Shown here: positions 1 to 64,000 of the stretch, one piece after another | Layout: each line of letters starts with the position of its first letter | Position numbering within the stretch: the first letter of the stretch is position 1 | Assembly: GCA_964581365.1 (NCBI GenBank) | Contig: CAZOOF010000002.1 | Span: 9,826 to 73,825, forward strand | Source: an uncultured Chromatiales bacterium | Lineage (GTDB): Bacteria > Pseudomonadota > Gammaproteobacteria > SZUA-140 | Length of the DNA stretch: 64,000 bases | Reading direction: 5' to 3' | Notes under the pieces: model-generated | The model's input: only the letters and a program-made list of their open reading frames with translations | What the model was told of the DNA's origin: nothing | Databases searched by the model: none | Program-made: the position numbers and the translations under genes

Positions 1-1
1 C

Positions 2-148
2 GCGGCGGCAAGCCAGGCTCAGGACGATAGCGGCGACGATGCTTTCCCCGAAGGCTCGCAGCTCTGCACCAAGTGCCAGACCAAGGCGATGATCCGCATG
101 GACAACTGCCTGACCTGTCTGAATTGCGGCGAATCCAAGTGCGGCTGA
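2..148 (+). CDS. 3' end of an upstream gene running off the window edge. The Cys-rich tail (…LCTKCQTKAMIRMDNCLTCLNCGESKCG*) resembles the CxxC…CxxC zinc-ribbon C-terminus of ribonucleotide reductases, possibly class II/NrdJ-like.
   Basis: Frame 2 is open from the window edge to TGA at 146-148. Two CxxC pairs sit 14 residues apart. The family assignment is from memory of RNR C-termini and was not verified. Confidence 0.35.
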   Translation, partial: AAASQAQDDSGDDAFPEGSQLCTKCQTKAMIRMDNCLTCLNCGESKCG

Positions 149-245
149 CCCGGCAGCAGCGGGAGGCTCGGATCACCGCACGCAATTCATTGAAATTGGT
201 CGAGCTTTCCGCCGCTATCAGAACATTTTCTTTGCGCCGCGAGCC

Positions 246-262
246 GCTGCTATAATCGGTTC
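246..262 (+). promoter_or_regulatory. Extended -10 promoter (TGcTATAAT at 248-256) upstream of the small ORF. The -35 element is weak.
   Basis: Perfect TATAAT hexamer with a TG at -15/-14, in a locally AT-richer pocket. A GAGG RBS sits about 8 nt before the ATG at 293. Confidence 0.3.
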
Positions 263-292
263 AGTCTCAATCTCGAGAGAGAGGGGCAATAT

Positions 293-526
293 ATGGCAGT
301 CAAGCAGAAGCCGGTAGTTGGTAACTGGTACATGAACGTGGCTGGCCAGTTGATCAAAGTCTGGGCACTCGGATATTCCTCGGGCCTACTGTCCCACGTA
401 GTCCTCGAACACCTCAACGGCAAGCGCAAGATCATCAGTTCCGCCGATTGGTGGTCCCTGGATCTCGAAGCACACCTCTATCGGGCCGCGCGCCGGCGCC
501 GGGACGGTGAGGGCGTTCATCGCTGA
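293..526 (+). CDS. Hypothetical small protein (77 aa).
   Basis: ORF preceded by an extended -10 promoter and a GAGG RBS. Codon usage is protein-like. I recognise no family. Confidence 0.4.
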   Translation: MAVKQKPVVGNWYMNVAGQLIKVWALGYSSGLLSHVVLEHLNGKRKIISSADWWSLDLEAHLYRAARRRRDGEGVHR

Positions 527-532
527 GTCGCC

Positions 533-557
533 TTTCCGGGGCATGATGCCCCGGAAG
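533..557. other. GC-rich hairpin (ccggggc-atgat-gccccgg) between the small ORF and the convergent regA. Possible bidirectional terminator, though no U-run is present.
   Basis: A 7-10 bp inverted repeat read directly from the sequence. It lies between the convergent gene ends at 526 and 609. Confidence 0.3.
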
Positions 558-608
558 CGCGCCAGCGCAAACTGCTCGGCAGACACCCGCGCTCAGGATG
601 GGCCTGTT

Positions 609-1139
609 TCATCGCCTGACCGGCCTCTTCTGCAGCTTCCGCTGCAGGGTGCGACGATGCATACCCAGACGCTGCGCCGTCTGTGAAATATTGCCCCCGC
701 ATTCCATCAGCACCTTCTGAATGTGTTCCCATTCGAGCCGGTTCACGGACATCGGCTGAGGCTCGGTGCTGACACCGGGATCCCCTTCTTTACGATCGAA
801 GGCCGCAATGATGTCGTCGGTCTGCACCGGCTTGGTGAGATAATAGGTTGCTCCCAGCTTCACCGCCTCCACCGCGGTGGCGATACTGGCGTACCCCGTC
901 AGCACCACGATGCGGGCCTGCGGGCGGGCCGCTGCCAGACGTGACACGAGGGTGAGACCGGACGGTCCAGGCAGACAGAGATCGATGACGGCGAAATCAG
1001 GCGGATCTTCGCTGACGAGGGTCCACGCGCTTTCCACGTCTTCCGCCGTCTGAACCTGATAGCCTCTGCGCGTCAATGCCTTGGCGAGCACATCGCGGAA
1101 CACGGCATCATCATCGACCAGCAGCAGTTTCGCTTCCAT
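609..1139 (-). CDS. regA: Response regulator RegA/PrrA/ActR (redox-responsive, Fis-type HTH).
   Basis: N-terminal receiver domain (LLLVDDD…) and C-terminal HTH 'NISQTAQRLGMHRRTLQRKL', which is the hallmark RegA/PrrA helix. An alternative start is M at 1160. The gene overlaps the 3' end of regB. Confidence 0.85.
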   Translation of the reverse strand: MEAKLLLVDDDAVFRDVLAKALTRRGYQVQTAEDVESAWTLVSEDPPDFAVIDLCLPGPSGLTLVSRLAAARPQARIVVLTGYASIATAVEAVKLGATYYLTKPVQTDDIIAAFDRKEGDPGVSTEPQPMSVNRLEWEHIQKVLMECGGNISQTAQRLGMHRRTLQRKLQKRPVRR

Positions 1140-2493
1140 CTCCACCTCCCTCGGGAGCATCCTTGTCCTCGTGCACCAGCAGTTGCGTCAAGGGAAGCGT
1201 CAACCAGGTGCATGCCCCTCCTTCTTCGCGATTGAACAACAGCATCTCCCCACCCAGGCGATCGACCACCGAATAGGCGAGATACAGGCCCAGCCCCAGG
1301 CCTTCGCCCGGAGGCTTGGTAGAGAAAACCCGCTTGCCCGCCGCAGACAGCGCAGCCGGCGCCAGGCCGGTTCCGTGGTCACAGACCTCAAGCGTCAGGC
1401 GCTCCCAGTCCCAGCGTGCCTTGAACTCGATGCGCTCAGGGGAAGCATCCGCGGCATTGTTGAGGATGCTGATGATCGCTTGGCTCAGGGTCTGTTCAGC
1501 CACGATCACCGGTGCAGGCCGGTCTCCCGCGAGATCGACCCGCACCTTGGTCGCTGGCCGCAGAGTGCGCCAACGCTCGATGACATCCCTGAGATAATCG
1601 TCGACGGAAAGGCGGTGACCCGATGCCGCCTGACTCTGGCCGGCAGACAGGGAAAGCATGGCGAGAGTGTGCTTGCAACGACTGACCTGTTCGCGCAGCA
1701 CGCGGAGACGCTCCTGGAGAACCTGGTCGTCCTCATGATCCAGACCGAGCTCCTCGGCGATCAGTGCGATAGTCCCCAGCGGAGTTCCCAGCTCATGGGC
1801 GGCGCCGGCCGCAAGTGCGCCCAGGGCTACGATGCGCTCATCTCGCAGCGCCCGCTGCTTGGTTTCCGACAGCAGGCGATCGCGCTCGCGCAGGGTACTG
1901 CCCATCTTCGCCACGAAGGCTACTATCATGCCTGCGCTCAAGACGAACCCCAGCCACATTCCCGTGACATGGAGCTCGAAGTCATGGACGCCATGGTCAT
2001 GCGCCGGAATCGGCAGTGGCACATAGCGAAACAGCAGGAGGGTGTAACAGGCGATGATCGCAACCGCGATCACCCAGCTGTAGATACCGGGAAGCAGCGC
2101 CGCGGACACGATAAGCGGCAGAAGCAGCAGCAGCGTCAGAGGATTGGTGGATCCGCCGCTGAGATAGAGCAGCAGCCCAAGCATCGCCACATCGAGCAGC
2201 AACTGGAGAACGAAGACGCGGTCTCCGATGTCCTCCCGATCGCGCAGCCAGGCCCAAGAAACCAGGCTGAAAAGGCACCAGAAGGCAAGCAGCGCCGACA
2301 TGGTGACGAACGGCAGCTCGATACCCAGCCGCCAGCCGACGAACAACAAAGCCAGCACCCAGCCGGTCACCGCACCGGCCCTCAGCAACAGCAGCCGCTG
2401 CAGATTCAAGGCAGACAGTGAGCCAAGGGCGGACGCCGGGCGATCACTGACACGATGTGGAAACAAACTTTTTCCCCGATGCGGCGAATTCAT
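1111..2493 (-). CDS. regB: Sensor histidine kinase RegB/PrrB/ActS (membrane redox sensor).
   Basis: 460 aa with multiple N-terminal TM helices. It has the GGxxNPL quinone-binding-type motif (SGGSTNPLTLL), the H-box 'AAHELGTPLGTIALI', and an HATPase C-terminus. It is co-oriented with and overlaps regA. Confidence 0.85.
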   Translation of the reverse strand: MNSPHRGKSLFPHRVSDRPASALGSLSALNLQRLLLLRAGAVTGWVLALLFVGWRLGIELPFVTMSALLAFWCLFSLVSWAWLRDREDIGDRVFVLQLLLDVAMLGLLLYLSGGSTNPLTLLLLLPLIVSAALLPGIYSWVIAVAIIACYTLLLFRYVPLPIPAHDHGVHDFELHVTGMWLGFVLSAGMIVAFVAKMGSTLRERDRLLSETKQRALRDERIVALGALAAGAAHELGTPLGTIALIAEELGLDHEDDQVLQERLRVLREQVSRCKHTLAMLSLSAGQSQAASGHRLSVDDYLRDVIERWRTLRPATKVRVDLAGDRPAPVIVAEQTLSQAIISILNNAADASPERIEFKARWDWERLTLEVCDHGTGLAPAALSAAGKRVFSTKPPGEGLGLGLYLAYSVVDRLGGEMLLFNREEGGACTWLTLPLTQLLVHEDKDAPEGGGDGSETAAGR

Positions 2494-2504
2494 TAATGAT
2501 AATT

Positions 2505-2535
2505 ATTTACATTCAGGGGCCGCGATGGCTATACT
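2505..2535 (+). promoter_or_regulatory. Sigma70-like promoter (TTTACA-N19-TATACT) driving a short + strand transcript.
   Basis: Hexamers read from the sequence. The 19-nt spacer is on the long side. It sits in the regB-rubredoxin intergenic region. Confidence 0.3.
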
Positions 2536-2542
2536 TTGATCA

Positions 2543-2606
2543 TCACGCGTCCCCCTCCCTCCTCAACGCGTGTATCTTGGAGCGCAGCTGCGCTCCTTTT
2601 TTTTTT
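2543..2606 (+). ncRNA. Candidate small RNA of about 65 nt: a 7-bp stem (cACGCGU/ACGCGUg) with a 15-nt loop (CCCCCUCCCUCCUCA), followed by an intrinsic terminator.
   Basis: A promoter upstream and a canonical terminator downstream define a short transcript with no ORF. Both the rubredoxin gene and regB are on the minus strand, so this + strand terminator serves neither. Confidence 0.35.
2579..2606 (+). terminator. Rho-independent terminator: 9-bp perfect palindromic stem GGAGCGCAG/CTGCGCTCC followed by T10.
   Basis: Perfect GC-rich hairpin immediately followed by ten T residues on the + strand only. On the minus strand it is preceded by an A-run, so it is unidirectional. Confidence 0.65.
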
Positions 2607-2649
2607 ATCTTTTTGCGAGTTACTTTGCGAGCCGGCAGCAGATGCCCGA

Positions 2650-2814
2650 TCAGACTTCGATCATCTCGAAGTCATCGCGCGAAGCACCGCACTCCGGACA
2701 GCGCCAGGTCAGCGGCACATCTTCCCAACGGGTACCGGGGGCAATACCGTGCTCAGGCAAACCCGCTGCTTCGTCATAGATGAAGCCGCAGATCACGCAC
2801 ATGTACTTCCTCAT
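2650..2814 (-). CDS. Rubredoxin (54 aa).
   Basis: [15 protein letters not shown]…[17 protein letters not shown] has two CxxCG knuckles and the classic rubredoxin fold signature. An AGGA RBS precedes the ATG. Confidence 0.9.
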
Positions 2815-3013
2815 AGATCCTGTTTCGTCCATAACTGGATGGCGAGGCAGATGCAATGTAACACAGCAACGATGCTAGAATGAACCGCAATCGGGCGCAT
2901 TCGCGTCCACTGCAAGCACTGATCTCCAAGCCGACGACGCCTTGAAACAGCAACGCCAACCCCGCGACTGCCGACCGAATGGCGGCGAATCACCAAACGC
3001 GGTTCCCACCGTC

Positions 3014-3793
3014 ATGGCGATATCCGGACTCGATCCGAGCGGCGGCGCCGGCATTCAGGCCGATATCGAGGCGCTGGCCAGCATGGGCTGTCACACGGCC
3101 CCGCTGGTTACCGCACTGACCGTACAGAACACACGTCAGGCGAGCGGCTATGTCGCCACCGACGCCGCGCTGCTCGAGCGCCAGATGCGCGCAGTCTGCG
3201 CCGACATGACGGTGGCCGCGTGCAAGATCGGCATGATCGGCAGCGCCGCGGTCGCGACGGCGGCGGCACGCGTGCTGACCGAACACACCGACATACCGGT
3301 GGTGCTCGATCCGGTTCTGGCAGCAGGCGGCGGAGGTTCGCTCGCGGACGAAACGACGAGTCGCGCGATATTACGCGAACTGCTGCCGCTGGCCACGGTG
3401 GTGACACCGAATACGGTCGAAGCGCGACAGCTTGCCCCTGCGGCCACCACTCTCGAAGACTGCGCGCTGGCGCTGCTCGATGGCGGAGCCGAGTACGTGC
3501 TCCTCACCGGCAGCCATGAAGAAACCGAACAGGTGGTCAACTCCTTATATGGAGATGGCCGGCTGCTCGAATCCTGGTCCTGGGAACGGCTGCCCGGCGG
3601 CTATCACGGATCCGGCTGCACGCTGGCTGCGGCAATTGCCGGACTTCTCGCCAGCGGATCGCTCCCAGAGGAAGCGATCAGGCAGGCCCAGGAATACACC
3701 TGGGAAAGCCTGCGCCAGGCCTATTCCATCGGCTCCGGTCAGCGGATCCCCAACCGTTTCTTCTGGGCGCACGAGCGGGAAGGACGCCGATGA
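3014..3793 (+). CDS. thiD: Hydroxymethylpyrimidine/phosphomethylpyrimidine kinase ThiD.
   Basis: MAISGLDPSGGAGIQADI…TPN…GSGCTL are ThiD/PdxK-family motifs. The stop overlaps the thiE start (ATGA). Confidence 0.85.
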   Translation: MAISGLDPSGGAGIQADIEALASMGCHTAPLVTALTVQNTRQASGYVATDAALLERQMRAVCADMTVAACKIGMIGSAAVATAAARVLTEHTDIPVVLDPVLAAGGGGSLADETTSRAILRELLPLATVVTPNTVEARQLAPAATTLEDCALALLDGGAEYVLLTGSHEETEQVVNSLYGDGRLLESWSWERLPGGYHGSGCTLAAAIAGLLASGSLPEEAIRQAQEYTWESLRQAYSIGSGQRIPNRFFWAHEREGRR

Positions 3794-4458
3794 ACCGGTA
3801 TGCTATCCGCGGACTTTATGTCATCGCCGATACCGGGGTGATTCCCGACGGCAGACTCACCGAGCATGTGCGCCTGGCCGTCCGCGGCGGAGCTCAGATC
3901 GTTCAGTATCGCAACAAGCGCGCGCGCAGCGATAAGCTGATGCGCGAGCTGCAGGAGCTGCGGGAACTGTGCCGTGCCTGCCAGGTTCCGTTGCTGATCA
4001 ACGATGATGTGGCGCTTGCTCTGACCATCGATGCCGATGGCGTCCATCTCGGCCGCGATGATGGCAGCGTGGCAGCCGCCCGCTCGCTGCTGGGGAAAAC
4101 CAGGCTGATCGGCGCCTCCTGTTATAATGACCTCGCTCTGGCCAACCAGGCGCGTGCAGAAGGGGCGGATTATGTCGCCTTCGGCAGTTTCAATGCCTCA
4201 CCGACCAAACCGGACGCCGTGAAGGCGAGTCCCATGCTGCTGGTCCGGGCGCGCAGGGAGCTCGATCTGCCGATCGTCGCCATCGGCGGCATCACTCCCG
4301 AGAATGGCACCCTGCTGATCGAAGCCGGCGCCGATGCGCTAGCGGTGATCAGCGGTGTTTTTGCTCAACCCGACATCGCGACCGCCGCCGCGCGCTACAG
4401 CCGCCTGTTCGAACCCGCCGCCGATGAGGCGGAACCACTTCAGGAAGATCTGACATGA
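3790..4458 (+). CDS. thiE: Thiamine-phosphate synthase ThiE.
   Basis: 222 aa matching the ThiE TIM-barrel pattern (YVIAD…VQYRNK…INDD…VHLG…IAIGGI). It is translationally coupled to thiD and hemL. Confidence 0.85.
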
Positions 4459-5735
4459 CGCAATCGCACTCCATGTTCAAGAACGCCCAACGGGTCATCC
4501 CCGGCGGAGTCAACTCACCGGTACGCGCCTTCCACGGCGTCGGCGGTGAGCCGGTATTCATCCGCCGCGGCGCCGGCGCGCAGCTGTTCGATGTCGACGA
4601 CAAGGCTTACGTCGATTACGTCGGATCCTGGGGCGCAGCCGTCCTCGGGCATGCGCATCCGGCCGTAGTGGCGGCAGTAAAGCGCGCGGTGGAGGACGGA
4701 CTCGGCTTCGGCGCGCCGACGGAGATCGAGACCCGCATGGCCGAAACCCTGTGCCGCCTGGTGCCCTCACTGGAGATGGTGCGCATGGTGAATTCGGGCA
4801 CTGAAGCCACCATGAGCGCGATCCGCCTCGCGCGCGCGCATACCGGACGCGACAAAATCCTTAAGTTCGAGGGTTGCTATCACGGTCATGGGGATTCGCT
4901 GCTGGTCAAGGCCGGATCCGGTGCTCTGACCCTGGGCGTGCCGAGTTCACCGGGGGTGCCACTCGCGCTCGCGGAGCACACCATCACCGTTCCGTACAAT
5001 GATCTGGAAAGAGTGGAAGAGGTGTTCGCGCGCATCGGAGGGCAGATCGCGTGCATCATCGTGGAACCGGTCGCGGGCAACATGAACTGCATCCTGCCCA
5101 AGGAAGGCTTCCTCGCCGGCCTGCGCCGGCTGTGCGATCAGTACGAGTCGGTACTGATCTTCGACGAGGTGATGACCGGCTTTCGTGTCGCACTGGGTGG
5201 CGCACAGCAGCGCTTCGGCATCCGCCCTGACCTGACCACGCTCGGCAAGGTAATCGGCGGTGGCATGCCGGTGGGCGCCTTCGGCGGCAAGCGGGAAATC
5301 ATGGAAAAACTGGCGCCGCTCGGCGGCGTGTATCAGGCCGGCACGCTCTCCGGCAACCCGGTGGCGATGGCTGCCGGACTGGCCACGCTGCAGGAAGTGG
5401 AGAAGGGAGACTTCTATCAGGAGCTGGCGGCAACCACCAAGCGCATCGCCGACGGCCTGGTAACGCGCGCGAAGGCGTTCAATGTACCGCTGGTCGTCAA
5501 CCACGTGGGCGGCATGTTCGGGCTGTTCTTCACCGAGCAACAGACCGTGGACAGCTTCAACGCGGTCACCCGTTGTGACCTCGATCGCTTCCGTCTGTTT
5601 TTCCACGGCATGCTGACGCAGGGCGTGTATCTTGCGCCGTCCGCGTATGAAGCCTGCTTCGTCTCTGCGGCGCACGGCCAGGCCGAGATCAAGCAGACCC
5701 TGATCGCGGCAGAGCAGGTCTTCTCGCAGTTGTGA
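4455..5735 (+). CDS. hemL: Glutamate-1-semialdehyde 2,1-aminomutase HemL.
   Basis: 426 aa. N-terminus …[14 protein letters not shown]… and a class-III aminotransferase PLP-lysine region (TLGKVIGGG). Confidence 0.9.
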
Positions 5736-5778
5736 TCGCGCCGTAACACAGATCCCGCGCAGGCAGGCAATCGGGAGT

Positions 5779-6825
5779 TTGGTAATGAAGTACAGCCAGC
5801 TCGGAACCACCGGCGTCCAGGTAAGCCGTATCTGCCTGGGCACGATGACCTTCGGCGAACAGAATACCGAAGCGGAGGCCCATGCCCAGTTCGATGCCGC
5901 GTTCGATGCAGGCATCAACTTCATCGACACGGCGGAAATGTATCCGGTTCCGCCGAAGGCGGAGACCTACGGTGACACCGAGCGCTATATCGGCAGCTGG
6001 CTGCGCCGCAGCGGACGCCGGGATCGCGTGATCCTCGCCACCAAGGTGATGGGGCCTTCCGAAGATCTGCGTTACGTGCGTGACGGATCGACCCGGCTCG
6101 ACCGCCGCAACATCGAAGCCGCGATCGATGCCAGCCTGGAGCGCCTTGGCACCGACTACATCGACCTCTATCAGCTTCACTGGCCGGACCGCCGCAGCAA
6201 CTTCTTCGGCAAGCTGGGTTACGTGCACGATCCGCAGGACGACCCGATCCCGCTGGAGGAAACGCTGGCTGCGCTGGGACGCCTGGTGGAAGCGGGCAAG
6301 GTGCGTTTCATCGGCGTTTCCAATGAAACACCCTGGGGCGTAATGCGCTACCTGCAACTCGCCGCCGAGCGCGGTCTACCGCGCATCGTCAGCATCCAGA
6401 ACCCGTACAATCTGCTCAATCGCAGCTTCGAAGTCGGCCTGGCCGAGATCGCGCACCGCGAATCGGTCGGCCTGCTGGCGTATTCCCCGCTCGGCTTCGG
6501 CGTGCTCAGCGGCAAGTACCTCGATGGCCAGCGTCCCGAGGGCGCGCGCCTGAGCCGCTTCCAGCGTTTCCAACGCTATACCAAGGAAGCCGCGCAGGAT
6601 TCGATCCGCGCCTACGTGGAAGCCGCGCGCAAGCATGGCCTCGATCCCGCGCAAATGGCGCTGGCCTACGTGAATACTCGCTCATTCCTTACCAGCACTA
6701 TCATCGGCGCAACTGATCTGCAGCAGCTCGCCGCCAACATCGCCAGCATCGATGTGGAATTGCCGGAGGAAGTGCTGGCTGAGATCGAAGCCGTTCATCT
6801 GCGCCACCCCAATCCGTGCCCCTGA
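5779..6825 (+). CDS. tas: NADP(H)-dependent aldo/keto reductase (Tas-like).
   Basis: 348 aa. ICLGTMTFG…IDTAEMYP…LYQLHWPD…IGVSNE… are AKR-family motifs. Length and N-terminus resemble E. coli Tas. Confidence 0.8.
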   Translation: MVMKYSQLGTTGVQVSRICLGTMTFGEQNTEAEAHAQFDAAFDAGINFIDTAEMYPVPPKAETYGDTERYIGSWLRRSGRRDRVILATKVMGPSEDLRYVRDGSTRLDRRNIEAAIDASLERLGTDYIDLYQLHWPDRRSNFFGKLGYVHDPQDDPIPLEETLAALGRLVEAGKVRFIGVSNETPWGVMRYLQLAAERGLPRIVSIQNPYNLLNRSFEVGLAEIAHRESVGLLAYSPLGFGVLSGKYLDGQRPEGARLSRFQRFQRYTKEAAQDSIRAYVEAARKHGLDPAQMALAYVNTRSFLTSTIIGATDLQQLAANIASIDVELPEEVLAEIEAVHLRHPNPCP

Positions 6826-9731
6826 ACACAGTCATCGCCCGCCGTCGCTGGCTGGCATGCGGGCTGGCGGCGGCGATCACCGGCGCGACCCAGGCCGCCA
6901 CCCTGCCTGAGGGGCGGGGCGGCACCGTCCAACTGCCGGTCACGACGGACCTTGTCGATCCTTGGCTGCGACCGGCGAGTCCGCGCCTGCTGTTTTCGCA
7001 CGAGCTCGAAGCAGCGGGACACGATCTGGCCCAGGCAGACAGCGCGCTTCTGATCGCAACAGAAGACAGCGTGCTGATACTGGATAGCAGCACTGTCCCG
7101 CCCCGAGTCATAGATCGCCTGACTCTCCCGGAATCCGTGCTCGAGATCGCGGCGGAAGGCAACACCGCCTGGCTGCTGACCCGGTCTCGCCTGTACACCC
7201 TGGATATCCGCGATCCCACCCGCGCGCTGTTGCGCAGCAGCCTGGCGCTGAACGCACCGGCGCGCAGCTTCACGGTCGCCAATGGCCGCGGCTACCTGCT
7301 TTCCCCCCGCAGCCTGCATGTACTCGAACTGACACCGTCCGGGCCTGCCCGGTTTATTCTCGAGCACGCGTTCGATTTCGAGCCCGGCGCCATCGCAAGG
7401 GATGGCCGGGCAACCTATGTCGCCGCCGGCGAGCGCGGTCTGCTGGTCATCGATGACAGTGGCCAGGTGGAAGGCTTCTCCGGCACCGGCCCGGTGCTCG
7501 ACGTCGCTATCGGTGATGACGGCCGCATCTATCTGGCGCAGGGTGAGCATGGGCTGACCGTGCTTGATCGCGGCGATCAGGATGAGCTGCGCTGGCGGGG
7601 CAGCCTGCGCGGCACGGGCGCGGTGGACGCGATCAGCCTCACCGGCTCCCGTGCGGTGATCCGCGATGGGGATGCACTCTATCTGCTCGAGGCGGAGAAT
7701 CCGGCGGCAACCGAACGCAGCGCTCTGCTGTGGCGTGCCGACGATTGTTGCGCTGCCTGGATGGCGCGGGAGAATCGTATTCTGACTGTCGCCGGCGATC
7801 GCTTCATCGGTATCGATCCACGCCGGGTGCCTCGGACCGGTAACGAAGGACTGGCGTTCGGTCAGGGCGTTAACTTCGGCGGCCAGCGCCGCATTTTTAT
7901 CGAAGGCGATACGGCCTACGTCGCCGACTGGTTCGCCGGCATGCACATATACGATCTGAGCGAACCGCGGCGCCCCGCATTGCTCGCCAGTGTACGCAGT
8001 GATGGTTCGCCCAAAGGCGTGGTCGTTCGCGACGGTATCGCTTTCGTCGCCGATGATGATCATGGTCTGCTGGTGGTGGATGTCGTCGACCCGAGCAAAC
8101 CGAGGGCGCTCGGCCGGCTGCCGCTGCCGGGTCTCGCCTACACTCCGGTACTGGACGGCGACCTGCTCTACCTGGCAGCCCATCACGGCGGCGTGATGAT
8201 CATCGACGTCAGTAATCCACGTCTGCCATCCCTGCTGACTCATCTCGACACACCCGGCAAGGCCTGGTCGTTGCGTGTGCGCGACGGCATTGCCTGGGTC
8301 GCGGACGATGACGCCGGCCTCGCGATCATCGACGTGAGCAATCCGCGCGCACCACAGGAGATCACCCGCTATCGTCCCGGCGGGCGCGTGGAAGAGGTCC
8401 TGCTCGATGGCGACGTCGCTTATCTCGCGCTCTATGACGATGGCGTGCATGTGCTGGATATCGCGGATCCTGCCTCGCCTCGACTCCTGACGCGAATACC
8501 GACTCCCGGCAACGCGCGCGGGCTGGCGCTGCGCGATCGGCTGCTGCATGTGGCCGACTGGATGGCGGGGATCCAGGTATTCGATGTCTCGGATCCGGCG
8601 CGGCCGCGTCATCTCGGTTCGCGTGACACCGACGGCGCGGCCTGGGGACTGGCCTTGCGCGAAGACACGGTGGTGGTCGCCGACTGGTGGGGCGGCTTAC
8701 TGCTGCTCGAAACCGGAACCTCGGCCCAGACCCTCGCCGTCTATCCGCGGCGCGAACGCATCCGGTCGATAGCGATCCGCGGCAGTTTCGCCTTCGTTTC
8801 TCAGGGCGATGCTGGCCTGCAGGTGTTCGATATCCGCAATCCGCTCAATCCGACCTGGGTGACCGGCATCGACCTGGCGGACGCGGATGCAGTCGCGCTC
8901 GAACAGCATCGAGCCTGGGTGCTGCACTCAGGAGGCAGACGGGTCGCTGCCGTCGATATCAGTGAACCTTTCCAGGCGCGCGTTGAGAAGCACCTCGAAG
9001 CGCCGCTGCAGGCAAGCATGCTGCGCGCCCTGGACGGCGCCATTCTGCTTGCGGGAGACGGAGACGTTGCGCTGATCGATACGCATTCGGGCGCGGTGAG
9101 GCAGGTATCGCCCCGGATTACCGACGCCACATCGGCGGCCGGTATCGCGCTGATCGCCGATACCGATGGGAACATCTGCGAACTGCATGACGATGTGAGT
9201 GAAGGTCGGGTGCTGGCATCGATCGACAGCCCCATCGTCCGCCTGCTCGCAAATGATGAGCGGGTGATCGCCCAGACCACCGATGAGAAGCTGCATGTAT
9301 TCGCCTGGCACACGGGCGGAGCACTGCGCAAATTGGCAGAAATCCCGGTGCCAGGCGGAATCAACGCGCTTGCGATCGACGGCACCCGCATCCACCTCGC
9401 CCGCGGGCGCAGTGTGCAGACAATCGAATCAGGCGTCGATCGCTGGCGCCTCGCCGCAGCCTACGAAACGATGGCGCCGGTCACTTATCTCGCTCCCGGA
9501 GAGGAAGCCATCTATCTCGCCGGCACCCAGGTGCTGCGGGCGCTGTCACGTCTGCCGGAAGCCCGGGCCGAAAGCAGGGGCCCGGACGGGCTGCTGCTCC
9601 ATGTCCCTGCCGGCCTGCCTCCCGGCGCCTATGATCTGCTACCCGGCCAGCCTCTGGGCGCCGCCGCGCTGATCGAGGACGCGATCCACATCGAGCCGCT
9701 CCGCTTCGGCCGCGGCCCGCGGAATCAGTAG
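6816..9731 (+). CDS. Large secreted LVIVD-repeat (beta-propeller) protein, 971 aa, with a possible Tat signal peptide (ARRRWLACGLAAAITGATQAA).
   Basis: At least eight repeats of the form hydrophobic-x-[IV]-[IVF]-D-[VI]-S-[ND]-P-x-x-P (LVIVD-type). The start overlaps the tas stop. Confidence 0.75.
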   Translation: MPLNTVIARRRWLACGLAAAITGATQAATLPEGRGGTVQLPVTTDLVDPWLRPASPRLLFSHELEAAGHDLAQADSALLIATEDSVLILDSSTVPPRVIDRLTLPESVLEIAAEGNTAWLLTRSRLYTLDIRDPTRALLRSSLALNAPARSFTVANGRGYLLSPRSLHVLELTPSGPARFILEHAFDFEPGAIARDGRATYVAAGERGLLVIDDSGQVEGFSGTGPVLDVAIGDDGRIYLAQGEHGLTVLDRGDQDELRWRGSLRGTGAVDAISLTGSRAVIRDGDALYLLEAENPAATERSALLWRADDCCAAWMARENRILTVAGDRFIGIDPRRVPRTGNEGLAFGQGVNFGGQRRIFIEGDTAYVADWFAGMHIYDLSEPRRPALLASVRSDGSPKGVVVRDGIAFVADDDHGLLVVDVVDPSKPRALGRLPLPGLAYTPVLDGDLLYLAAHHGGVMIIDVSNPRLPSLLTHLDTPGKAWSLRVRDGIAWVADDDAGLAIIDVSNPRAPQEITRYRPGGRVEEVLLDGDVAYLALYDDGVHVLDIADPASPRLLTRIPTPGNARGLALRDRLLHVADWMAGIQVFDVSDPARPRHLGSRDTDGAAWGLALREDTVVVADWWGGLLLLETGTSAQTLAVYPRRERIRSIAIRGSFAFVSQGDAGLQVFDIRNPLNPTWVTGIDLADADAVALEQHRAWVLHSGGRRVAAVDISEPFQARVEKHLEAPLQASMLRALDGAILLAGDGDVALIDTHSGAVRQVSPRITDATSAAGIALIADTDGNICELHDDVSEGRVLASIDSPIVRLLANDERVIAQTTDEKLHVFAWHTGGALRKLAEIPVPGGINALAIDGTRIHLARGRSVQTIESGVDRWRLAAAYETMAPVTYLAPGEEAIYLAGTQVLRALSRLPEARAESRGPDGLLLHVPAGLPPGAYDLLPGQPLGAAALIEDAIHIEPLRFGRGPRNQ

Positions 9732-10354
9732 AGCGAGAAGGACAGTCCGAGCGAGAAGAAGTCGACGTCGAATTCTCCGCTGAAACTGTCGAGTATATTT
9801 TTGTAGCGCTCCCACTCCAGATGCACGGAGGTGAGATAGTTGATCTGGTAGGAGACGCCCGCGCCGAAAGCAAGTTCGGTATCGGATTCGCTGTCCCGGA
9901 ACGTACCGCAGGAATCGCTCTCGCGCGCATCCCAGTCCCAGGCGAAGATGCCGAACTTGCCGTAGATGTTGAAGTCACGACCGACCGGCACATTGCCGAT
10001 CAGAGACGCACCAAAGCCGTCGACCTCGACCTCGCTTGATACCGGGCCTTCGCACCAGTGATCGACCTGCGCGCCGGCATCGCCGCGAAACGAGCTGTCC
10101 CCAAGATTCGCGTAATAGAATTCCGCGCCAATGTTGGGCGTGATGCGATAGCCACCAAACAGCTTGTAGCCGGTATCCGAATCATCGACGGAGTTGGAAT
10201 TGCCGATCAGGTTGCCGTCGTTGTAGTCGGAGACACTCAGATCGTAGCTGGTGCCGCCGAACGCGAAGCCCAGATAGGGGCCCGGTTCCCAGGCATGGGC
10301 CGCCCCCGCCATGGCCGCGCACACAACGATGCCGCCACTTAGAATTCGTTTCAT
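9725..10354 (-). CDS. Outer-membrane beta-barrel protein (OmpA-like barrel/OmpW-type small OMP).
   Basis: Signal peptide MKRILSGGIVVCAAMAGAAHA, amphipathic beta-strand periodicity, and a C-terminal …LSFSLY aromatic. Confidence 0.7.
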   Translation of the reverse strand: MKRILSGGIVVCAAMAGAAHAWEPGPYLGFAFGGTSYDLSVSDYNDGNLIGNSNSVDDSDTGYKLFGGYRITPNIGAEFYYANLGDSSFRGDAGAQVDHWCEGPVSSEVEVDGFGASLIGNVPVGRDFNIYGKFGIFAWDWDARESDSCGTFRDSESDTELAFGAGVSYQINYLTSVHLEWERYKNILDSFSGEFDVDFFSLGLSFSLY

Positions 10355-10454
10355 GGCTTCGTCCTCCTGATGCCTCACCACACCATATTACGCAGAGGAA
10401 GGCGCAAGATACAGAAGAAAAGCGAGCGTCGTTCCCAGTCCAAGCCAAGCTGCG

Positions 10455-11255
10455 TCACATCAGCAACTGCACCGCCACCACCGCCAGAAGCAGAGCAAAC
10501 AGCTGCTTCAGCAGCGCGACCGGCAGTACGTGAGTGAGACGCGCACCGATCGGTGCAGTAATGATGCTGCCCGCGCCGATGGCGAACATGGCCGGCCAGT
10601 ACACATAGCCGCTGGCCGCATCCGGAAGCGCGTGGCCGCCCGCGCCGCCCATGAAGATATAGCCGATGCTGCCGGCAACAGCGATCGGCAGCCCGCAGGC
10701 CGCTGAGGTAGCGATGGCGTTGCGAATGGCGATGCCGCGCGCGAGCAGAAACGGGGTGGTCAGGGAGCCGCCACCGATGCCGACCAGGGCCGACACCAGA
10801 CCGATCACGGTACCGGCGCAGGCAGCCAGACCCCGCCCTACATGACCGGCGCCGTGAGCAACTCGCGGCATCAGCCCGAAGGCGATCTGCAGCGACATCA
10901 CCAGCATGAAGATCGCAAACACGTAGCGCAGCGTTGTGGTATCGAGCTGCGCCGCGCACCAGGCGCCGCCCAGCGTCCCGAGCACGATACTGGGACCGAG
11001 TTGCCGCCAGACTGGCCACAGAATGGCGCCGCGACGCTGATGTCCCCACATCGAGGCGATCGACGTCGGCACGATGGACGCAAGCGATGTACCGATGGCG
11101 ACATGCATGAGCGCCTCCGCCGGAATCGACGGCTGCGCCGCGGTCCAGATGCAGACCAGCGCGGGAACGATGATCAAGCCACCGCCGACGCCGAACAGCC
11201 CGGCGAGCAGGCCGGTGGCCGCGCCGAGCGACAGATAATGAATCCATTCCTGCAT
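10455..11255 (-). CDS. TSUP-family (TauE/SafE) sulfite/anion exporter, membrane protein.
   Basis: 266 aa, multi-TM. The internal duplication with GxGGG motifs (FGVGGGLIIVPAL…GIGGGSLTTPFL) is typical of TauE/SafE. Confidence 0.8.
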   Translation of the reverse strand: MQEWIHYLSLGAATGLLAGLFGVGGGLIIVPALVCIWTAAQPSIPAEALMHVAIGTSLASIVPTSIASMWGHQRRGAILWPVWRQLGPSIVLGTLGGAWCAAQLDTTTLRYVFAIFMLVMSLQIAFGLMPRVAHGAGHVGRGLAACAGTVIGLVSALVGIGGGSLTTPFLLARGIAIRNAIATSAACGLPIAVAGSIGYIFMGGAGGHALPDAASGYVYWPAMFAIGAGSIITAPIGARLTHVLPVALLKQLFALLLAVVAVQLLM

Positions 11256-11277
11256 GCGAGCCGGCTACGGCGCCCGC

Positions 11278-12636
11278 TTAACGGACCCAGACCGAGGTGA
11301 AGTTGACGAACTCGTGGATGCCGTGGTGGGAAAGCTCCCGCCCGTAACCGGAATGACCCACACCGCCGAAAGGCAGGCGGGGATCGCTTTTTACCATACC
11401 GTTGACGAATGCGCAGCCACAGCGCAGGCGCAGCGCCAGGCGCTCACCGACGGTGACGTTGCGGGTCCACACGCTGCCACCAAGCCCGTAACGGGAATGG
11501 TTGGCAAGCTCCACCGCCTCATCGGCGCTGCCGGCGCGAGTGATGCTCGCGACCGGACCGAAAGTTTCCTCATCGAAAACCGGCATGCCCGGTTTGACGT
11601 GATCGAGAATCGAAGCCGCGTAGTAGGCGCCTGGCCCATCGAGTGGGCGACACCCGGTGACGGGCACAGCGCCTTGCGTGATGCTCTGCTCAACCAGGCG
11701 GTGAAGCGAGTCGCGCAAATCGGCACGTGCCAGCGGCGCCAGCGTCGTGTCGGGCGCCGAAGGATCACCTGGACGCAGCGCCTCCACGCGGTCTTTCAGG
11801 CGCGCGACGAATTCATCGACGATCCCGCCGACCACGATGAACCTCTTGGCGGCGATGCAGCTCTGCCCGGCGTTGCCATAGCGCGAACTCATGGCCCCGT
11901 CGACAGCCTGCTCGAGATCGGCGTCGGGAAGCACGATGAACGGATCCGCCCCCCCCAGTTCGAGCACGGTCTTCTTCAGCGCCGCCCCCGCGATCGCCGC
12001 TACTTGCCTGCCTGCCTCTTCGCTGCCGGTCAGGGTGACCGCATGCACGCGCGGGTCGCGTATCACCGCTTCGACCCCCGAGGCGGGAATCATGAGGGTA
12101 ATGAATACGCCTTCGGGAAGACCCGCTTCGCGCAGCACTTCCTCCACCGCCAGCGCACACTGGGGCACGTTCGAGGCGTGCTTGAGCAGCACGGTATTGC
12201 CTGCCGCCAGCGCCGGTGCCGCGAAACGGAACACCTGCCAGAAAGGGAAGTTCCACGGCATGATCGCCAGCACCGTGCCCAGAGGCCGGCAAGCGACATA
12301 ACTGCGCCTGGCCTCGGTGGCGACGTATTCATCGGCGAGAAAGGCAGCGGCATGCTCGGCATAGTATTCGCAGCCAAGCGCGCACTTTTCTATCTCGGCC
12401 TGAGCTTCGCCGGTCAGCTTGCCCATTTCCATGGTAGCCAGGCGCGCCAGGCTGTCGCGGCGCGACAGCAGCACTGCGGCCGCGCGCCGCAGGATCTCGC
12501 AGCGCTCGGCAAGCGGGGTGTCGCGCCACCTCGCGGATGCGCGCGCGGCCTGCGCCAGCATCGTTTCGATATGCTCGGCGTCCCAGGGTTCGAACGTGGC
12601 CAGCAGACGGCCATCGGCGGGATTGACGGACTTCAT
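11278..12636 (-). CDS. NAD(P)-dependent succinate-semialdehyde dehydrogenase (short GabD-like aldehyde dehydrogenase).
   Basis: About 452 aa. Has the ALDH catalytic Cys (GQSCIAAKR) and the Glu motif (LELGGADP). The start ATG is at 12636. Confidence 0.8.
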   Translation of the reverse strand: MKSVNPADGRLLATFEPWDAEHIETMLAQAARASARWRDTPLAERCEILRRAAAVLLSRRDSLARLATMEMGKLTGEAQAEIEKCALGCEYYAEHAAAFLADEYVATEARRSYVACRPLGTVLAIMPWNFPFWQVFRFAAPALAAGNTVLLKHASNVPQCALAVEEVLREAGLPEGVFITLMIPASGVEAVIRDPRVHAVTLTGSEEAGRQVAAIAGAALKKTVLELGGADPFIVLPDADLEQAVDGAMSSRYGNAGQSCIAAKRFIVVGGIVDEFVARLKDRVEALRPGDPSAPDTTLAPLARADLRDSLHRLVEQSITQGAVPVTGCRPLDGPGAYYAASILDHVKPGMPVFDEETFGPVASITRAGSADEAVELANHSRYGLGGSVWTRNVTVGERLALRLRCGCAFVNGMVKSDPRLPFGGVGHSGYGRELSHHGIHEFVNFTSVWVR

Positions 12637-12797
12637 GATGGCGTTCAGCTTACCATGACGCTGCCGGGATGCCAGCCGTCGATTCGGGACACCGCGGCTC
12701 CCGCTTGGGTACAATCTTGAATCGCGACCCGAATTCGCGTCCCCGGGCGCAAAGCGGGCCGGCGAAACGGCACGCCGATCAGGGACACACGAACGTA

Positions 12798-13787
12798 ATG
12801 GAAGAAGCGATGGAAGTCACAATCGAACCGGCGATCAAACCCAAGGTCTGCATCCTGGGTGGCACGGGCTTTGTCGGCGAGCACCTGGCCGCCGAGCTGG
12901 TGGAACACGGTTTCACGGTGCGCATTCCGACGCGCCGCCCCGTCCGCAGCCGCAGTCTGACCGTGCTGCCGGGCGCCGAGCTGGTAAACGCCAGCATTCA
13001 CCAACCGGGCGTGCTCGAGAATGTGCTACGCGGATGCGATGCCGTGGTCAATCTGGTCGGGATCCTGAATGAGGAACGGCGGGGAGATTTCCAGCGGGTG
13101 CACGTCGACCTGGTGGACCGGCTGATCGCGGCCTGTCGCGCCACGGGGGTGCGCCGACTGCTGCACATGAGCGCGCTGAACGCCGCGCCGCAGGCGAAAA
13201 GCGCCTACCTGCGCAGCAAGGGCGAGGGCGAAGAGCACGCCCATGCCGCCGGCGATCTGCAGGTCACCAGCTTCCGTCCCTCCGTCATCTTCGGGCCGGA
13301 CGATCACCTGTTCAATCGCTTCGCGTGCCTGCTGCGCTGCGCTCCGTTGATGCTTCCGCTCGCCTGCCCCAACGCCCGGATGTCGCCGGTGTTCATAGGC
13401 GATGTCGTGCACGCGATGCGCATCGCTCTGATCGATCCCGACACCACGGGTCAGCGCTACGATCTGTGCGGCCCACGCGCAATGACGCTGGAAGAGATCG
13501 TGCGCTACACCGCTGAGACCCTGAATATCGACAAGCGCATCGTGCCGCTCGGCGACGGGCTCTCCAGGCTGCAGGCACGCATTCTCGGACTGCTGCCTGG
13601 CCAGCTTTTCACCATGGACAATTATTTGTCCCTGAGCGTCGACGCCGTCTGTCGCGACCGGTTCCCGACCATTTTCGGCATCGACCCCCAGGATGTGGAA
13701 GCCGTGATCCCGATCTATCTCGGCGCCGCCAATCAGCGCGCCCGGCTCGATGAGGCCAGGCGCGCGGCCAGGCGATCGCCGAACTGA
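12798..13787 (+). CDS. NAD(P)H-binding NmrA/NDUFA9-like atypical short-chain dehydrogenase/epimerase.
   Basis: N-terminal Rossmann motif ILGGTGFVG plus YxxSK (YLRSK). Confidence 0.7.
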
Positions 13788-13815
13788 GCTCCGGGGCGAT
13801 GCATCGGGGCCGCTC

Positions 13816-15045
13816 GTGAAAAGCTATATCGTCGGCGGCGCGGTGCGTGATCGCCTGCTCGGAATACCAGTAAAGGATCGCGACTGGGTGGTGGTCGGCG
13901 CAACTCCCGAGCAGATGCTGTCGCGGGGCTTCCGTCAGGTCGGGCGGGACTTTCCGGTGTTTCTACATCCGCGCACCCACGAAGAGTACGCGCTCGCCCG
14001 TACCGAGCGCAAAGTGGCTGCAGGCTATCACGGCTTCACGGTGCATGCGGCGCCGGAGGTGACACTGGAGGAGGACCTGGCGCGTCGCGATCTCACCATC
14101 AACGCCATGGCAGAGACGGAAACCGGCGAGCTGGTGGATCCCTACGGCGGCGCGGACGATCTGAAGCGCCGTGTTCTGCGTCACGTGTCGCCCGCTTTTG
14201 CCGAGGACCCGGTGCGCATCCTGCGTCTTGCGCGTTTTGCCGCGCGCTTTTCGTCGCTCGGGTTCACGGTCGCGCCGGAAACCATGGAGCTGATGCGGAA
14301 CATGGTGACTGCCGGGGAAGTCGCCGCCCTGGTGCCCGAACGCGTGTGGCAGGAGCTCGATCGCGCGCTCGGTGAGGAGCGGCCTTCCGCCTTTTTCGAG
14401 GTACTGCGTGAATGCGGCGCTCTCGCCGTGCTGATTCCCGAGCTCGATCGCCTGTGGGGTGTGCCGCAACCGGAGAAATGGCATCCCGAGATCGACACCG
14501 GCATCCATACGATGATGGTGCTGGAAGCCGCGGCCCGCCTCACCAGCGACCGGAGCGTACGCTTTGCCGCCCTTACCCATGACCTCGGCAAGGGAACGAC
14601 ACCGCCCGAGCAGTGGCCCCGTCACATCGCACACGAACGCCGCAGCGCGCGTCTAGTCCTGGAGGTTTGCGCCCGGCTTCGCTGCCCGGGCGAGTACCGC
14701 GACCTGGCGCTCGTCACCGCGCGTTTTCATGGCCAGTGTCACTCTGCCCTCGAACTGCGGCCGCGTACCGTGCTGCGGCTGCTCAATGCGCTCGACGCCT
14801 TCCGCAGACCGCAGCGCCTGGAGCGGTTCCTGCTGGCCTGCGAAGCGGATTTCCGCGGACGCCCGGGCTATGACATCAAAGACTATCCACAGGCCGATCG
14901 GTTGCGGCGTGCCCATGCCGCAGCCGCGGCGATCAGTGGCGGCGCGCTGCGAGACGAGGGATTCGAAGGCCGGGCGCTCGGCGCGGAACTCAACCGGCGT
15001 CGAATAGCGGCAATCGCCGCGCTGGGAGATACAAAGGCACAGTAA
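13816..15045 (+). CDS. cca: Multifunctional CCA-adding tRNA nucleotidyltransferase with HD phosphohydrolase domain.
   Basis: [16 protein letters not shown]…DRD… N-terminus as in E. coli Cca (MKIYLVGGAVRD). HD-domain residues (H…HD…D). A GTG start at 13816 is assumed. Confidence 0.85.
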
Positions 15046-15090
15046 CCCGGGTGGCTCAGGACAGCGGGCGCTTCGGCAAAAGCTTGTCCG

Positions 15091-15702
15091 CTACTCCTCC
15101 CCCCAGCGCGGCACCAGTTCGTGCGGAACGTCCAGATGGTCCAGAATCCGGGCGACGACGAAATCGACCAGACCCGCGACATCCGTCGGCCGGTGATAGA
15201 AGCCCGGACAGGCCGGCATGATCACCACGCCGAGGCGCGCCAGCTTCAGCATGTGTTCCAGGTGAATGGCTGACAGCGGCATCTCGCGCGGCACCAGGAT
15301 CAGCTTGCGCTGCTCCTTCAGCGCCACATCGGCGGCCCGTTCGAGCAGGTTGTCGCTGCTGCCATTGGCGATGGCCGCCAGCGTGCCGCTGGTGCAGGGA
15401 CACACCACCATGGCGCGCGGCGCCCCTGAGCCGCTTGCCACCGGCGCGGTCCACTGATCCCTGCCGTAGACCTTGAGCTGCTCGTCGCGGGCGCCGAAAC
15501 GGGAGGCAAAGAAGGCGGCCATGTCACGCGGCGCCGATGGAACACGCAGATCGGTTTCCATGGACAGCACCACTTGCGCCGGCTGTGACACCATCAGCGC
15601 CACCTGCTCGCCGGCCGCGAGCAGGCATTCGAGCAGCCGCAGACCATAGGGCATGCCCGAAGCGCCGGTCCAGGCGAGAGCGATTGCTCTAGAGCTCGCC
15701 AT
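15091..15702 (-). CDS. ubiX: Flavin prenyltransferase UbiX.
   Basis: 203 aa, IALAWTGASG…VVCPCT…, the UbiX/Pad1 flavoprotein family. It overlaps the mpl 3' end. Confidence 0.85.
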   Translation of the reverse strand: MASSRAIALAWTGASGMPYGLRLLECLLAAGEQVALMVSQPAQVVLSMETDLRVPSAPRDMAAFFASRFGARDEQLKVYGRDQWTAPVASGSGAPRAMVVCPCTSGTLAAIANGSSDNLLERAADVALKEQRKLILVPREMPLSAIHLEHMLKLARLGVVIMPACPGFYHRPTDVAGLVDFVVARILDHLDVPHELVPRWGEE

Positions 15703-17062
15703 GACCGGCCAGCGCCGCAAGCAGACGATCGTGGATGCCTTCGAATCCGCCGTTGCTCATGATGAGGATATGGTCACCCGGCGATGCCTGGGCGGCAATA
15801 CGGGTCACGATGTCGGCGACGGTATCGAGCACCGCGCAGCGCGGTCCGATGGCCTCCGCTACCTCTTCCAGCGGCCAGCCGAGCCCTGGAGAGCGCAACA
15901 GGATGACCTCGTCGGCACCGGCGAGCGCGGGCGCCAGCGTCTCGCGGTGCACGCCCATTTTCATGGTGTTCGATCGCATCTCCAGCACCGCCACGATGCG
16001 ATTGCGTCCGATCCGCCGCCGCAGGGCATCGACCGTGCTCGCGATCGCGGTCGGATGGTGAGCAAAATCGTCGTAGACGCGAACGCCGTGAACCTCGCCG
16101 CGCAGCTCCAGCCGGCGCCGCACACCGCGAAACTCCGCCAGCGCGGCAAGCCCGGCAGCGAGCGGGACGCCGGCGTGGCGAGCGGCGAGCAAAGCGGCCA
16201 GGGCATTATCGACATTGTGCACGCCGGGAATATTCCAGCACACCTCGCCCCGGACCTCATCGCCTTCATAGAGCGTGAAGCCGCGCTCATTCAGACGCGC
16301 CCCCCATTCTCCTGCCCGCGGCTGTCGGCCGCCGCGCCGGAAGCGCTGCAGGGGCGTCCAGCACCCGCTCTCGATCACCTCCATCAGGGCTTCGTCGTCG
16401 GAGGGCATGACGATCATGCCATTGCCGGGCACGGTTCTCACCAGATGATGAAATTGCCGCTTGATGGCATCGAGATCGGGAAAGATATCGGCGTGGTCAT
16501 ACTCGAGATTGTTCAGGATCAGGGTGCGCGGACGGTAATGCACGAACTTCGACCGTTTGTCGAAGAAGGCGGAATCGTATTCATCGGCCTCGACGACGAA
16601 GAACGGCGTATCACCGAGACGCGCCGGGGCAGCGAAGTTGGCGGGCGCGCCCCCGATCAGATAGCCCGGACGCAGCCCGGCATGCTCCAGAATCCAGGCC
16701 AGCATGCTGGAGGTGGTGGTCTTGCCATGAGTGCCGGCAACGCCAAGCACCCAGCGTCCCTGCAGCACATGGCGCGCAAGGAACTCCGGACCGGACATAT
16801 AAGGAATATCACGCTCCAGCGCGTACTCCACCAGCGGATTGCCGCGCGAGAACGCATTGCCGATGACCAGCACATCGGGCGCCGGATTGAGCGTTGCCGG
16901 ATCGTATCCCTCGCTCATCGGGATACCGCTGGCACGCAGGAGCTCACTCATCGGCGGATAGGCTCCGAGATCCGAACCACTGACCTCATGGCCGAGTTCA
17001 CGGGCGAGCAGCGCCAATCCGCCCATGAAGGTACCGCAGATTCCAAGCACGTGAACGCGCAT
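15689..17062 (-). CDS. mpl: UDP-N-acetylmuramate:L-alanyl-gamma-D-glutamyl-meso-DAP ligase Mpl (murein peptide ligase).
   Basis: 457 aa. MRVHVLGICGTFMGGLA… with the Mur-ligase P-loop GTHGKTTT. It has the Mpl-like rather than MurC N-terminus. Confidence 0.85.
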   Translation of the reverse strand: MRVHVLGICGTFMGGLALLARELGHEVSGSDLGAYPPMSELLRASGIPMSEGYDPATLNPAPDVLVIGNAFSRGNPLVEYALERDIPYMSGPEFLARHVLQGRWVLGVAGTHGKTTTSSMLAWILEHAGLRPGYLIGGAPANFAAPARLGDTPFFVVEADEYDSAFFDKRSKFVHYRPRTLILNNLEYDHADIFPDLDAIKRQFHHLVRTVPGNGMIVMPSDDEALMEVIESGCWTPLQRFRRGGRQPRAGEWGARLNERGFTLYEGDEVRGEVCWNIPGVHNVDNALAALLAARHAGVPLAAGLAALAEFRGVRRRLELRGEVHGVRVYDDFAHHPTAIASTVDALRRRIGRNRIVAVLEMRSNTMKMGVHRETLAPALAGADEVILLRSPGLGWPLEEVAEAIGPRCAVLDTVADIVTRIAAQASPGDHILIMSNGGFEGIHDRLLAALAGHGEL

Positions 17063-17063
17063 G

Positions 17064-17576
17064 TCAGCCTCCGGGAAAGAAGATGGTGCGTGTCACGCTG
17101 AAGGACACGAACAGATAGAGCAGTGCGAGCAGCGTTCCCAGCGGCAGAATGGTGTTTACCGCATGACGCAGGACATGCCCGACGACCAGCAGATGCCACA
17201 ACAGCCAGATCCAGAGCAGCAGCGCGGCCATGCCTTGCGCGGGCGCCGCCACGCCCGCAGTTTGCCAGAGAACGATAGGGAGCGCGATCAGCTGCATGAC
17301 CGTACCGGAGCCATACAGCGCGATCAGCGTCTGGGGAAAGCGATTCAGCAGATCGCGTATCCACAGCAGGATCCACAGCAGGCCGGCGACCAGTCCGGCA
17401 TCGAACAGGGCGAGGAGGAACGCGGGCAGAATCGGCAGGCTGAGCACCGCCGCACCGAAGGCCAGGGTGGCGTACATGATGAAGCTCAAGCCGAGCAGAA
17501 AGCTGGAACCCGGCAGATCCTGCGGCGCCAGGCGCAGCAGACAGATGTCCAGAAATCTCAGCAGCAGCCTGATCAT
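17064..17576 (-). CDS. Hypothetical integral membrane protein (about 170 aa, 4-5 TM).
   Basis: Strongly hydrophobic helices. Lies immediately downstream of mpl on the same strand. Confidence 0.5.
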   Translation of the reverse strand: MIRLLLRFLDICLLRLAPQDLPGSSFLLGLSFIMYATLAFGAAVLSLPILPAFLLALFDAGLVAGLLWILLWIRDLLNRFPQTLIALYGSGTVMQLIALPIVLWQTAGVAAPAQGMAALLLWIWLLWHLLVVGHVLRHAVNTILPLGTLLALLYLFVSFSVTRTIFFPGG

Positions 17577-17598
17577 GGATCCGCCATCGGGCGTGCCT

Positions 17599-18474
17599 TC
17601 AGGCGCTGAAGTATTTCGCTTGGGGATGATGCACGACGATGGCGCTGGTGCTCTCCTCCGGCCAGAGCTGAAATTCGTCTCCGAGCACGACGCCGATGCG
17701 GGAGGCATCCAGCAGGTTCAGGATCTTGTCCTGATCGGCGAGCTCGGGACAGGCGGGGTAACCGAAGGAATAACGAGAACCCCTGTAGCCCTGTTTGAGC
17801 ATGTCGGCGATGGTGCGCGCATCTTCGCGGGCAAAGCCGAGTTCGGCCCGGATCCGTTTGTGCACGAATTCGGCCAGCGCCTCGGTGGTTTCCACATTGA
17901 GGCCATGGAGGTAGAGGTATTCCTGATACTGGTCGGCGGCAAACAGCGCGCGCGCGACGTCGGACGCATGCTGCCCTACGGTGACCACCTGGAATGCCAC
18001 GACATCCTTCATGCCCGATTCGACGGAACGGAAGAAATCCGCGATGCACAGCCCGCGCCCCTTTTTCTGCCGCGGGAACTGAAAACGGCAAATCTCCCGG
18101 TTATGGTCTTCCGCATCGTAAACGATCAGATCATCGCCGTCCGATTGACACGGAAAATAGCCGTAGACGGCCTGCGGTCGGATGATGTCTTCGCGTTCGG
18201 CGCGTTCGACGATGCGATTGAAGATCGGATCGACCTCGGTCCGCGCCCAGGCCTGGTACTCGGCCTCACCGCGGCCCGCGGCCTTGAAACCCCACTGGAA
18301 TCGATAAAGCGTCCGGCGGTTGATATAGGGCAGAACCGCGCGCAATGGCACACGTTCCAGACAGCGGCCGCCGTAAAATGGCGGCACAGGCACCGGATTG
18401 TCGGTCACCGGCCAGCGCGCGCCCGCGATGGCTTCCCTGTCATCATCCTGATTTTCCGGAGTCGTCTCGCTCAT
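17599..18474 (-). CDS. Standalone vitamin-B12-dependent methionine synthase activation (AdoMet-binding/reactivation) domain protein.
   Basis: Aligns along its length with the MetH C-terminal module (…FPYINRRTLYRFQWG…AVYGYFPCQSDGDDL…FPRQ…YLYLHGL…YRGSRYSFGYPACPEL…STSAIVVHHPQAKYF). Confidence 0.8.
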   Translation of the reverse strand: MSETTPENQDDDREAIAGARWPVTDNPVPVPPFYGGRCLERVPLRAVLPYINRRTLYRFQWGFKAAGRGEAEYQAWARTEVDPIFNRIVERAEREDIIRPQAVYGYFPCQSDGDDLIVYDAEDHNREICRFQFPRQKKGRGLCIADFFRSVESGMKDVVAFQVVTVGQHASDVARALFAADQYQEYLYLHGLNVETTEALAEFVHKRIRAELGFAREDARTIADMLKQGYRGSRYSFGYPACPELADQDKILNLLDASRIGVVLGDEFQLWPEESTSAIVVHHPQAKYFSA

Positions 18475-18524
18475 CGGGACATGATAACGTGACCCGCGCA
18501 AGGAAACGAGGCCACAGCGAAACC

Positions 18525-19418
18525 ATGCCGAAAGACGATATCTGGGCCACGATTTCGCGGCACGTGGAAACCGTGAGCGGCAAGCGCTTCGCCATCTCGC
18601 AGCGCGCTTCCGCGAGCGGTGGCTGCATCAATACCGCTCATGTCATTCATGGCCAGGATGGCTCGCGCTATTTCATCAAGCTGAACGATGCTGCGCATGC
18701 GGATATGTTCGCCGCCGAGCATGATGGACTGTTGGAGATTCAGCGCTCCGGCGCCATTCGCGTGCCGGAACCTCTGTGCCATGGCATGGCAGGAAGCCAT
18801 GCCTATCTGGTGCTCGAATATCTGGAACTTGGCCGCGGCACCGCGACCTGCGCCGCCCGGCTGGGCAGAGATCTGGCAGCCATGCACCGCCACACCCGGA
18901 ACGCGTACGGATGGCGCCGGGACAACACCATCGGCACGACGCCTCAGCCAAACGGGATACTCGAGGACTGGCCGACCTTCTGGAGACAGCGCCGCCTCGG
19001 CTTCCAGCTGGACCTGGCGGACCGCGCCGGATACTCACGTCTCGCGCGCGCAGGCGAACGGTTGCTCGATGCCCTGCCCGCGCTGTTCCAGGATCACCGG
19101 CCGGCCGCCTCCCTGCTGCATGGCGACCTGTGGTCGGGGAATCAGGCCTGCCTGAGAGATGGCACTCCGGTAGTCTATGACGTCGCCGTCTACTACGGCG
19201 ATCGGGAAACCGATATCGCCATGACCGAACTCTTCGGCCGCTTCCCGGATGCGTTCTATGCCGCATACCAGGAAGCATGGCCCCTGCCGCCCGGTTACGC
19301 GCTGCGCCGCGAGGTCTACAATCTCTACCATGTGCTCAACCATCTCAATCTGTTCGGCGGGGGCTATCTGGCCCAGGCCGAACAGATCATCCGGCATCTC
19401 CTGGCGAGCGCGGGCTGA
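18525..19418 (+). CDS. Fructosamine/ketosamine-3-kinase family protein (YniA-like).
   Basis: About 297 aa. Has the kinase-fold catalytic HGDLWSGN motif and the C-terminal …YNLYHVLNHLNLFGGGY typical of the FN3K family. Confidence 0.8.
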   Translation: MPKDDIWATISRHVETVSGKRFAISQRASASGGCINTAHVIHGQDGSRYFIKLNDAAHADMFAAEHDGLLEIQRSGAIRVPEPLCHGMAGSHAYLVLEYLELGRGTATCAARLGRDLAAMHRHTRNAYGWRRDNTIGTTPQPNGILEDWPTFWRQRRLGFQLDLADRAGYSRLARAGERLLDALPALFQDHRPAASLLHGDLWSGNQACLRDGTPVVYDVAVYYGDRETDIAMTELFGRFPDAFYAAYQEAWPLPPGYALRREVYNLYHVLNHLNLFGGGYLAQAEQIIRHLLASAG

Positions 19419-19459
19419 GCCGGTTGGCCACGGCGATGGGCCCGGATACAATAGCCGCG

Positions 19460-19804
19460 ATGAACGCCAAGCGCCTCTACCGTATCGCGTTTCTCAATGG
19501 CGGCAAGCTTTACGAGATCTACGCCCGCTCTGTTTCACAGAGTGAGCTGTACGGATTCGTCGCGATCGAGGAGATCGTTTTCGGCGAAAAATCGGCCCTG
19601 GTGGTCGATCCCGCCGAGGAACGGCTGAAGAGCGAATTCGCCGGAGTCCGTCGCAGCTACGTCCCGCTGCATGCCGTGGTCCGCATCGACGAGGTCGACA
19701 AGCAGGGGACGGCGAAAATCAGCGCCACCGGCGAGGGCAAGATCACGCCGTTCCCAGGCACCTTCTATGGCGCGGGCAAGCCGCCGGAATCGGGTGACGC
19801 CTGA
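19460..19804 (+). CDS. DUF1820-family small protein.
   Basis: [22 protein letters not shown]…VVRIDEV is a conserved hypothetical widespread in gammaproteobacteria. The family name is recalled, not searched. Confidence 0.55.
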
Positions 19805-20784
19805 TCGCCGTCGCGCGCGCAGCGGAAACCCAGATCGAGAAACCGCGCCGCAGGATGCAGCGGATAGCGATAGGCCGCGCGGTAAAAGTGGCTGATGACG
19901 TAGTGACCGAGCCCGCCCCAGCCGCCGCCACGGGCGACCTTGAGCCTTTCACCCTCAGGTAGTTCGAACTCAGAGCCTTCGTACGGTGCATACCAGTCGT
20001 CCACCCACTCCATGACGTTTCCGGCCATATCGTAGGCGCCGTAATATGATTTTCCGGCTTCGATTGAACCGACCGGACGCAGGCCCGCTTCCTGACCGGC
20101 GATCACCCGCTCCCGGCTCCAGGTATCTCCCCAGGGAAACTCACGCCCGTCGGGCCCCCGGGCCGCTTTCTCCCACTCCTTTTCGGTCGGCAACCGCTTT
20201 CCGGCCCACTCGCAATACAGGCGCGCGTCCTGCCAACCGACTCCGGCGACGGGCAGCGAATCCTGTTCCCGGCGCTTGCGCTCGATGAGGTCAAGCACGG
20301 CGCCCCGATCCAGGTCTGCGAGTTCGCCTTCAATGCCGAACATGTCGAGCGCCAGCCCCCGCAATTCCTCCACACCGAGATCGGCGGCTTCGAGAATCTC
20401 ACGCGTCAGCAGATAACCGCTGCTTTGCCAGCCGTCCGGCACCCAATGATCGGTCTCGATCACGAAACGGCTGTATTCGAGATTCGTCACCTCATGACGA
20501 TCGATGAAGAAGGTATCGAGATGGAGACGGCGCTGAGGCGTCTCGTCGAGGTATGGCGCCTTGTTGAGCCCGAATTCCGCGAGATCAGGGCCGCCCGCGG
20601 CGCTCGCCGGGGTTCCAAACAGAAACCCGCCGGCCGGCACCGGAACCATGTCGCCGGCGCTTGCCCCGGTCGCCGCCATGAGGAGCCCCGCCGCAACGAT
20701 CAGGGCTCGAGCACCGGTATGATCGGCGGTGTTCGGGGTCACCACTTCCTCCTCTAGCGCCATCGGGCGGGCCGCGCGAAGCAC
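19765..20784 (-). CDS. Formylglycine-generating-enzyme (FGE/SUMF1) family protein, exported or membrane-anchored.
   Basis: FGE-sulfatase domain motifs (…[11 protein letters not shown]…[18 protein letters not shown]…RGGGW…). N-terminal hydrophobic segment. Confidence 0.8.
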
Positions 20785-20933
20785 AGTCCGGGAATCAGAT
20801 GGATCAGATTACCTGTCACGCCTGCATGGTGAAAGAAGAATCAGACACCCGGAGCCATCCGGCAGCGCAGAGATCACGGTCCAAGTCAGGCGGATGAGCA
20901 AAACACTCCTGCGTGGCGCCTGCACTGGTCGTC

Positions 20934-21971
20934 TCAGTCCTGCGCGTCGCTGGCGCAACGGAAACCGAAGGTATCGTTTCGGACCCGTGCACTGAAGAAG
21001 CCGCGGTTGTAGACCGGGGCAGAAATACCACATTTGTAGAAGGAGCAATCCCACCAGGAACCGCCCTTGAGCACCCGATAGATTTCGCCGTAGTTCTCGG
21101 ACGGGCGGTCATTTCCCGGATACGGCTTATACCAAGAAGCGGTCCACTCCCAGACGTTACCGGTCACATCGTGCAGCCCATAGGGACTGGCGCCCTGCGG
21201 AAACGCGCCGACCGGCGTCGTATCTCCCCTGCGCTCGAGCGCCGACCAGCGCACAGGCGTATTGGCGCGGACGATATCGAAGTACTCACCCCAGGGGAAC
21301 GGCCGCCCATCGGTGCCGCGCGCAGCCTTCTCCCATTCGGTTTCGGTGGGCAGGCGCTTGCCTGCCCATGCACAGTAATCTCTGGCATCGAACCAGGAGA
21401 CCTGCACCACCGGATGATCCGCCTTCCCCGGCGGATGGCCGCGCCCCTCGAAATGTGCCGGCGCTCGCCGGTGGGTGGCCTCGATGAACTGCTGGTACTG
21501 AAGATTGGTCACCGGATAGCGATCGATGAGGTAATCGCCCAGGTAGACGACATGCTGCGGACCTTCGTCGGAAAAGCGCTCGTCGGTGCCCATGATGAAT
21601 TCACCGGCGGGAATGCGGATCATCGGGCCCGGATCGGCGCCGAAGCGGGAGCCTTCGTAATATTGAGGTCCTTGCAGACCCATGGCGTCATCAGCTCCAC
21701 CCCCGCCGGCGGCGACACCCTCCGCAACCGGCAGCGAAGACGCAGGGATGCCATCGGTGTGGCAAGCCAGGCAACCGCGGCTCTTCAGTTCTGGCGCAAA
21801 CACGCTGGCGGTATGACACTGCTCGCAGCGGGAAGCCTCTCCGCCGTGGTGTTCGATATCGTGGCCACGGGAGCCGGCCGGCGTCGTATCGGCGGCGAGC
21901 ACCGCCACCCCCGGCCCAACCGCCAGAGCGCAAGCAATGTACAGATGAAGGGTCAGCAGAGTTCGAGTCAT
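20934..21971 (-). CDS. FGE/SUMF1-family protein fused to an N-terminal di-heme c-type cytochrome region (CEQCH, CLACH), secreted.
   Basis: Signal peptide MTRTLLTLHLYIACALA, two CxxCH motifs, then an FGE domain (…YPVTNLQYQQF…[18 protein letters not shown]…GGSW…). Paralogous to the neighbouring gene. Confidence 0.8.
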   Translation of the reverse strand: MTRTLLTLHLYIACALAVGPGVAVLAADTTPAGSRGHDIEHHGGEASRCEQCHTASVFAPELKSRGCLACHTDGIPASSLPVAEGVAAGGGGADDAMGLQGPQYYEGSRFGADPGPMIRIPAGEFIMGTDERFSDEGPQHVVYLGDYLIDRYPVTNLQYQQFIEATHRRAPAHFEGRGHPPGKADHPVVQVSWFDARDYCAWAGKRLPTETEWEKAARGTDGRPFPWGEYFDIVRANTPVRWSALERRGDTTPVGAFPQGASPYGLHDVTGNVWEWTASWYKPYPGNDRPSENYGEIYRVLKGGSWWDCSFYKCGISAPVYNRGFFSARVRNDTFGFRCASDAQD

Positions 21972-22046
21972 CGCCAGCCAGATGCACGAGGCCTCGCGAA
22001 CGGCCCGGCAAGCCGCAATGATATCATGCGCTCCGCCGGGCATCGG

Positions 22047-22718
22047 TCAGCGGCGGGAGGCAAGGCGATGTGCGGCGCGCGTCGTTTCCGGCAACCGGTA
22101 CCGGCTGACGCAGCGCAGCACGAAGCCGATCGCGCTTGCGAGCGTGATGCGATGGCCAGCCGACACGAAAACCGGGCTGACACCGGCCCTGGTTCGCAGC
22201 ACCGCACCGATGCACTCGCCCCGGTCGAGCAGCGGACACCAGCCCCCCTTTTCCTGCGGCACCTCACCGTGCGTTCCGATCAGCCGGCTCTTGGCGACAC
22301 CGATCGTCGGCAGATCCAGCCACAGGCCGAGATGCGCGGCAATGCCCAAACGACGGGGATGAGCGACGCCGTGACCATCGCAGAGCACCAGGTCCGGCAT
22401 TTCGCTGACGCGCCCGAAGGCCTCCAGCACCGCAGGAAGCTCGCGAAACGAGAGCAGACCGGGCACGTAGGGAAAGGAAGTGGGGCGACGTGAAACGATG
22501 CTTTCGAGCGGCTGCAAGTCCGGAAACGACAGCACGGCGAGTGCCGCGCGGGTGATCGCCCCCTGCTCCTCGAAGCCGACATCGACTCCGGCGACGCGCC
22601 GCACGGAACCGAAATCATCGACATTGGTCCGAACGCTCCCTGCAAGTTCGCGCTGCAGGGCAATCGCCGCCTTCGGCGTCAGATCCCAGCCATGAAGCGG
22701 TTCGCGCCGCTTACTCAC
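22047..22718 (-). CDS. nfi: Endonuclease V (deoxyinosine 3' endonuclease).
   Basis: 224 aa aligning with E. coli Nfi (…AGVDVGFE…[11 protein letters not shown]…[19 protein letters not shown]…[10 protein letters not shown]…YRLPE…). GTG start at 22718. Confidence 0.85.
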
Positions 22719-23265
22719 GCGCCCCAACGCTGCGCAGGTAGAGCACCACCTCGTTATTGCTCGCCAGCGTCGCCAGATGCATCGGCGTGGAGCCGTCAGC
22801 ATTGCGCAGGGTGTGATCGGCGCCGCCTGCGAGCAGCGCCCGGACGACCTCCAGATGCCCGCGCTGCGCCGCCCAGTGCAGAGCAGTGGTGCCGGTCTTC
22901 TCGGTCTGGTTCGGTTCGGCGCCACGCGACAGCAGCAGCTTCACCGTCTCGACCTGACCACGATGCGCAGCCCGCATCAACGCTGTCCAGCCGTCATCGT
23001 CGGCGGCATTGACATCGGCCCCGTTGTCGATCAGTAAGGAGACAATGTCGTCGTTGCCCAGGCGTGCCGCGTGCATCAGCGCAGTCCAGCCAAAATTGTT
23101 GCGCTCGTCGACCGCGGTGCCGGCTTCCAGCGCACTCCTCACCTCATCGGCGCGATCATGCATCGCCGACTTCATCAGCTCGGTGTTGCCGTCACAGCCG
23201 GCGAGCAGCAGCGCAAAGGCAAGGAGCGCCGGGATACAAAGCAGCCGTGTGCGACAGTTCTTCAT
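22711..23265 (-). CDS. Ankyrin-repeat lipoprotein (184 aa).
   Basis: Lipobox LLAGC after a signal peptide, then about 4 ANK repeats ([20 protein letters not shown]…[21 protein letters not shown]…). Confidence 0.75.
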
Positions 23266-23494
23266 CGCGCCCGATTCTATCATGAAGCGCCTGCCCGCCC
23301 GCGCCCAGCGACGCGCGCCGGCCAGCTCGTGGCCACGCCCGCTATGAATTACCGGCGCCATGCGGCTATCATCTTCCGGAGCTGTCCGCCCGACACCGCT
23401 GTTCCCGCAGATCCCGATACCGGCGCCCATTCGGTTACCGGCAGCGATGAAGCGATCGACAGCAGCGAACTGAACCGCTCTCCGGATGCCATCA

Positions 23495-23794
23495 ATGAAG
23501 CTTTTCCCTTGTCCCAAGTGTCGCCAGAATGCCATTCCCCTCAAGGACAAGTATCTGGCGGCCATCTGGATGAGCGTGCACTGCCCGCGCTGCGGCACGC
23601 GCCTGTGCGCGCATCCGCTACTGATGACGCTTCTTTATTTCATCTACTTCTGGATTGCCGCTGCCTGCATTTTCCTTGCAGTGGCATGGAGCAGCTGGGT
23701 ACCGCTGCTGGCGATGCTGGCGCTGTGGCTGCTGGTGGATCTGGCCAGCATCGCGTGGATGCCGCTGCGCGCCATGCGTCCGCGGATGGGCTGA
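23495..23794 (+). CDS. Small zinc-ribbon membrane protein (about 99 aa), hypothetical.
   Basis: N-terminal CPKC…CPRC zinc ribbon followed by two TM helices. Confidence 0.5.
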   Translation: MKLFPCPKCRQNAIPLKDKYLAAIWMSVHCPRCGTRLCAHPLLMTLLYFIYFWIAAACIFLAVAWSSWVPLLAMLALWLLVDLASIAWMPLRAMRPRMG

Positions 23795-23803
23795 CAAGCT
23801 CCC

Positions 23804-24679
23804 ATGGCATCCATCCTGGGCATCGGCGTCGCGGTTCTGGACGTCATTCTCAGCGTAGAAAGCTATCCCGCCGAGGATGCCAAGCTGCGGGCGACTGCGC
23901 GCCGCAGCTCTTGTGGCGGCAATGCGGCGAACACCCTGAGTGTGCTGACGACGCTGGGACATCGCTGCGGCCTCGCCGGCGCCCTTGCCGCCGACGCCGA
24001 TGGTCAGCGCCTCGCGGAAGAGTTGCGCAAACGCAACATCGACCTGTCGCCGGCCCGCGTCCACGCCGCGGGAAGCACGCCCGTGTCCTACATACTGCAC
24101 AGCCTGGCGAACGGTTCACGCACCATCGTGCATCACCGGACCCTGCCCGAGTTCACGCTGGAAGACTTCCTGCGCATAGACCTCGACGGCTGGGACTGGC
24201 TGCATTTCGAAGGGCGCGAAGTCGAGGCGACCGCCAGGATGATGGAGCACGCCCTGGCGCAGGGGAAAACGATTTCGCTGGAAGTCGAGAAGCCGCGTCC
24301 GGATATCGAGCGCCTGTTTCCCTTGGCGTCAGTGCTGATCTTCAGCCGCGAATATGCGGAATCCACCGGCACAGGAGCGAGCAGGTTTCTCACCCTGATG
24401 CATGGACGTCTGCCCGGCCGCAGGCTGTTCTGCGCCTGGGGCGCGGAGGGCGCCTGGACCGTCGACGCCGGCGGAACACCGGTCCACACCCCACCCTGGA
24501 CTCCGCCACGCATCGTTGACACGCTTGGGGCAGGCGATACTTTCAACGCAGGCATCATCGACGGACTGGTGCGCGGTCTCGGACCGGCCGAGACGCTGGC
24601 CGCAGCCTGCCGCCTCGCCGGCGAGAAGTGCGGCGCCGTCGGACTGCCGCCCGCACGCACGGAGACAATGAACCGATGA
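23804..24679 (+). CDS. PfkB-family carbohydrate kinase (ketohexokinase/ribokinase-like).
   Basis: 291 aa. N-terminal GxGxxxxD…GGxxxN and C-terminal [11 protein letters not shown] (the DTxGAGD-type anion hole). Confidence 0.75.
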
Positions 24680-25044
24680 TCAGAATCTATGATCGCAAAG
24701 GATTCGACGAACTGCTGTGTGTTGCTCTGCCCACACTGCACTCTGCTGATCTGTCGACTGCACAGCTGCCGCAAGCCTCCCTGGTGGAAATGGATCTGCG
24801 CTGCGCCGACCTGTCGAGGGCGAACCTCGAGCACGCGGACCTGCGCCTGGCGCGGCTGGAAGGCGCGAACCTGTCCCAGGCCAATCTCACCGGCGCGGAT
24901 CTCTCCGGCAGCGATCTGCGCAATGCGGATCTCTCCGGCGCGCGACTGGAGGGCGCCCGTCTCGACGGCGCGCTGCTCGACGGCGCGCGCCTCCCCGCGG
25001 GGGGGTTGAAAGGTATCGGAATCCGGGTGGAAACCCGCGAATAA
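24676..25044 (+). CDS. Pentapeptide-repeat protein (122 aa).
   Basis: Tandem A(D/N)LSxA(N/D)LxxA repeats. The start ATG overlaps the PfkB stop (ATGA). Confidence 0.8.
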
Positions 25045-25121
25045 CCCGGATCCGCCGCCGGAGCGAGACCGGAACTGTTACAATCCGGTGATCCCCGTAT
25101 CCGCCACTATCGGTTTCTCCC

Positions 25122-27356
25122 ATGGATGTGAACCAGCTTCTGGAATCTCTCAACGACGCTCAGCGTGAAGCGGTGGCCATGCCGCCCGGCCACGCGCTGA
25201 TACTGGCCGGCGCCGGCAGCGGAAAAACCCGCGTGCTGGTGCACCGTATCGCCTGGCTGGTCCGCGCCCACGGCGTGTCACCGTTTGCGATTCTGGCCGT
25301 CACCTTTACCAACAAAGCGGCCGCTGAAATGCGCGGCCGTATCGAGCAGATGCTGGGAATGCCCGCCAGCGGCATGTGGGTCGGCACTTTCCATGGCCTG
25401 GCTCATCGCCTGCTGCGCACTCATTACCGCGAAGTCGGACTGCCGCAGACTTTCCAGATTCTGGACTCCGAAGATCAGTATCGCCTGATCCGCCGCCTGC
25501 TCAAGGGGATGGAGCTCGATGAGGCCCAGTGGCCACCCAAGCAGGTCCAATGGTTCATCAATGGCCGCAAGGATGAAGGCCAGCGTGCCCGTCATATCGA
25601 CGATCGCGGCGATCCGTACATGCGCCAGATGCTGCGCATCTATCAGGCGTATGAAGAGGCATGCCAGCGCGCCGGCGTGGTCGACTTCGCGGAGCTGCTG
25701 CTGCGCGCCCACGAACTGTGGCGCGATCATCCCGAGGTTCTCGCGCACTATCAGGGGCGCTTCAGACACGTGCTGGTCGATGAGTTCCAGGACACCAACG
25801 CGATCCAGTATGCATGGCTGCGCCTGCTGACGGGCGGTGAAAACCATCTGTTCGTCGTCGGCGATGACGATCAGTCGATCTATGGCTGGCGCGGCGCCCG
25901 AATCGAGAACATCCAGCGCTTCAGCCAGGATTATCCCGGCACGCGCACCATCCGGCTGGAACAGAATTACCGTTCGACCGGCAATATTCTGCGCGCTGCC
26001 AACGCGCTCATCGACCACAATCAGGGTCGCCTGGGCAAAAAGCTGTGGACTGATGGCCGGGACGGCGAACCGATCCGCCTTTACGCCGCCTTCAATGATC
26101 TGGATGAGGCGCGATTCGTGGTGGATCGCCTGCGGCGCTGGATCGCCGACGGGAATCGGCGCGATGAGGCTGCCGTACTCTATCGCTCCAACGCCCAGTC
26201 GCGCGTGATCGAAGAAGCGCTCATTGCCGCCAGCATACCGTATCGGGTCTACGGCGGCTTCCGCTTCTTCGAGCGGGCCGAGATCAAGGATGCGCTCGCT
26301 TATCTGCGCCTGGTAGCCAACCGCAATGATGATCCATCGTTCGAGCGCGTGGTGAACATGCCGACCCGCGGCATAGGCGATCGCACACTCGATCAGCTGC
26401 GCGAGCACGCACGCGCTACTGGCAGCTCCCTGTGGCGCGCGGCGGAAGCGCTCTGCGAATCAGACGATCTGGCGGCACGGGCGGCATCGGCGCTGCGCGG
26501 CTTTCTCGGCCTGATCGAGCGGCTGGAACACGACGCGGCCGAGTTGCCGTTGTTCGAACAGGTCGATCTGGCGATTCGCCTGAGCGGGCTGATTTCCCAT
26601 TACTCCAAGGAAAAGGGTGAACGCGGACAGGCCCGGGTCGAGAACCTGGAGGAACTGGTATCTGCAGCCCGCGGCTTCGAATACTCGGCGGAAGAAACCG
26701 ATATGTCGCCGCTCGCCGCCTTTCTTGCTCACGCAGCGCTGGAGGCCGGCGAGGGCCAGGCGGATGAACACTCCGATTGCGTACAGCTGATGACGCTGCA
26801 TTCGGCCAAAGGTCTGGAGTTTCCGCTGGTGTTCATGGTCGGCATGGAAGAAGGCCTGTTCCCCAACGGCCGCTCGGTGGAAGAACCCGGACGCCTCGAG
26901 GAAGAGCGCCGCCTGTGCTACGTCGGCATCACGCGGGCACGGCGGCTGCTTTATGTCAGCCACGCCGAGGTGCGCCGACTGCACGGCTCGGAAATGATGC
27001 AATCGCCTTCGCGCTTCATCGGCGAGCTTCCCGCCGAGGTGATCGAGGAGGTACGCAGCCGGAGCCCGCGCGTGATCCCATCCGGCCACCGCTCGGGCGA
27101 GCGCCCCATGTATCCACAGCGCACCGCCCCCGCGTATCCGGCACCACATACGCCGCCCCGGCGCCCGACGGTCTCCGGGCAGCCCGGACTGCCCGGCGGC
27201 CTGCGTCTCGGCCAGCGGGTAACCCATCCCAAGTTTGGGGAGGGTGTGATCATGGACCACGAAGGCGAGGGCGCGCAGGCCCGCGTCCACGTGAACTTCC
27301 GCAATGCCGGCAGCAAATGGCTGGTGATGGCCTACGCCCGTCTGGAAGCCCTCTGA
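25122..27356 (+). CDS. uvrD: DNA helicase II UvrD (SF1 3'-5' helicase).
   Basis: 744 aa. N-terminus LNDAQREAV…LILAGAGSGKTRVL, helicase motifs I-VI, and a C-terminal extension as in UvrD. Confidence 0.9.
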   Translation: MDVNQLLESLNDAQREAVAMPPGHALILAGAGSGKTRVLVHRIAWLVRAHGVSPFAILAVTFTNKAAAEMRGRIEQMLGMPASGMWVGTFHGLAHRLLRTHYREVGLPQTFQILDSEDQYRLIRRLLKGMELDEAQWPPKQVQWFINGRKDEGQRARHIDDRGDPYMRQMLRIYQAYEEACQRAGVVDFAELLLRAHELWRDHPEVLAHYQGRFRHVLVDEFQDTNAIQYAWLRLLTGGENHLFVVGDDDQSIYGWRGARIENIQRFSQDYPGTRTIRLEQNYRSTGNILRAANALIDHNQGRLGKKLWTDGRDGEPIRLYAAFNDLDEARFVVDRLRRWIADGNRRDEAAVLYRSNAQSRVIEEALIAASIPYRVYGGFRFFERAEIKDALAYLRLVANRNDDPSFERVVNMPTRGIGDRTLDQLREHARATGSSLWRAAEALCESDDLAARAASALRGFLGLIERLEHDAAELPLFEQVDLAIRLSGLISHYSKEKGERGQARVENLEELVSAARGFEYSAEETDMSPLAAFLAHAALEAGEGQADEHSDCVQLMTLHSAKGLEFPLVFMVGMEEGLFPNGRSVEEPGRLEEERRLCYVGITRARRLLYVSHAEVRRLHGSEMMQSPSRFIGELPAEVIEEVRSRSPRVIPSGHRSGERPMYPQRTAPAYPAPHTPPRRPTVSGQPGLPGGLRLGQRVTHPKFGEGVIMDHEGEGAQARVHVNFRNAGSKWLVMAYARLEAL

Positions 27357-27416
27357 GCACGAGAGCGCTCCTCTCCTCAGCTCGGACAGAACGGCGTGAC
27401 TAGCGGAGACAAGCCG

Positions 27417-27986
27417 ATGGAACGCCCGCGCTGCGGCTGGTGCGGAAGTGATCCGCTCTACATCGCCTACCACGACCATGAGTGGGGCGTACCCTTGCAC
27501 GACGAGCGCAGGCTGTTCGAAATGCTGCTGCTGGAAGGCGCTCAGGCGGGCCTGGCCTGGATCACGGTACTGCGAAAGCGGGAGAATTATCGCCGCGCCT
27601 TCGAGGGCTTCGATCCGCAACGCATCGCAGCCTGGTCGGACGCCGATGTAGAGCGCCTGATGAACGATCCCGGGATCATCCGCAATCGCCGCAAAATCGA
27701 AGCTGCCATTCGAAACGCGCGGGGCACGCTCGAGATCATCGAGCGCCATGGATCCCTGGGAGACTGGCTATGGCGCTATGTGGACCACGAACCCGTCCAG
27801 AATGCCTGGCGCCACCTGAGCGACATCCCCGCCAGTACTCCCACCTCGAACGCCATGAGCCGCGATCTTCGCCGGCTGGGCTTCAATTTCGTCGGACCGA
27901 CGATCTGCTATGCCTTCATGCAGGCGACAGGAATGGTGAATGATCACCTCGTCGACTGCTACCGGCATGACGAGCTGAAAGGCTGA
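27417..27986 (+). CDS. tag: DNA-3-methyladenine glycosylase I (Tag).
   Basis: RCGWCGSDPLYIAYHDHEWGVPLHDERRLFEMLLLEGAQAGLAWITVL… is the Tag signature including the zinc-binding Cys/His. Confidence 0.85.
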   Translation: MERPRCGWCGSDPLYIAYHDHEWGVPLHDERRLFEMLLLEGAQAGLAWITVLRKRENYRRAFEGFDPQRIAAWSDADVERLMNDPGIIRNRRKIEAAIRNARGTLEIIERHGSLGDWLWRYVDHEPVQNAWRHLSDIPASTPTSNAMSRDLRRLGFNFVGPTICYAFMQATGMVNDHLVDCYRHDELKG

Positions 27987-27995
27987 TCCCTATCC

Positions 27996-28738
27996 TCACG
28001 TTCGCAGCAGGCCTTCCTGCTCGAGAATCGCCCGCACCGGCTCTGCCCAGCCGCGGTTCGCGACGGGGCTTGCCGGACTGGGGTGAGGAATACAGATGAT
28101 GCGAAGCCCGCCGTCCGCCAGCGTGTCCTGCAGGCGCCTGGCTGCGAAGCCGCCGATACCCACAGCGGCCTCCGGCTGCAGAATGTCCACGACATCGCGC
28201 AGGTGGGCATCGCATGCCGCCTGCAGCGCTGTCCGCTCCGTCTTCGGCAGTTTATCGGGAGTCAGATTGCGCCCTCCCTCGTCCATGAATACCAGCGGAC
28301 AGTAGTTGACGACGAAGTGCTCGGCGAAGAATCTCTCCGCCGTGCCGAATTCATCGCGGAAGAACCCCCACAGCCTGCGGCCGCTGACCTCGCTGCGCGG
28401 GCAGTCGAAGCCAGTGACCGGTCTTTTCGGATGCTCCCTCGGCGGTTTGCCCACCGGCGCGTCGATACCCAGCCAGTCCCGCACGGCTGCCACCTCTCCG
28501 AACGGCACGCCGGTCTGCGCCATGCCAAACGGGCCCGGATTCATGCCCATGAAAATCACCCGCTTGCGCCCCGCACCATAACGCCGCAGATAAAGCTCGT
28601 GCGGCGCCCAGGCATATCGCAGCGGATTGTAGACATACGCCACCGGCGGCGCGAAGCTGAGCGATTCGACCCGATCGCGCAGTGCGGCGGCTGCCTGCAC
28701 CAGTTCTGCGGCCGTATCAGTGCGGATATCGAGAGACA
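27996..28738 (-). CDS. SMUG1-like single-strand-selective uracil-DNA glycosylase (UDG family 3).
   Basis: …YNPLRYAWAPH…GMNPGPFGMAQTGVPFGEV…HPKRPV…SEVSGRRLWGFF…HPSPASPVANRGW… is a near-identical motif set to SMUG1. A GTG start at 28738 is inferred. Confidence 0.75.
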
Positions 28739-28845
28739 CGGGTAATTCCCCCCAAAAAATAAAATGCGCCACGCGGGTGAGACGCTTTCCCGGCAAACTG
28801 CGACGTATTAATCTCACACGATCGAAGATTCTGGCCGGAACCGTC

Positions 28846-29544
28846 ATGCGCGTCCACATCCTGCAGCACGTCGATTTCGAAGGCCCCGGCGCCATCACCG
28901 CCTGGCTCACCGCGCAGGGCGCGCGGGTGGGCTATACCCGATTCTTCGAGCCTGACCCGGAAATCCCGGATCCTCACGCACTCGACCTCATCATTGCCCT
29001 CGGCGGCCCGATGAGCGTCAACGATGAACAGGTCTACCCCTGGCTGAGCGAAGAGAAACGCCTGCTGGGGGAGGCCATCCAGAGCGGCACCCCGGTGCTC
29101 GGCATCTGCCTGGGAGCCCAGCTCATCGCCGCCGCTTGCGGCGCGCAGGTGAAAACCGCCCGGACGAAGGAAATCGGCTGGTACCCGATCACTGCAGTGG
29201 CCGGCGATGACCCGGACCGGTTCGCCTTCCCGCAGCAGATCACAGTCCTTCATTGGCACGGAGAAACCTTCGACCTGCCGGCCAACGCCGTCCAGCTGGC
29301 GCGCAGCGCCGGGTGTGAAAACCAGGCATTTCAGCTCGGCCGCTCGGTCGTCGGACTGCAGTTCCATCTGGAAGCGACCCCCGACAGCGTCGACCAGCTC
29401 ATCCGCAACTGCGGCCACGAGCTGGCCGATGATGGCCCCTGGGTCCAGACTGAAACCGAGATCCGGGGTGAACCGCCTTCAACCTACCAAACCATCAATG
29501 CCCTGCTGGGAGACCTGCTCTACTATCTGTTGGCTCGATCCTGA
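28846..29544 (+). CDS. Class I glutamine amidotransferase-like protein.
   Basis: 232 aa. GICLGAQL (nucleophile elbow Cys) … HWHGETF (His). Confidence 0.75.
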   Translation: MRVHILQHVDFEGPGAITAWLTAQGARVGYTRFFEPDPEIPDPHALDLIIALGGPMSVNDEQVYPWLSEEKRLLGEAIQSGTPVLGICLGAQLIAAACGAQVKTARTKEIGWYPITAVAGDDPDRFAFPQQITVLHWHGETFDLPANAVQLARSAGCENQAFQLGRSVVGLQFHLEATPDSVDQLIRNCGHELADDGPWVQTETEIRGEPPSTYQTINALLGDLLYYLLARS

Positions 29545-29565
29545 GCCATCAATGAGGCTGGTGCC

Positions 29566-29823
29566 ATGAGCACTCGCGCGTTTGCTGCCATGCTACCCCT
29601 CCTCGCACCGTCGCTGGCGGTCGCGGAGCTTGAGCTGCCGCCGGAAAACGCTCGCCCGCTGTCGGAAATCGTGGAAGCAGTAGAGAGCCAGGGCTTCGTT
29701 CCTTTCGAGCTGGAGTTCGAAGACGGTCGCTGGGAAATCACGGCATTTCGGGAAGGCAAGCCGGTGAGGTTGTACGCTGATCCGCGCAGCGGCGGCATTT
29801 CCGAGCGGGACAGCCGCCGCTGA
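29566..29823 (+). CDS. PepSY-domain small periplasmic protein.
   Basis: Signal peptide, then the …EIVEAVESQGFVPFELEFEDGRWEITAFREGKPVRLYADPRSG PepSY pattern. Confidence 0.6.
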   Translation: MSTRAFAAMLPLLAPSLAVAELELPPENARPLSEIVEAVESQGFVPFELEFEDGRWEITAFREGKPVRLYADPRSGGISERDSRR

Positions 29824-29830
29824 GCTCCTG

Positions 29831-32800
29831 TCAGGAGGCGCGTAGCTGACGTTCGAATTCGTCCGGCGTCAGCGCCGGACTGCGCAGGAAGCCCTGATAA
29901 CGGTCGCAGCCGAGGGCTGCGAGGAAGGCAAGCTGACGCTCGTTCTCGACCCCTTCGGCGAGAATCCTGAGGTTCAGCGCCTGACCCATAGCGACGATGG
30001 CGCGCACCAGTTCGCAGTCACTGGGATCATCTGGAATTCCTTCGATGAAGCGCCGGTCGATTTTCAGCACATCCAGCGGGAAACGCTTGAGATGGGCAAG
30101 GGAAGAGTAACCGGTGCCGAAATCGTCGATCGCCAGCCGGATACCGAGATCACGCAAACGGCCCAGTATGATTTCGGCCTCCTCGGCATGGGTCATGATC
30201 GCGGTTTCGGTGAGCTCGAACTCCAGATGCCGGGGTGGGAAACCGGTATCCTTCAGGAGGCGATCCACCTGCTCATGAACATCCGAGTGCAGTAACTGGC
30301 GCGGAGACAGATTGACTGCCAGCGTCAGCGGCGGCAGGCCCTCATCCAGCCAGCGCCTTCCTTGCCGGCATACTTCACGCAAGGCCCAGCTGCCAATCTG
30401 CGCGATCATCCCCGTTTCTTCGGCGAGCGCGATCCATTCCGCGGTCGGCATCAGCCCGCGCTCGGGATCGTACCAGCGCAGCAGCGCTTCGGCGCCTATT
30501 ATCCGCCCGCTGGCAACCTCCACCTGAGGCTGATAGCAGACCTGCAATTGGCCCGCCCCGAGGGCGCGGTGCAACTGTGACTGCATCTCCACCCGCATTC
30601 GGGACGCTTCGGTCATTTCGTCGGAGTAGAACCGGACCTGCCCCTGTCCTTCGCCCTTGGCCCGATAAAGCGCGGCGTCAGCCTGTTGCAGCAGCAGCTC
30701 GGCGGTACGGCCATGCTCCGGGCACAGACTGACGCCGACACTGACATTGATCCGCACCTCCGAACCGTTGGACAGGTGCAGGGGTTCCGCAAGCTGGCGA
30801 ATGATCTTGGAGGCGATGCCGCTCACCTCACTGACCCCGCTGATGTCCTCCAGCAGGATGCAGAACTCGTCGCCGCTGAATCGCGCGACGGTATCGGCTG
30901 AACGCACGCAACGGCGCAGGCGCTCCGCCGACAGCCGCAGCAACTCATCGCCGGCCAGATGACCGAAGCTGTCGTTGATTTCCCCAAAGCCGTCCAGATC
31001 GAGCATGAGCACTGCCAGTCCGCCACCCCGCCTGATACGGACTTCTATCGAATGTTCCAGCCGGGTACGCATCAGCAGGCGATTGGGAAGGCCGGTGAGG
31101 GCATCGTGATGCGCCTGATGAGCAAGCTTGGCTTCAGATGCCTTGAGCCGCGAGATATCGGTGAACACCCCGACGTATCCGCTGATGCGTCCGCCCTGAT
31201 CGCGCAGGACGCTGATGCTGAGCAGGGAAGGAAAGATCTCTCCGCTCTTGCGCCGATCCCATACCTCGCTGCGCCAGTGACCGGTCTCGCGCAACCCACT
31301 CCACAGCTCGCGGTAGAAATCGAGGCCATGCCGACCGGAGCGGAACATCTCCGGGGTATTCCCCAGGATCTCCGCTTCCTCGTAACCCATCATGCGGCAG
31401 AGGGCTGGATTGACCATGGTGATCCGACGATCGGCATCAGTGACCAGAATACCGTCACCACTCCTTTCGAAGACCATCGCCGCCTGACGCAATCGTTCTT
31501 CGTTGCGCCTCCGCTCGGTGATATCCTGTGCCGTTCCGATGCCTTTCAACAGGGCACCGTGCTCATCGAAAGTCAGGTTCGCGCGCTCGCGTATCCATTT
31601 CTCCTCGCCGTTTACGACGATCCGGTGCTCCAGATCGTACTCCTCACCCCGGAGTGCCCGTTTCCAGGCCTCGTCCACCATGCGCTGGTCGTCGACGTGC
31701 ACGCAGCCGAGAAAGCGCTCATAGGTAAGCGTCTCACCAACCGGGATGCCGAAGATGCGATAGCATTCGGGTGACCAGATCAGAACGTTCCGGCGGATAT
31801 CCAGCGACCAGCTTCCGATGCGGGCGACTCTCTGCGCGCGATTGAGATCTGCCTCGCGCTCCCGTAGCGTTTCCTCATAGGCCCGGCGTTCGCTCACATC
31901 CTGGATGCTCGCAATCAGATACTCGGGGACGCCGGCCTCGTCGACCAGACACTGCACATGAATAGACGCGTAAACAGGGGTTCCGTCGCGATGCAGCAGC
32001 CGCAGCTCTGCCTGTGAGCCCGCGACATCACCCGCCAGGACACGGCGCAGGCGAAGCGGATCACCCCGGCGATCAGCAGGGTGCAGAAGGGTTCTCCAGT
32101 CGCATTGCAGCAGCTCCTTCTCCGAGCGGCCGAGCATCTGGCACAGACAGGCATTGACGTTGACCGGCCTTCCCGTACGCGTGGAGAACATCGCGATGCC
32201 GGTGAAAGGCATATCGTGAAACGCCTGCACCAGACGATTCTTTTCCGCCTGCGCTGCCATGAGCGCGTCCTGGGTGCGCCGGCGATAGCGGCGCTGCACG
32301 TAGAAGACCGCGCTGACCAGCGGAAACATCGCTGCCAGGGCCGCCAGCGTTACCCACATGACGAAGCGGCGCAGCGGCGCCATGATTGCGCCCTGGTCGA
32401 TCAGCGTCATCACCAGCCAGTCGGTCGTCCCCACCGGATGATATGCTGCAAGGATCGCAGCGCCATTGCCATTGCGACCTGAAACCAGCCCCGGTCTGCC
32501 GGGATGCGCCTCCGCAAGCAGTCCTGGCGCAGAAAAACGCCTCGATTCGCCCAGTATCCTGATTCCGCCTTCACCCTGACGATAGACGATCGCGGTGCGA
32601 TCGGAGCCCGCCGGGAAAGCCTGCTCCAGCAACTGGCGAAGGCGATGCGCGTCACTCCGCATCACCAGCGTGGCCACCGGTACGCCGGGACGCGCACTGT
32701 CACTCAACGGCACTATCCAGTCGAGGTACGGCACGTTCGCTTCGCTGTAATGCAGGAACGGTCCAACACCGGCACCGCCACGCACCAGATTCATCAGCTG

Positions 32801-33427
32801 GGGTGGAACGCCTACGTAAGCTCCGCGCAGCAGGACTGCATTCCCGTCCGGATTGAACAGCAGCATCGCCCGATAGCGGTCGCCTCGCAGCATCGAATCG
32901 AGACGATCGACCACCGGCTCGAATCTGGCGCGGGTACCGTCATAGAAGAAGTCCGCGATCTGGCGCGCGAAGCCAGAACTTCCCATCAGCATCTCAGCGT
33001 CAGCGCTCCGTTCGTCGAGCCAGTTCTCCATTTCGCTGGCTATGCGCGCGGCATCGGCCGCCAGCGTACGCTGCGCCTCCCACTCGAGCTGCTCGGAGTG
33101 CTTGCGTGCCATACCGATATCGGTCACCGGCACGATCATGGCAAGACCGATCAGAATTGCGGTGAGGTGCCTGGGAGAGGCCCAGATCGGACCATCGCTG
33201 GAGGAGTGGCGCGTCCAGCGATGAAGGAGGTAGAGCACGCCGGCAGTTACGGAAACGAAGATGAGGGCCTTCGCCACTCCGATGCGCGGCAGCGCGCTTT
33301 GGTTGCCTACGACGACGGTGGTAAGCCAATCGGCACTGGCTGCCCAGAGGGCGACGAAACAGGCATACAACACCACGACGGCTGCGGGGCCGTAGACGCG
33401 GACTTGTGTGCCTGAAGAGGAGTGCAT
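29831..33427 (-). CDS. Multidomain c-di-GMP sensor protein: N-terminal multi-TM region with a periplasmic sensing domain, three PAS/PAC domains, GGDEF (…FSGDEF…) and EAL (…EGVEN…, …KIDRRFI…) domains. About 1198 aa.
   Basis: Domain motifs read from the translation. AGGAGA RBS before the ATG at 33427. Divergent from the decaheme gene with 113 bp between starts. Confidence 0.85.
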   Translation of the reverse strand: MHSSSGTQVRVYGPAAVVVLYACFVALWAASADWLTTVVVGNQSALPRIGVAKALIFVSVTAGVLYLLHRWTRHSSSDGPIWASPRHLTAILIGLAMIVPVTDIGMARKHSEQLEWEAQRTLAADAARIASEMENWLDERSADAEMLMGSSGFARQIADFFYDGTRARFEPVVDRLDSMLRGDRYRAMLLFNPDGNAVLLRGAYVGVPPQLMNLVRGGAGVGPFLHYSEANVPYLDWIVPLSDSARPGVPVATLVMRSDAHRLRQLLEQAFPAGSDRTAIVYRQGEGGIRILGESRRFSAPGLLAEAHPGRPGLVSGRNGNGAAILAAYHPVGTTDWLVMTLIDQGAIMAPLRRFVMWVTLAALAAMFPLVSAVFYVQRRYRRRTQDALMAAQAEKNRLVQAFHDMPFTGIAMFSTRTGRPVNVNACLCQMLGRSEKELLQCDWRTLLHPADRRGDPLRLRRVLAGDVAGSQAELRLLHRDGTPVYASIHVQCLVDEAGVPEYLIASIQDVSERRAYEETLREREADLNRAQRVARIGSWSLDIRRNVLIWSPECYRIFGIPVGETLTYERFLGCVHVDDQRMVDEAWKRALRGEEYDLEHRIVVNGEEKWIRERANLTFDEHGALLKGIGTAQDITERRRNEERLRQAAMVFERSGDGILVTDADRRITMVNPALCRMMGYEEAEILGNTPEMFRSGRHGLDFYRELWSGLRETGHWRSEVWDRRKSGEIFPSLLSISVLRDQGGRISGYVGVFTDISRLKASEAKLAHQAHHDALTGLPNRLLMRTRLEHSIEVRIRRGGGLAVLMLDLDGFGEINDSFGHLAGDELLRLSAERLRRCVRSADTVARFSGDEFCILLEDISGVSEVSGIASKIIRQLAEPLHLSNGSEVRINVSVGVSLCPEHGRTAELLLQQADAALYRAKGEGQGQVRFYSDEMTEASRMRVEMQSQLHRALGAGQLQVCYQPQVEVASGRIIGAEALLRWYDPERGLMPTAEWIALAEETGMIAQIGSWALREVCRQGRRWLDEGLPPLTLAVNLSPRQLLHSDVHEQVDRLLKDTGFPPRHLEFELTETAIMTHAEEAEIILGRLRDLGIRLAIDDFGTGYSSLAHLKRFPLDVLKIDRRFIEGIPDDPSDCELVRAIVAMGQALNLRILAEGVENERQLAFLAALGCDRYQGFLRSPALTPDEFERQLRAS

Positions 33428-33540
33428 GGGTCTCCTATCGGCACTTACGAGCGAGGATATGAATGACGTGATGCGAGTAAACCAGCGTAACCCTTTGCTT
33501 GCATCGGTCGATATCTTGGGCAACCCACCGGATTCATGAC

Positions 33541-34404
33541 ATGCCTTCGCTTATTCTTATAGTTATTCTGCTGGCGCTGTCTTCTCTTGCTTCAGCCGGA
33601 GATCGCGCTCCGGAGTACGTCGGAGACCGCGAATGCAGCTATTGCCACAAGCTGGAAGCGCGTCAGCACGCGAACAGCGATCACGGCCGCCTGGTCAGCG
33701 GACGCGTCGGCGAAGCTCGCAGTTGTGAAGCTTGCCACGGCCCGGGCAGCCGCCATATCACCGTAGTGGGTGACCCCTTGTACCGCGGACCGCTGCATAT
33801 CCGCACCGGCGCGGACCTGAAACGCGATCCGGAAGCCACATGCCTGGCCTGCCACGAGAACGGCTCGCGACTGCACTGGCATGTCAGCGCCCATGCGGCA
33901 TCCGATCTCGGCTGCACGAGCTGCCACAGCATACATGATTCCGGCAAGACCACCGACTGCGGCGCCTGCCACCGTCGCGAGAGTACCCGATTGCAGCGCT
34001 CCGCACACATGCCGGTGCGGGAAGGATCCATGCAGTGTGCCGACTGCCACGACCCTCACGGCGGCGACGGACCAGCGGCGCTGCGTGCGGGATCGGTCAA
34101 CGAGATCTGTCATCGCTGTCATGCTGACAAGCGTGGCCCCATGCTGTTTGAACATCTTCCGGTACGGGAGGACTGCACGCTGTGCCATGACCCCCATGGA
34201 TCCAGCCATCGCAGCATGCTGGTCCGGAAACCGCCGACGCTGTGTCAGCAGTGCCATATGCTCGGCGGACATCCGAGCTGGCTTTACGATAGCGCCGAGC
34301 TCGCCAACGCCGATATCAGCCAGTACGGCGCGCGGAACTGTCTGAACTGTCATTCACGAATCCACGGCTCCAATCATCCCTCGGGATCACGGTTTCAGCG
34401 CTGA
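33541..34404 (+). CDS. mtoA: Decaheme c-type cytochrome of the MtrA/DmsE/MtoA/PioA family (periplasmic component of a porin-cytochrome conduit).
   Basis: Signal peptide MPSLILIVILLALSSLASA, then exactly ten CxxCH motifs in about 260 residues (CSYCH, CEACH, CLACH, CTSCH, CGACH, CADCH, CHRCH, CTLCH, CQQCH, CLNCH). The stop overlaps the start of the downstream barrel gene (TGATG). Confidence 0.85.
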   Translation: MPSLILIVILLALSSLASAGDRAPEYVGDRECSYCHKLEARQHANSDHGRLVSGRVGEARSCEACHGPGSRHITVVGDPLYRGPLHIRTGADLKRDPEATCLACHENGSRLHWHVSAHAASDLGCTSCHSIHDSGKTTDCGACHRRESTRLQRSAHMPVREGSMQCADCHDPHGGDGPAALRAGSVNEICHRCHADKRGPMLFEHLPVREDCTLCHDPHGSSHRSMLVRKPPTLCQQCHMLGGHPSWLYDSAELANADISQYGARNCLNCHSRIHGSNHPSGSRFQR

Positions 34405-36614
34405 TGCAGCCCGGGTTTCCACCACTCATCCTTCATCCCTTCCGGCGCCGGCGGCTTCGCCTGGCGATCGGCGCCATGCTTCTGTGCGCTGACGCGGCTG
34501 CGGCCGTACAGCTGAGCGGCCTGATCGAAATCGGCGGACTGTATCTCACCGACGAACGCTCCGGCGCGCAGGGCTCATACGGTCCGGCGATTCATCAGGG
34601 AATACATCCGCTCGGCAGCCTCGATCTGAGTGTCGATGGCGAGGGCAGTCGGACCCGCATCCAGGGATCCATGACCAGCCCGGACTTTGGAGACTTCGGC
34701 GTCACGCTGCTCGCGAAGGATGGCGATAGCGTCCGCCTCGACTACCAGCGAATGGCTCGCCGGGGAGACGACGGACTTTCATTATTGCAGAGCGGCGCAG
34801 ACATTCTGACCCTGCCCCCAGGCTTCGTGCCCGCGAACACGACTCAGGATTTCGATCTGAGTGTCCTGCAACCGGTGGAGCTCGGTACCAACCGGGAGCG
34901 CTATGGGATTGCGGCGCGTCTGTTTGCGGGAAACGACTGGAGAACGGATGTCTCGGTACGCGAGGAACGGCGCCGCGGGGTGCAGGAAATCGGTGCAATG
35001 GTTGGCGTCGATCCGCTCGAGGCGCGCTCCATCATTCTTCCCGCACCCGTGGATCAGCAGTTGCGTGAGCTGGATGCCGCCCTGTCCTGGGAGCGGGACG
35101 GCCGTCAGTTGCGCATTGCGTATCGCGGATCTCTGTTCACCAACCAGCACCAGGCGCATCGCTGGGAGGTACCCTTCCTGGCTGCAGGCGACGATCCGCT
35201 TCCCGATACCGGTCGGCTCGGCACATCGCCGGACAATCATCATCACAGCATTTCCATCGATGCGGGCACCCGTCTCGGCAAGACGTCCCGTCTTAGTGCG
35301 AGCGCCAGCCTGTCGCGCATGCAGCAGGATGAGGACCTCCTCCCATACTCGACCGGCGCATCGCTCACGGCGCTGCCGCGCAACTCGGCCGAGGCCCGTG
35401 TCGATGTGCTTCGCCTGGCGCTGAACGCAAGTGCCCGCCCCCTGGATCGGCTGACACTGAGCGCCCGCCACCGCTACTACCGCAGCGACGACCGTATACC
35501 GCGGACCCGCTTCGAGCCCGTGCTTGCCGATACCATAGCGGGTCGCGCCACCATCAGCCGGCCCTACGACCACTTTCAGGCCAAAACACTTGTGCGGGCA
35601 GTGTATCGGGCAGCGACCGGATCGCGGATCCTGACGGAATGGACCCATGACATCGTCGGCCGCGATCTCCCTGGCAATGGGGGACACACCCGTGAAAACG
35701 GTCTGAAACTTGGTCTGCAACAGACGATCACGAGCCGGGCTCGTGCCCGCCTGTCCTTGCTGCATGCCGATCGCAACCGGCACGGACACGACGCCGTAAT
35801 CATCGACCCCACTGCTGCGGCCTCCTGTCCTGAAATAGTACTGGTGGATCCGGATCCCGATGGCGGAGCGCCGCGGGAGATCGATCGTTGCATCGGACAG
35901 CATCCGGATATGAGGCGGTTCATGCTGGGCGACCGCATCCGCCAGCGGCTCCAGACCGCAATCGACTGGTGGCCAACGGACGATGTGGATTTCGAACTGG
36001 GCTGGAGCATCAGCCGGGATCGGTACCGCGATCAAGCGGTATTCGACGATACTGTCTTCGGTCTGAGGGACAGCCGGGAAAGGATGCTGTACACCAACCT
36101 CAATTGGTCAGCACATGAATCATGGTCGATCAGCATTGCTTATTCCCGCGAGTATCTCGATGCGGCGCAGACCGGGCGGGACATGGCGCATGACCAGCCG
36201 TCAGCGCCGATCGACTCCAGCACCAACTGGCGGGCCCGCTCACATGACCGCGCCGATACCATCAGCGCGGGCCTTCGTCTCGACCTCCCCGACGGACGCA
36301 CCCGCCTGGCGCTGGATCTGGCTCACATTCGCGAACGCAATCGAATCCGGCTCGAAAGCCGCCTGCCTGCAGCCCAGCTTCCCGATGATGGCGCCAGGCG
36401 GCAGTACGCAGAGCTTCATGGAGAGCACGAGCCCGATGACCGGATCCTGCTGAAGGCGGGAGTGCGCTGGGAAGCGGTCATGGCGACCGACCGCAGCGAC
36501 AGTGGCATCGAAGTCGGAGAGATGCCCGGATTGAACGGAGTGCTGGCCTTGCGCAGTGGTGACACCGACTACGATGTCCTGCTGATCTGGAGTTCGATCA
36601 CATACCTTTGGTAG
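34404..36614 (+). CDS. mtoB: MtrB/MtoB/PioB-family outer-membrane beta-barrel porin partner of the decaheme cytochrome.
   Basis: 736 aa. N-terminal signal peptide, amphipathic beta-strand periodicity throughout, and a C-terminal …SITYLW aromatic terminus. Translationally coupled to mtoA. Size matches MtrB/PioB. Confidence 0.75.
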   Translation: MQPGFPPLILHPFRRRRLRLAIGAMLLCADAAAAVQLSGLIEIGGLYLTDERSGAQGSYGPAIHQGIHPLGSLDLSVDGEGSRTRIQGSMTSPDFGDFGVTLLAKDGDSVRLDYQRMARRGDDGLSLLQSGADILTLPPGFVPANTTQDFDLSVLQPVELGTNRERYGIAARLFAGNDWRTDVSVREERRRGVQEIGAMVGVDPLEARSIILPAPVDQQLRELDAALSWERDGRQLRIAYRGSLFTNQHQAHRWEVPFLAAGDDPLPDTGRLGTSPDNHHHSISIDAGTRLGKTSRLSASASLSRMQQDEDLLPYSTGASLTALPRNSAEARVDVLRLALNASARPLDRLTLSARHRYYRSDDRIPRTRFEPVLADTIAGRATISRPYDHFQAKTLVRAVYRAATGSRILTEWTHDIVGRDLPGNGGHTRENGLKLGLQQTITSRARARLSLLHADRNRHGHDAVIIDPTAAASCPEIVLVDPDPDGGAPREIDRCIGQHPDMRRFMLGDRIRQRLQTAIDWWPTDDVDFELGWSISRDRYRDQAVFDDTVFGLRDSRERMLYTNLNWSAHESWSISIAYSREYLDAAQTGRDMAHDQPSAPIDSSTNWRARSHDRADTISAGLRLDLPDGRTRLALDLAHIRERNRIRLESRLPAAQLPDDGARRQYAELHGEHEPDDRILLKAGVRWEAVMATDRSDSGIEVGEMPGLNGVLALRSGDTDYDVLLIWSSITYLW

Positions 36615-38133
36615 CCCGTACCGCAGACCTCCGGTCGCCTGCGCTGGCCGAGGCCATGACTACCCGGTTGCGTCCATCGCTCTTGGCCATGTAGAGCGCC
36701 ATGTCGGCGGCCCGGATCAGTTCCTCACCGGCGCCGGCGTGACGCGGCAGCTCGGCCACGCCGATGCTGACGGTCAGATGCAAGGTATCACCCGCGCGAT
36801 CATCCAGAGGACGAGCCGAGATCGCCATCCGCAGCCGCTCAGCGATCGCCAGAGCGGTTTCGGCGCGGGTGTCGGGAAGCGCAATGATGATCTCCTCGCC
36901 ACCATACCGCGCCACCAGATCCTGCTGACGGGCTTTCTCGCGAACGACCGCACTGACCATGCGCAGTGCGTCGTCGCCGACCTGGTGCCCGAACGAATCA
37001 TTGATGTTCTTGAAGTGATCGACATCCATCATCAGCACCGATAGCGGCCGATCCGGCCCATGTGCGGCAATCAGACGATCGAATTCCGAATTGAAACTGG
37101 TGCGATTGAGCAGGCCGGTGAGTCCGTCATGATTTGCCAGGCGTTCCAGCTTGCTCTGGTCCTCCTGCAGTTTGTTCGCCATGTCATTGAACCCGATGAC
37201 GAGGTCATCGATCTCGTCGCCGCTCAGGCGGCGCCGGGGCAGTTCGAAGCGCGCGCCCAGGTCGCCGGCCGACAGACGCTCCATGGCACCGCGCAGCTTG
37301 TTGATGTTGCGGAACACCAGGCGATCGAATACGACGAAGATCAACACCAGGCTTGCCAGGCTTGCCAGGATCTTCAGCACCAGCTGTGACAACAGGGTGC
37401 CGTGGATGTCACGGTTGACCTCGGCGATGGAAAACTTCAGCTCGACCGCTCCAAGCACCTCGCCTTCACGCGCATCGAAGTGGCAACCGGTGGCCTCGGA
37501 GCAACCGCTCCTGCGCACCTGATAGGGCGCAACCATGCGCATGAGATCGCCATCTATGGTGAACTCCGTCTGCGCCGTTTCCAGCACTCTTCGTTCGAGT
37601 TCATCATGCGGTCGCGAACGGGGATCCACCTCGAGCGGCTGATTATAGCTGCGGACCAGGTCCCGGGAACGCGCGATCTCGAAGCTCAGCTCGTTCATCG
37701 CGACGATCATGTCGGCTCGCTCGTCGGGATCTCTCACCTCCACCAACTCGCGCTCCAGGCGAGCCAACTCAGCTTCACTATCATGTATATAGTTGAGTTC
37801 TCTCGGGAGATCGATTTCCCGGCGAACCCGCTCGAAGATCTCGTTGACCCGGGGTCCGCGGATGACACGTATGGACTCAACCTCCGAGAGTTCGCGCGAA
37901 AGATCCTCGAAGTAGGAAAACCGGGCGCTCATCTTGCCCTCACGCATCAGCGCATTGAGGGCGACGCGGACACCCTCGCCGGCGGCCCCCCCCCAGCGCT
38001 GCACCTCCTGCATCACCAGCTGACGTGCCTGCTGCACCTCCAGCCATACCGCCGTCACCACGAATGGCAGCCAGATCAGCCCGATCGTCAGGATCAGCTT
38101 GGTGCTCAGGCGGCTTGAGATCGGTCTTTTCAC
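36598..38133 (-). CDS. Membrane diguanylate cyclase: periplasmic sensor domain (about 230 aa, contains C-x5-C-H 'CSEATGCH'), TM, HAMP, then GGDEF (RYGGEEI).
   Basis: N-terminal TM (LILTIGLIWLPFVVTAV), periplasmic region, second TM (LVLKILASLASLVLIFVVF), HAMP, and GGDEF motifs (DGLTGLLNR…DVDHFKNIND…RYGGEEI). It lies 7 nt downstream of the tetraheme cytochrome gene. Confidence 0.85.
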   Translation of the reverse strand: MKRPISSRLSTKLILTIGLIWLPFVVTAVWLEVQQARQLVMQEVQRWGGAAGEGVRVALNALMREGKMSARFSYFEDLSRELSEVESIRVIRGPRVNEIFERVRREIDLPRELNYIHDSEAELARLERELVEVRDPDERADMIVAMNELSFEIARSRDLVRSYNQPLEVDPRSRPHDELERRVLETAQTEFTIDGDLMRMVAPYQVRRSGCSEATGCHFDAREGEVLGAVELKFSIAEVNRDIHGTLLSQLVLKILASLASLVLIFVVFDRLVFRNINKLRGAMERLSAGDLGARFELPRRRLSGDEIDDLVIGFNDMANKLQEDQSKLERLANHDGLTGLLNRTSFNSEFDRLIAAHGPDRPLSVLMMDVDHFKNINDSFGHQVGDDALRMVSAVVREKARQQDLVARYGGEEIIIALPDTRAETALAIAERLRMAISARPLDDRAGDTLHLTVSIGVAELPRHAGAGEELIRAADMALYMAKSDGRNRVVMASASAGDRRSAVRATKGM

Positions 38134-38140
38134 GCGAGCA

Positions 38141-38722
38141 TCACCGGTAGCTGCGATGGTAGCTGCGGGTCTTTGTTAGGCGCTCCTCGAAATCGAATTC
38201 GTATTTCCCGTCGAGCGCGGGCTGGAACGGGGTGTCTTCGTGCTCATGACAGGCGGTACATACCGACGGATCATCCGACCCATAGCGCTGCCCGGCGCTT
38301 ATCAGCTCATCGCGATCGAGACTGCCACGGCGGGTTTTGTGGATCTCCCGATATTTCTCCCCAGCGCCGTGGCACATCTCACAACCGATGCCGGCGCGAT
38401 TGGGCGTTTCGCGCGCGCTCACATAGCCACCAGGCAAGCGAAAGCCCGTCGTATGACAGCGCAGGCAATCCTCTTCGGTCGTGTAGTCGCGCGACGGATC
38501 GAGATCTGCTTTTTTCTTCGGAGCACGACGCTGCCCCGGCTTGAGCAGCTCGAAGGCGCGTGCATGCGAACTCCGGCGCCAGTCTTCGTATTGGGCCTTG
38601 TGACACATGGCACAGCTCTCATGACCGACATACTCTGGACCCGGACCCGAAGCGGCGTTCAGACCGGAATGAGCAGCCGCAGTCCCGGCAACCACCAAAG
38701 CCAGGACCACCCAGCGGGCCAT
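38141..38722 (-). CDS. Periplasmic tetraheme c-type cytochrome (193 aa).
   Basis: Signal peptide MARWVVLALVVAGTAAA, then four CxxCH motifs (CAMCH, CLRCH, CEMCH, CTACH). Its N-terminus (PEYVGHESCAMCHK) parallels that of the decaheme protein (PEYVGDRECSYCHK). Confidence 0.8.
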   Translation of the reverse strand: MARWVVLALVVAGTAAAHSGLNAASGPGPEYVGHESCAMCHKAQYEDWRRSSHARAFELLKPGQRRAPKKKADLDPSRDYTTEEDCLRCHTTGFRLPGGYVSARETPNRAGIGCEMCHGAGEKYREIHKTRRGSLDRDELISAGQRYGSDDPSVCTACHEHEDTPFQPALDGKYEFDFEERLTKTRSYHRSYR

Positions 38723-38892
38723 GGCCACCGAGGCCTTTACGCTTCCCGCGACGATATGCGTTATCTTCCCTTGAATGTGTATAGCCACAGGATGTTATCG
38801 TTATACCTGTGCTGGGACTTGAATAGGCCCAATGGGTGAGGAGCCGCCATGGAGTGCATGTGCCTGATCGGCGCGATGGACGAGGCAGGGCC

Positions 38893-39732
38893 ATGGACAC
38901 CACGGCGCGACTGAGACGTCTGACTCCGGCGGGCGTCGAGGTCGCGCTGCACGGGTGCTTCCTGAGTCACCGGCTGCATGAGCGCGGGGCATGCGGAAGA
39001 CCGTTCGTCTACACCAATTTCATCGCCAGTCTGGATGGACGCATTTCATGGAAGAACCCCGCGGGCTTTCGTGAGGTACCGCCGGCGTGCAGCAATGACC
39101 ATGACCAGCGCCTCTACCATGAGCTGGCGGCCCAAGCAGATATCCTGATTACCAGCTCACGCCACCTGCGCGCAGTCGCTGCCGGGCGCGGGGCTGGAAT
39201 GTTGACACTTGGAGAGCATGCGGCGGAGCTGGCGAACTGGCGCCGCGCCAGCGGTCTGACGGAGCGCCCTCGCGTGGCGGTCGTGAGCGCGAAGCTGGAT
39301 CTCCCGCCCAGGGAGCAGCTGCCGGATATCGCCGGCGAAATCACAGTACTTACCTGGGGCCACGCCGAACCGCGCCGGCTCGCCGAGGCTCGCGCTCGGG
39401 GCTACGAGGTTCAGGTGTGCGGCGGTGGTCCGCACATCGATGGTCTGCAGCTGCTGGCCGCATTGAACCAGTGTCAGGCGATCTATTCAGTGGCGGGTCC
39501 GCAACTGCACACGGCCCTGCTCCGGGCCGGACGGATGGATCGGATCTATCTGACCCTGGTGCCGCTGCTCCTCGGCGGAGACGACTATGACACCCTGACC
39601 GCGGGTACTCCGCTATCTCCCCCGCCTTGCTACGAGCTTAGCGAACTGTGGCAAGACGAATCGGAGCCGAAGGGTTGTGGTCAGCTGTTCGCGGTTTTCG
39701 ACTACCGCACCAGCGCCCGGGATCAGAAATAG
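38893..39732 (+). CDS. RibD C-terminal domain/dihydrofolate-reductase-like family protein.
   Basis: …FIASLDGRISW…LYHELAAQADILITSSRHL… matches the RibD_C/DHFR-like reductase fold pattern. Substrate unknown. Confidence 0.6.
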   Translation: MDTTARLRRLTPAGVEVALHGCFLSHRLHERGACGRPFVYTNFIASLDGRISWKNPAGFREVPPACSNDHDQRLYHELAAQADILITSSRHLRAVAAGRGAGMLTLGEHAAELANWRRASGLTERPRVAVVSAKLDLPPREQLPDIAGEITVLTWGHAEPRRLAEARARGYEVQVCGGGPHIDGLQLLAALNQCQAIYSVAGPQLHTALLRAGRMDRIYLTLVPLLLGGDDYDTLTAGTPLSPPPCYELSELWQDESEPKGCGQLFAVFDYRTSARDQK

Positions 39733-40208
39733 AGGCGAGCGCCAATCGCCAGATTGATGTCCAGATCCGTATCCGGAGCAACATCGAGAATCGGCACGAA
39801 CTCGCCAAAGAGTTCGACCGGCTGCCGGGGGAAGTGGTAGGTGATGCCGAGGGGAATGCGTATTCCAAACAGCGTGTCGTCCTTGTTCCGGCCGCGACCA
39901 TCGTCGTCTTCGAACTTGATCCTGCCGCCGAGCCCGTAGAACAGGGATACCCGGCCTTCAAAGTCCGCGGGGCGGAGCATGTTGAAGTCGTGAATCAGAT
40001 AATCGGCATGGAACTGAAACGAGTCGTTCTCGGAGAACGACCACGCCGCGCCGGCGTCAACCGCATGGGTATTATTGAGCCAGCTCTTGACGGTCAGACC
40101 GGTAGGTTCGCCGATGATGATGCCGGCACCGAAAGTCCCCTGCGCCTGTGCGCTGCCCCAGCCCAGACCGAACGCCAGCGCAACGATGATTCCCGTCCTG
40201 TTCTTCAT
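39723..40208 (-). CDS. Small outer-membrane beta-barrel protein (OmpW-like), 161 aa.
   Basis: Signal peptide MKNRTGIIVALAFGLGWGSAQA, alternating hydrophobic strands, and a C-terminal …GARLYF. Confidence 0.65.
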   Translation of the reverse strand: MKNRTGIIVALAFGLGWGSAQAQGTFGAGIIIGEPTGLTVKSWLNNTHAVDAGAAWSFSENDSFQFHADYLIHDFNMLRPADFEGRVSLFYGLGGRIKFEDDDGRGRNKDDTLFGIRIPLGITYHFPRQPVELFGEFVPILDVAPDTDLDINLAIGARLYF

Positions 40209-40312
40209 TGGTTGCTTCTCCCCGCGAAGCGCAAGAATACCGGAGGGCGGAAACAAGGGAAAGGGCAGAGGGATGTGAGCAAGCCCGCGTGATGCGTCCT
40301 CATCCCCGCCAA

Positions 40313-40795
40313 TCAGTCGGTCCTCTTCCCTTTCTCGCCTTCGCGCCGCGGCGGCTGATTGATCAACAGCCAGTACATGCCGAGCTTTTGCACGGCCGCC
40401 GAGAAGCGCTCGAAATTCACGGGCTTGACGATGTAGCTGTTGACTCCCAGCTCATACGAGCCGACCACGTCCTGCAGCTCCATCGATGAAGTCAGGATGA
40501 CCGTGGGGATCATGCGCGTGCGGTCGTCGCTCTTGATCCGCCGCAAGACGTCCAGCCCGTCGACCTTCGGCAGCTTCAGATCCAGCAGGATCACCTTGGG
40601 CGTGTCATTGATGCTGCGCCCGGCGTAGCTGCCCTCGCAGAAGATGTAATCCAGCGCCTCCTGGCCATCGCGCGCAACGATGATCTCATTGCTCAGACCA
40701 GCCCTCCTCAGCGCACGCAAGGTAAGCTCGATGTCGTCAGGATTATCCTCGACCAGCAGAATCTCGATGGCCGGATTGAGCTTTGCATTATTCAT
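40313..40795 (-). CDS. Single-domain (receiver-only, CheY-like) response regulator.
   Basis: ILLVEDNPDD…ILLDLKLPKVDG…KPV… gives the receiver Asp pocket. No output domain. Confidence 0.8.
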   Translation of the reverse strand: MNNAKLNPAIEILLVEDNPDDIELTLRALRRAGLSNEIIVARDGQEALDYIFCEGSYAGRSINDTPKVILLDLKLPKVDGLDVLRRIKSDDRTRMIPTVILTSSMELQDVVGSYELGVNSYIVKPVNFERFSAAVQKLGMYWLLINQPPRREGEKGKRTD

Positions 40796-40954
40796 GGTGC
40801 CGGATCCTCAGTGCGGGTCACGCCGCGCCCCGGTCAGTCCGGGACGCTGCAAGCATGACGGCAACGTTTCGCCCACGCGTCGCCCTCAGGAAAGCACTGC
40901 CCGTTCCTTGGGGCAGCGACCGGTTGCTGGATCCTGCGGGTTGGTTTCCTTGCG

Positions 40955-41446
40955 TCATCTTGCAGCTGGACGGCCGCAGGCGCATTGCGGATTATCAATG
41001 CCTCCGCTCCAGGATTGTGCGGCGGCGCTGGCGGCAGCGAGCAATGCCCCGGGCAGTGCGCCATCGCGCGGGAATGCAGCAGTCCCCCAGCGCAGCACCG
41101 GAGCACCGGCGGCAAACCGTGATGCCGTTCGGGCGGCGCAGCTCAGCGCCCGGATCCGGATGGGAAGACGGTCGGCGGGTATTCCCGGAAGGAGTATCAG
41201 GATGTCGCCGGCGTCACGGAGGCAGACACGATCTCCGGCGCGCACGGCCAGACCGATGGCATACAGCAGTTCGCACCGATATTCGCCGCCACGAGGATGG
41301 ACACCGGGATCGAGGAGCACGACACCGAGCGGGTATCGATGGCGCGATGCCCGCGCCAGCTCTTCCCGGAGGATGCGGCGTACCGATGGCCCGACCATCT
41401 CCGGCCACGCCCCCCGGACAGAAAACCCATGGACTTCAATGTCCAT
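40955..41446 (-). CDS. Hypothetical protein resembling a degenerate or truncated GGDEF domain.
   Basis: …LGVVLLD…DRVCLRDAGDILILLPGIPADRLPIRIRAL… parallels …LSVLMLD…DLVARYGGEEFVVLLPET…AERIR… with the GG(D/E)EF motif replaced by AGDIL. Coding call chosen over the overlapping + strand R-rich ORF. Confidence 0.4.
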   Translation of the reverse strand: MDIEVHGFSVRGAWPEMVGPSVRRILREELARASRHRYPLGVVLLDPGVHPRGGEYRCELLYAIGLAVRAGDRVCLRDAGDILILLPGIPADRLPIRIRALSCAARTASRFAAGAPVLRWGTAAFPRDGALPGALLAAASAAAQSWSGGIDNPQCACGRPAAR

Positions 41447-41542
41447 CGCACGGCGGCCCTCGCCATCCGCTTCTCCGTGTAATCAAATAACTATACCGTG
41501 AAACGATTCGTGTCAACGCCTTTTTGTCTAGAATCAGGCGCC

Positions 41543-41830
41543 ATGTCACGGAAAATCAATCCCTTCGGTTTGCGTATGCCGGCGGAACTCCGCCGTCATC
41601 TGGAAGAATCGGCCCAGGCGAACCGGAGAAGCATGAATGCCGAGCTGGTACTGCGCTTGCAGGAAAGCCTGGATGCACACCCGCTCCTGATCCCGGAAAT
41701 ACGGGAGCCGGCGGAGAATTACGCGCTGACGGCGAAGGAAGCCGCGCTGCTCTCGGCCTGGGAGTCCCTCAACCGGAGAGGCCGACGGGCGCTGCTCGAC
41801 CTGCTGCCCACACTCGAGACGAAACGCTGA
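41543..41830 (+). CDS. Arc/MetJ-type ribbon-helix-helix DNA-binding protein (orphan).
   Basis: …FGLRMPAELRRHLEESAQANRRSMNAELVLRLQESL is an Arc-like RHH motif. Confidence 0.6.
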   Translation: MSRKINPFGLRMPAELRRHLEESAQANRRSMNAELVLRLQESLDAHPLLIPEIREPAENYALTAKEAALLSAWESLNRRGRRALLDLLPTLETKR

Positions 41831-41852
41831 TCCCTGCCGCGACGGCTGCGGA

Positions 41853-42281
41853 TCAGTTCAGGTCGGCGGCGTAACGCCGCAACAACTCCAGCGGTACGAG
41901 TTCCAGCGCGCGGCGATGGGTGCTGCGCAGGTATACGCGCGGCGCCATTCCGAGCTGCTGCGCTTCGAGCCAGCGCGCGGCGCAGAGACACCAGCGATCG
42001 CCGGGCTTCAGACCCGGAAAGCCGAATTCAGGCACCGGCGTACTGAGATCGTTGCCGCGAAAGCGTGAAAACTCGAGAAACTCGCGCGAGGCTTCGATGC
42101 ACACTGTATGAGAGCCGGTATCCTCGGCGCTGGTGTTACAGCAGCCGTCGCGAAAGAATCCGGTCAGCGGGCGGGCGCTACAAAGCTCGAGCGGTTCGCC
42201 AAAAACGTTGAGGGATTCGTCGATCTGCGCTTTCAGGCTCACACCATCTCTCCGGATCACCGCATCGGCAGGATCGGTCAT
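41853..42281 (-). CDS. DUF2237-family protein.
   Basis: …PLTGFFRDGCCNTSAEDTGSHTVC…FLEFSRFRGNDLSTPVPEFGFPGLKPGDRWCLCAARW… is a conserved Cys-rich DUF2237 core. The N-terminal extent is uncertain. Confidence 0.65.
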   Translation of the reverse strand: MTDPADAVIRRDGVSLKAQIDESLNVFGEPLELCSARPLTGFFRDGCCNTSAEDTGSHTVCIEASREFLEFSRFRGNDLSTPVPEFGFPGLKPGDRWCLCAARWLEAQQLGMAPRVYLRSTHRRALELVPLELLRRYAADLN

Positions 42282-42371
42282 TATACGATCGCCGCCGAGG
42301 ACCAGCGAGGATTCCCGGCTGGAAATCGGCACGCCGAGCACATAGACTTCTCCAAACGCCGGAGTTTTCCT

Positions 42372-42662
42372 GTGTGGTCTGTCTATATCATCCAGTGCGC
42401 CGACGATACGCTCTACACCGGCGTCACCACCGCTGTCGATCGCCGTATGCGCGAGCATGCCAGCGGCGGACGGCGCGCGGCACGCTATCTGCGCGGCCGC
42501 GGGCCGCTGCGCCTGGTGTTTACCTGCGCCGTCGCCGATCGCGGCACGGCGCTGCGCATGGAGCATCGCATCAAAAAGCTGCCGAGACAATTCAAGGACA
42601 TGCTTATCTCCGGCAGCATTGCGCTGGATGCACTGGAACGGGACCATGATGGCTGTCGATGA
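42372..42662 (+). CDS. GIY-YIG nuclease-superfamily protein (YhbQ/UPF0213-like), 96 aa.
   Basis: VWSVYIIQCADDTLYTGVTTAVDRRMREHASG… versus E. coli YhbQ ([31 protein letters not shown]). GTG start at 42372 with GGAG 7 nt upstream. Confidence 0.7.
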   Translation: MWSVYIIQCADDTLYTGVTTAVDRRMREHASGGRRAARYLRGRGPLRLVFTCAVADRGTALRMEHRIKKLPRQFKDMLISGSIALDALERDHDGCR

Positions 42663-43452
42663 GTCCGGGACTTTGAGCGACGCCCCTTGGTGGACGACGC
42701 GGCACGTGAGTTCAGGGCGCACGCTGACGCTGCGGCTGGGGCCGCTCATACTCAGAGCGCATCGCAGTGCCAGCGAGTGGCTGCTATCCACCGAGGAGAT
42801 CGATGAAGCTGAAGCCGAGCCGCTAGCCACCCTGAAAATGAGCGATGAACGGCCGGATGAGCATGTGCGTTATGTGTGCCGCGATCCCGAGGACCGGATC
42901 ACTTTCCGCCCCATGCTCGCCGATCGCCCCATGGTCGTACGCCCTCGCCAGGCCGTCTACGTGCTGCCTGGCGAGGAAACGATCCTTTATATAAGCACAC
43001 CGGTATGGGTCGGCATAGTCGCCGGCGAGAAGGAGCTGTTGCTGCGCGAGATTCCCGTCTCCCGGCCATCCGACACCTGGTTCGGGCCATCGACGCTCAC
43101 CGGCGAGATCTGCTATGCGGCCCGCACCCAGGCCCGCAATGCGCTCACCGAAGTGCCGCTGCGCGCCCATCGCGTCCTAACCGCCCTGCGCATCGAAAAC
43201 CGTGCGGATACACCGCTTCCGGTGGAAAAACTCAGCCTTCCGGTACCCCTGCTTTCCACCTGGGGGCGGAGTGATGGCAGCCTTTGGTCCGATACAGTGC
43301 ATCTGCAGCGGGTAACCGACAGCGATATGGCGGCTGTGCGCGTGGAACGGGGACCGCCGGCTTATGCCAGCGACGCCACTCTGCTCGCCAGTCCCCGTAT
43401 GCAGGCCGGCAAGGGCGGTCTGGTACGCGCATTCTCCGGCCTGTTCAGCTGA
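42646..43452 (+). CDS. Conserved hypothetical protein (about 268 aa).
   Basis: Long ORF with protein-like composition. It overlaps the end of the GIY-YIG gene. No family recognised. Confidence 0.5.
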   Translation: MMAVDESGTLSDAPWWTTRHVSSGRTLTLRLGPLILRAHRSASEWLLSTEEIDEAEAEPLATLKMSDERPDEHVRYVCRDPEDRITFRPMLADRPMVVRPRQAVYVLPGEETILYISTPVWVGIVAGEKELLLREIPVSRPSDTWFGPSTLTGEICYAARTQARNALTEVPLRAHRVLTALRIENRADTPLPVEKLSLPVPLLSTWGRSDGSLWSDTVHLQRVTDSDMAAVRVERGPPAYASDATLLASPRMQAGKGGLVRAFSGLFS

Positions 43453-43453
43453 T

Positions 43454-44323
43454 ATGGAAAACGCTCTCGTCGACGGCCTGACCTCGATCTTCACCGGCGA
43501 TCGCGCACTGGCGGTTCTGCGCGCGGTCGTTCTGATGGTGGCGGGACTGGTGGTTGCCGCCCTGGTATCGCGACTGCCGCAACGGATCATGGGCAAGCGC
43601 CTGACGCCGCACCAGGCCATGCTGACCAGGCGCCTCCTCTACTACCTGATACTGGCTTTGTTCATCGCCTCGGCGCTGCATGAGCTCGGTTTCAGTCTCG
43701 GCGTGCTGCTGGGCGCCGCCGGCGTACTGTCGGTAGCGATCGGCTTCGCTTCCCAGACATCGGTCTCCAATCTGATCAGCGGCCTGTTTCTCATCGGAGA
43801 GCGACCATTCGAGATCGGCGATCTCATTCGCGTCGGCACCACCACCGGCGAGGTGCTGTCGATCGATCTGCTGTCGGTCAAGCTGCGGACCTTCGACAAT
43901 CTGTATGTCCGCATTCCGAATGAGCAGCTCATCAAAGGTGAAGTCACCACGCTCACGCGCTTTCCGATCCGTCGCTTCGATCTCAAGATCCGGGTCGCCC
44001 GCAAGGAAGACATCAGCCGTGTGCGCGAAGTGCTGATGGAAGTGGCGGATCGCAATCCGCTCTGCCTGGACGAACCAAGGCCGCTGTTCATCTTCAGAGG
44101 CTTCGGTGAATCCTCGCTCGACATACAATTTTCCGCATGGGCCAGGCGCGAGAACTATCTCGATCTGCTCAACACCCTGCAGGAGGACGTGAAGCGCGCC
44201 TTCGACGAAGCGGGCATCGAGATTCCGTTCCCGCATCGCGCCCTGTATACCGGCGAGGAAACCAGACCCTTCCCGGTCATCGTGCACGGCGCTCCGTCAG
44301 ACTCGCGCTCCGAAAAGGCATGA
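43454..44323 (+). CDS. Small-conductance mechanosensitive channel (MscS family).
   Basis: 3 TM helices, then the conserved MscS beta-domain (…IGDLIRVGTTTGEVLSIDLLSVKLRTFDNLYVRIPNEQL…). Confidence 0.8.
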   Translation: MENALVDGLTSIFTGDRALAVLRAVVLMVAGLVVAALVSRLPQRIMGKRLTPHQAMLTRRLLYYLILALFIASALHELGFSLGVLLGAAGVLSVAIGFASQTSVSNLISGLFLIGERPFEIGDLIRVGTTTGEVLSIDLLSVKLRTFDNLYVRIPNEQLIKGEVTTLTRFPIRRFDLKIRVARKEDISRVREVLMEVADRNPLCLDEPRPLFIFRGFGESSLDIQFSAWARRENYLDLLNTLQEDVKRAFDEAGIEIPFPHRALYTGEETRPFPVIVHGAPSDSRSEKA

Positions 44324-45315
44324 AGCAGAACCGTCCCCTTCCGGCGCCCGCCGCGCTGGCGCTGTGTCTCGTGCTCGCCTCGCCATCGATGGCCGTCTGG
44401 TCTAGCGAGGAGACGAACGCCTGCCTGAGCGCGACCTCGCGCACGGCGCCCGATGAGATGACCGTCGGCGAACTGCGGCGAATGTGCGAGCTCGACCGCC
44501 CCGGCTCGGGACCGACGCCGCGCAGCGTCATGGGAGCCCGTCTGGCCTTCGAACGCGCCAGCTGGCACAACCCTTTCGTCCTGACGGCGCATCGCCCCAA
44601 CTACGTCATGCCGCTGACCTGGGTACGTTTACCGTCACGCCCGGATGGCACCGGACGACACGACTTCGAGTTGCAGTTCCAGCTCAGTCAGAAGGTGCTC
44701 CTGGCGGAAGGCGCCATCGCCGGCCACGGTGCACTCTATGTCGCCTACACCAACCGCTCGTACTGGCAGGCCTACAGCCGGGAACGATCGGCGCCGTTTC
44801 GGGAAACGAATCACGAGCCGGAACTCATACTCAGCTTCGATAGCGGACTGAGCGCGCTCGGAGTGCAGCTGACCACCTACCAGCTGATTTTCAACCATCA
44901 ATCGAACGGGCGCAGCGGCGATGATTCGAGGAGCTGGAACCGCGTCATCCTCAATGCGCTGTTCGAGAAGGACGATTTCGTCTTTGCTCTGCGACCCTGG
45001 TGGCGGATTCCGGAAGATGCGAAATCCTCGCCCGAGGACGCTGCGGGTGACGACAATCCGGATATCGAACGTTACTACGGACAGATGGAGATCGGAGGCG
45101 CCTGGATGCGCGGCTCCAATCTGTACAGCTTCACGGTGCGCAACAATCTTCGCAGCGATAATCGGAGTGCGATCGAACTGAGCTGGAGCTTTCCGGTCTA
45201 CCGCAGCATTCGCGCCTCGATCCGTTACTTCAATGGTTACGGAGAGAGCCTGATCAACTACAACCGCTCGAGCCAGAGCCTGGGCCTGGGCTTTCTGTTT
45301 ACCGACTGGCTGTGA
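44320..45315 (+). CDS. pldA: Outer-membrane phospholipase A (PldA/OMPLA).
   Basis: Signal peptide and OMPLA motifs (…YTNRSYWQ…ETNHEPEL…IFNHQSNGRSG… catalytic His-Ser-Asn). Start overlaps the mscS stop (ATGA). Confidence 0.8.
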   Translation: MKQNRPLPAPAALALCLVLASPSMAVWSSEETNACLSATSRTAPDEMTVGELRRMCELDRPGSGPTPRSVMGARLAFERASWHNPFVLTAHRPNYVMPLTWVRLPSRPDGTGRHDFELQFQLSQKVLLAEGAIAGHGALYVAYTNRSYWQAYSRERSAPFRETNHEPELILSFDSGLSALGVQLTTYQLIFNHQSNGRSGDDSRSWNRVILNALFEKDDFVFALRPWWRIPEDAKSSPEDAAGDDNPDIERYYGQMEIGGAWMRGSNLYSFTVRNNLRSDNRSAIELSWSFPVYRSIRASIRYFNGYGESLINYNRSSQSLGLGFLFTDWL

Positions 45316-45359
45316 GACCGCGGTTTCACAGCGTGACCCGCATGCGGTAAGATCGCCGC

Positions 45360-45746
45360 ATGGATGTAAGGACCAGCAGAAACGGCGGCTCCCGGCTGGC
45401 GCTCGCAGGAGCGCTGCTGTCATTTTTTCTCGCGCCGGCGGCACAGGCCGAGTGCATCGTGGTCACCGCCAGCGATTATCAGGCCGGCAGCGCTGACATG
45501 GGAGTGACGCCGGTCGAGTGGCTGGCGGAACTGAGCAACGAATGCCCGGCGAGCTACGACGCAGACCTGGAGATCGCCTTTGTCGATGAAGGCGGCAACA
45601 CGATATACAAGGTGAGCGAGCTGGTCACGGTGCCGCGCCATGGCAACACCACGGCACAACGGGAAATTTATATTCCCGCGCCCGATTTCGAGCGGATTCA
45701 CGACCTGCAGGTGAAGATCCTCGCGGAGCGCGAACGGCCGTTCTAG
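45360..45746 (+). CDS. Hypothetical secreted protein (128 aa).
   Basis: Signal peptide …LAPAAQA. No family recognised. Confidence 0.5.
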   Translation: MDVRTSRNGGSRLALAGALLSFFLAPAAQAECIVVTASDYQAGSADMGVTPVEWLAELSNECPASYDADLEIAFVDEGGNTIYKVSELVTVPRHGNTTAQREIYIPAPDFERIHDLQVKILAERERPF

Positions 45747-45793
45747 CGTCCGGTACCCTCAGGCGGGCATTCGGTTCCCGCCGGCTCCGGGCA

Positions 45794-46297
45794 TCAGCGG
45801 GCTTCCAGAGGAGCCGAACGCGCCGCCCCCACGGCCCGCAGATGCCGGCCGAGTTCCTGTGCCTCCGTCCGGTCGACGCTGGCCATCTCGAAATGGACGC
45901 CACGAAACTCCCCATCGAACGGGCGGAAAACGATGAAATAGGTCTGGCCGGGAGCGAGGTCGAAGCGCCGCTCGCGGGTCATTTCCCGGATCTGATGTGA
46001 ATGTCCCCAGCTGGTATCGGAATGCGCGGCCAGAAAAACCGGTCCCGGCTGGAGGCGGACCAGCGTGTACTCGCCCTTGCCCAGCTTGAGCAGGAACGTG
46101 CGGTCGGCATCCACGGCGATCGCATTGTCGGCAAATCCCATATAGCGCTCGGTCCAGGGCCGGATGAAATAGACCGAGGCGGCCTCGGAATCGGACGCCA
46201 GCCGGGCATGGCCCTCGTCTATCCGCGTGACAGCGCAGCCGGCGAGCAGCAATACGGATATCAGCGACAGACAGGCAGTTGCACGCAGCAGATACAT
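45794..46297 (-). CDS. Hypothetical lipoprotein (167 aa).
   Basis: Lipobox LLAGC at the N-terminus. No family recognised. Confidence 0.55.
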   Translation of the reverse strand: MYLLRATACLSLISVLLLAGCAVTRIDEGHARLASDSEAASVYFIRPWTERYMGFADNAIAVDADRTFLLKLGKGEYTLVRLQPGPVFLAAHSDTSWGHSHQIREMTRERRFDLAPGQTYFIVFRPFDGEFRGVHFEMASVDRTEAQELGRHLRAVGAARSAPLEAR

Positions 46298-46579
46298 CGT
46301 TGGATTCCCTCCGGATTGCGATCATGACATCAGGATCGGGCGGCGACAAGCCCGTCCGGCCGCCCGCCACCAGCGGAAGCGGATGAAACCGGTCAGCTTT
46401 TTCTGTAAAATTCCGTCGCATAAAAAAGCGGTCTGGCCGGTCGCCGGCAAGGATCGCGCATGAGCCGGACCAACGGGGATCCATCCATACCCAGCAGCGA
46501 ACATCGTCACCTGCGCCCGATGCCGTGGGCAGGCCGATCCGGCCCCGAATCACCAATGTCTTTTGAGGAGATCTGCAGC

Positions 46580-47446
46580 ATGTCAGTCAAACATCCGGTC
46601 GTTGCCGTCACCGGTTCCTCGGGCGCGGGCACCAGCACGGTAAAGGCCTCGTTCGAGCACCTTTTCCGGCGTGAAGGTATCAAGGCCGCCATCGTCGAAG
46701 GCGATGCCTTCCATCGTTATGACCGCAACGAAATGAAGAAGGCGGTCGAGGAAGCGGCGCAGCAGGGCAGGACGCTGAGCCACTTCGGATCGGAAGCCAA
46801 TCTGTTCGAGGAATTGGAAGCGCTGTTCCGCAGCTACAGCGAAACCGGCACGGGCAAGGTCCGCAAGTACCTGCATGACGAGGAAGAGGCGGCCCCCTAC
46901 AAGCAGAAGCCCGGCACATTCACCCCCTGGGAAGATCTGCCCGGCGGCACCGATCTGCTGTTTTACGAAGGCCTTCATGGCGGCGTGGCCACCGAAACGG
47001 CCAATGTGGCCAAGTGGGTGGATCTGCTGATCGGCGTGGTGCCGATCGTCAACCTGGAGTGGATCCAGAAGATCCACCGCGATACATCCATGCGCGGCTA
47101 CTCGGCCGAAGCGGTGACCGATGCGATCCTGCGTCGCATGCCGGACTACGTGAAGACGATCACCCCGCAGTTCTCGCGTACCGACATCAACTTCCAGCGC
47201 GTGCCGGTGGTCGACACCTCCAACCCATTCATTGCTCGCGATATCCCCACGCTGGATGAAAGCTTCGTCGTCATCCGCTTCCGCTTCCCGGAAAAGCACG
47301 ACTTCCCGTACTACCTGTCGATGCTGAAGGATTCCTGGATGTCGCGTCCGAACACCATGGTCGTACCGGGCGGCAAGATGGGAGTGGCGATGGAGATCGT
47401 CCTGCGTCCGATCATCCACGACATGATGGAAAAGAGCCGCCGCTGA
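46580..47446 (+). CDS. prk: Phosphoribulokinase (Calvin-cycle PRK/CbbP).
   Basis: MSVKHPVVAVTGSSGAGTSTV… P-loop N-terminus, 289 aa as in bacterial PRK. Confidence 0.9.
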   Translation: MSVKHPVVAVTGSSGAGTSTVKASFEHLFRREGIKAAIVEGDAFHRYDRNEMKKAVEEAAQQGRTLSHFGSEANLFEELEALFRSYSETGTGKVRKYLHDEEEAAPYKQKPGTFTPWEDLPGGTDLLFYEGLHGGVATETANVAKWVDLLIGVVPIVNLEWIQKIHRDTSMRGYSAEAVTDAILRRMPDYVKTITPQFSRTDINFQRVPVVDTSNPFIARDIPTLDESFVVIRFRFPEKHDFPYYLSMLKDSWMSRPNTMVVPGGKMGVAMEIVLRPIIHDMMEKSRR

Positions 47447-47520
47447 GTCGGACACCCGGACCGCCACTTCGGTGGCGGTCCATTCTTCCTCTCCTCGCCC
47501 GCCGCCAGCGGCACCCTCTC

Positions 47521-48927
47521 TCAGTTTTCCGCTATCAGCTCCCGCACGGACTCGATGCGCCGCGCGAAGGGTTCATTCCTGCGTAATGCCTGAGGAAGCC
47601 CCGCGATGGCCTGCCGGGCATCGGAGTGAGTAGCAAAACTGCCGTGCAGCACGATGTAGGAACCGCGGACCGTGGCCAGCGCGATGGTACGGCCGGACAG
47701 CGTGTGCCTGCTGATGAACTGCCTGGCTTTCTCCTCGTCCGGAGCACTGGCCAGCTGGATCGTGTATCGCCGGGGATCCTGCCCGAGCAGCCAGGTTACA
47801 TCATCGATCGGTCCAGCAGCCGCCCGAGCTGAAACGGCTGGCGTCGCCGGCTGAGCCGGCGGTGTGGGCGACGGTGACGCCGGTGGTGTGGAGCCGGTCG
47901 CGGCAGAAGCCGGGGACGACGGCGGTGACACAGGAGCCACCGGCTCGGGTGCTGGAGTCTCCGCTTCGAGCGCATCCAGGCCGGACAGCGGTTCGGTCAT
48001 CGTATCCGTCGCCATCGGCTCGATTCGCACCAGCGGTGCCGATGTCTGCTCCTTCGCAGGCGTGAACAGTATCTGGTATCCCAGGACTGTAGCGGCAACC
48101 ACCGCTGCGCCGATGACCGCCGGCGCCCACCACTCGGTATGCAGCAGGCGCCGCCGATTCGACTGCGCGCGTGTTTTGCGCCAGGGCCGCGGCTGAACTC
48201 CGCGCAACACATCCGCGGCAATGCGATCGAGTTGCCCGGGTATGCCGCGCGCCAGTCTGGCCAGGGCGCGCGTCTGTTGGGTCTCGAGCGGCGGACGCCC
48301 CGGGCCATCTACCAGGGCGCGGAGATATTCTTCGGCTTCCGCATCGCTCAAGGCGGGCAGGGAGAAAACGGCAAGAGCATCGGACCTGAACGGAGCGAAG
48401 GCAGGGAGCAGCTGGATCCGCCGCTGCAGTTCGCCCGGCGGTGCCGACAGCACTAGAGAGAGAACGCCGCCCTGCTGCGCCACCATCCGCTGCAGATCTA
48501 GCAGCGCCCGCAAGGCAAACGGCGAAAGATTATGAGCATCGTCCACCGCGATGAGCACGCCATGATCCGCGCGCCGGGAAATAACGGCAGCAAGCTCCGC
48601 CGTTCCTTCGCGCGTGGCACCGAATGCCTGCGCGAGCCTGGAGCATAGCGCCGCCTCTCCAAACGGATAGCGCAGTTCGAGAACGCAGGCGGAAGAGACG
48701 GTAGCTGCCAGGCGCGACAGAAACACCGATTTGCCGGAACCGCTATCACCTTCGACCAGAACCGCCTTGGTACCTTCCCGCATGGCGGCGAGCACGGCGG
48801 CCATAACCTCACTCCAGGCCTCGGTCTCCAGGAAGAACTCGGACCGCCCCGGTGCGACAGACGGTCGCGTGTGCGCGCTTTTATCGCCCTGCTCCGCGCC
48901 GATGCCCCGGTGGCTGCTCGCCTCCAT
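47521..48927 (-). CDS. ExeA-like AAA ATPase with single TM, Pro-rich linker and C-terminal SPOR peptidoglycan-binding domain.
   Basis: Walker A LVEGDSGSGKS. TM WWAPAVIGAAVVAATVLGYQILF. P/A/S-rich linker. SPOR-like C-terminus (YTIQLASAPDEEKARQFI…IVLHGSFATHSDARQAIAGLP). Confidence 0.7.
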   Translation of the reverse strand: MEASSHRGIGAEQGDKSAHTRPSVAPGRSEFFLETEAWSEVMAAVLAAMREGTKAVLVEGDSGSGKSVFLSRLAATVSSACVLELRYPFGEAALCSRLAQAFGATREGTAELAAVISRRADHGVLIAVDDAHNLSPFALRALLDLQRMVAQQGGVLSLVLSAPPGELQRRIQLLPAFAPFRSDALAVFSLPALSDAEAEEYLRALVDGPGRPPLETQQTRALARLARGIPGQLDRIAADVLRGVQPRPWRKTRAQSNRRRLLHTEWWAPAVIGAAVVAATVLGYQILFTPAKEQTSAPLVRIEPMATDTMTEPLSGLDALEAETPAPEPVAPVSPPSSPASAATGSTPPASPSPTPPAQPATPAVSARAAAGPIDDVTWLLGQDPRRYTIQLASAPDEEKARQFISRHTLSGRTIALATVRGSYIVLHGSFATHSDARQAIAGLPQALRRNEPFARRIESVRELIAEN

Positions 48928-49114
48928 GTCCAGAATCTCTGTGTCCTGATCGTGCACTGTCGTTACCTGTCGCCGCCACACTGGACGAACGACCCAGTTT
49001 AAGGCAAAACAGCACTCGGGTCAGGTCGTTGGCGGGCAGCGATTCCCTTTTTTCGCGCGCTGCGCGATGCTGTCCCCATTGCCCGGCGGGCAGGGAACCG
49101 ATTTCTCGACGACC

Positions 49115-49729
49115 ATGGACGCATTGCTCAGCACTTTCGTCGTACTCTTCGTGGTCGTCGATCCGATCGGCCTGGCACCGATATTTGCCGGACTGACACG
49201 GGGCATGGATCCTTCGCGCCAGCGACGCCAGGCCATCCGCGGCACCCTGCTCGCCGGTTTCATCCTCTTCGCGTTTTTCTTCACTGGAGACACCTTGCTG
49301 CGTTTGCTCGGGGTCGGCTTGCCGGCCTTTCGCATCGCCGGAGGTATTCTGCTCTTCCTGCTCGCCATCGATATGATCTTCGCGCGCCGCTCGGGCCTGC
49401 GATCGACAACCGTGCGCGAACAGGCCGAGGCCGCTTCCAAGCAGGATGTGTCGGTATTCCCGCTGGCCTTCCCGCTCATCGCCGGACCGGGCGCACTGAC
49501 GACCGTACTGCTGATGGCCAACGCGCCGTCATCAGCCGCCGAATTCGCCGGCATGCTCGCGCTGCTCCTGCTGGTCCTGGTCATGACGCTCGCGTCCCTG
49601 CTGAGCGCCCCGCTGATCATGCGCCTGCTCGGCGAAACCGGCGCCAACGTCATCAGCCGCCTGCTCGGGCTGGTGCTTGCGGCGCTGGCAGTACAGTTCG
49701 TACTCGATGGAATCAAGGAAAGTCTCTGA
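49115..49729 (+). CDS. MarC-family (UPF0056) integral membrane protein.
   Basis: About 204 aa, 6 TM, with the conserved …FVVVDPIG…FPLAFPLIAGPGA… motifs. Confidence 0.75.
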   Translation: MDALLSTFVVLFVVVDPIGLAPIFAGLTRGMDPSRQRRQAIRGTLLAGFILFAFFFTGDTLLRLLGVGLPAFRIAGGILLFLLAIDMIFARRSGLRSTTVREQAEAASKQDVSVFPLAFPLIAGPGALTTVLLMANAPSSAAEFAGMLALLLLVLVMTLASLLSAPLIMRLLGETGANVISRLLGLVLAALAVQFVLDGIKESL

Positions 49730-49783
49730 CCGCCGGCAACAGACCGCTTTGCACTTTCTCCTGCGCCCTGTTAGCGTGACCAC

Positions 49784-51853
49784 ATGGCCGCAGAACAGGC
49801 GTATCGCAATCGTCTCGCCGGGGAAACCAGCCCTTATCTCCTCCAGCACGCGCACAACCCGGTTGAGTGGTATCCATGGAGCGAAGAAGCGCTGACGCGT
49901 GCGCGCGCGGAAGACCGTCCCATCCTGCTGTCGATCGGCTACTCAGCGTGCCACTGGTGTCACGTGATGGCGCACGAATCCTTCGAGGACGCGGCCACAG
50001 CCGAGGTCATGAACGGTCTGTTCATCAACATCAAAGTCGATCGAGAGGAGCGCCCGGATCTCGACCGGATCTATCAGCTGGCGCTGCAACTCATCACGCA
50101 TCGCAACGGCGGCTGGCCGCTCACCATGTTTCTGGACCCGGATGGACTGGCACCGTTCTATGGCGGCACCTATTATCCGAAGGAATCCCGCTACGGCCTG
50201 CCCGCCTTCGCCGATGTGCTGGAACGCGTCGCGGCCTACTTCCGGGAGCATCGCGCCGAGCTTCGCGAACATGGCCAGGCGCTGCGCGAGCAGATGAGCT
50301 CGCTCGGCCGCGGGGGGTCACCCACCGCCTCCACCCCTTCGGCCGTGGCACTCGACACGGCGCGCCACCAGCTGGCGCACAGCTTCGATCCGCGGCTCGG
50401 CGGCTTTGGAGGCGCGCCCAAGTTTCCGCATCCGCCCCATCTGGTGCGCTTGCTGCGCCACTTGGCTGGCGCCCGTCGACGTGGAGCGGACGATCCCGAG
50501 GCGCTGCACATGGCGACTTTCACGCTGGCGCGAATGGCGCTGGGCGGAATCCATGATCAGCTCGGCGGAGGGTTCTGCCGCTATGCGGTCGATGCCCAGT
50601 GGATGATCCCTCACTTCGAGAAGATGCTCTACGACAACGCCCAGTTGCTGCCCTTGTATGCGGATGCCTGGCAGATCACTGGCGATGAACGCTACGCGCG
50701 CGTCGCGTCCGGCATTGCTGAATGGATCATGCGCGAAATGCAGAGTCCGGACGGCGGCTATTATTCATCGCTCGATGCCGACAGCGAGGACGAAGAAGGG
50801 CGCTACTATGTGTGGACGCGGGAAGAGGTACTGGCTCTGCTCGATCAGGACGAATACGCGGTATTCGCCCCCCGTTACGGTCTCGATCACGCGCCCAACT
50901 TCGAGCGCGCCTGGCACCTGCACTGCCACGCCGATCTCGAGGAGATCGCGCAGGCTCAGGGCCGGCCGCTTGCGGAGGTGCAGCGACTCATCGACGGCGC
51001 GCGCGTGCGGCTGCTCCGGGTCCGGGAACGGCGTCAGCGTCCCGCCCTCGATGACAAGATTCTCACCTCGTGGAACGCGCTGGCCATACGCGGCATGACC
51101 AGCGCCGCGCGGACGCTCGGCCGCGACGATCTGCTCGACTCCGCCCTGCGCGCGGCAAATTTTGTCCGGACACACCTGTGGCGCGATGGCAGGCTGCTGG
51201 TCAGCTGGCGCGAAGGCCGGGCGACGCTCGATGCCTATCTGGACGACTATGCGTTTCTGCTCGACGCTCAGCTCGAACTGCTGCAGACCTCCTGGCGCGA
51301 CAGCGATCTTGCATTCGCGATCGAGCTTGCCGATGGTCTGCTCGAGCGCTTCGAAGACCCGGCGGGCGGATTCTTCTTTACCGCTCACGATCACGAACGC
51401 CTGTTCCATCGGTCCAAGACCTGGGGCGACGATGCGCTGCCTTCGGGCAATGCGGTGGCGACTCGCGCCCTGCTGCGCATCGGCCACCTCCTCGGCGAGA
51501 CCCGCTATCTCGACGCTGCCGAACGCGCGATCCACGCCGCATGGCCGGAAGTATCCGAGCTCGCCTATGCCCACAATGCCATGCTGGATGCGCTCGAAGA
51601 GTATCTGGATCCGCCCCAGCTGGTGATCCTGCGCGGCGAATCGGAGGCCGTGCGGGAATGGCAGAGGATCTGCCGCGAGAGCTATCGCCCGAACCGGCTG
51701 GCGTTCGCTATACCAGCGGATGCCGCCTTGCCGGGTATTCTGGCGACCCGCGATGTTCCGGCACGCGGCGCGCGAGCCTGGCTCTGCGCCGGAACCCATT
51801 GCCTGCCAGCGGCGTCGACCGAAGATGAGTTGCGGCACGCCCTGTCGAACTGA
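49784..51853 (+). CDS. Thioredoxin-domain protein YyaL (DUF255 N-terminal thioredoxin-like domain plus six-hairpin glycosidase-like domain).
   Basis: …[22 protein letters not shown]…[20 protein letters not shown]… is the hallmark YyaL N-terminus. 689 aa. Confidence 0.85.
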
Positions 51854-51994
51854 GCAGACATTCCCGGCGGCATCGACACGGCTGTACTGCCGGCATTCGG
51901 CGCTTTTCGCTAAACTGGCAAAGGCGCCGCCTGTACTGCAGACCCGTTCTGCCGGGCGCGACGCCCATCCCGGGTTCGATTTCGGAGCTAGTGC

Positions 51995-52681
51995 ATGAAA
52001 ACTCTGTCTGCCGCTGTAGTCGTGCTGTCAGCATTGCTGTTGCCGGGCGCCTCATCGGCGCTTGCCGATGATCGTGATCAGGTGCTGAACCGGGTGGAAT
52101 TTCAGGTCCAGGTACAGCGCGAAGTTCCGAATGAAATCACACGCGCGGTGATGGTGGTAGAGCGGGAGAATATCGATCCCACCGTGCTGGCCCGCGACAT
52201 CAATTCAGTGATGAGCACAGCGCTCGACACTGCGCGCGGCGTCAGCGAAGTTCGCGTCAGCACCGGAAACTACCGGACGTGGGCTGTTCAGAAGGACCAG
52301 CGTATCCTGCGCTGGCGGGCATCACAGGAACTGATTCTCGAGTCGGCCGACCCCGCTGCCCTGCACTCGCTGCTCGGACGACTTCAGCAGCAACAGATGC
52401 TGCTCCGCTCACTGGATTATCAGGTTTCCCGAGCGCGCATGGCGCAGCTCGAGGACGAGCTCACCGCCGAGGCGCTCAAGGCCTTTCGCGAACGCGCCGA
52501 GCTCATTCAGGCGAGCCTGGATGCTACAGGCTATGACATCGTGCAACTGCGCATCGATCACAGCGGCGCGCCGCAGCGGCCGCTGCGCATGATGGCGATG
52601 GCGGAGGATGCGACGGTAGTCGGCGAACCTGGCACCGGACAGATCACCGCAAGCGTATATTCGGTAATCCAGCTCAAGTAG
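51995..52681 (+). CDS. SIMPL-domain (DUF541, YggE-like) periplasmic protein.
   Basis: Signal peptide with a SIMPL-like two-repeat architecture. Family assignment is from pattern memory. Confidence 0.6.
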   Translation: MKTLSAAVVVLSALLLPGASSALADDRDQVLNRVEFQVQVQREVPNEITRAVMVVERENIDPTVLARDINSVMSTALDTARGVSEVRVSTGNYRTWAVQKDQRILRWRASQELILESADPAALHSLLGRLQQQQMLLRSLDYQVSRARMAQLEDELTAEALKAFRERAELIQASLDATGYDIVQLRIDHSGAPQRPLRMMAMAEDATVVGEPGTGQITASVYSVIQLK

Positions 52682-52804
52682 TCCCCGCGCGAAGCGCCGC
52701 TGACGCCCGTCGGTCGATCGCCAATCGGATCACATGCGCATGCGCAAATGCACGCTTGCGGGCGGCTCCGTTCTTCCCGGCACGGCTGCTGCCCGCCCGC
52801 GTTT

Positions 52805-53443
52805 TCAGAGCTTCTCATCCAGCCAGCGCGCGGCTCTTGTCCATCTGCTCGCCGCAGCGCCGCAGTCCCGGTCTATATCGATCACCAGAGTTTCCTTGCC
52901 GCCCGGAACGATACGCGGTTCCGCGCGGACGATGAGCCCGGACTGGGTGCGATAGACCCGGTAAAGCAGACCGGGATCCATCTCGCGATAAACGGAACTC
53001 CCGTAGCTCGCATCGAGCAGGAAATTGAACCGTCCCAGCGCTTCGGCGACCGCCACGAGATCGATGCTGGTGCTCTGCACCAGATCGTGCGCGCTCACCG
53101 GCTGCGTGCTCTGCTCGACGCTGTCCCGATAACGGCCTTCCAGGCGATCCAGGCGATACATCGCATCGAAGCCCAGCAGTGTTGCCCAATACTTCCATTT
53201 GACGAACTCGGCATCGAGCCGCCACTGATCGCCCCGAACCACATAAGTGTGCGTCACGCAAAGATCCCCGGTGGTCAGGCTGGCACGATAGTGGCGCGCG
53301 CCGATCGCGTCGAAGGCAAGCTCGGCGATCAGCTTTTCATCGGTGAGGCGGTGATAGGTATGGAGCCAGGAAGTAAAGAGCAGCGCGGTCAGCGTCAGAA
53401 TCGGGAGCAGGAGCAGAAGAACGATCTTCAGAGGACGCCGCAT
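52805..53443 (-). CDS. Hypothetical membrane-anchored protein (about 212 aa).
   Basis: N-terminal TM anchor (LKIVLLLLLPILTLTALLF), then a soluble domain. No family recognised. Confidence 0.5.
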   Translation of the reverse strand: MRRPLKIVLLLLLPILTLTALLFTSWLHTYHRLTDEKLIAELAFDAIGARHYRASLTTGDLCVTHTYVVRGDQWRLDAEFVKWKYWATLLGFDAMYRLDRLEGRYRDSVEQSTQPVSAHDLVQSTSIDLVAVAEALGRFNFLLDASYGSSVYREMDPGLLYRVYRTQSGLIVRAEPRIVPGGKETLVIDIDRDCGAAASRWTRAARWLDEKL

Positions 53444-53539
53444 GGACGTGCCCCTGGAAACGCCCGCCGGAGCGGAGACGAATGCACGCGCCGGTGCGAA
53501 CTCCGGCGCGCGCAAGATCGCACGCGACTCCGCGCGGAG

Positions 53540-54472
53540 TCAGAAGGCCGCGCCGAAAGTCTGCCGGTAACGGTCGCGGAACTCATCGATGGTATAGCGG
53601 TGATTCTGCGTTCCCGCGGTTTCGATCTTGGTGGTTCCCATGAGCGAGGCGATACGCCCGGTCGTCTCCAGATCCATCCCGTTCATGATGCCGTAGAGCA
53701 GGCCGGCGCGATAGGCATCGCCACAACCGGTCGGATCCACCACGCTCGATGCCTTGCCCGGCGGAATGTCGACGACACGGTCTTTCGTGTAGATGCGCGA
53801 ACCTTCCGCGCCTCTGGTAACGAATACGGCTTCGAGACGTTCAGCGAGCTGAGACGGAGTCAGGCCGGTTCGCTCCTGCACCAGTTGCATCTCATAGTCG
53901 TTCACCGCAAGGTAAGCGGCCTGATCGATGAAACGGCGCAGATCGTCGCCATCGAACATTGGCAGACCCTGGCCCGGATCGAAGATGAACGGTATTCCCG
54001 CCTCGTGAAACTGGCTGGCATGCTGAATCATGCCTTCACGGCCATCGGGTGAAACGATGCCCAGGGTGATGCCTCGATCCCGGGGCACGGCATTCTCGTG
54101 CGCGCGCTCCATTGCGCCCGGATGAAACGCGGTTATCTGATTGTCGTCGAGATCGGTGGTAATGTACGCCTGCGCGGTGTACATGTCCTCACACACACGC
54201 AGTAACTCGCGGCTCATGCCGTTTTCGTCCATCCAGCGCGCATAGGGATCGAAGTCCCTGCCCACCGTTCCCATGGCAATGCCATCGCCACCGATCAGGC
54301 GCAGATTGTAGGCAATATTGCCGGCACAGCCGCCGAACTCACGGCGCAACTGCGGCACCATGAAGGACACATTCAGCATGTGTATCTTGTCGGGCAGGAT
54401 GTGACGCTTGAAACGATCGGGAAACAGCATGATCGAGTCGTAGGCAAACGACCCGCAGATGAGGGCGGTCAT
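53540..54472 (-). CDS. PfkB-family carbohydrate/nucleoside kinase (adenosine-kinase-like).
   Basis: 310 aa. N-terminal GG motif (GGCAGNIAYNL) and C-terminal DPTGCGDAYRAGLL anion-hole motif. Confidence 0.75.
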   Translation of the reverse strand: MTALICGSFAYDSIMLFPDRFKRHILPDKIHMLNVSFMVPQLRREFGGCAGNIAYNLRLIGGDGIAMGTVGRDFDPYARWMDENGMSRELLRVCEDMYTAQAYITTDLDDNQITAFHPGAMERAHENAVPRDRGITLGIVSPDGREGMIQHASQFHEAGIPFIFDPGQGLPMFDGDDLRRFIDQAAYLAVNDYEMQLVQERTGLTPSQLAERLEAVFVTRGAEGSRIYTKDRVVDIPPGKASSVVDPTGCGDAYRAGLLYGIMNGMDLETTGRIASLMGTTKIETAGTQNHRYTIDEFRDRYRQTFGAAF

Positions 54473-54568
54473 CGTTGTTATGGCTCCTCTAGTCGCAGCG
54501 GCCGTACCGCCTCTTGATCCGGGCGCGCAGGCGACAGCCTTTCACGCCTCCCCCCATGTCCGCCAGCG

Positions 54569-56032
54569 TCAACCCTCGGGGCCTGCTCGCCAGGCGACGT
54601 CCAGTTCCCGCGCTGCGCGAACATCATCCAGACGGCGTACGGGCAGAGTGTGCGGCGCCTGGCGGACGCAATCCGGATCGTTTTCCGCTTCATCGCGGAC
54701 ACGCACCATCGCCTCGATGAAACGATCCAGCGTGTCCGGATCTTCGGTCTCGGTCGGCTCGATCAGGAAGCACTCCGGCACGAGCAATGGAAAGTAGGTC
54801 GTCGGCGCATGGAAGCCATAGTCGAGCAGACGCTTGGCAAAGTCCATGGCGTTGACACCGTAGCGCTTGGCTTCACGCCGCAAGGTGACGATGAATTCGT
54901 GCGTCGCCCGACGCTGCGGAAAGGCAAGCTCGAATCCGGCCTGCTGCAGCCGGATCGCCATGTAGTTCGCGTTCAGCGTTGCAAAATCGGCGACACGCTG
55001 CATGCCTTCTCGCCCCAGCATGCGCGCGTAAACATAGGCGCGCAGCAGAATGCCCGCATTGCCGGCGAACGCCGACAGGCGACCGATCGTCTGCGGACAG
55101 TCCGATTCGGTGAGCCAGCGATATCTGCCATCTTCCAGCGTCACCATGGGCACAGGCAGGAAGGGCCGCAGGCGCTCGCTGACGCCGACCGGACCCGAAC
55201 CTGGGCCGCCGCCGCCATGGGGTGTAGAAAAGGTCTTGTGCAGATTGAGGTGCACGACATCGAAACCCATGTCGCCCGGCAGCACCTTGCCGAGAATGGC
55301 GTTGAGATTGGCGCCATCGTAGTACAGCAGGCCTCCCGCCTCGTGCACGATCCCAGCGATCTCGCGAATGCGCCGTTCGAATACACCGAGCGTGGAAGGA
55401 TTGGTCAGCATCAGGCCCGCCGTCTGTGGCCCCACCGCCTTGCGCAAGGCCTCGATATCAACATCGCCATGCTCATCGGTCGGGATTTCGCGCGCGCGAT
55501 AGCCGCACATCACCGCGGTAGCCGGGTTAGTGCCATGCGCGGCATCCGGCACCAGGATCTCGGTGCGCTGCGTATCGCCGCGCGACAGATGATAGGCACG
55601 GATCATCGCCACACCGGCGAATTCGCCCTGCGCGCCCGCCATCGGCGTCAGCGACACCGCTTTCATGCCGGTCGCCGCCTTGAGGATTTCCTGCAGATCA
55701 TACAGACATGCAAGGAATCCTTGGCTGAAGCGGTCCGGCGCGTGCGGATGACGCCCGAGCAGGCCCGGCAGATTCGCCAGCCGGTTGCAGGCCCGCGGGT
55801 TGTACTTCATCGTGCATGAACCCAGCGGATAGAAGTGCGTGTCGATCGAGAAGTTCTTCTGCGACAGGCGGGTGTAGTGGCGAACCACCTGCAGTTCGGA
55901 TACCTCTGGCAGTCCCGGAGGATCCTGACGCAGCCAGGCGGCCGGAATATCGTCGCAGTCCGGCAGCGTACCAGGCGTCTGGGCGCGGGCGCGACGCCCG
56001 GCGCTCGAATGTTCGAAGATCAGTTCACTCAT
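54569..56032 (-). CDS. gcvPB: Glycine dehydrogenase (decarboxylating) subunit 2 (P-protein C-terminal subunit).
   Basis: 487 aa with the PLP-lysine region (…[16 protein letters not shown]…). Two-subunit P-protein organisation. Confidence 0.9.
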
Positions 56033-56562
56033 GGCCAGTTGGGGCCGCTCCTGTCGGCCGATACTTTGTCGAGCGCCACCAGGGCGGCCTCGTAGTCAGG
56101 CTGCCGGGAAATTTCCGGCACCAGTTCGGTATAGAGCACGCGGTCGTCGGCTCCGAGAACGATGACGGCCCGAGCCGCGATGCCTGCGAGCGGACCATCT
56201 TCGATGAGCAAACCGTAGTCGCGCGCAAAGTCGCGCGAACGCATCATCGAAAGCGTCACGATGTTCTTGAGATCCCCGGCCTCACAGAAGCGCTTCTGGG
56301 CAAACGGCAGATCGGCGGAAACGACGATTACCTGCGCATTCTTCCCCGCTGCCAGCTCGTTCAGACGCCGGGTCGAAGCGGCGCAAACCGAGGTATCGAT
56401 ACTCGGGACGACATAGATGAGCTTCGGCCTGCCGGAGAAGTCCGCGAGTCTGCGATCGCGCAGCGCATCGTCGACGAGTTCAAAGTCCGGGGCGCGCGTC
56501 CCTGGCGCCGGCAGTTCACCGGCCAACTTCACTGGCGTTCCTTTCAAGGTCACCGTGGCCAT
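56029..56562 (-). CDS. tpx: Thiol peroxidase (Tpx, atypical 2-Cys peroxiredoxin).
   Basis: …[22 protein letters not shown]…[26 protein letters not shown]… is near-collinear with E. coli Tpx. Inserted between gcvPA and gcvPB with a 4-nt overlap onto gcvPB. Confidence 0.85.
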
Positions 56563-56572
56563 CGAATCTCCG

Positions 56573-57934
56573 TCACTGCCCCAGTGCTTTGCGAAGGACC
56601 GCGGCATACCGCTCGATGTCCTCCATGGTGCGCGTTTCGGTCGCGCAGACGAGCAGCGCTTCACCGAGTTCGGGGTAGTCGCCGCCCAGGGCATAGCCGC
56701 CGAGGATACCCTCATCGGCCAGGCGCTCGAGGACATCACTGGTCCTGTGGTTCTCGAAACGCACCGCGACCTCGTGGAAGAAGGGACCGTAGAAGCTGCG
56801 TGATACACCGGGAATGGCGCTCAGCTTCTCGAGCAGGGCGCGGGTATTGGCGTGCGAAGTGGCGGCAACCTCACGCAGGCCGGTAGCGCCCAGCATGGCC
56901 ATGTACTGCGTGGCCGCAGTCACCATCAGCCCCTGATTGGTACAGATGTTCGAAGTCGCCTTGGAGCGGCGGATGTGCTGCTCGCGCGCCTGCAGGGTAA
57001 GCGCAAAACCCTGGCGGCCTTCGCTATCCACCGTGCGGCCGACGATACGTCCCGGCATCTGGCGGATGTGCTCCATGCGACAGCACATGTAGCCGAAATA
57101 CGGACCGCCGGAGGCGAGCGGAATCCCCAGCGGCTGACCTTCGCCACAGGCGATATCCGCGCCTGCCTGACCCCAACGCCCCGGCGGGCGCAACAAGGCG
57201 AGCGAAGTCGGATTGCACACACCCACCACCAGCATGCCGTGGCGATGCGCCCAATCGGTGAGGCCATCCACATCCTCGAGCCCACCGAAGAAATTGGGAT
57301 GCTGTATCACCAGTGCCGCGGCATCGCCCGGCTCATCGCCGAGGGACGCAACATCGATCGTGCCGGTGCGCGGATCGTAGTCGATGCTCTCGAGCGTAAT
57401 GCCCTGGCTCGCCACCATCACTTCGACCACCTTGCGGTAGACGGGATGCACGCTGCGCGGCAGCAGGATGCGCCGCGACTTGGAACGTCGATTCGCGCGC
57501 ACGGCCATCAATACCGCTTCGCCGAGCGCCGATGCGCCGTCGTATAGTGAGGCGTTGGAGGCATCCAGCGCGGTGAGCTGCGTCATCATCGACTGGTATT
57601 CGTAGATGAGCTGCAAGGTCCCCTGACTGGCTTCCGCCTGATACGGGGTATACGCGGAGTAGAATTCACCGCGACTCGCCACTTCCCAGATCGCGGCGGG
57701 AACATGATGCTCGTAGGCGCCGGCGCCGACGAAGCACAGCGGCGTGCCACAGGCCGCGGCGCGCTCGCCCATCAGACGCGACACAGCCATCTCGGACAGA
57801 CCTGCGGGCACGCCCTCCAGTCCGCGCGTGCGCAACCCGGCCGGGATCTCATCGAACAGCTGTTCGATGTCTTCCGCGCCGACGGCCTTCAGCATCCGCG
57901 CGATTTCGTCTTCCGTGTGAGGAATGAAAGGCAT
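56573..57934 (-). CDS. gcvPA: Glycine dehydrogenase (decarboxylating) subunit 1 (P-protein N-terminal subunit).
   Basis: [19 protein letters not shown]… N-terminus typical of GcvPA. About 453 aa. Confidence 0.9.
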
Positions 57935-57941
57935 GCCGGGA

Positions 57942-58340
57942 TCAATCGTCGGATTCAGAGGCAATGGCTTCGGCGTAATCCGCGGAATCCATCAGTGAAT
58001 CGAGATCGCCGTCCTCGGCAAGCTGCACGCGAAACAGCCAGCCATCACCATAAGGATCCTTGTTGACCAGATCCGGGTTGTCCGCCAGCAGCTCGTTGAC
58101 CTCGACGATCTCGCCGCGAACCGGGCTGTAAACATCCGACGCGGCCTTGACCGATTCGACCACGGCGCACTCTTCGGCGGCATCCACGCTGCGGCCAATC
58201 TCCGGCAGCTCGACGTAGACCATATCGCCCAGCAGGCCTTGGGCGTGATCCGTAATACCGACCCGCACCACGCCGTCGCCTTCGTCCTCGACCCACTCGT
58301 GTGTGCCGGTATATTTCAGGTCGGAAGGAATTTCACTCAT
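57942..58340 (-). CDS. gcvH: Glycine cleavage system H protein (lipoyl carrier).
   Basis: …YTGTHEWV…[13 protein letters not shown]… contains the lipoyl-lysine motif. 132 aa. Confidence 0.9.
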
Positions 58341-58374
58341 GATCAGCCTCTTGTCTCAAGAATGATGTTAGATC

Positions 58375-59469
58375 TCAGTCGATCGTCACCCGCACCCGGC
58401 CATGCCGCACGAAAGGCGGCGTGACGATGCGGGCGGCGAGCAGGCGGCCGCGAACCTCGACCATGCAGTCACCACTGATATCCTTATCGATGCGGGCGAG
58501 ACCGATCGCGCGCCCGAGCGACGGAGAGAAGCTGCCGCTGGTGAGCTCGCCGATCTCGCGACCGCCGAACATGACCTTCTGGTGGGGACGAAGAACCCCC
58601 TTGTCGAGCAGAACCAGCCCCTTCGATGTCCGCGCCGTGCCGGCGCGCAAGGGTTCGAGCGCCTCGCGTCCGATGAAGTTCCGGTCTTCAGGCTCCCAGG
58701 CAATGGTCCAGCCCAGGCCAGCCTCGAGCGGATTCACCGCTTCGTCCATTTCCTGACCATAGAGCGCCATACCGGCCTCGAGGCGCAAGGTATCGCGCGC
58801 GCCGAGTCCCACCGAGGCGACACCGGCCTCGTGAAGGCTCCGCCAGAAAGCAGGCGCGTCGCTCGCAGGGAGCATGATTTCATAGCCATCCTCGCCCGTA
58901 TACCCGGTGCGAGCGATGAACAGATCGCCAGCCTGCACGGCGTAAAAGGGTTTGAGGGTTTCGACGACGCCGGCGACATCGGCACCGAGCACGCCATGCA
59001 CCTTGTCACGCGCAGCCGGTCCCTGTACCGCGATGAGCGCTACATCGTCACGCACGGTAAGCGCGGCATCGAAGCCGGCCGCGACAGCCCGCATCCAAGC
59101 GAGATCCTTCTCGCGGGTGCCGGCGTTGGTGATCACGCGATACTCATTCCTGTCGTTCAGGCGGTAAACGATGAGATCATCGATGACACCACCGTCTTCG
59201 CGCAGCATGCAGGAATACAGCGCCTGGCCACTGGCGAGCCGGGACACGTCATTGGCAAGCAGGCGACGCAGGAAATCTTCTGCCCCTGCACCCGTCACAT
59301 CGGTGACCTGCATGTGCGACACATCGAACATGCCGGCGGATTCGCGCACCAGCCGATGTTCATCGAGCTGCGAACCGTAGTGCAGCGGCATGTCCCAGCC
59401 CGCGAAGTCCACCATGCGCGCGCCAAGCCGCACATGTTCCTGATGCAATACTGTCCGTCGAGTGCTCAT
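58375..59469 (-). CDS. gcvT: Glycine cleavage system T protein (aminomethyltransferase).
   Basis: 364 aa. …LHYGSQ…ESAGMFDVSHM… are GcvT motifs. Confidence 0.9.
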   Translation of the reverse strand: MSTRRTVLHQEHVRLGARMVDFAGWDMPLHYGSQLDEHRLVRESAGMFDVSHMQVTDVTGAGAEDFLRRLLANDVSRLASGQALYSCMLREDGGVIDDLIVYRLNDRNEYRVITNAGTREKDLAWMRAVAAGFDAALTVRDDVALIAVQGPAARDKVHGVLGADVAGVVETLKPFYAVQAGDLFIARTGYTGEDGYEIMLPASDAPAFWRSLHEAGVASVGLGARDTLRLEAGMALYGQEMDEAVNPLEAGLGWTIAWEPEDRNFIGREALEPLRAGTARTSKGLVLLDKGVLRPHQKVMFGGREIGELTSGSFSPSLGRAIGLARIDKDISGDCMVEVRGRLLAARIVTPPFVRHGRVRVTID

Positions 59470-59550
59470 AGGCTTTTTCTTTGGGAATCGGGATGCAGGC
59501 GTATGCGACGCAGACGGATACTATAGTCCCGACGCGCGCCGGACACCATG

Positions 59551-59587
59551 TCCCTGGACGAATGGCTCAGGCCATTCGTCCAGGGGG
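59551..59587. other. Perfect 15-bp inverted repeat (CCCTGGACGAATGGC-tcag-GCCATTCGTCCAGGG) in the fbp-gcvT intergenic region. Possible attenuator or terminator-like hairpin with no U-tract.
   Basis: Read directly from the sequence. It lies between the fbp stop (59640) and the gcvT start (59469) on the transcribed minus strand. Confidence 0.4.
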
Positions 59588-59639
59588 AGCAAGGAGCCGG
59601 ATGGTGGCTCAGATGACACAGAAAGGAAGTGGAAATCCT

Positions 59640-60650
59640 TCAGAGCATTTCCTGGTGATACCCAATCAGGCGCTCGACTTCGTTGCGGGAGCCGAGGATG
59701 ACCGGGACCCGCTGATGCAGCTCGCGCGGCTGGATTTCCATGATGCGTTCGCGGCCGGTTGAGCTGACGCCGCCGGCCTGCTCGATGATGAACGACATCG
59801 GGTTGGCTTCGTACATCAGGCGCAGGCGTCCTTCCTTCTTCGGATCCTTGGTGTCCTTGGGATACATGAAGATTCCGCCGCGGGTGAGAATACGATGGAC
59901 TTCGGCGACCATCGACGCCACCCAGCGCATATTGAAATCGGTGCCGCGCGGACCGGTCTTGCCGGCCAGGCACTCGTCCACATAGCGGCGGACCGGCGGT
60001 TCCCAGAAACGGCTGTTGGAGGCGTTGATGGCGAATTCGCGGGTATCCTCAGGCACGCGCATGCCGGTGTGCGTCAGGATGAACTCACCGACGTTGCGAT
60101 CGAGCGTAAAGCCGTTCACGCCCTGACCGGTGGTCATGACCAGCATGGTCGCGGGCCCGTACAGCGCGTAACCGGCGCATACCTGCTCGGTACCCGGCTG
60201 GAGGAAATCGGCCGCGGTCGGATTGGTGATCCCGTCCGGACAGCGGAGGATGGAGAAGATCGTACCGACCGAAATGTTCACATCGATGTTCGAGGAGCCA
60301 TCCAGCGGATCGAACAGCAGCAGGTACTTGCCGCGCGGATAGCCTTCCGGGATCAGGTAGATGTCTTCCATTTCCTCGGAAGCCATGGCGGCAAGATGGC
60401 CACCCCACTGGTTGGCCTCGATCATCATGTCATTGGAAATGACATCGAGCTTTTTCTGGGACTCGCCCTGGACGTTCTCCTGGCCGGCGCTGCCGAGCAC
60501 ACCGATGAGCGCGCCTTTGTTGACGGCATTGGCGATCGCCTTGCACGCTGTCACCGTATCGTTGAGGATGGCGGTGAAGTCGCCAGTTCCGCCGACGCGC
60601 CTCTGTTCCTGGGTGATGAACTGGGTGATCGTTTCGCCTAAAGTGGCCAT
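59640..60650 (-). CDS. fbp: Fructose-1,6-bisphosphatase class 1.
   Basis: [11 protein letters not shown]… and …[24 protein letters not shown]… (metal-binding DPLDGSSN motif) are collinear with E. coli Fbp. 336 aa. Confidence 0.9.
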
Positions 60651-60851
60651 CAACTGTTTCTCCGCTTGCGTTGCGCCGTGACGGCGCGGGGATTTCTCGA
60701 TGTTCGTCGATCCGGTGCCGGGGTTTCCTGTTTCGCCCGGTCGCGACAGAGCGCGGCGCACATGATCGGGAAGCGGGCATTATGCTAAGATTCGCCATCG
60801 AAATAAACCCGGCCGATCGTTCGCATCGCGCCACACTCCGCCCGCGGCCCT

Positions 60852-62036
60852 ATGAAGACCCTGCAACTCAAGAAAAATGAAGAACGTCGCCTGCTGGCAG
60901 GGCATCCCTGGATTTTCAGCAACGAGGTGGACGTGGCTGCCACGCCGCTCACCGGGTTCCAGGCCGGTGAAATCGCCGTGGTGAGGGACAGCCGCGGCCG
61001 GCCGCTAGGGTCAGCCTACGTCAACCCGCACTCCCTGATCTGCGCCCGCCTATATGCGCGCGAGCCCGGTATCCACCTGGACGCTGCCTTGATCGCCGAG
61101 CGGGTACGGCAGGCCCAGGCGCTGCGCGGACGTCTGTTCGAGCGGCCGTACTACAGGCTGGTCTATAGCGAAAGCGACGCGCTTCCCGGGCTGGTAGTCG
61201 ATCGCTTCGGGGAACTGCTGGTGGGGCAAATCACTACCGCCGGCATGGAGTGCCGGCGTGAGGAGATCAGCGCGGCGCTTCGTGATGCGCTTGGCCCGCT
61301 ACCCCTGGTCTGGCGCAATGACACGGCGATCCGGACCCTTGAGGGGCTCGAGGCATACGTGGAGGCGCCGCCCGGCGCGCCTGAGCTGGTCCAGATAGAG
61401 GAAAACAGCTGTCGATTCGAGGTCCCCGTGGTTTCGGGACAGAAAACGGGCTGGTTCTTCGATCACCGGCTGGGACGCTCGCGGCTCCCGTTCTATGCCC
61501 GCGAGGCCCGCGTGCTCGACGTCTTTTCGTACGCCGGCGCTTGGGGCATCCAGGCCGCGGCGGCAGGCGCCAGGGAGGTGCTGTGCGTGGATTCATCTCA
61601 GGCGGCACTCGATCAGTTGCATCGCAACGCCGCGCTCAACGGCATGGAGGCCCGCGTACGCAGCGTGCGTGGCGATGCTTTCGAGGTTCTGGCCGAGCTG
61701 GCGGAGGCCGGCGAGCGCTTCGACCTGGTGATCGTCGATCCGCCGGCCTTCATCAAGCGGCGCAAGGACGTGAAGGCGGGAATCAGCGCCTACCGGCGCA
61801 TCAACCGGGCCGCCTTGCGCCTGCTCGGTGACGGCGGCGTACTCATCACCGCCTCGTGCTCGTTCCATCTGGCGGCCGACGAACTGCGCGATCTGATTCG
61901 CCTGGAAGGGAACCGTGCCGGACGGCATCTGCGCATTCTCGAACAGCATCGCCAGGGTCCGGACCATCCGGTGCATCCCGCGATTCCTGAAACCGACTAT
62001 CTGAAGACTTTCATCGTGCACGTCGGCCAGGCCTGA
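60852..62036 (+). CDS. rlmI: 23S rRNA (cytosine1962-C5)-methyltransferase RlmI.
   Basis: 394 aa. N-terminal PUA-like domain (LKKNEERRLLAGHPWIFSNEV), SAM-MTase motif (VLDVFSYAGAWG), and …DPPAF…. Confidence 0.8.
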   Translation: MKTLQLKKNEERRLLAGHPWIFSNEVDVAATPLTGFQAGEIAVVRDSRGRPLGSAYVNPHSLICARLYAREPGIHLDAALIAERVRQAQALRGRLFERPYYRLVYSESDALPGLVVDRFGELLVGQITTAGMECRREEISAALRDALGPLPLVWRNDTAIRTLEGLEAYVEAPPGAPELVQIEENSCRFEVPVVSGQKTGWFFDHRLGRSRLPFYAREARVLDVFSYAGAWGIQAAAAGAREVLCVDSSQAALDQLHRNAALNGMEARVRSVRGDAFEVLAELAEAGERFDLVIVDPPAFIKRRKDVKAGISAYRRINRAALRLLGDGGVLITASCSFHLAADELRDLIRLEGNRAGRHLRILEQHRQGPDHPVHPAIPETDYLKTFIVHVGQA

Positions 62037-62069
62037 GTCCTCACTCGCCGAGCTATACTGGTCGCCATC

Positions 62070-62873
62070 GTGTTGAAGCATCCTGCCATCGATCCTGTCG
62101 CCGTCACCATCGGCCCGATCAGCGTACACTGGTACGGACTGATGTACCTGATCGGCTTCGTCGCCGCCTGGTATCTCGGCCGGCGCCGCGCGGTTCCCGG
62201 CAGCGGATGGGATGCGCGTCTGGTCTCCGACCTGGTGTTCTATGGGGCGCTCGGCGCCGTCATTGGCGGCAGAATCGGCTACGTGCTGTTCTACGATCTG
62301 GAAGCGGTCATCGCCGAGCCGCTGCGGGCCTTGCGCATCTGGGAAGGCGGTATGTCCTTTCACGGCGGCCTGCTCGGCGCCATCGTCGCCATGGCGCTGT
62401 TCGCCCGCGGCACCGGCAAGCGTTTTTTCGAGGTCGCGGACTTTGCAGCACCGCTGGTGCCAATCGGTCTCGGCGCCGGCCGTATCGGCAACTTCATCAA
62501 CGGCGAGCTCTGGGGCCGCGTCAGTGAAGTGCCTTGGGCAATGGTGTTTTCGGACCCGCGCGCCGGCGGTCTGCCGCGCCATCCCTCACAACTCTATGAG
62601 GCGCTGCTCGAAGGAGCGGTGCTGTTTGTGTTGCTGTGGCTTTATTCGAGACGGCCGCGCCCCGTGATGGCCGTATCCGGCCTGTTTCTCGCCGGCTACG
62701 GCAGTCTGCGCTTTCTGGTTGAGTTCACCCGCATGCCCGACGATCACCTTGGCTTCATTGCCGGAAACTGGCTCACCATGGGACAGCTGCTGTCTCTGCC
62801 GATGATCGTCGCGGGAATCGTTCTGCTGACCCTGGCCCATCGGGCCGGGACAGTCTCGGGAGGGAAACCCTGA
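62070..62873 (+). CDS. lgt: Prolipoprotein diacylglyceryl transferase.
   Basis: 267 aa. Lgt signature …[11 protein letters not shown]…[10 protein letters not shown]…[11 protein letters not shown]…[14 protein letters not shown]…. Confidence 0.9.
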
Positions 62874-63667
62874 TGAAGCAGTATCTGGAATTGCTCCGCC
62901 ACATCCGGGAGCACGGCACCCGCAAGGAAGATCGCACCGGGACCGGCACGCTCAGTGTATTCGGCCATCAGATGAGGTTCGACCTGGGCGCGGGCTTCCC
63001 GCTGCTGACCACCAAGAAGGTGCACCTGCGCAGCATCATTCACGAGCTGCTGTGGTTCCTCAAGGGAGATACCAATATCGCCTATCTACGCGAGCACGGC
63101 GTCACCATCTGGGATGAGTGGGCCGATGAGCAGGGCGAACTGGGTCCGGTCTATGGTTGCCAGTGGCGCGCCTGGCCGACTGCCGATGGCCGCCACATCG
63201 ATCAGATCTCAGCCGTCGTCGACCAGATCAGGAACAACCCCGATTCCCGACGCCTGATCGTCAGCGCCTGGAACGTCGCCGATATCGAGCAGATGGCCCT
63301 GCCGCCCTGTCATCTCCTGTTCCAGTTCTATGTCGCGGACGGCCGGCTGTCATGCCAGCTCTATCAGCGCAGCGCCGACGTATTTCTCGGCGTGCCGTTC
63401 AACATCGCCTCCTATGCCCTGCTGACGCAGATGATCGCCCAGGTCACCGGGCTGCAGGCCGGGGAGTTCATCCATACACTGGGCGATGCCCACCTGTACC
63501 TGAACCATCTCGAACAGGCCGATACACAGCTCGCCCGCGACCCGCTGCCGCTTCCACATATGAGGCTCAATCCTTCCCGCCGCGACCTGTTCGATTTCGT
63601 CTATGAGGATTTCACCCTCGAAGGATACGAGTGCCATCCGGCGATCAAGGCGCCGGTCGCGGTCTGA
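62873..63667 (+). CDS. thyA: Thymidylate synthase ThyA.
   Basis: 264 aa. [11 protein letters not shown]…[12 protein letters not shown]…[12 protein letters not shown]… includes the catalytic Cys. The start overlaps the lgt stop. Confidence 0.9.
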
Positions 63668-63669
63668 TC

Positions 63670-64000
63670 ATGATTTCGCTCATTGCGGCGATGGCACGCA
63701 ACCGTGTCATCGGGAGGGATGGAGCTCTGCCCTGGCGCCTGCCGGAGGACCTGCGTCACTTTCGCGCGCTGACGATCGGCAAGCCGGTGATCATGGGACG
63801 CAAGACCTGCGAGTCACTGGGGCGCCCGCTGTCGGAGCGGCGCAACCTGGTCATTACACGTCAGCAAGATTACGAGGCGCCAGCAGGCTTCACGGTCCAC
63901 GCCAGCCTGGAAGAGGCCTTGTCGGACTGTGCCGACGCTCCCGAGATCATGGTGATTGGAGGTGCCGAGGTGTACGCGCAGGCGCTGACTCAGGCAGACC
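63670..64000 (+). CDS. folA: Dihydrofolate reductase FolA (5' part; truncated by the window end).
   Basis: MISLIAAMARNRVIGRDGALPWRLPEDLRHFRALTIGKPVIMGRKT… is the canonical DHFR N-terminus. It begins 3 nt after the thyA stop. Confidence 0.85.
   Translation, partial: MISLIAAMARNRVIGRDGALPWRLPEDLRHFRALTIGKPVIMGRKTCESLGRPLSERRNLVITRQQDYEAPAGFTVHASLEEALSDCADAPEIMVIGGAEVYAQALTQAD

Follow-up and report, generated by a model that had tools for sequence, protein, structure and literature searches.

A probable small RNA gene with an anti-Shine-Dalgarno-like loop and a Fur-like operator, conserved between rubredoxin and regB in uncultured Gammaproteobacteria

The spacer between the rubredoxin and regB genes of an uncultured Chromatiales bacterium very probably harbors a small RNA (sRNA) gene on the plus strand. 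We observe directly the sequence parts of such a gene, their computed fold, their selective conservation, and the lack of an ORF. Our preferred reading is that the element encodes a trans-acting sRNA that would block translation and whose promoter would be repressed by a Fur-family regulator; we assign this reading as a whole a probability of about 0.55. The stretch of DNA analyzed, referred to below as the window, comprises 64,000 nt and corresponds to positions 9,826-73,825 of the forward strand of contig CAZOOF010000002.1 (GCA_964581365.1). The features discussed are collected in Table 1.

Table 1. Features of the rubredoxin-regB spacer and its neighbor genes (window coordinates)
Feature	Position	Strand	Sequence or composition	Remark
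rubredoxin-regB spacer	2440-2650			between two minus-strand genes
regB	1111-2493 or 1111-2466	-		shorter form with alternative TTG start
rubredoxin	2650-2802	-		stop at 2650; called as 50 aa
inverted repeat	2460-2476		GGAAAC-N5-(G/T)TTTCC; GGAAACAAACTTTTTCC in the window	center ~-74 from predicted start
Fur-box-like operator	2492-2510		ATTAATGATAATTATTTAC	over and just upstream of -35; 14/19
7-1-7 core	2497-2511		TGATAATTATTTACA	overlaps -35
-35 hexamer	2506-2511	+	TTTACA	consensus scan
-10 hexamer	2530-2535	+	TATACT	consensus scan
predicted sRNA transcript	2542-2606	+	~65 nt	covariance-model matches, fold
hairpin 1	2544-2572	+	CACGCGU (2544-2550) with ACGCGUG (2566-2572)	7-bp stem
hairpin 1 loop	2551-2565	+	CCCCCUCCCUCCUCA	15 nt, C/U-rich
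loop core	2557-2564	+	CCCUCCUC	complement of GAGGAGGG; predicted unpaired in all folds
linker	2573-2578	+	UAUCUU	U/A-rich
intrinsic terminator	2579-2606	+	GGAGCGC (2579-2585), AGCU, GCGCUCC (2590-2596), T10 (2597-2606)

Architecture of the predicted transcript

The initial annotation had placed a promoter, a hairpin with a 15-nt loop, and a terminator in this spacer, and a sequence scan combined with folding recovers all of them at those positions; the promoter spacer, which had been given as 19 nt, is 18 nt long. The sigma-70-like promoter agrees with the consensus at 10 of 12 positions, is the best promoter-like site of window positions 1-6000 in a consensus scan, and has the near-consensus hexamers 16-18 nt apart that are expected of a sigma-70 promoter. 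The terminator is the best terminator-like site of the same interval. Its 7-bp stem contains six G-C pairs and closes a 4-nt loop, and this GC-rich stem-loop is followed by a U-run on the transcribed strand, as in a Rho-independent terminator. We set the start of the sRNA at A2542, 7 nt after the -10 hexamer, and its 3' end within the U-run. The resulting 65-nt RNA folds into two hairpins with a free energy of -22.8 kcal/mol (z = -6.0), and none of 200 shuffled sequences is equally stable. The minus-strand RNA of the spacer has no unusual stability (z = -0.73).

On the minus strand, the palindromic terminator stem has A10 before it and AAGAUAC after it, and for this reason does not make a proper terminator when read that way. 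Both flanking genes are encoded on the minus strand, and the U-run is kept solely on the plus-strand side of the stem, which bears out the earlier claim that the terminator belongs to neither neighbor. An Hfq-type sRNA 3' module consists of a terminator hairpin, a U-tail of at least 7 nt, and a U-rich stretch just upstream; the succession of UAUCUU, terminator hairpin, and U10 has this composition, as judged by sequence alone.

Neither an ATG nor an ORF preceded by a Shine-Dalgarno (SD) sequence lies within the transcript (2542-2606). A small peptide was considered as the product and rejected: there is no ATG, and the sole GTG-started frame crosses the terminator and is not conserved. A leader or attenuator of thiD-thiE-hemL was rejected as well, as thiD lies 340 nt further, beyond the antisense rubredoxin gene, and has a conserved promoter-like sequence of its own. 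In the rubredoxin/thiD interval (~2840-2890), the sequences TGCTAGAATGAAC and GCTACATTGCA are conserved and common to the homologues, and they probably mark divergent promoters. No TPP riboswitch or any other Rfam match was found upstream of thiD-thiE in the 64 kb.

Under loose criteria, the window contains three promoter-then-terminator units against 0.4 expected, and at least one such unit occurs in 10 of 40 resampled sequences. The sRNA unit surpasses the other two, and a chance origin is only moderately excluded within one genome. The covariance model described below detects no second sRNA copy in the window. Another promoter-like site (9/12), at 45325-45416 on the plus strand, is followed by a terminator-like hairpin within 45 nt; it overlaps the start of ORF 45360-45746 and is probably the promoter region of that ORF.

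Conservation in homologous loci

Relatives were found through homologues of RegB, on contigs from other samples and MAGs; a scan of the genome collection returned a single close relative only. Together they provide ten distinct versions of the sRNA (the window, L007, L090, L092, L093, L094, L096, L098, L100, and L102). The unit is present in the rubredoxin-regB spacer of every locus whose RegB is at least 57% identical (57-100%), and a covariance model based on eight of these versions scores 66-82 bits with exactly one copy per homologous locus. The same model finds no copy in 80 metagenome loci with more distant regB genes (RegB at most 53% identical), nor in L103, where RegB is 52% identical and rubredoxin is missing. 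The sRNA family ends where the rubredoxin-regB synteny ends. We take the conservation in ten distinct homologous loci as the decisive evidence against chance.

The surrounding gene order, hemL-thiE-thiD / rubredoxin-regB-regA / orf77-TSCPD-class II RNR, is kept among the homologous loci. The 77-aa ORF (293-526, plus strand) is itself conserved, has no Pfam match and a strong conserved SD (GAGAGAGGGA), and invariably has regA on one side and the TSCPD/class II ribonucleotide reductase genes on the other. At the right end of L098 and L100, the class II ribonucleotide reductase carries one to two inteins with LAGLIDADG endonuclease domains, and these proteins reach 1158 and 1533 aa versus 717 aa elsewhere.

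Conservation across the unit is selective. Mean pairwise identity among the ten versions is 0.91 for the -35 hexamer, 0.83 for the operator core, and 0.74 for the -10 hexamer; it is 1.00 for the arms of hairpin 1 and for the right arm of the terminator, and 0.95 for the U-run. The diverging segments are the promoter spacer (0.49), the linker (0.43), the terminator loop (0.43), and the 40 nt downstream (0.29). The -35 hexamer is TTTACA or TTTGCA in every version, and the -10 hexamer always has the form TAnnnT (TATACT, TATGAT, TATCAT, TATAAT, TATTAT, TAGACT, TACAAT, or TACACT). The spacing between them is 17-18 nt in all ten despite the diverged sequence. The CACGCG/CGCGTG arms of hairpin 1 are invariant. 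Its loop varies between 13 and 19 nt, which speaks for an RNA hairpin rather than a DNA site of fixed spacing, and yet the core CCCUCCUC is kept in 10/10 versions despite indels around it. The core is also predicted to be unpaired in all folds, and the comparison supports the description of this loop as single-stranded, C/U-rich, and anti-SD-like. The linker is 4-8 nt long with variable sequence, the U-run measures 7-10 in all versions, and the same two-hairpin fold is obtained for each version (z between -4.7 and -8.1). The sister-clade version is ~90 nt long versus ~63-65 nt elsewhere; in L098, L100, and L102 the 5' end is extended by ~23 nt, and this extension holds a further unpaired C-run, CACCCCCCC or CACCCCCUC.

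Hexamers at fixed spacing around a freely drifting spacer, a one-sided U-run, and a flexible loop with a fixed core argue for an sRNA gene rather than a protein-binding site or a signal of a neighbor gene, and agree with the initial annotation in its view of an independent plus-strand gene without an ORF. That annotation had also looked to covariation across related genomes. Conservation was found in the ten versions, but covariation is thin: it is confined to two basal pairs of the terminator (G-C to A-U and C-G to A-U), with the seven inner pairs invariant, and the count is uninformative on hairpin 1, where the arms do not vary. As both stems are almost invariant and covariation is minimal, support for the structure comes mostly from thermodynamics and architecture. 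For these comparisons the terminator was realigned separately, as both the MAFFT and the covariance-model alignments misplace its left arm. The invariance of CACGCG/CGCGTG hints at a constraint beyond the mechanism proposed here.

Three independently assembled contigs of different runs end 0-9 nt from the end of the U-run (L003 at position 1, L005 at position 10, and L006 at position 9), and L001 has T7 in place of T10. These contig ends probably reflect a homopolymer assembly break or length variation and not the end of a transcript.

A Fur-like operator over the -35 hexamer

The classical Fur box consensus is GATAATGATAATCATTATC (PMC3788343). The window sequence ATTAATGATAATTATTTAC agrees with it at 14 of 19 positions, the best match in the 64 kb; matches of at least 14/19 arise somewhere in 18% of resampled 64-kb sequences, and the single-genome statistic is weak for that reason. 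The core TGATAATTATTTACA has two mismatches to the 7-1-7 form TGATAATNATTATCA and is again the best in the 64 kb, where 0.38 hits are expected at up to three mismatches. In each sRNA-bearing locus, the sole Fur match of at least 14/19 lies at the same position over the -35 hexamer, with 15/19 in the L092 box (TATAATGAGAATCATTTGC); as a sequence match, then, the Fur-like box overlaps the sRNA promoter in all ten versions.

The distance from this box to the start of regB is 0 nt in the window clade, ~50 nt in L092, and ~130 nt in the L098 clade, and its register with the -35 hexamer is fixed. We therefore attribute the box to the sRNA promoter. The initial annotation had named a circumstance that would undo the sRNA reading, namely an unconserved element that is merely the leader of regB; the element is conserved, and the AT-rich box follows the sRNA promoter and not the regB start. 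A conserved Fur-like operator over the -35 hexamer speaks for iron rather than redox control. We slightly favor repression of this promoter by a member of the Fur family, given the match; sequence does not by itself separate Fur from its paralogues, and an AT-rich UP-like element or another regulator could also be the cause of the conservation. Within the window, no second intergenic Fur-like box was found for calibration of the motif, and no fur gene was found among the small proteins. A distant regB, that of L056, is preceded by a 16/19 Fur match, which was set aside; the locus belongs to an unrelated low-GC organism and has no sRNA-like element.

The start of regB is ambiguous. The ATG at 2493 lacks an SD and lies inside the Fur-like box, and the TTG at 2466 is preceded by GGGGA and is the start used by public annotations of RegB homologues (451 aa). 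If regB starts at TTG 2466, the Fur-like box is wholly intergenic. Further upstream of the sRNA, exactly 30 nt separate the end of the inverted repeat from the -35 hexamer in nine of the ten versions; L092 lacks the repeat. It overlaps the alternative TTG start of regB in the window clade and is non-coding in L098, L100, and L102. The repeat could be a transcription-factor site or a hairpin of the regB 5' UTR, and it is uncertain whether it is part of the sRNA unit.

Proposed mechanism and predicted targets

The transcription of the sRNA, its regulator, its chaperone, and its targets are what we infer from these parts, as follows. Transcription would start from the sigma-70 promoter at 2506-2535, where the operator for a Fur-family metalloregulator overlaps the -35 hexamer. 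When iron is sufficient, the regulator would occupy the operator and block transcription, and under iron limitation the sRNA would be produced. Hairpin 1 would then expose its unpaired C/U-rich loop, in which the core CCCUCCUC may mimic the 3' end of 16S rRNA. The loop would pair with GGAGG-type SD regions of mRNAs elsewhere in the genome, and such pairing would block 30S binding and lower both translation and mRNA stability. The terminator hairpin, the long U-tail, and the U-rich linker would serve as a typical Hfq-type 3' module. That the sRNA acts through pairing of the loop with SD sequences seems to us reasonably probable; GAGGAGGG, the complement of the loop core, is an extended SD sequence.

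The search for targets covered the 64 kb, with 62 start regions in the window, and the small homologous loci. Prediction of targets for the C-rich loop had been suggested in the initial annotation. The best pairing among the 62 start regions falls on the ribosome-binding site of regA (GAGGGAGG with CCUCCCUC, a perfect 8 bp at -25 kcal/mol). This pairing is not conserved in the homologues, because the SD of regA is not G-rich in several of them (L093, L098, and L100). No convincing or conserved pairing was seen at the starts of rubredoxin, regB, or the MtoA-like decaheme cytochrome, and no neighboring gene emerged as a conserved target among the start regions of the 64 kb and the homologous loci. 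Next to regA, L094 and L096 carry a cytochrome c gene whose SD (GGAGGGGGA and GAGGAGGG, respectively) pairs well in those two loci only; the window lacks this gene. On the minus strand, a perfect GAGGAGGGG at 29604 was discarded, since it is antisense inside a real plus-strand gene.

Alternative explanations

The spacer could hold no RNA gene at all. In that case, its conserved blocks would be DNA signals of the neighbors (a 3' hairpin or terminator of rubredoxin, an operator or promoter of regB, an AT-rich UP-like element), and the plus-strand promoter would be a coincidence. Stems that are invariant in sequence instead of covarying, a palindromic terminator stem, and an AT-rich block that adjoins the regB start in the window clade would all fit. 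However, hexamers held 17-18 nt apart over a diverged spacer are hard to explain without a plus-strand promoter, and conservation of the U-run is limited to the 3' side of the stem on that strand. The spacing of the CACGCG arms, at 13-19 nt, is unlike that of a dimeric protein site, the AT-rich box tracks the sRNA promoter and not the regB start, and the minus-strand RNA has the unremarkable stability noted above. We regard this explanation as very improbable. The sRNA could instead act in cis. It is perfectly complementary to the rubredoxin-regB intercistronic RNA and to the 3' end of rubredoxin, and as an antisense to read-through RNA from rubredoxin into regBA it might lower rubredoxin, an iron protein, and/or RegBA by cleavage or transcriptional interference. 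On its rubredoxin side the hairpin is followed by AAGAUAC and not by a U-run; termination of rubredoxin should therefore leak, and read-through into regBA is plausible. No conserved promoter in the regB direction was detected in the homologues, although consensus scans can miss one and a minus-strand candidate, TAGCCA-18-AATAAT, exists in the window. In L098, L100, and L102 the hairpin directly adjoins the stop codon of rubredoxin, and the 3' end of the rubredoxin mRNA must therefore overlap the sRNA terminator. These three points make cis-antisense action a live, non-exclusive alternative; it is compatible with Fur control, and trans action could coexist with it. A purely antisense RNA, however, needs no exposed and invariant anti-SD loop, and as the main mode of action we consider it unlikely.

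The initial annotation had favored a redox-linked riboregulator, in which RegA, or another redox regulator acting through the inverted repeat near -74, would control the sRNA, and the sRNA would act on regA, regB, or their regulon. The rubredoxin-regB-regA linkage in 10/10 versions, the fixed distance of GGAAAC-N5-GTTTCC from the -35 hexamer in 9/10, and the rank of the regA ribosome-binding site as the top predicted pairing in the window speak for it. On the other hand, scans of the promoter surroundings with the published RegA, PrrA, and RegR motifs (PMC5506826) detect none of them in the window, nor in most homologues, the inverted repeat is unlike published RegA-type sites (PMC5506826), the regA pairing is not conserved, and the sequence conserved over the -35 hexamer is itself Fur-like. 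The proposed link to redox control and RegBA was accordingly not upheld. The conserved linkage to regBA may be synteny only, and we think a redox-linked riboregulator doubtful. The RegA/RegR-like sequence GCGACAT(A/T)TCGCCGC occurs solely in L098 and L102, nearer regB. There, the published motifs of RegA (R. capsulatus) and RegR (B. japonicum) are matched by GCGACATATCGCCGC and GCGACATTTCGCCGC, which lie upstream of regB at ~2425-2440 (L098) and ~2430-2445 (L102) in locus coordinates and are 65-73 nt away from the Fur-like core, toward regB; a box of this type is absent from the window clade and may serve regBA autoregulation. A combined scheme, in which a Fur-controlled sRNA is hard-wired to rubredoxin-regBA and couples iron status to RegBA, as a cis-antisense RNA and in some lineages also in trans on the regA ribosome-binding site, appears improbable to us. 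If true, iron limitation would directly retune global redox signaling in a lineage with MtoAB/PioAB-type extracellular electron-transfer genes.

Relation to known small RNAs

A trans-acting, Fur-repressed sRNA of the kind we favor would most likely be a functional analogue, and not a homologue, of RyhB, PrrF, FsrA, and IsrR. No Rfam 15 family matches the window or eight homologous loci at the gathering threshold. The best sub-threshold scores are those of AniS (20.8 bits versus 50), TarB (18.6 versus 80), and sX12 (20.9 versus 106), and RyhB, PrrF, ArrF, and NrrF give no Rfam match even at E values up to 10. AniS (Neisseria, RF02274) and sX12 (Xanthomonas, RF02231) have the same general shape, in which a hairpin and a terminator accompany a C/U-rich single strand; at these scores the similarity comes mostly from the terminator, and the element belongs to neither family.

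IsrR and FsrA are Fur-repressed, iron-sparing sRNAs with C-rich regions directed against SD sequences, and among Fur-repressed sRNAs only FsrA is noted as binding the SD via a C-rich motif (PMC9410917). By type of seed, the element is nearest to IsrR of Staphylococcus and FsrA of Bacillus subtilis, which it resembles in its predicted Fur box at the promoter, C-rich single strand suited to SD sequences, and Rho-independent terminator, and the two C-runs of the L098, L100, and L102 versions recall the several C-rich regions of IsrR. Unlike the present element, these two RNAs are from Firmicutes, and they have neither sequence nor synteny in common with it; IsrR is 174 nt long with three C-rich regions, and here there is one such hairpin in ~65 nt. 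RyhB, PrrF1-2, ArrF, and NrrF are closer in host, being from Proteobacteria. Their regulatory logic is the one predicted for the present element, in which a Fur operator covers the promoter and the RNA is small, ends in a terminator, and probably has an Hfq-type 3' end. However, simple anti-SD C-runs do not serve as their seeds (PMC9410917), and their genomic context is different.

A hairpin loop with a CCUCC-type anti-SD motif is also found in the alphaproteobacterial cuckoo RNAs (CcsR / RSs0680 / alpha-r14), which are defined as two to four adjacent hairpins, each with CCUCCUCCC, on highly variable stems (PMC4615179). In contrast, the element described here has a single C-rich hairpin with the core CCCUCCUC, invariant stems, and a gammaproteobacterial host. 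The exact 9-mer CCUCCUCCC is absent from all ten versions, which places the element outside the cuckoo definition.

RsaE/RoxS of Firmicutes is a C-rich sRNA under the control of a redox-sensing two-component system, with C-rich motifs that target SD sequences. It is the known case nearest to the redox reading; it has no homology to the present element, for which control by RegBA is unsupported by motifs.

Implications

The element probably constitutes a new sRNA family of a familiar kind in uncultured Gammaproteobacteria, with no new kind of mechanism. If confirmed, it would add a new Rfam sRNA family from a clade known only from metagenomes. Iron and redox chemistry appear to sustain the host clade. 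The window encodes a multihaem cytochrome of the MtoA/PioA/MtrA type with ~10 CxxCH motifs (33499-34404, plus strand), directly followed by an MtrB/PioB outer-membrane porin (34404-36614, plus strand; Pfam PF11854, E = 2e-82), and this pair suggests an extracellular electron-transfer or iron-oxidation module and an iron-centered lifestyle. With its compact architecture, the sRNA comes with a ready-made mutational series in the form of ten natural variants. If confirmed, it would represent another independent invention of a Fur-repressed, iron-sparing sRNA, one that uses the anti-SD C-run solution hitherto seen mainly in Firmicutes (FsrA, IsrR) instead of the RyhB/PrrF-type seeds of Proteobacteria.

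Follow-up and report, generated by a model that had tools for sequence, protein, structure and literature searches.

Gene A, in the window we analyzed (the whole 64-kb stretch of DNA), encodes an exported protein in which a minimal diheme cytochrome c module is fused to a domain with the fold of the formylglycine-generating enzyme (FGE), and in which the active-site loop carries an invariant Cys-x4-Cys pair. This combination of a diheme module and an FGE fold is widespread but unstudied and probably represents a self-powered redox enzyme; we found no mention of the fusion in the literature on FGE-family proteins with cytochromes or iron oxidizers, including iron-oxidizer genomics. Gene A neighbors a second, co-oriented gene on the minus strand (gene B), whose FGE-fold product has lost the cysteine pair. 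An earlier note on this DNA had described two adjacent, co-oriented genes for exported FGE-fold proteins, the upstream one with CEQCH and CLACH motifs ahead of the FGE domain. Pfam matches to both products and their predicted signal peptides bear this description out, and both motifs are located in A. The features of gene A are as follows.

20934..21971, minus strand: gene A, an exported diheme cytochrome c and FGE-fold fusion of 345 amino acids (open reading frame; Pfam FGE-sulfatase, E 4.5e-59)
21891..21971, minus strand: predicted signal peptide of A, residues 1-27, MTR...VLAA followed by DT (read from the translation)
21759..21851, minus strand: diheme module of A, residues 41-71, HH-x6-CEQCH-x13-CLACH
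21813..21827, minus strand: heme motif CEQCH (read from the sequence)
21759..21773, minus strand: heme motif CLACH (read from the sequence)
21624..21758, minus strand: low-complexity linker of A, rich in Gly, Ala and Pro, residues 72-116, between the heme module and the FGE-fold domain
20952..21623, minus strand: FGE-sulfatase fold domain of A, residues 117-340 (Pfam, AlphaFold2 and Foldseek)
21030..21047, minus strand: Cys-x4-Cys of A, C309 SFYK C314, inside the motif GGSWWDCSFYKCGISAP (codons read from the sequence)

We infer the start of gene A at 21971 from the N-termini of homologs. The predicted signal peptide, MTRTLLTLHLYIACALAVGPGVAVLAA, begins at this position, and equivalent hydrophobic N-termini are seen when homologs are aligned. 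Gene callers alternatively start the gene at ATG 22043, which would yield a product of 369 amino acids. A scan for promoters and terminators returned one weak terminator-like hairpin (n=1), inside gene A, and otherwise gave nothing useful, and no Rfam match was found in the window.

Several observations establish that the fusion is real. The open reading frame of A is uninterrupted in the window and identical on 16 independent contigs from independent samples. A is conserved over its full length among homologs, 115 of the 120 best of which contain both CxxCH motifs, and two heme motifs are found in a single open reading frame in 40 of 80 genome loci. The contigs, the homologs and the loci together show that the fusion is no frame artifact, which the earlier note had considered along with the possibility that orthologs would lack the CxxCH motifs. 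Hosts of the 40 diheme loci span at least five phylum-level lineages and include Gammaproteobacteria, Gallionellaceae, Nitrotoga, Nitrospinota, Nitrospirota, Manganitrophus and deltaproteobacterial MAGs; Tenderia is also among the host lineages of A.

With CxxCH motifs on an exported polypeptide, A has the attributes of a c-type cytochrome, and heme attachment is predicted. The spacing of the heme motifs is conserved, and roughly 80% of the 115 homologs have an HH pair upstream. This histidine pair, 6-7 residues upstream of the heme motifs, could supply both distal ligands, judging from the sequence. It is not conserved in members from Nitrospirota and Nitrospinota, and Nitrospinota members have a Cx3CH variant at heme 1. 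Closely spaced heme motifs and an upstream His pair are features shared with class III cytochromes (c3/c7), whereas the module in A comprises only two hemes in ~35 residues and is present only as an appended domain. Pfam matches to the heme module fall below threshold for both Cytochrom_c3_2, where they cover the initial two-heme segment (positions 1-37; 17.7-24.4 bits, cut-off 25), and Cytochrome_C7 (13-19 bits, cut-off 24.8).

The linker that follows the heme module is variable and gap-rich in a 28-sequence alignment and has a pLDDT below 50 in a full-length AlphaFold2 model. That model, built with the 28-sequence alignment, had an overall pLDDT of 60. It gave way to a run on the domain alone, with 141 sequences, in which the FGE-fold domain reached a pLDDT of 93.9 and a pTM of 0.92. 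Foldseek comparisons of the domain model gave TMq values of 0.75-0.83 against FGE-fold structures and 0.76-0.82 against FGE structures themselves. The best PDB sequence match of A is SUMF2 (E 1e-35).

The cysteine pair of A is present in all 120 best homologs, is invariant across 28 aligned sequences and is kept down to ~40% identity. The 17-residue motif that surrounds it is near-invariant in this set of 28, which is rich in Gammaproteobacteria, and the other phyla retain its core, GGS-x2-D-C-x4-C-G-[IL]-S. The pair tracks the heme module closely, occurring in 39 of 40 diheme loci versus 0 of 40 heme-less loci. It was likewise absent from each of the heme-less relatives examined (133 of 150 cluster representatives) following a search of 1.84 billion cluster representatives, whose matches were mostly giant multi-FGE-domain proteins and served only for this count of heme and cysteine co-occurrence. 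A neighbor-joining tree, which is a rough distance tree, shows the diheme clade as a monophyletic group that sits inside a set of Cys-less FGE-like proteins, at a distance from the FGEs of actinobacteria. The heme module and the cysteine pair thus arose once, and their co-occurrence counts as a single event rather than as repeated evidence of coupling.

A comparison with copper-dependent FGE (SUMF1; human, Streptomyces coelicolor and Thermomonospora curvata) reveals both parallels and departures. A has the PF03781 fold (Foldseek TMq ~0.8), and the loop that follows the GGS strand holds its Cys-x4-Cys, just as it holds, with the same spacing, the copper ligands of FGE (C336 and C341 in the human enzyme). 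Conserved in A are both the structural disulfide pair (YC..WAGKRLP and GFRC) and equivalents of human FGE Ser333, Trp299 and Asn297 (S305, W274 and N272). The distance from GGS to the first cysteine is +4 in A versus +3 in FGE, and that from the second cysteine to the GFRC cysteine is 25 versus 24. The two pairs are one column apart in a MAFFT alignment, hhalign aligns C314 of A to the first FGE cysteine and Y321 to the second, and phmmer yields a third register. Since three methods give three registers, no residue-by-residue match can be claimed between A's pair and the copper ligands of FGE. The earlier note had called for a check on the conservation of the copper-binding pair in both proteins: A keeps an invariant pair in the right loop, with a register that differs by method, and B has Gly and Ser instead. 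Catalytic cysteines missing from both copies would have spoken against the note's reading; one copy, A, retains a Cys pair.

Beyond the cysteines, 117 of 120 real FGEs contain GGS[YF][LM]CHxSYC, where A has GGSWWDCSFYKCGISAPxYNR. A's active-site loop is two residues longer than that of FGE and differs in sequence, so that the CHxSYCxRYRxAAR motif is absent, which in turn makes the equivalent of human FGE Arg349 uncertain. A also lacks the ~50-residue subdomain that, in FGE, follows the first beta-sheet region and precedes the DHPV motif. It differs further from FGE in forming a separate clade, in being exported to the periplasm and in having no associated sulfatase, and none of 120 canonical FGEs carries an N-terminal diheme module. 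By these features, A is neither a canonical FGE nor an ortholog of true FGEs.

PvdO, a dihydropyoverdine dehydrogenase involved in redox maturation, is like A a periplasmic FGE-fold protein, and PorK exemplifies a structural role. Scores of A against NCBIfam models fall far below the cut-offs for PvdO (62 bits versus 500) and GldK (71 bits versus 350). The same is true of EgtB (126 bits versus 360) and SenA (114 bits versus 420), where only the C-terminal FGE-like part matches. A has neither a DinB domain nor a lipoprotein signal, and a fused cytochrome is found in none of the PvdO, PorK/GldK and EgtB/OvoA families.

We turn to the second gene of the pair, which has the following features.

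19765..20763, minus strand: gene B as called, an exported FGE-fold protein of 332 amino acids (Pfam FGE-sulfatase, E 5.3e-49)
19900..19929, minus strand: 10-residue loop of B in place of the FGE active-site loop (hhalign of the B family against real FGEs and a 141-sequence MAFFT alignment)

The true start of gene B is more likely GTG 20742, which is preceded 5 nt upstream by GGAGG and would give a product of 325 amino acids, the length of a homolog (P0122); the longest open reading frame starts at 20784. The signal peptide predicted from the translation ends immediately before GD. B contains no CxxCH motif and no cysteine pair. The first FGE cysteine is aligned to Gly and the second to Ser by both hhalign and MAFFT, and the pair is found in 0 of 120 B homologs. 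GGG[WF]GGxGH is found in 114 of the 120. On this sequence evidence, B is best seen as a pseudo-enzyme partner. It resembles pFGE/SUMF2, a catalytically inactive paralog of human FGE, in having the FGE fold, the long subdomain and an FGE-length loop with both catalytic cysteines replaced, and its genomic pairing with the cysteine-bearing A recalls the SUMF1/SUMF2 pair. B differs from SUMF2 in being bacterial and periplasmic, in having its own invariant motif, RGGGWGGxGHY..HFYR..YR, and in not being its ortholog.

A and B share ~33-35% identity in tblastn cross-hits. Their description as tandem paralogs in the earlier note was thus overstated, and the two sequences are better regarded as distant members of one superfamily than as recent tandem duplicates. 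Their pairing is nonetheless recurrent. A B-type gene directly follows A in loci L001-L018, L020, L021 and L025, and a Cys-less FGE-like paralog adjoins A in 29 of 40 loci. Clustering of neighboring genes, in 22 and then 40 loci, identified no conserved neighbors besides these FGE paralogs. Additional c-type cytochromes have been recruited independently elsewhere in the A/B system: in four loci (L048, L022, L028 and L034) the gene immediately upstream of A codes for a class I monoheme cytochrome c, and in another (L024) the Cys-less B-type paralog itself has a class I cytochrome c domain. The genes that flank the pair in the window are housekeeping genes, and the window also encodes an MtoA/PioA-like decaheme protein and an MtrB/PioB porin. 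The earlier note saw no sulfatase gene nearby, and a regular-expression search of all six frames of the 64-kb window indeed found no CxPxR-type sulfatase signature. Nor did any of the 40 loci contain a sulfatase-like conserved neighbor. No candidate substrate came to light, and the target of A, which is not encoded close by, is probably something other than a classical sulfatase.

We tentatively favor a reading in which A is a periplasmic FGE-like redox enzyme that combines a thiolate or copper site with electrons from its own hemes, B is a non-catalytic partner and the target is something other than a sulfatase. A and B would then form a self-contained periplasmic redox module, with A as its catalytic subunit. 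In A, the FGE-fold domain, with its remodeled active-site loop and invariant Cys-x4-Cys, would be tethered through the flexible linker to the minimal cytochrome c3/c7-like diheme module. The thiolates may bind a metal, for which Cu(I) is the likeliest candidate, or serve as a redox-active dithiol. A thiol-containing substrate would bind A and be oxidized with O2, and the two hemes, presumably charged from the periplasmic cytochrome pool, would give two electrons to reset the site after each turnover. B may act as a substrate adaptor or stabilizer, as SUMF2 does to SUMF1. In each cycle FGE needs a two-electron reduction, for which the physiological reductant has yet to be identified (PMC12123546); the two one-electron hemes of A match this need. 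The suggestion in the earlier note that the hemes feed electrons to the FGE-fold domain would fit the FGE catalytic cycle (PMC12123546). On the other side, certain hosts, which are deltaproteobacterial or Thermodesulfobacteriota MAGs in which pyruvate:ferredoxin oxidoreductase is encoded next door, may be anaerobes, which would fit O2 chemistry poorly.

A bolder version of this reading, which we regard as doubtful but worth entertaining, makes the diheme clade a self-sufficient copper/thiolate oxygenase in which a hard-wired c3-like module supplies exactly two electrons per turnover. Together with its pseudo-enzyme partner, the enzyme would oxidatively modify a non-sulfatase periplasmic protein of chemolithoautotrophs, giving it formylglycine or a related group derived from a thiol, which would amount to a post-translational maturation system of a new kind. 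FGE is widely used in bioconjugation and is unusual among oxygenases in its mononuclear Cu(I) site. A natural clade that permanently wires a cysteine-pair FGE-fold domain to a two-heme relay would show a solution to the electron-supply problem and could give reductant-independent aldehyde-tag enzymes. Conservation across phyla rich in iron-, nitrite- and manganese-oxidizing lithoautotrophs, with no sulfatase partner, points to an unrecognized periplasmic modification or redox activity.

Electrons could also flow in the opposite direction. A would then be a periplasmic dehydrogenase whose cysteine pair oxidizes a thiol, sulfide, persulfide or small molecule, while the hemes pass electrons to the cytochrome c pool and the respiratory chain, like cytochrome-linked sulfur dehydrogenases or PvdO. 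We consider this rather unlikely. The hosts belong mostly to chemolithoautotroph lineages (Gallionellaceae, Nitrotoga, Nitrospinota, Nitrospirota, Manganitrophus and Tenderia), the decaheme protein and the porin are encoded in the window, and the co-located class I cytochrome c genes and domains are typical acceptors of periplasmic dehydrogenases. NCBIfam names the FGE-fold PvdO a dehydrogenase, and such an activity would work in anaerobes too. Set against these points are the low PvdO score of A and the absence of energy-metabolism genes adjoining the cassette in all 40 loci (0/40). In addition, bis-His hemes of the c3/c7-like type are usually low-potential and would therefore be poor acceptors for feeding a high-potential chain.

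A different alternative denies enzymatic activity to both proteins. The FGE folds would be binding modules (compare PorK/GldK, SUMF2 and conflict-system sensor domains) and A a docking or relay cytochrome in an electron-transfer or sensing chain. The cysteine pair could, contrary to the reading that we favor, be a simple structural disulfide in the oxidizing periplasm, a compartment that favors disulfides, and the Cys-x4-Cys loop is the lowest-confidence part of the A domain model (pLDDT 69). Most of the FGE-sulfatase superfamily is non-catalytic, the nearest relatives of A lack the pair and B lacks catalytic residues. The near-invariance of GGSWWDCSFYKCGISAP, with its core kept in other phyla, nevertheless exceeds the usual need of a structural disulfide, and the pair and the heme module appeared together with neither lost since. 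We judge this alternative unlikely. Were the pair structural, all that would remain of the finding is a domain architecture new to a very large superfamily.

It is less likely still that A is the organism's sulfatase-maturing FGE moved to the periplasm, where it would convert Cys to formylglycine in the CxPxR motifs of sulfatases or phosphonate hydrolases that are exported and have their genes elsewhere in the genome. Such a role would be in keeping with the FGE fold, the Cys-x4-Cys in the right loop and the conserved Ser/Trp/Asn equivalents. Databases annotate the A family as "formylglycine-generating enzyme family protein", and the sulfatase search covered the 64-kb window and the neighbors in 40 loci. 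The position of A outside the canonical FGE clade, its divergent loop motif, the missing subdomain and the lack of a sulfatase in the regions searched all speak against this role. Foldseek, moreover, places A no nearer to FGE than to SUMF2, CalU17, ToxD or EgtB. Finally, the chance that the fusion reflects a frameshift, a mis-assembly or chance CxxCH motifs is negligible: nothing was found in its support, and it is refuted by a single open reading frame that recurs on 16 contigs, with motifs kept in 115 of 120 homologs and in 40 loci across phyla.

Genes A and B are read from the minus strand in the same orientation. Gene A encodes an exported dihaem c-type cytochrome fused to an FGE-sulfatase (formylglycine-generating enzyme) fold domain, and gene B encodes the adjoining exported FGE-sulfatase protein. 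Automatic gene callers move the start of A out to ATG 22043 (369 aa); we take ATG 21971 as the probable start because the N-termini of homologues coincide with the start of the hydrophobic signal sequence. The true start of B is more probably GTG 20742, which is preceded by GGAGG.

20934 (stop) to 21971 (ATG), minus strand: gene A, 345 aa
N-terminus of A, minus strand: hydrophobic signal peptide, MTRTLLTLHLYIACALAVGPGVAVLAA, at the point where homologues begin
21813..21827, minus strand: haem motif 1, CEQCH, after the signal peptide and part of HH-x6-CEQCH
21759..21773, minus strand: haem motif 2, CLACH, 13 residues after CEQCH
Between CLACH and the FGE domain, minus strand: Gly/Ala/Pro-rich linker
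C-terminal to the linker, minus strand: FGE-sulfatase domain of A (Pfam E 4.5e-59)
19765..20763 as called, minus strand: gene B, exported, FGE-sulfatase (Pfam E 5.3e-49), without haem motif

The surrounding genes (endonuclease V, an ankyrin-repeat protein, a PfkB kinase, DUF1820, a fructosamine kinase, a MetH activation domain, Mpl, UbiX and a CCA-adding enzyme) provide no functional hint for A or B. The earlier note's claim that no sulfatase gene lies nearby holds, with no sulfatase signature in any frame of the 64-kb window. Gene B converges with the DUF1820 gene (19436..19804, plus strand); their 3' ends share 40 nt (19765..19804), and no terminator-like structure was found between them. 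The A-B gap (20764..20933) spans about 170 nt, against 25-190 nt at other loci, and a scan of it gave no promoter-like site; the sole terminator-like hairpin (20965..20982) falls within the end of gene A.

The fusion of an FGE domain to two CxxCH motifs, as the earlier note described it, is real and old. Two CxxCH motifs are present in 115 of the 120 database proteins closest to A, all 120 of which carry GGSW[WF]DC-x4-C; the five without both haem motifs look like N-terminal fragments. This conservation, together with the recurrence of an identical A gene on 16 contigs from independent metagenomes, makes an artefact scarcely credible. Among the 80 best-matching loci (one genome per species), 40 encode both haem motifs and the FGE domain in one open reading frame (hereafter dihaem loci). 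Their hosts are Gammaproteobacteria/Chromatiales MAGs, Ca. Tenderia, Gallionellaceae, Ca. Nitrotoga and deltaproteobacterial/Thermodesulfobacteriota MAGs, as well as Nitrospinota, Nitrospirota and Ca. Manganitrophus. No NCBIfam model is specific to A or B, database labels for both are generic, and no description of an FGE-cytochrome c fusion was found in the literature searched, including targeted paper look-ups.

The haem module of A comprises about 35 residues. The starts of the two haem motifs lie 16-22 residues apart, and about 80% of Gammaproteobacteria-type sequences have an HH pair 6-7 residues upstream. Pfam matches stay below threshold, and each is either to cytochrome c3, in its first two-haem segment, or to c7. 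The tether varies among the aligned sequences and has low confidence in the full-length model. The module is probably a minimal class III-like dihaem relay on a flexible tether, with predicted haem attachment and bis-His ligation. In three Nitrospinota loci (L026, L030 and L037) the first haem motif is Cx3CH (CKSVCH, CQTSCH, CDAACH) rather than CxxCH, and these loci lack the upstream HH pair, so the distal ligands must, to judge from the motifs, differ there.

The FGE-fold domain of A contains a Cys-x4-Cys pair (C309/C314) within an almost invariant motif, GGSWWDCSFYKCGISAP-x-YNR, and other phyla keep its core (GGS-x2-D-C-x4-C-G-[IL]-S) at identities as low as about 40%. The pair is found in 39 of the 40 dihaem loci, the exception (L025) being a frameshifted contig, and in none of the 40 haem-less loci; the best 150 of the 50%-identity cluster representatives behave likewise. 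In a rough neighbour-joining tree, all 40 dihaem domains form one clade, nested among Cys-less FGE-like proteins, far from canonical FGEs and sister to a haem-less zetaproteobacterial group. Haem module and Cys pair thus have a single origin, and their perfect co-occurrence represents one event and not repeated evidence of coupling; what does carry weight is that several phyla have retained both. Because the clade is nested among Cys-less proteins, the FGE pair and the pair in A may be separate gains.

In true FGEs, the corresponding loop carries two copper-ligand cysteines. The pair in A occupies this loop with identical spacing, in a loop two residues longer: the first cysteine lies at +4 from the GGS anchor (+3 in FGE), and 25 residues separate the second from the GFRC cysteine (24 in FGE). 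Three alignment methods gave three registers. Phmmer against the human C336S mutant placed the pair on C341/C346; MAFFT placed it one column off the FGE cysteines, whether run with human FGE or on 141 sequences that include real actinobacterial FGEs; and hhalign against 20 real FGEs placed C314 on the first cysteine and Tyr321 on the second, matching YNRSFF..R..N of A to CNRYRVAARSSN. The earlier note had asked after the catalytic cysteines of both paralogues: A has a conserved Cys-x4-Cys in the FGE loop, with the FGE spacing, whose residue-level match to the copper ligands differs from one alignment method to the next, and B has no such pair. A also conserves counterparts of human Ser333, Trp299 and Asn297 (S305, W274 and N272), which are common in non-catalytic relatives too.

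A model of the A domain, built from the diverse 141-sequence alignment, reached pLDDT 93.9 and pTM 0.92, its sole weak stretch being the ten residues that hold the Cys pair (pLDDT 69). Foldseek returned CalU17, ToxD, SUMF2, EgtB and FGEs at comparable TM-scores (0.75-0.83). As modelled, the FGE fold of A is certain and shows no special closeness to catalytic FGEs. A subdomain of about 50 residues before the DHPV motif is missing in A, unlike FGE and B.

The B family is tightly conserved, with GGG[WF]GGxGH in 114 of 120 homologues, and neither the Cys pair nor a haem motif in any of the 120. Its loop aligns readily to the FGE loop, on LCHDSYCNRYRVAAR, with Gly in place of the first cysteine and Ser in place of the second. 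Since both cysteines are replaced and the long subdomain is kept, B is predicted to be a pseudo-FGE, formally like SUMF2, the catalytically inactive human paralogue. A B-type gene directly follows A in L001-L018, L020, L021 and L025, and in several deltaproteobacterial and Nitrospirota loci A precedes one to three other Cys-less FGE-like genes (29 of 40 dihaem loci overall have a Cys-less FGE-like gene after A). Most Nitrospinota and Nitrospira loci have A by itself, and dihaem-locus neighbourhoods contain no other conserved neighbour. One Gammaproteobacteria MAG carries a tandem duplicated A-B-A-B cassette (L016, 274..4385), and a beta proteobacterium MAG (L009) and a Gallionella MAG (L014) have A-B-B'. 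The 50%-identity cluster representatives nearest to the A domain (P0245-P0394) are mostly giant proteins, the longest of 6340 aa, in which 2-18 FGE-sulfatase domains stand in tandem and haem motifs are absent.

A plausibly works like FGE, the cycle of which is closed by a two-electron reduction whose physiological reductant is unidentified (PMC12123546). In the mechanism that we tentatively favor, the two cysteines would make up a thiolate site that most likely holds Cu(I) and at which a thiol substrate and O2 would react, and the two haems would give back two electrons, re-setting the site. The direction of electron flow through A cannot be derived from sequence alone, and the reverse reaction of this machinery, with A as a cytochrome-linked dehydrogenase, is a doubtful alternative. 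It is unlikely that A lacks catalysis and serves in binding or as a relay, its cysteines forming a structural disulfide. An ordinary sulfatase-maturing FGE seems quite improbable. A departs from canonical FGEs in motif, phylogeny and associated substrate; in the cysteine pair, loop and spacing agree with FGE and the alignment register varies by method.

The best argument that the whole system moves electrons is the independent recruitment of c-type cytochromes. Four loci of a deltaproteobacterial/Thermodesulfobacteriota subclade have a small gene for a class I monohaem cytochrome c immediately 5' of A:

L048, 6055..6507 (overlaps the A start by 4 nt)
L022, 1937..2272
L028, 3833..4243
L034, 228..563

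In a Gammaproteobacteria MAG (L024, 8719..9972), the Cys-less FGE-like gene that follows the dihaem gene encodes at its N-terminus a class I monohaem cytochrome c domain, which reaches 37 bits with Pfam Cytochrome_CBB3 (cut-off 27). Just upstream in L048 are genes for a Roadblock/LC7 protein, a small GTPase and pyruvate:ferredoxin oxidoreductase.

About 12 kb from the FGE pair, the window encodes a periplasmic decahaem cytochrome of MtoA/PioA type (301 aa, with ten CxxCH) and, in the very next gene, an outer-membrane porin of MtrB/PioB type (736 aa, Pfam MtrB_PioB E 2e-82; the two genes at 33499..36614, plus strand). In Fe(II) oxidisers and electroactive bacteria, such porin-cytochrome pairs are typical. 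The MtoA-like gene is immediately preceded, in divergent orientation, by the gene of a 1230-aa PAS-GGDEF-EAL signalling protein (29831..33523, minus strand), and a 971-aa LVIVD-repeat protein is encoded at 6816..9731 (plus strand).

Follow-up and report, generated by a model that had tools for sequence, protein, structure and literature searches.

A cytochrome c554 homologue and a putative haem-binding sensor cyclase beside mtoAB in an uncultured Chromatiales bacterium

Gene content of the mtoAB locus

The analysed 64-kb stretch of DNA (the window) contains an outer-membrane electron conduit operon surrounded by signalling genes. The mtoA gene (33541-34404, plus strand) encodes a periplasmic decahaem cytochrome of the MtoA/MtrA family, with ten CxxCH motifs, a Pfam Paired_CXXCH_1 match and a score of 219 bits, above the cutoff, against the NCBIfam DmsE-family decahaem model. 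The mtoB gene (34404-36614, plus strand), encoding an MtoB/MtrB/PioB outer-membrane porin (Pfam MtrB_PioB, E 2e-82), begins at the last nucleotide of mtoA, a 1-nt overlap with its stop codon. Convergent with mtoB, and overlapping its 3' end by 17 bp, is a sensor diguanylate cyclase gene (36598-38133, minus strand). Pfam matches, an ortholog alignment and motifs assign to its product a transmembrane helix, a periplasmic Cache-type domain, a second transmembrane helix, a HAMP domain (E 6e-7) and a GGDEF domain (E 1e-45), in agreement with the HAMP-GGDEF sensor noted in the preliminary description. The GGDEF domain possesses an RQQD I-site, a GGEEI motif and the canonical Asn and Asp guanine contacts. 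Since it is intact and signalled via HAMP, the predicted output in the window organism is c-di-GMP synthesis. The guanine-contact residues are the criterion for Hypr cGAMP synthases (PMC6456294), and an assignment to that class is excluded by the canonical Asn378 and Asp387 in the ortholog alignment.

Directly upstream of the cyclase, on the same strand, lies a gene for a soluble periplasmic tetrahaem cytochrome (38141-38722, minus strand; Pfam Cytochrome_C554, E 8e-27), which was absent from the preliminary description and is the gene that matters most here. Taken from the start of the gene callers' 193-aa version, it matches PDB 1bvb/1ft5 over residues 31-193 (E 2e-32). It scores 136 bits against an NCBIfam equivalog cutoff of 400, and is thus a homologue, not an orthologue, of the Nitrosomonas europaea cytochrome c554. 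Its stop codon is separated by 7 nt from the cyclase start, so that co-transcription of the two genes is probable.

On the other side of the conduit, a minus-strand ORF (29831-33523) with an ATG at 33427 encodes a 1198-aa membrane sensor (29831-33427). It combines N-terminal hydrophobic segments, seen in the translation, with a Cache-like periplasmic region (weak dCache_1 match), three PAS stretches, a GGDEF domain (E 4e-44) and an EAL domain (E 1e-74). The GGDEF domain carries an SGDEF motif and an RSAD I-site, the EAL domain is intact (EALLR, DDFGTGYSS, EGVE), and the best NCBIfam match is the phosphodiesterase DibA (661 bits, below its cutoff); we predict that the protein is mainly a phosphodiesterase. 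It is transcribed divergently from mtoA, and the reported 113 bp between the start codons is exact (starts at 33427 and 33541). According to the gene callers, this spacing is identical in relatives. The intergenic region (33428-33540) has a mean column identity of 81% when aligned with loci L001 and L002, and its conserved blocks include CTATCGGCAC, TAACCCTTT and CGGTCGATATC. No inverted repeat was found in it, and the one promoter-like consensus site (33536-33563) is not above shuffle expectation.

Three smaller genes complete the set. A CheY-like receiver (40313-40795, minus strand; Pfam Response_reg, E 2e-18) has no other domain. The neighbouring 163-aa ORF (40955-41446, minus strand) has no match in Pfam or NCBIfam, and the earlier reading of it as a degenerate GGDEF-like ORF is borne out by profile and structure searches: it aligns with a GGDEF alignment in hhalign over 139 columns (probability 92%, P 6e-7), and the best 50 PDB matches of its AlphaFold model (pLDDT 67.5) in Foldseek are all GGDEF domains (E 5e-5, TM ~0.6). 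The ORF is called by independent gene callers and its substitutions relative to two orthologues peak at the third codon position; the family comprises four clusters in 5.8e9 proteins. DAGDI replaces the GGDEF motif, and an invariant RxxD (R69-A-G-D72) occupies the I-site position, five residues before the motif position. Finally, a small periplasmic PepSY_2 protein (29566-29823, plus strand; PF13670, E 2e-10) is encoded after a GATase gene. It adjoins the 3' end of the large sensor gene, as described, but is convergent with it on the opposite strand and lies outside its transcription unit.

A phmmer search of all six frames identified only the two GGDEF ORFs described above, one of them with the sole EAL domain, in the window; the remaining content is housekeeping genes, and a scan of the 64 kb found no c-di-GMP riboswitch or other Rfam family. 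Around 80 other mtoA loci, 5 GGDEF ORFs occur in 1.29 Mb; at this rate, the Poisson probability of two in 11.6 kb is ~1e-3, a rough and post hoc value. The c-di-GMP gene cluster around the conduit is real. All four ORFs proposed to flank the conduit within 12 kb as c-di-GMP-related genes are present, although a stand-alone receiver does not by itself count as a c-di-GMP gene.

The periplasmic sensor domain

The sensor domain of the cyclase (residues ~35-245; 37399-38031, minus strand), situated between the two transmembrane helices, has a single-Cache fold with a helical-hairpin insert of ~65 residues. It belongs to a rare family of roughly 60 representatives, in which the output is GGDEF, MCP or histidine kinase depending on the lineage, often still beside mtoAB. 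A C-x5-CH motif (CSEATGCH; 37480-37503, minus strand) holds both, and the only, cysteines of the domain and is a candidate covalent haem-c site. Among 24 family members, C217-H218 is invariant and C211 is conserved in at least 90%; the window protein and 21 of 23 aligned relatives have exactly two cysteines, in C-x5-CH, and the remaining two relatives have C-x8-CH.

The domain is homologous to haem-c sensors of the GSU0582/Tll0287 type, which bear CxxCH. Distant homologues carry CxxCH at the aligned position. One of them (P0160), which the window domain matched at E 5e-5 among 1.8e9 library proteins, in turn matches Pfam Mcp40H-20_sensor (PF21563) and PDB 3B47 (GSU0582), with CxxCH aligned, and two invariant methionines lie in the helix equivalent to the methionine helix of GSU0582 and GSU0935. 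The window domain has no direct Pfam match to PF21563 or to PF11845 (none at E<=10 for the latter), and a literature search for haem attachment at C-x5-CH found no precedent under that term. The Geobacter proteins GSU0582 and GSU0935 have a covalent haem c with a redox-linked methionine ligand; NO binds to their oxidised and reduced forms alike, CO to the reduced form (PMC8396549). The aligned residues suggest that the window domain most likely carries a covalent c-type haem at the unusual C-x5-CH, attachment of which may need a special lyase.

Conservation of the mtoAB neighbourhood

The c554 homologue and the sensor cyclase were found beside mtoAB at loci L001-L003 and L085-L089. The latter five share 49-51% MtoA identity with the window and their flanking genes are completely different; retention of the pair in this context is evidence of a functional link to mtoAB. 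The PAS-GGDEF-EAL, receiver, degenerate GGDEF and PepSY genes are confined to close relatives (74-88% MtoA identity), where housekeeping flanks (UvrD, Tag, UDG and others) are equally syntenic, and their conservation is uninformative for that reason. In this synteny comparison, the check named in the preliminary description, linkage to mtoAB holds in distant relatives for the HAMP-GGDEF gene, together with c554, but not for the other four. The large sensor is a lineage-specific neighbour of mtoA, as is the receiver, which has no demonstrated c-di-GMP link; the PepSY gene is outside the conserved module.

Nor is a nearby GGDEF gene a general property of the mtoA family: only 5 of the 80 other loci have a GGDEF ORF within 10 kb, none of them adjacent, and the sensor is missing at 79. 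It may accordingly be asked whether most of the cluster is functionally unlinked, a neighbourhood kept by descent in a narrow lineage, with the PAS-GGDEF-EAL, receiver and degenerate GGDEF proteins acting on unrelated targets. These three genes are linked to the conduit only by adjacency within one narrow lineage and are absent from L085-L089. The 75 GGDEF-free loci and the lack of any detected shared regulatory motif or riboswitch also agree with this explanation. However, it leaves the c554-sensor cassette unaccounted for; at L085-L088 an unrelated HDOD-GGDEF gene lies directly 5' of mtoA, so that c-di-GMP enzymes have come to occupy this site on two occasions, and the 113-bp divergent region contains conserved blocks. 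We consider it improbable as an account of the locus.

Sensor lineages were defined as 90% identity clusters (n=23), 16 of which were retrieved via the sensor alone. In 20 of the 23 (13 of the 16) the c554 gene immediately precedes the sensor gene and shares its strand, and mtoA or mtoB is within the available flank in 13 (6 of the 16). The cassette is not exclusive to MtoAB, since no mtoAB lies within 9 kb of at least seven of the c554-sensor pairs, and three sensor lineages have no upstream c554. Where present, the linkage is kept in three gene orders: convergent downstream, colinear mtoA-mtoB-c554-sensor, and colinear c554-sensor-mtoA-mtoB. In a neighbour-joining MtoA tree (no support values), every sensor-linked MtoA falls in one region, and those from loci with a GGDEF output group together inside it; three Nitrospinae loci that lack the sensor also branch within this clade. 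Judged from sequence, the window mtoAB belongs to one MtoA subfamily that travels with a two-gene sensory cassette of c554 homologue and sensor.

The cytochrome could instead serve this Mto pathway as its periplasmic electron carrier in place of MtoD/CymA. The sensor cyclase would then be a co-transcribed passenger responding to some unrelated signal, and its two cysteines and histidine, instead of holding haem, would be ligands for a metal, Fe(II) for example, or act as a thiol switch. Proteins of the c554 family are electron carriers, the c554 homologue is the sole multihaem ORF near mtoAB besides mtoA, and no MtoD or CymA/ImoA-like gene was found at the locus. Such a role would also fit the undocumented status of C-x5-CH as a haem site and the low confidence with which the motif loop is modelled. 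Yet c554 tracks the sensor, not mtoAB, including in lineages with no mtoAB in the flank, and no high-scoring c554 homologues were found at sensor-less mtoAB loci. Moreover, the motif aligns with the CxxCH of proven haem-c sensors, and a Cys-Cys spacing of 5 or 8 with a fixed CH is typical of haem sites. The passenger role therefore seems to us about as improbable as the explanation by descent.

Proposed signal flow and comparison with known systems

The density of c-di-GMP genes had been taken to indicate that the conduit is regulated within a biofilm or attachment circuit. A functional link is supported for the HAMP-GGDEF gene with its c554 partner; for the rest, which is lineage-restricted, it is not. 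What is conserved is sensing, not c-di-GMP. Because the same sensor domain drives an MCP or kinase elsewhere, often beside mtoAB, it is more plausible that c-di-GMP would report on the periplasmic electron pool than that it would regulate the conduit. Most likely, the locus encodes a periplasmic haem-based sensor of redox state or NO, coupled to one MtoAB subfamily and with c-di-GMP as its output here. To the narrower proposal, an mtoAB subfamily with a c554 and C-x5-CH haem-Cache cassette that senses redox state, we assign about an even chance.

We propose that the c554-type cytochrome equilibrates with a periplasmic haem pool fed or drained by MtoA and would determine whether the sensor haem is oxidised or reduced. 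Haem coordination would change accordingly, in a step modelled on the binding and release of methionine in GSU0582/GSU0935. TM2 and HAMP would relay this change to the cyclase and switch it, and the resulting c-di-GMP level would favour or disfavour attachment. The remaining signalling genes would be lineage-specific additions to the cassette: the PAS-GGDEF-EAL protein as a probable phosphodiesterase opposing the sensor cyclase, with a 113-bp control region shared with mtoA, and the small degenerate GGDEF protein, which has kept only the RxxD I-site, as a possible c-di-GMP binder. In this account the domain identities, gene order, conservation, fold and homology are results of the analysis; haem attachment, electron transfer, the signal sensed, the enzyme activities and the phenotype are predictions.

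The sensed signal may be a ligand, not redox state, since the signalling (fused) sCache_heme proteins studied to date behave as NO sensors (preprint PMC12889525). The haem-Cache domain would then bind NO or another diatomic ligand, c554 would handle or buffer NO, given that the N. europaea protein has a five-coordinate haem, and the cyclase would adjust c-di-GMP to the nitrosative conditions that come with Fe(II) oxidation linked to respiration of nitrogen oxides. The MtoAB link would be ecological and not a direct reading of electron flow. Ligand binding by the Geobacter sensors, a true c554 homologue as partner and the many pairs without nearby mtoAB are consistent with this. Left unexplained is the embedding of the pair in mtoAB operons, in three gene orders and one MtoA subfamily; furthermore, neither the window nor the inspected flanks showed any nitrogen-oxide reductase gene, and the haem motif and insert are unlike those of characterised NO sensors. 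We regard NO sensing of this kind as unlikely, if still worth considering. Under the redox-sensing proposal, the c554 homologue and the probable haem sensor may report the state of the electron conduit to the cell.

The conduit resembles the Mto pathway of Sideroxydans lithotrophicus ES-1 (mtoA, mtoB, mtoD, cymA/imoA) in its translationally coupled genes for a decahaem MtoA and an MtrB/PioB porin, and differs in lacking mtoD and cymA/imoA. The published mto-cluster descriptions that were checked make no mention of GGDEF, chemotaxis or c554 genes. With cytochrome c554 of N. europaea (CycA; PDB 1FT5/1BVB), the window cytochrome shares four CxxCH motifs, full-length homology and the character of a soluble periplasmic electron carrier; however, no hydroxylamine oxidoreductase is in its context, and its gene forms a pair with that of a sensor, in many cases next to mtoAB as well. 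Receptors of the PelD and PopA type are degenerate GGDEF proteins that bind c-di-GMP through the I-site. The 163-aa protein likewise has the GGDEF fold with a lost catalytic motif and a retained RxxD, but it stands alone, has no partner domain, belongs to a four-cluster family and is no more than a possible c-di-GMP binder.

The sCache_heme proteins (DUF3365/Tll0287-like, PF11845), whose defining feature is a haem motif placed between beta3 and beta4 (preprint PMC12889525), resemble the window sensor in having the Cache fold and, inserted between its last strands, the haem motif, a candidate one in the window sensor. They number thousands, compared with roughly 60 representatives, and 99% have CxxCH, whereas all 24 members of the window family examined have C-x5-CH or C-x8-CH; their characterised fused members sense NO. 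A further likeness is to the Geobacter sulfurreducens chemoreceptors GSU0582 and GSU0935 (PDB 3B47, 3B42; PF21563), for which we found no description of an upstream c554-type gene or mtoAB linkage. Their periplasmic sensor domain also lies between two transmembrane helices and is homologous to the window domain via intermediates, with the haem-motif Cys-His and a methionine-containing helix in alignment, while the window domain has C-x5-CH in place of CxxCH, the ~65-residue hairpin insert, no direct Pfam match, and a GGDEF output instead of their MCP.

Gene content and signaling enzymes around mtoAB

ORFs and Pfam matches were used to annotate the 29.5–41.5 kb region of the window, which has a G+C content of 62–66%. 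The region comprises a PepSY_2 gene (29566–29823, + strand), a gene for a 1198-aa protein with a weak dCache_1 match, three PAS stretches, a GGDEF and an EAL domain (the big sensor; 29831–33427, −), mtoA with ten CxxCH motifs (33541–34404, +), mtoB (34404–36614, +), the gene of a HAMP-GGDEF protein (36598–38133, −), a gene for a tetraheme cytochrome of the Cytochrome_C554 family (38141–38722/38788, −), RibD_C (38836–39732, +), a DUF3996 barrel (39723–40256, −), a receiver-only regulator (40313–40795, −), a 163-aa ORF without family match (40955–41446, −) and Arc (41498–41830, +). MtoA matches the DmsE-family decaheme profile of NCBIfam (219 bits, cutoff 192), and the mtoB product matches Pfam MtrB_PioB (2e-82) and lies slightly below the NCBIfam OMP_MtrB_PioB cutoff (228 bits versus 240). 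The order of a decaheme cytochrome gene and, after it, a porin gene of the MtrB/PioB family identifies the pair as a predicted conduit of the MtoAB/MtrAB/PioAB type.

The preliminary description had reported four c-di-GMP-related genes around this conduit, and the observation of such a cluster was largely right. All four genes exist, but the receiver-only regulator has Response_reg alone in Pfam and NCBIfam and lacks GGDEF, EAL, HD-GYP and PilZ; it is not in itself a c-di-GMP signaling gene, having no domain that makes, breaks or binds the molecule. The PepSY gene, placed there directly downstream of the big sensor, lies on the opposite strand after a GATase gene, which rules it out of that operon. 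Absent from the list was the cytochrome gene, which ends 7 nt before the start of the HAMP-GGDEF gene. A six-frame phmmer search revealed no further GGDEF or EAL ORFs elsewhere in the 64 kb, and an Rfam scan of the whole window yielded neither a c-di-GMP riboswitch nor any other family.

The other window genes scanned are housekeeping genes. Outside the mtoAB region we observed a PilS-like (6TM_PilS) histidine kinase and a receiver-Fis regulator at the window start (609–2493, −), a 971-aa protein with LVIVD repeats (beta-propeller; 6816–9731, +), and a phosphoribulokinase gene (46424–47446, +), which hints at an autotrophic lifestyle. Two tandem genes with FGE-sulfatase domains are located at 19765–22046 (−); the second (20934–22046) has an N-terminal extension of ~140 aa with two CxxCH motifs and may encode a diheme cytochrome fused to an FGE-sulfatase domain.

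The HAMP-GGDEF protein (hereafter the sensor cyclase) is predicted to be a catalytically competent diguanylate cyclase. It contains RQQD followed by GGEEI (active site RYGGEEI), and its guanine contacts N378 and D387, within INDSFGHQVGDD, are canonical and nine residues apart; the fifth motif position, I in the window protein, is F, L or I in sister sensors (GGEEF, GGEEL, GGEEI). Because of the canonical Asn/Asp contacts, the product is predicted to be c-di-GMP and not cGAMP. A Hypr-GGDEF identity (cGAMP synthase, as Geobacter GacA) was rejected for both GGDEF domains of the region, which have Asp rather than Ser/Thr at the specificity position, and for the sensor cyclase the GGEE motif further argues against it.

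The GGDEF motif of the big sensor reads SGDEF, with the first Gly replaced and RxxD kept as RSAD, and does not match that of a competent cyclase. Its EAL domain covers 233 of 236 profile positions (Pfam 1e-74) with all signatures readable (EALLRW, AVNLS, ELTE, DDFGTGYSSL, KIDRRF, EGVE, YQGF), as predicted for a c-di-GMP phosphodiesterase. Among NCBIfam families it is most similar to the phosphodiesterase DibA, and on balance it more likely acts as a phosphodiesterase. In one close relative (GCA_034002745.1, 6297–9886 of locus L001) the orthologue is called as two genes of 336 and 786 aa; the split comes from a frameshift or stop in this MAG or else from faulty assembly.

The 163-aa ORF (40955–41446, −) is a real gene with a GGDEF-like fold. 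In comparison with two orthologues, its substitutions fall mostly on the third codon position, and the gene is also called in other assemblies. It has no match in Pfam at E<=10 or in NCBIfam; a profile built from three sequences could be aligned with a GGDEF alignment along 139 columns (Prob 92%, P 6e-7), and the AlphaFold model (modest pLDDT of 67.5) matches only GGDEF domains in the PDB. The catalytic motif is replaced by DAGDI, the substrate-binding N-terminal elements are absent, and an invariant R-A-G-D lies exactly five residues upstream of the motif, at the I-site position. The family forms only four clusters among 5.8 billion proteins. Overlapping + strand ORFs were rejected as the true gene by codon-position base composition and the substitution pattern; in addition, other assemblies call the minus-strand gene, whose product has the GGDEF fold.

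The start codons of the big sensor (33427) and mtoA (33541) are indeed separated by 113 bp, as originally noted. This divergent region contains conserved blocks, with no recognizable operator or inverted repeats, and a promoter and terminator consensus scan of 29.4–41.9 kb gave counts no higher than expected from shuffled sequence. The 3' ends of mtoB (+) and the sensor cyclase gene (−) converge and overlap by 17 bp at 36598–36614, stop codons included, which leaves no room for terminators. The overlap is kept in other genomes (17 bp in L001 and L002, 13 bp in L088), and could hypothetically lead to transcriptional interference or antisense pairing. A second convergent overlap, of 10 bp, occurs nearby between the 3' ends of RibD_C (+) and the DUF3996 gene (−) at 39723–39732.

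Conservation of the c-di-GMP genes at mtoAB loci

Four close relatives (L001–L004; 88% and 74% MtoA identity) conserve the whole region together with UvrD, Tag, UDG, GATase, RibD_C, Arc, DUF2237 and GIY-YIG, and are thus uninformative for linkage. The distant set consisted of 80 loci, all taken from species-representative genomes, whose MtoA homologues have 37–48% identity. Only five of them have a GGDEF ORF within 10 kb of mtoA (5 ORFs in 1.29 Mb), in no case adjacent to it. Therefore, the idea that MtoA/MtrA loci are generally linked to c-di-GMP genes was rejected.

An intermediate class with 49–51% MtoA identity comprises five loci, L085–L087, L088 (GCA_016716465.1) and L089 (GCA_964605155.1), whose flanks are quite different from those of the window (pheST, IHF, MerR, or SOD). 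All five keep mtoA-mtoB followed by the convergent HAMP-GGDEF gene and the c554-family cytochrome gene, but none of the five has a PAS-GGDEF-EAL gene, a receiver, a degenerate GGDEF gene or PepSY. Retention of the cassette in other flanks defines the conserved core as mtoAB, the c554 homologue and the sensor cyclase. The preliminary interpretation of the cluster as a biofilm or attachment circuit is thus partly supported, for one of its four genes, HAMP-GGDEF, along with a cytochrome that it had not listed, but not for the other three, for which mere neighborhood remains the default explanation.

In L085–L088 the position immediately 5' of mtoA is taken by an HDOD-GGDEF gene on the mtoA strand (8152–9687 in L085, 8223–9764 in L088), in which both GGEEF and RxxD are intact; in the window, the divergent PAS-GGDEF-EAL gene holds this slot. 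The slot has received a c-di-GMP enzyme twice, a different one each time.

The c554 homologue and the putative heme-Cache sensor

The c554 homologue (38141–38722, −) has four CxxCH motifs and matches Pfam Cytochrome_C554 (8e-27) and the PDB structure 1bvb (E 2e-32, aa 31–193); the tetraheme product is homologous to cytochrome c554 (CycA) of Nitrosomonas europaea over its full length.

Common to the orthologues of the sensor cyclase is an N-terminal stretch of ~250 aa flanked by two hydrophobic helices. It has an extracytoplasmic single-Cache fold, and C211, C217 and H218 are invariant in it. No family was matched in NCBIfam or, at E<=10, in Pfam (aa 1–278 and the 250-aa domain; PF11845 and PF21563 included), and a PDB profile search of the family returned coiled coils only, matched through a helical insert. 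A word-indexed protein search with the 250-aa domain (37384–38133, −) found no match even though orthologues with 86% identity exist. This blank is a sensitivity miss and not evidence of absence, since exhaustive HMMER over 1.84 billion representatives recovered 61 relatives of the domain, 22 of them below 1e-30. With so few relatives in a database of this size, the family is rare.

The 23 closest relatives were aligned with the window protein. Of the 24 aligned sequences, 22 have exactly two cysteines, arranged as C-x5-CH, and the remaining two have C-x8-CH; none of the 24 shows the canonical CxxCH of sCache_heme/GSU0582-type domains. The Pfam outputs among the aligned relatives are MCP (11), histidine kinase (7) and GGDEF (4, two with EAL), usually with HAMP in between. 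Weaker HMMER relatives have CxxCH at the corresponding place and lack the helical segment of ~65 residues. A profile-profile alignment of the C-x5-CH and CxxCH groups (Prob 100%, E 6e-47) places C217-H218 on the CH of CxxCH, and one CxxCH relative matches both Pfam Mcp40H-20_sensor and the Geobacter GSU0582 structure 3B47 by sequence, with heme motifs aligned. GSU0582 and GSU0935 bind heme c covalently, and their methionine ligand switches on reduction (PMC8396549). M63 and M68 of the window protein are invariant in the equivalent helix. On the basis of the aligned CH, the link to 3B47 and these methionines, we read the domain as a divergent heme-c Cache sensor whose attachment motif is unusual; its homology to heme-c sensors is reached only via intermediates, and heme binding is inferred. 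Sensing of NO or another ligand by this domain has a precedent among sCache_heme proteins, but we consider it unlikely here. That the sensor is a non-heme passenger unrelated to a c554 homologue serving as a plain electron shuttle appears improbable.

To avoid a bias toward mtoAB, further loci were fetched via the sensor rather than MtoA, and the sensors were clustered at 90% identity into 23 lineages. A high-scoring c554 homologue is located directly upstream of the sensor on the same strand in 20 of the 23 (the exceptions being L091, L102 and L103), and mtoA or mtoB is present in the available flank of 13. Among the 16 lineages retrieved by the sensor only, the corresponding numbers are 13 and 6, several contigs being too short to judge.

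Three gene orders were observed. In the first, found in the window and L085–L089, the c554 and sensor genes lie convergently downstream of mtoB, and the output is always GGDEF. The second is colinear mtoA-mtoB-c554-sensor; whenever the contig extends to the output end, the output is an MCP. This order occurs in L093 (a complete genome of 2.75 Mb), L095, L096, L094 (partial) and L098, whose contig stops within the sensor ORF. The third is colinear c554-sensor-mtoA-mtoB (L006, L092). In a neighbor-joining tree of MtoA homologues, built without support values, all sensor-linked MtoAs fall in one part, in which the GGDEF-output loci form one group; nested in this part are also three Nitrospinae loci that lack the sensor. 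It is mainly the persistence of the linkage through rearrangement and output swapping that argues for a functional connection; mere neighborhood with no functional link is given little weight for this pair. One of the colinear loci (L096, 4623–14805) carries on one strand mtoA, mtoB, c554, an MCP with the C-x5-CH sensor, an MCP with a canonical CxxCH sensor, and a third MCP.

Possible role and comparison with known systems

The reading with the best support, to which we give an even chance, is that the c554 homologue couples the sensor heme to the periplasmic electron pool and that the cyclase is under redox-linked control. The cytochrome would link the sensor heme with the electron pool served by MtoA, redox-linked heme coordination would control the cyclase through HAMP, and the output would be c-di-GMP, which commonly governs attachment. 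More tentatively, the c554 homologue and the C-x5-CH sensor might together serve as a dedicated sensor for the extracellular electron transfer chain of the cell itself, reporting the redox poise of the periplasmic heme network of one MtoAB subfamily. If so, the receptor output would have evolved either to c-di-GMP synthesis, for deciding whether to stay on or leave a mineral or electrode, which would be the case in the window, or to chemotaxis (redox- or electro-taxis), and C-x5-CH could be a new kind of c-type heme attachment motif in a sensor family only just recognized. How sensing of electron exchange with minerals or electrodes feeds into the choice to attach, stay or move is so far covered by few observations in Geobacter and Shewanella. 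The locus offers a testable candidate, a cassette of a tetraheme cytochrome and a putative heme-Cache receptor, genetically tied to the conduit and equipped with swappable behavioral outputs. Even if the sensor idea fails, the analysis sorts conserved conduit partners from lineage-specific c-di-GMP neighbors.

Heme-c Cache/PAS sensors, cytochrome c554, MtoAB and GGDEF/EAL proteins have all been described. In the open-access literature, we found no description of the C-x5-CH variant with its helical insert, of the near-obligate pairing of the sensor with a c554 homologue or of its embedding in one MtoAB subfamily, no paper tying mtoAB to GGDEF, MCP or c554 genes, and none with the term CX5CH. 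The cytochrome does not reach the equivalog level of Nitrosomonas CycA, scoring 136 bits against the NCBIfam Cyt554_Nsmonas cutoff of 400. The sCache_heme domain, as defined in a 2026 preprint, carries CxxCH, inserted between beta3 and beta4, in 99% of its members (PMC12889525), whereas the 24 examined members of the window sensor family carry C-x5-CH or C-x8-CH.

Follow-up and report, generated by a model that had tools for sequence, protein, structure and literature searches.

The locus described here sets a predicted two-component porin-cytochrome conduit, encoded by mtoA and mtoB, beside genes for a homologue of cytochrome c554 and for a sensor diguanylate cyclase (Table 1). Our preferred reading, to which we assign a probability of roughly 60%, is that the c554 homologue acts as the periplasmic partner of the conduit and that the conduit is coupled to redox-sensing c-di-GMP signalling. 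The conduit itself is of a known, ordinary kind: both proteins are already named by the NCBI and JGI pipelines, and MtoAB homologues have been catalogued widely across Gammaproteobacteria (PMC10654088). A search of the comparative literature found no MtoAB clade with a c554 companion, no C-X5-CH sensor family and no genetic link between a conduit and c-di-GMP. The locus points to a distinct MtoAB clade in which a c554 homologue, and not MtoD, PioC or CymA, is the conserved companion in the periplasm, offering a testable candidate for the missing periplasmic step. It also brings to light a rare, unmodelled family of periplasmic Cache-type sensors with a C-X5-CH motif, almost always encoded behind a c554 gene; this family would add a non-canonical haem motif and a dedicated cytochrome partner to what is known of the newly described haem-Cache sensors. 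The genetic link of an extracellular electron conduit to c-di-GMP signalling, finally, is relevant to the choice that lithotrophs make when colonising minerals or electrodes.

Table 1. Features of the window (the whole 64-kb stretch of DNA analysed), with the evidence for each.
Feature	Position	Strand	Evidence
RegB/RegA-like pair	609-2493	-	best matches, below equivalog cutoffs
Rubredoxin motif ORF	2650-2874	-	
Membrane PAS-GGDEF-EAL protein gene	29831..33427	-	Pfam EAL, GGDEF, PAS x3; motifs
Divergent intergenic region, PAS-GGDEF-EAL gene / mtoA	33428..33540	.	position only; promoter(s) presumed
mtoA-like decahaem c-type cytochrome gene	33541..34404	+	motif count, TIGR03508, 6r2q_A, invariant His
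mtoB-like outer-membrane porin gene	34404..36614	+	PF11854, TIGR03509, 6r2q_B, AlphaFold2, Foldseek
Membrane diguanylate cyclase gene, 511 aa	36598..38133	-	PF00990, PF00672, motifs, TM segments
Periplasmic sensor domain of cyclase, residues ~33-245	37399..38037	-	Cache-like fold, inserted helical hairpin
CSEATGCH (C-X5-CH), putative covalent haem-c site	37480..37503	-	translation, conservation, model position, GSU0935 analogy
Invariant Met63 (LMREG) of sensor domain	37936-37950	-	conservation, GSU0935 analogy
Tetrahaem cytochrome c554 homologue gene	38141..38722	-	PF13435, 1bvb, gene callers
Phosphoribulokinase (prk) gene	46460-47446		PF00485 226 bits; NF011997 509 bits vs cutoff 362

The mtoA product, 287 aa long according to all gene callers, opens with a hydrophobic N-terminal signal sequence (MPSLILIVILLALSSLASA, then GD) and carries exactly ten CxxCH motifs (residues 32, 62, 101, 125, 140, 166, 190, 212, 235 and 267), bearing out the secreted ten-motif protein noticed in the sequence-only reading. 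Chance is no issue here: taking Cys at ~1.5% and His at ~2%, we estimate ~0.001 motifs per random protein of this length. Ten His residues outside the motifs (48, 72, 118, 132, 173, 205, 219, 244, 275 and 279) are invariant across 18 homologues and, by analogy with MtrA, are predicted to be the distal ligands of ten bis-His haems (PMC7198977). The curated DmsE/MtrA model TIGR03508 matches over its whole length (positions 1-258 of 258) with 219 bits, above the cutoff of 192.2, and MtrA (6r2q_A) aligns end-to-end (residues 21-287, E=1.2e-54). The exact sequence is found in NCBI, JGI, ENA and Logan assemblies, with the label "DmsE family decaheme c-type cytochrome". On this sequence evidence the protein is a periplasm-exported decahaem of the DmsE/MtrA/MtoA family, with haem attachment and insertion into the porin as predictions.

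The TGA stop of mtoA and the ATG of mtoB share one base (TGATG, in ...GCGCTGATGCAG...), and independent gene callers, run on metagenome contigs with identical genes, give the same starts and the same overlap. The 736-aa mtoB product ends in Trp (...SSITYLW), so that both the coupling and the C-terminal aromatic residue described earlier hold. Searches with family models, proposed as a check in the sequence-only reading, gave a full-length match to Pfam MtrB_PioB (PF11854) at 278 bits, where the gathering score is 23, and a match to NCBIfam TIGR03509 at 228 bits, just under its cutoff of 240.05. MtrB (6r2q_B) matches with E=3.3e-28, and NCBI names a 93%-identical orthologue "MtrB/PioB family outer membrane beta-barrel protein". 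An AlphaFold2 model (pLDDT 72.8, pTM 0.71), which rests on an alignment of only 10 sequences and has low-confidence loops, contains 26 strands of at least 10 residues, the first few being shorter, as in MtrB (PMC7198977). Its top PDB match in Foldseek is again 6r2q_B (E=2.8e-32, TM 0.71/0.80), compared to a TM of ~0.4 for 22-strand TonB receptors. The model thus predicts a 26-strand outer-membrane barrel homologous to MtrB/PioB, within the 26-28 strands previously expected, and the refuting condition set for the barrel in the sequence-only reading does not apply.

Wee et al. are said to have described in 2014 an N-terminal CXXC as a signature of metal-reducing gammaproteobacterial MtrB that is missing from MtoB and PioB. 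The motif is absent from the mtoB product, in which CADA aligns with the CKGC of S. baltica MtrB, and the Cys at this position is not conserved among relatives. In S. oneidensis, Cys42 of the MtrB motif is required for Fe(III) reduction (PMC12175506).

Together, mtoA and mtoB encode what their homologies identify as a porin-cytochrome conduit of the MtrAB/MtoAB/PioAB family, with the decahaem predicted to thread through the barrel, in line with the architecture first proposed. We assign it to the two-component MtoAB/PioAB type because, apart from the decahaem and the tetrahaem c554 homologue, the window has no multihaem ORF, and no MtrC/OmcA-type, CymA, MtoC or MtoD gene lies within its 64 kb. 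The lack of an adjacent inner-membrane quinol dehydrogenase, also remarked on earlier, therefore stands. MtrC-type neighbours are present in Shewanella and other loci and in none of the window's clade. In our tree, the decahaem falls in a distinct gammaproteobacterial clade (98% bootstrap) that lies apart from both the Shewanella and the Gallionellaceae/purple-sulfur clades, with its deep placement unresolved. The decahaem is 34-42% identical to Shewanella MtrA-family proteins and 38% identical to the Gallionellaceae MtoA of culture KS.

The c554 homologue and the cyclase downstream of mtoB, overlooked in the sequence-only reading, partly answer the question it raised about the periplasmic route. 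Gene callers start the c554 homologue at Met23 of a longer ORF running to 38788, giving a 193-aa protein that has a signal peptide and bears four CxxCH motifs. Its PF13435 score is 94 bits, and it aligns end-to-end with N. europaea c554 (1bvb; E=2e-32, 39% identity), with three distal His conserved. With 136 bits against the CycA equivalog cutoff of 400, it is by these alignments a true homologue of Nitrosomonas cytochrome c554 and not a CycA equivalog. In N. europaea c554 one haem is five-coordinate, and the three distal His conserved here would fit that pattern. Between the c554 gene and the cyclase gene downstream of it there are 8 nt, suggesting that the two probably form one operon, a two-gene unit convergent with mtoAB.

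This neighbourhood is conserved. Throughout the window's decahaem clade a c554 homologue gene accompanies the conduit, and in most cases a sensor diguanylate cyclase does as well; the cyclase gene is kept beside mtoB in loci L001-L006, L087 and L088. The c554 gene adjoins mtoAB in four flank contexts, namely the window group, a group with pheST/HU/MerR, L088, and L111, where the order is c554-mtoA-mtoB on a single strand. Strong c554-family neighbours occur in only 4/80 of the broader MtrAB loci; c554-family genes recur beside the MtrAB loci L008, L029 and L086, which come from unrelated phyla. The sensor, at identities down to 28%, has a c554 gene immediately upstream in 12/14 metagenome loci. 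Most of the distant pairs occur without any conduit, suggesting that the c554-sensor pair is an autonomous unit. Its contexts beside mtoAB come down to about four independent lineages only, and common descent inside a single clade, not function, could explain the placement.

The cyclase gene converges with mtoB, their 3′ ends overlapping by 17 nt, and encodes TM1, a periplasmic sensor domain, TM2, HAMP (PF00672, 30 bits) and GGDEF (PF00990, 156 bits). The GGDEF motifs read RQQD-X5-GGEEI, comprising an RxxD I-site and an A-site with Ile for Phe, and this intact active site predicts a diguanylate cyclase.

By topology, the sensor domain lies in the periplasm, the site of haem c attachment. It matched no model in Pfam or NCBIfam, and there was no Pfam match at E<=10, PF11845 included. 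The family is rare, with 40 clusters in a set of 1.84 billion representatives; of 39 proteins scanned, 20 join the domain to MCP, 9 to a histidine kinase and 6 to GGDEF. Met63, Cys211, Cys217 and His218 are near-invariant, with the motif spaced as C-X5-CH and as X8 in a few homologues. The modelled domain adopts a Cache fold, with C-X5-CH in the loop that precedes the last beta strand, and two methods place the haem-c sensors Tll0287 and GSU0935 among its top compact matches. The Foldseek E-values are weak (~0.01). No sequence similarity to sCache_heme proteins was detectable, even at profile level, and a full-text literature search found no C-X5-CH described as a haem-c motif. sCache_heme domains have a single Cache fold with a strictly conserved CXXCH in an insertion before the last strand (bioRxiv 10.64898/2026.02.01.703092), and in GSU0935 Met60, Cys140, Cys143 and His144 sit at the haem site, with Met60 and His144 as ligands (PMC8396549). 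By analogy, the window's sensor domain probably binds haem c at C-X5-CH; alternatively, the Cys pair could serve as a disulfide or a metal site.

On the other side of the conduit, divergent from mtoA, is the gene for a PAS-GGDEF-EAL protein (1198 aa by gene callers, in an ORF that extends to 33523) with Pfam matches to EAL (251 bits), GGDEF (151 bits) and three PAS domains. It is a likely c-di-GMP phosphodiesterase because its GGDEF is degenerate (SGDEF) and its EAL motifs are intact. A sister subclade has an HDOD-GGDEF gene in its place, and no gene of such kind was seen at this position in L088. The intergenic region between this gene and mtoA is conserved among close relatives only; a promoter scan did no better than shuffles, and the region gave no Rfam match, nor a c-di-GMP riboswitch.

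Elsewhere in the window, the context genes listed in the sequence-only reading (prk, RegBA and rubredoxin) are present. The NCBIfam prk model matched here presumably also covers enterobacterial PrkB. As to a probable autotroph, prk and fbp, both in the window, are its sole basis, and no RuBisCO gene was found there.

We hypothesize that the soluble tetrahaem c554 homologue is MtoA's periplasmic redox partner, standing in for MtoD or PioC, and would carry electrons between the conduit and an inner-membrane partner encoded outside the window. It would also equilibrate with haem c on the C-X5-CH of the sensor domain. Redox-linked binding or release of Met63, as for Met60 of Geobacter GSU0935, might then be passed through TM2 and HAMP to GGDEF, with the PAS-GGDEF-EAL neighbour as the opposing phosphodiesterase. 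The level of c-di-GMP, and hence attachment, biofilm or motility on a mineral or electrode, would follow electron flux through the conduit. The direction of that flux is indeterminable from sequence; inward flow, by oxidation of Fe(II), a mineral or a cathode, is mildly favoured because there is no MtrC and no N-terminal CXXC of the MtrB type, c554 has an inward role in nitrifiers, and prk and fbp are present.

An alternative to this coupled system is that the c554-sensor-cyclase operon is an independent periplasmic NO/redox sensor, merely syntenic with mtoAB in one lineage, while the conduit uses other, unlinked carriers. The five-coordinate haem of N. europaea c554 would suit such a role, distant c554-sensor pairs have housekeeping genes as neighbours and neither a conduit nor any other multihaem gene close by, and the convergent arrangement with mtoAB leaves no co-transcription. 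In addition, sCache_heme domains fused to signalling outputs act as NO sensors (bioRxiv 10.64898/2026.02.01.703092). However, the association outlasts complete flank turnover in at least three contexts, in L111 c554 and mtoA share a strand, with c554 directly upstream, and c554-family genes recur beside MtrAB loci in unrelated phyla. A second c-di-GMP gene, moreover, flanks mtoA in two subclades with differing architectures, and we consider full independence somewhat unlikely. Outward use of the same conduit, in which an MtrAB-type core lacking MtrC passes electrons from respiration to acceptors that are extracellular or soluble (Fe(III), Mn(IV), humics or shuttles) and c554 is the periplasmic donor, appears unlikely to us. 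Published MtrA/MtrB trees show no function-specific clades for MtoA/PioA and MtrA, and under laboratory conditions Mtr conduits can run either way (PMC8805035); the decahaem is similarly close to Shewanella and KS proteins, and the deep branching of its clade does not discriminate. The window nevertheless has no MtrC/OmcA-type surface cytochrome, its porin lacks the CXXC, and prk and fbp lie nearby, none of these points being decisive.

The sequence-only reading had also allowed that the decahaem might group with nitrite/hydroxylamine-type multihaems; such a system, or one of the DmsEF type, would not be a stand-alone metal or electrode conduit. Weak matches to NrfH- and NrfB-type models and the homology of the partner cytochrome to nitrifier c554 point that way, but the NrfH-type model reaches just 21 bits against a cutoff of 134, the decahaem aligns end-to-end with MtrA and its partner with MtrB, and no DmsAB, HAO or Nrf genes are in the window. 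These scores, alignments and gene content effectively refute the idea, leaving it highly improbable.

More speculatively, the locus might be a trans-envelope redox-sensing wire that is not primarily respiratory or energy-harvesting: MtoAB would sample extracellular solids or Fe(II)/Fe(III), c554 would relay the potential, and a haem-Cache sensor of a new class, with C-X5-CH and a Met/His switch, would convert it to c-di-GMP. We regard this as doubtful. If true, a cell would settle on or abandon a mineral or electrode depending on how readily that surface donates or accepts electrons. A wire of this kind fits the absence of an adjacent quinone-linked partner and the presence of c-di-GMP genes on both sides of the conduit.

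Among known systems, the MtoAB of Gallionellaceae (Sideroxydans lithotrophicus ES-1, Gallionella ES-2, the culture KS strain and Ferrigenium straubiae) has the same order of a short (~300 aa) decahaem gene and an MtrB/PioB porin gene without MtrC, the same HMM families and, as here, a probable CO2-fixing proteobacterial host, although its decahaem (~38% identical in KS) belongs to a separate clade. The monohaem MtoD, CymA/MtoC and cyt b561-dihaem fusion of those operons (PMC5566968) are absent near the window's mtoAB, which has the c554 homologue and c-di-GMP signalling genes in their place. The MtrCAB of Shewanella (6R2Q) provides the only solved homologues of the pair and shares the 26-strand barrel, but it has MtrC/OmcA and the MtrB N-terminal CXXC, both lacking here; such loci belong to a different clade and differ in their periplasmic and inner-membrane partners. 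The PioABC of Rhodopseudomonas palustris TIE-1, used for electron uptake, is likewise a two-component conduit with a small soluble periplasmic carrier encoded alongside. PioA, at ~540 aa, has a long N-terminal extension and is set apart by this description from the 287-aa decahaem, and the carrier is the HiPIP PioC where the window has a tetrahaem c554 homologue.

The c554-cyclase unit recalls cycA-cycB of N. europaea, where the c554 gene (CycA) is also followed by one for a membrane protein (cM552, CycB) with a periplasmic domain, putatively haem-binding in the window's case. In nitrifiers, c554 relays electrons to the CymA-like cM552. That system has HAO, for which the window has no gene, and CycB is a NapC/NirT quinone reductase, whereas the downstream membrane protein here is a sensor diguanylate cyclase. 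The sensor most resembles sCache_heme (DUF3365/Tll0287; Geobacter GSU0582/GSU0935): in both, two TM helices flank a periplasmic Cache fold, the loop leading into the last strand bears a Cys...Cys-His motif, and the domain is joined to an MCP, histidine-kinase or GGDEF output. The conserved Met in the N-terminal helix also has a likely counterpart, with Met60/His144 of GSU0935 putatively corresponding to Met63/His218. Unlike sCache_heme, with its canonical CXXCH, the window's family carries C-X5-CH (X8 in some homologues), its domain contains an inserted helical hairpin of ~70 residues, and it is very rare and nearly always encoded behind a c554 gene.

The decahaem cytochrome MtoA carries ten CxxCH motifs against about 0.001 expected from a composition-based estimate, which rules out chance, and its signal sequence agrees with the secreted ten-haem protein described in an earlier sequence-only reading of the locus. 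Besides the motif histidines, 10 further histidines are invariant in 18/18 homologues, enough to give each of the ten haems bis-His ligation, as in MtrA (PMC7198977). On TIGR03508, the DmsE family decahaem model with a cutoff of 192, MtoA reaches 219 bits; its residues 21-287 align with MtrA from the Mtr complex of Shewanella baltica (6r2q_A, E=1.2e-54). The gene callers place mtoA and mtoB at identical coordinates on >20 metagenome contigs that encode identical proteins, and we therefore rejected a chance ORF.

Coordinates of the features in the window
Feature	Position	Strand	Description
mtoA	33541-34404	+	287 aa, hydrophobic N-terminal signal sequence, exactly ten CxxCH
mtoB	34404-36614	+	736 aa, ends ...TYLW
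sensor cyclase	36598-38133	-	TM, periplasmic domain, TM, HAMP, GGDEF; 8 nt downstream of the c554 gene
cytochrome c554 homologue	38141-38722	-	signal peptide, tetrahaem, convergent with mtoB
PAS-GGDEF(SGDEF)-EAL gene			divergent from mtoA
phosphoribulokinase	46460-47446		509 bits, cutoff 362
class I FBPase	59640-60761	-	gene context
RegB/RegA-like pair	609-2493	-	best matches, both under NCBIfam equivalog cutoffs
rubredoxin ORF	2650-2874	-	CVICG...CPECG

The mtoA TGA overlaps the mtoB ATG, and the porin MtoB ends on an aromatic residue, as had been noted from the sequence. Pfam MtrB_PioB covers MtoB along the whole profile (278 bits), TIGR03509 of NCBIfam gives 228 bits, slightly under its cutoff of 240, and MtrB of the S. 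baltica complex (6r2q_B) aligns at E=3.3e-28. An AlphaFold2 model built from a shallow 10-sequence alignment (pLDDT 72.8, pTM 0.71; strands >90, loops low) predicts 26 strands of 10 residues or more, within the 26-28 that the sequence-only reading expected of a PioB/MtrB homologue; the first few are shorter, as likewise reported for MtrB (PMC7198977). The best PDB fold match of the model is MtrB (E=2.8e-32, TM 0.71/0.80), followed by 22-strand TonB-dependent receptors at TM ~0.4. We rejected a lipoprotein assignment, as MLLC is a poor lipobox. Shewanella MtrB has an N-terminal CXXC (CKGC in S. baltica), with a role for Cys42 described in PMC12175506, whereas MtoB has CADA at this position and the cysteine is not conserved in its relatives.

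The Pfam and TIGR03508 matches, the alignments to MtrA and MtrB, and the barrel fold agree with the identity first proposed, and neither of the findings that the sequence-only reading named as refuting it was obtained. We conclude that mtoAB encodes a two-component outer-membrane conduit, of the MtoAB/PioAB type as judged by architecture. Apart from the decahaem, the 64-kb window contains one multihaem ORF, a tetrahaem; MtrC/OmcA, CymA or MtoC, and the monohaem MtoD were not found there, consistent with the earlier remark that no CymA/MtoC-like inner-membrane quinol dehydrogenase is adjacent. In contrast, many of the 80 MtrA-family loci listed from reference genomes are flanked by MtrC-type genes. 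On a neighbour-joining tree of 82 decahaems (100 bootstraps), MtoA and five metagenome or MAG homologues (48-88% identity) form one clade with 98% support. This clade is separate from the Shewanella/MtrCAB-rich clade and from a 100%-supported clade of Ferrigenium straubiae KS, Thiococcus, Thiorhodococcus, and Rubrivivax, the F. straubiae KS sequence being the MtoA of the culture-KS Gallionellaceae treated in PMC5566968. Deeper branching among the decahaem clades is not supported. A scan of reference-genome contigs yielded relatives at 34-48% identity among the matches listed.

The sequence-only reading overlooked two genes convergent with mtoB, which encode a cytochrome c554 homologue and a membrane diguanylate cyclase with a periplasmic sensor domain. 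The former is truly homologous to Nitrosomonas europaea c554 (1bvb, E=2e-32, 39% identity), with four CxxCH motifs and three distal histidines conserved. In its GGDEF domain, the cyclase carries GGEEI at the active site and RxxD at the I-site. The 3′ ends of mtoB and the cyclase gene overlap by 17 nt (36598-36614), leaving no room for a terminator; the overlap is also 17 nt in the homologous loci L001 and L002 and 13 nt in L006, with an 11-nt gap in L004. Such a convergent overlap could produce transcriptional interference or antisense coupling of the two units. In the c554 homologues of L111 (7169-7756), L094 (1587-2183), and L100 (246-854), the first haem motif is CXCH (C-K-C-H or C-S-C-H) and the remaining three are canonical.

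The layout of mtoA-mtoB and then the convergent cyclase and c554 genes is found in three backgrounds. One comprises close relatives (L001-L003); the second is a sister subclade at 48-52% decahaem identity (L004-L006, L087, and the contig carrying protein P0016), whose outer flanks are wholly different (pheST, HU, MerR); the third is L088, flanked by yet another gene set. L111 represents a fourth lineage: here c554 immediately precedes mtoA-mtoB, is encoded on the same strand, and follows ATP synthase genes. Among the 80 broader MtrA-family loci listed, the sensor domain occurs in none and a strong c554-family neighbour in 4. A second c-di-GMP gene flanks mtoA in two subclades with differing architecture and orientation (PAS-GGDEF-EAL in one, HDOD-GGDEF in the other). 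These data show a conserved genetic association of mtoAB with the c554 homologue and the sensor cyclase, in only about four independent genomic contexts. Separately, a c554-family tetrahaem lies downstream in a few MtrAB loci of other phyla, namely L008, L029, and L086 (Terriglobia MAG, 13685-17567; 191 bits, then further 4-5-haem cytochromes), which hints that c554-type carriers were recruited to MtrAB-type conduits more than once.

Neither Pfam nor NCBIfam matches the sensor domain (cyclase residues ~33-245), even with a limit of E<=10, and by its sequence the domain does not belong to PF11845. We drew homologues from a metagenome pattern scan and an exhaustive HMMER search. A word-index search with the domain returned a single match, and a chimeric MtoB, c554, and sensor query returned MtoB relatives only, while HMMER against 1.84 billion cluster representatives recovered 40 proteins at E<=1e-3 (27 at E<=1e-10). 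The domain is N-terminal in all of these and, among 39 scanned, is fused to MCP (20), histidine-kinase (9), GGDEF (6), or EAL (2) outputs, with HAMP in 28/39; this position and variety of fusions mark it as a modular sensor. Near-invariant positions are Met63 (LMREG) and Cys211-X5-Cys217-His218, with X8 between the cysteines in a few members. The family profile against PDB sequences gave coiled-coil noise only, and none of the literature searched describes C-X5-CH as a haem motif.

An AlphaFold2 model of the domain (27 sequences, pLDDT 87) comprises a long N-terminal helix, a small antiparallel sheet, and an inserted helical hairpin at ~94-163, with the Cys...Cys-His motif in the loop preceding the last strand. 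A preprint of 2026 groups DUF3365/Tll0287/GSU0582/GSU0935 under the name 'sCache_heme', with CXXCH in an insertion before the last strand (bioRxiv 10.64898/2026.02.01.703092), which is the exact position of our motif in the model. GSU0935 uses Met60 and His144 as haem ligands, of which the Met binds and dissociates in a redox-linked manner (PMC8396549). By analogy, these ligands would correspond to Met63 and His218; the 74-residue offset relative to GSU0935 agrees with the size of the inserted hairpin.

We consider it probable (roughly 0.6) that the conduit, its c554 partner, and a redox-sensing cyclase act as one chain leading to c-di-GMP. The c554 homologue would serve as periplasmic redox partner of MtoA, passing electrons to or from an inner-membrane component presumably encoded elsewhere, and may also set the redox state of a putative haem c on the sensor's C-X5-CH. 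Met63 could then act as an on/off switch, signaling via HAMP to the GGDEF domain, such that c-di-GMP, and with it surface attachment and biofilm formation, would track electron flux. The PAS-GGDEF-EAL protein may counteract the cyclase.

A different assignment of the conduit, to a nitrite- or DMSO-type system, is highly improbable. DmsAB is absent from the window, which led us to reject a DmsEF-type conduit; likewise, the NrfH model gives 21 bits only, and we rejected on this score the nitrite/hydroxylamine-type multihaem that the sequence-only reading had weighed as a competing identity. Outward, reductive operation of the conduit is more plausible than this and still unlikely. Baker et al. 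report that MtoA/PioA form no function-specific clades and that sequence does not reveal the direction of flow (PMC8805035), so inward flow is only mildly favored.

The c554-sensor operon might also be an unrelated NO or redox sensor that is merely syntenic with mtoAB. Of 14 loci recovered from metagenomes with the sensor domain as query, 12 have a c554 homologue (40-63% identical to that of the window) immediately upstream of the sensor gene, a linkage that holds down to 28% sensor identity. Most such loci lie among housekeeping genes, with no conduit or other multihaem gene, and the pair is therefore an autonomous unit that is joined to MtoAB in the window's clade. Signaling-fused sCache_heme members behave as NO sensors (bioRxiv 10.64898/2026.02.01.703092). 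Given the recurrent association with mtoAB, we regard mere synteny as doubtful, though somewhat less so than outward flow, and retain the redox-sensing chain. It seems improbable that the locus in its entirety is a trans-envelope wire for sensing redox state and not a pathway for energy. The two sensor loci lacking an upstream c554 gene (L091:7172-9829 and L092:5633-7402) both keep C-X5-CH, and L091 adjoins genes of phage-like appearance.

The prk, RegBA, and rubredoxin genes cited in the sequence-only reading are present, RegB and RegA as best matches. Together with FBPase they fit a CO2-fixing lithotroph, one of the two lifestyles suggested there, and do not prove it: RuBisCO is absent from the window, and the matched prk model presumably also covers enterobacterial PrkB. 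The rubredoxin ORF lies directly upstream of the genes for the RegB/PrrB-like six-TM histidine kinase and the RegA/PrrA-like regulator, forming a redox-regulatory cluster at 609-2874(-). The window comes from a gammaproteobacterium. Many SRA assemblies contain genes identical to those of the window, and the organism is present in runs such as SRR29792798, SRR35904746, SRR23593151, and ERR8482624. Among the matches listed, the nearest named record is MAG GCA_034002745.1 (MtoA 88%, MtoB 93% identity). Literature searches by accession number gave no match.

No Rfam family reached its gathering score anywhere in the window, including a glycine riboswitch for gcvH, gcvP1, and gcvP2 (54569-58340(-)), and no c-di-GMP or cGAMP riboswitch was found upstream of mtoA. 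Promoter and terminator scans performed no better than shuffles, and alignment of upstream regions revealed no recognizable regulator box. Elsewhere in the window, two adjacent genes encode FGE-sulfatase-domain proteins (20934-22043(-) and 19765-20784(-)), and the ORF of the larger one (369 aa) includes two CxxCH motifs, suggesting fusion of a dihaem cytochrome to an FGE-type domain. The gene for a 971-aa LVIVD-repeat protein (6816-9731(+); PF08309, 172 bits; weak 'choice-of-anchor B' match) precedes two genes of the opposite strand, for an OmpA-like eight-strand barrel and for a TauE/SafE exporter. A 295-aa ankyrin-repeat protein (22711-23598(-)) is unusual for free-living Gammaproteobacteria. 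Five ORFs of 331-488 aa with coding-like GC3 (11254-12720, 15653-17101, 17230-18492, 42457-43452, and 58402-59526) match neither Pfam nor NCBIfam models under the thresholds applied.

The c554 companion, the unclassified C-X5-CH Cache sensor family, and the linkage to c-di-GMP are undescribed in the literature searched; the conduit that they accompany is itself of a known kind and already annotated automatically.
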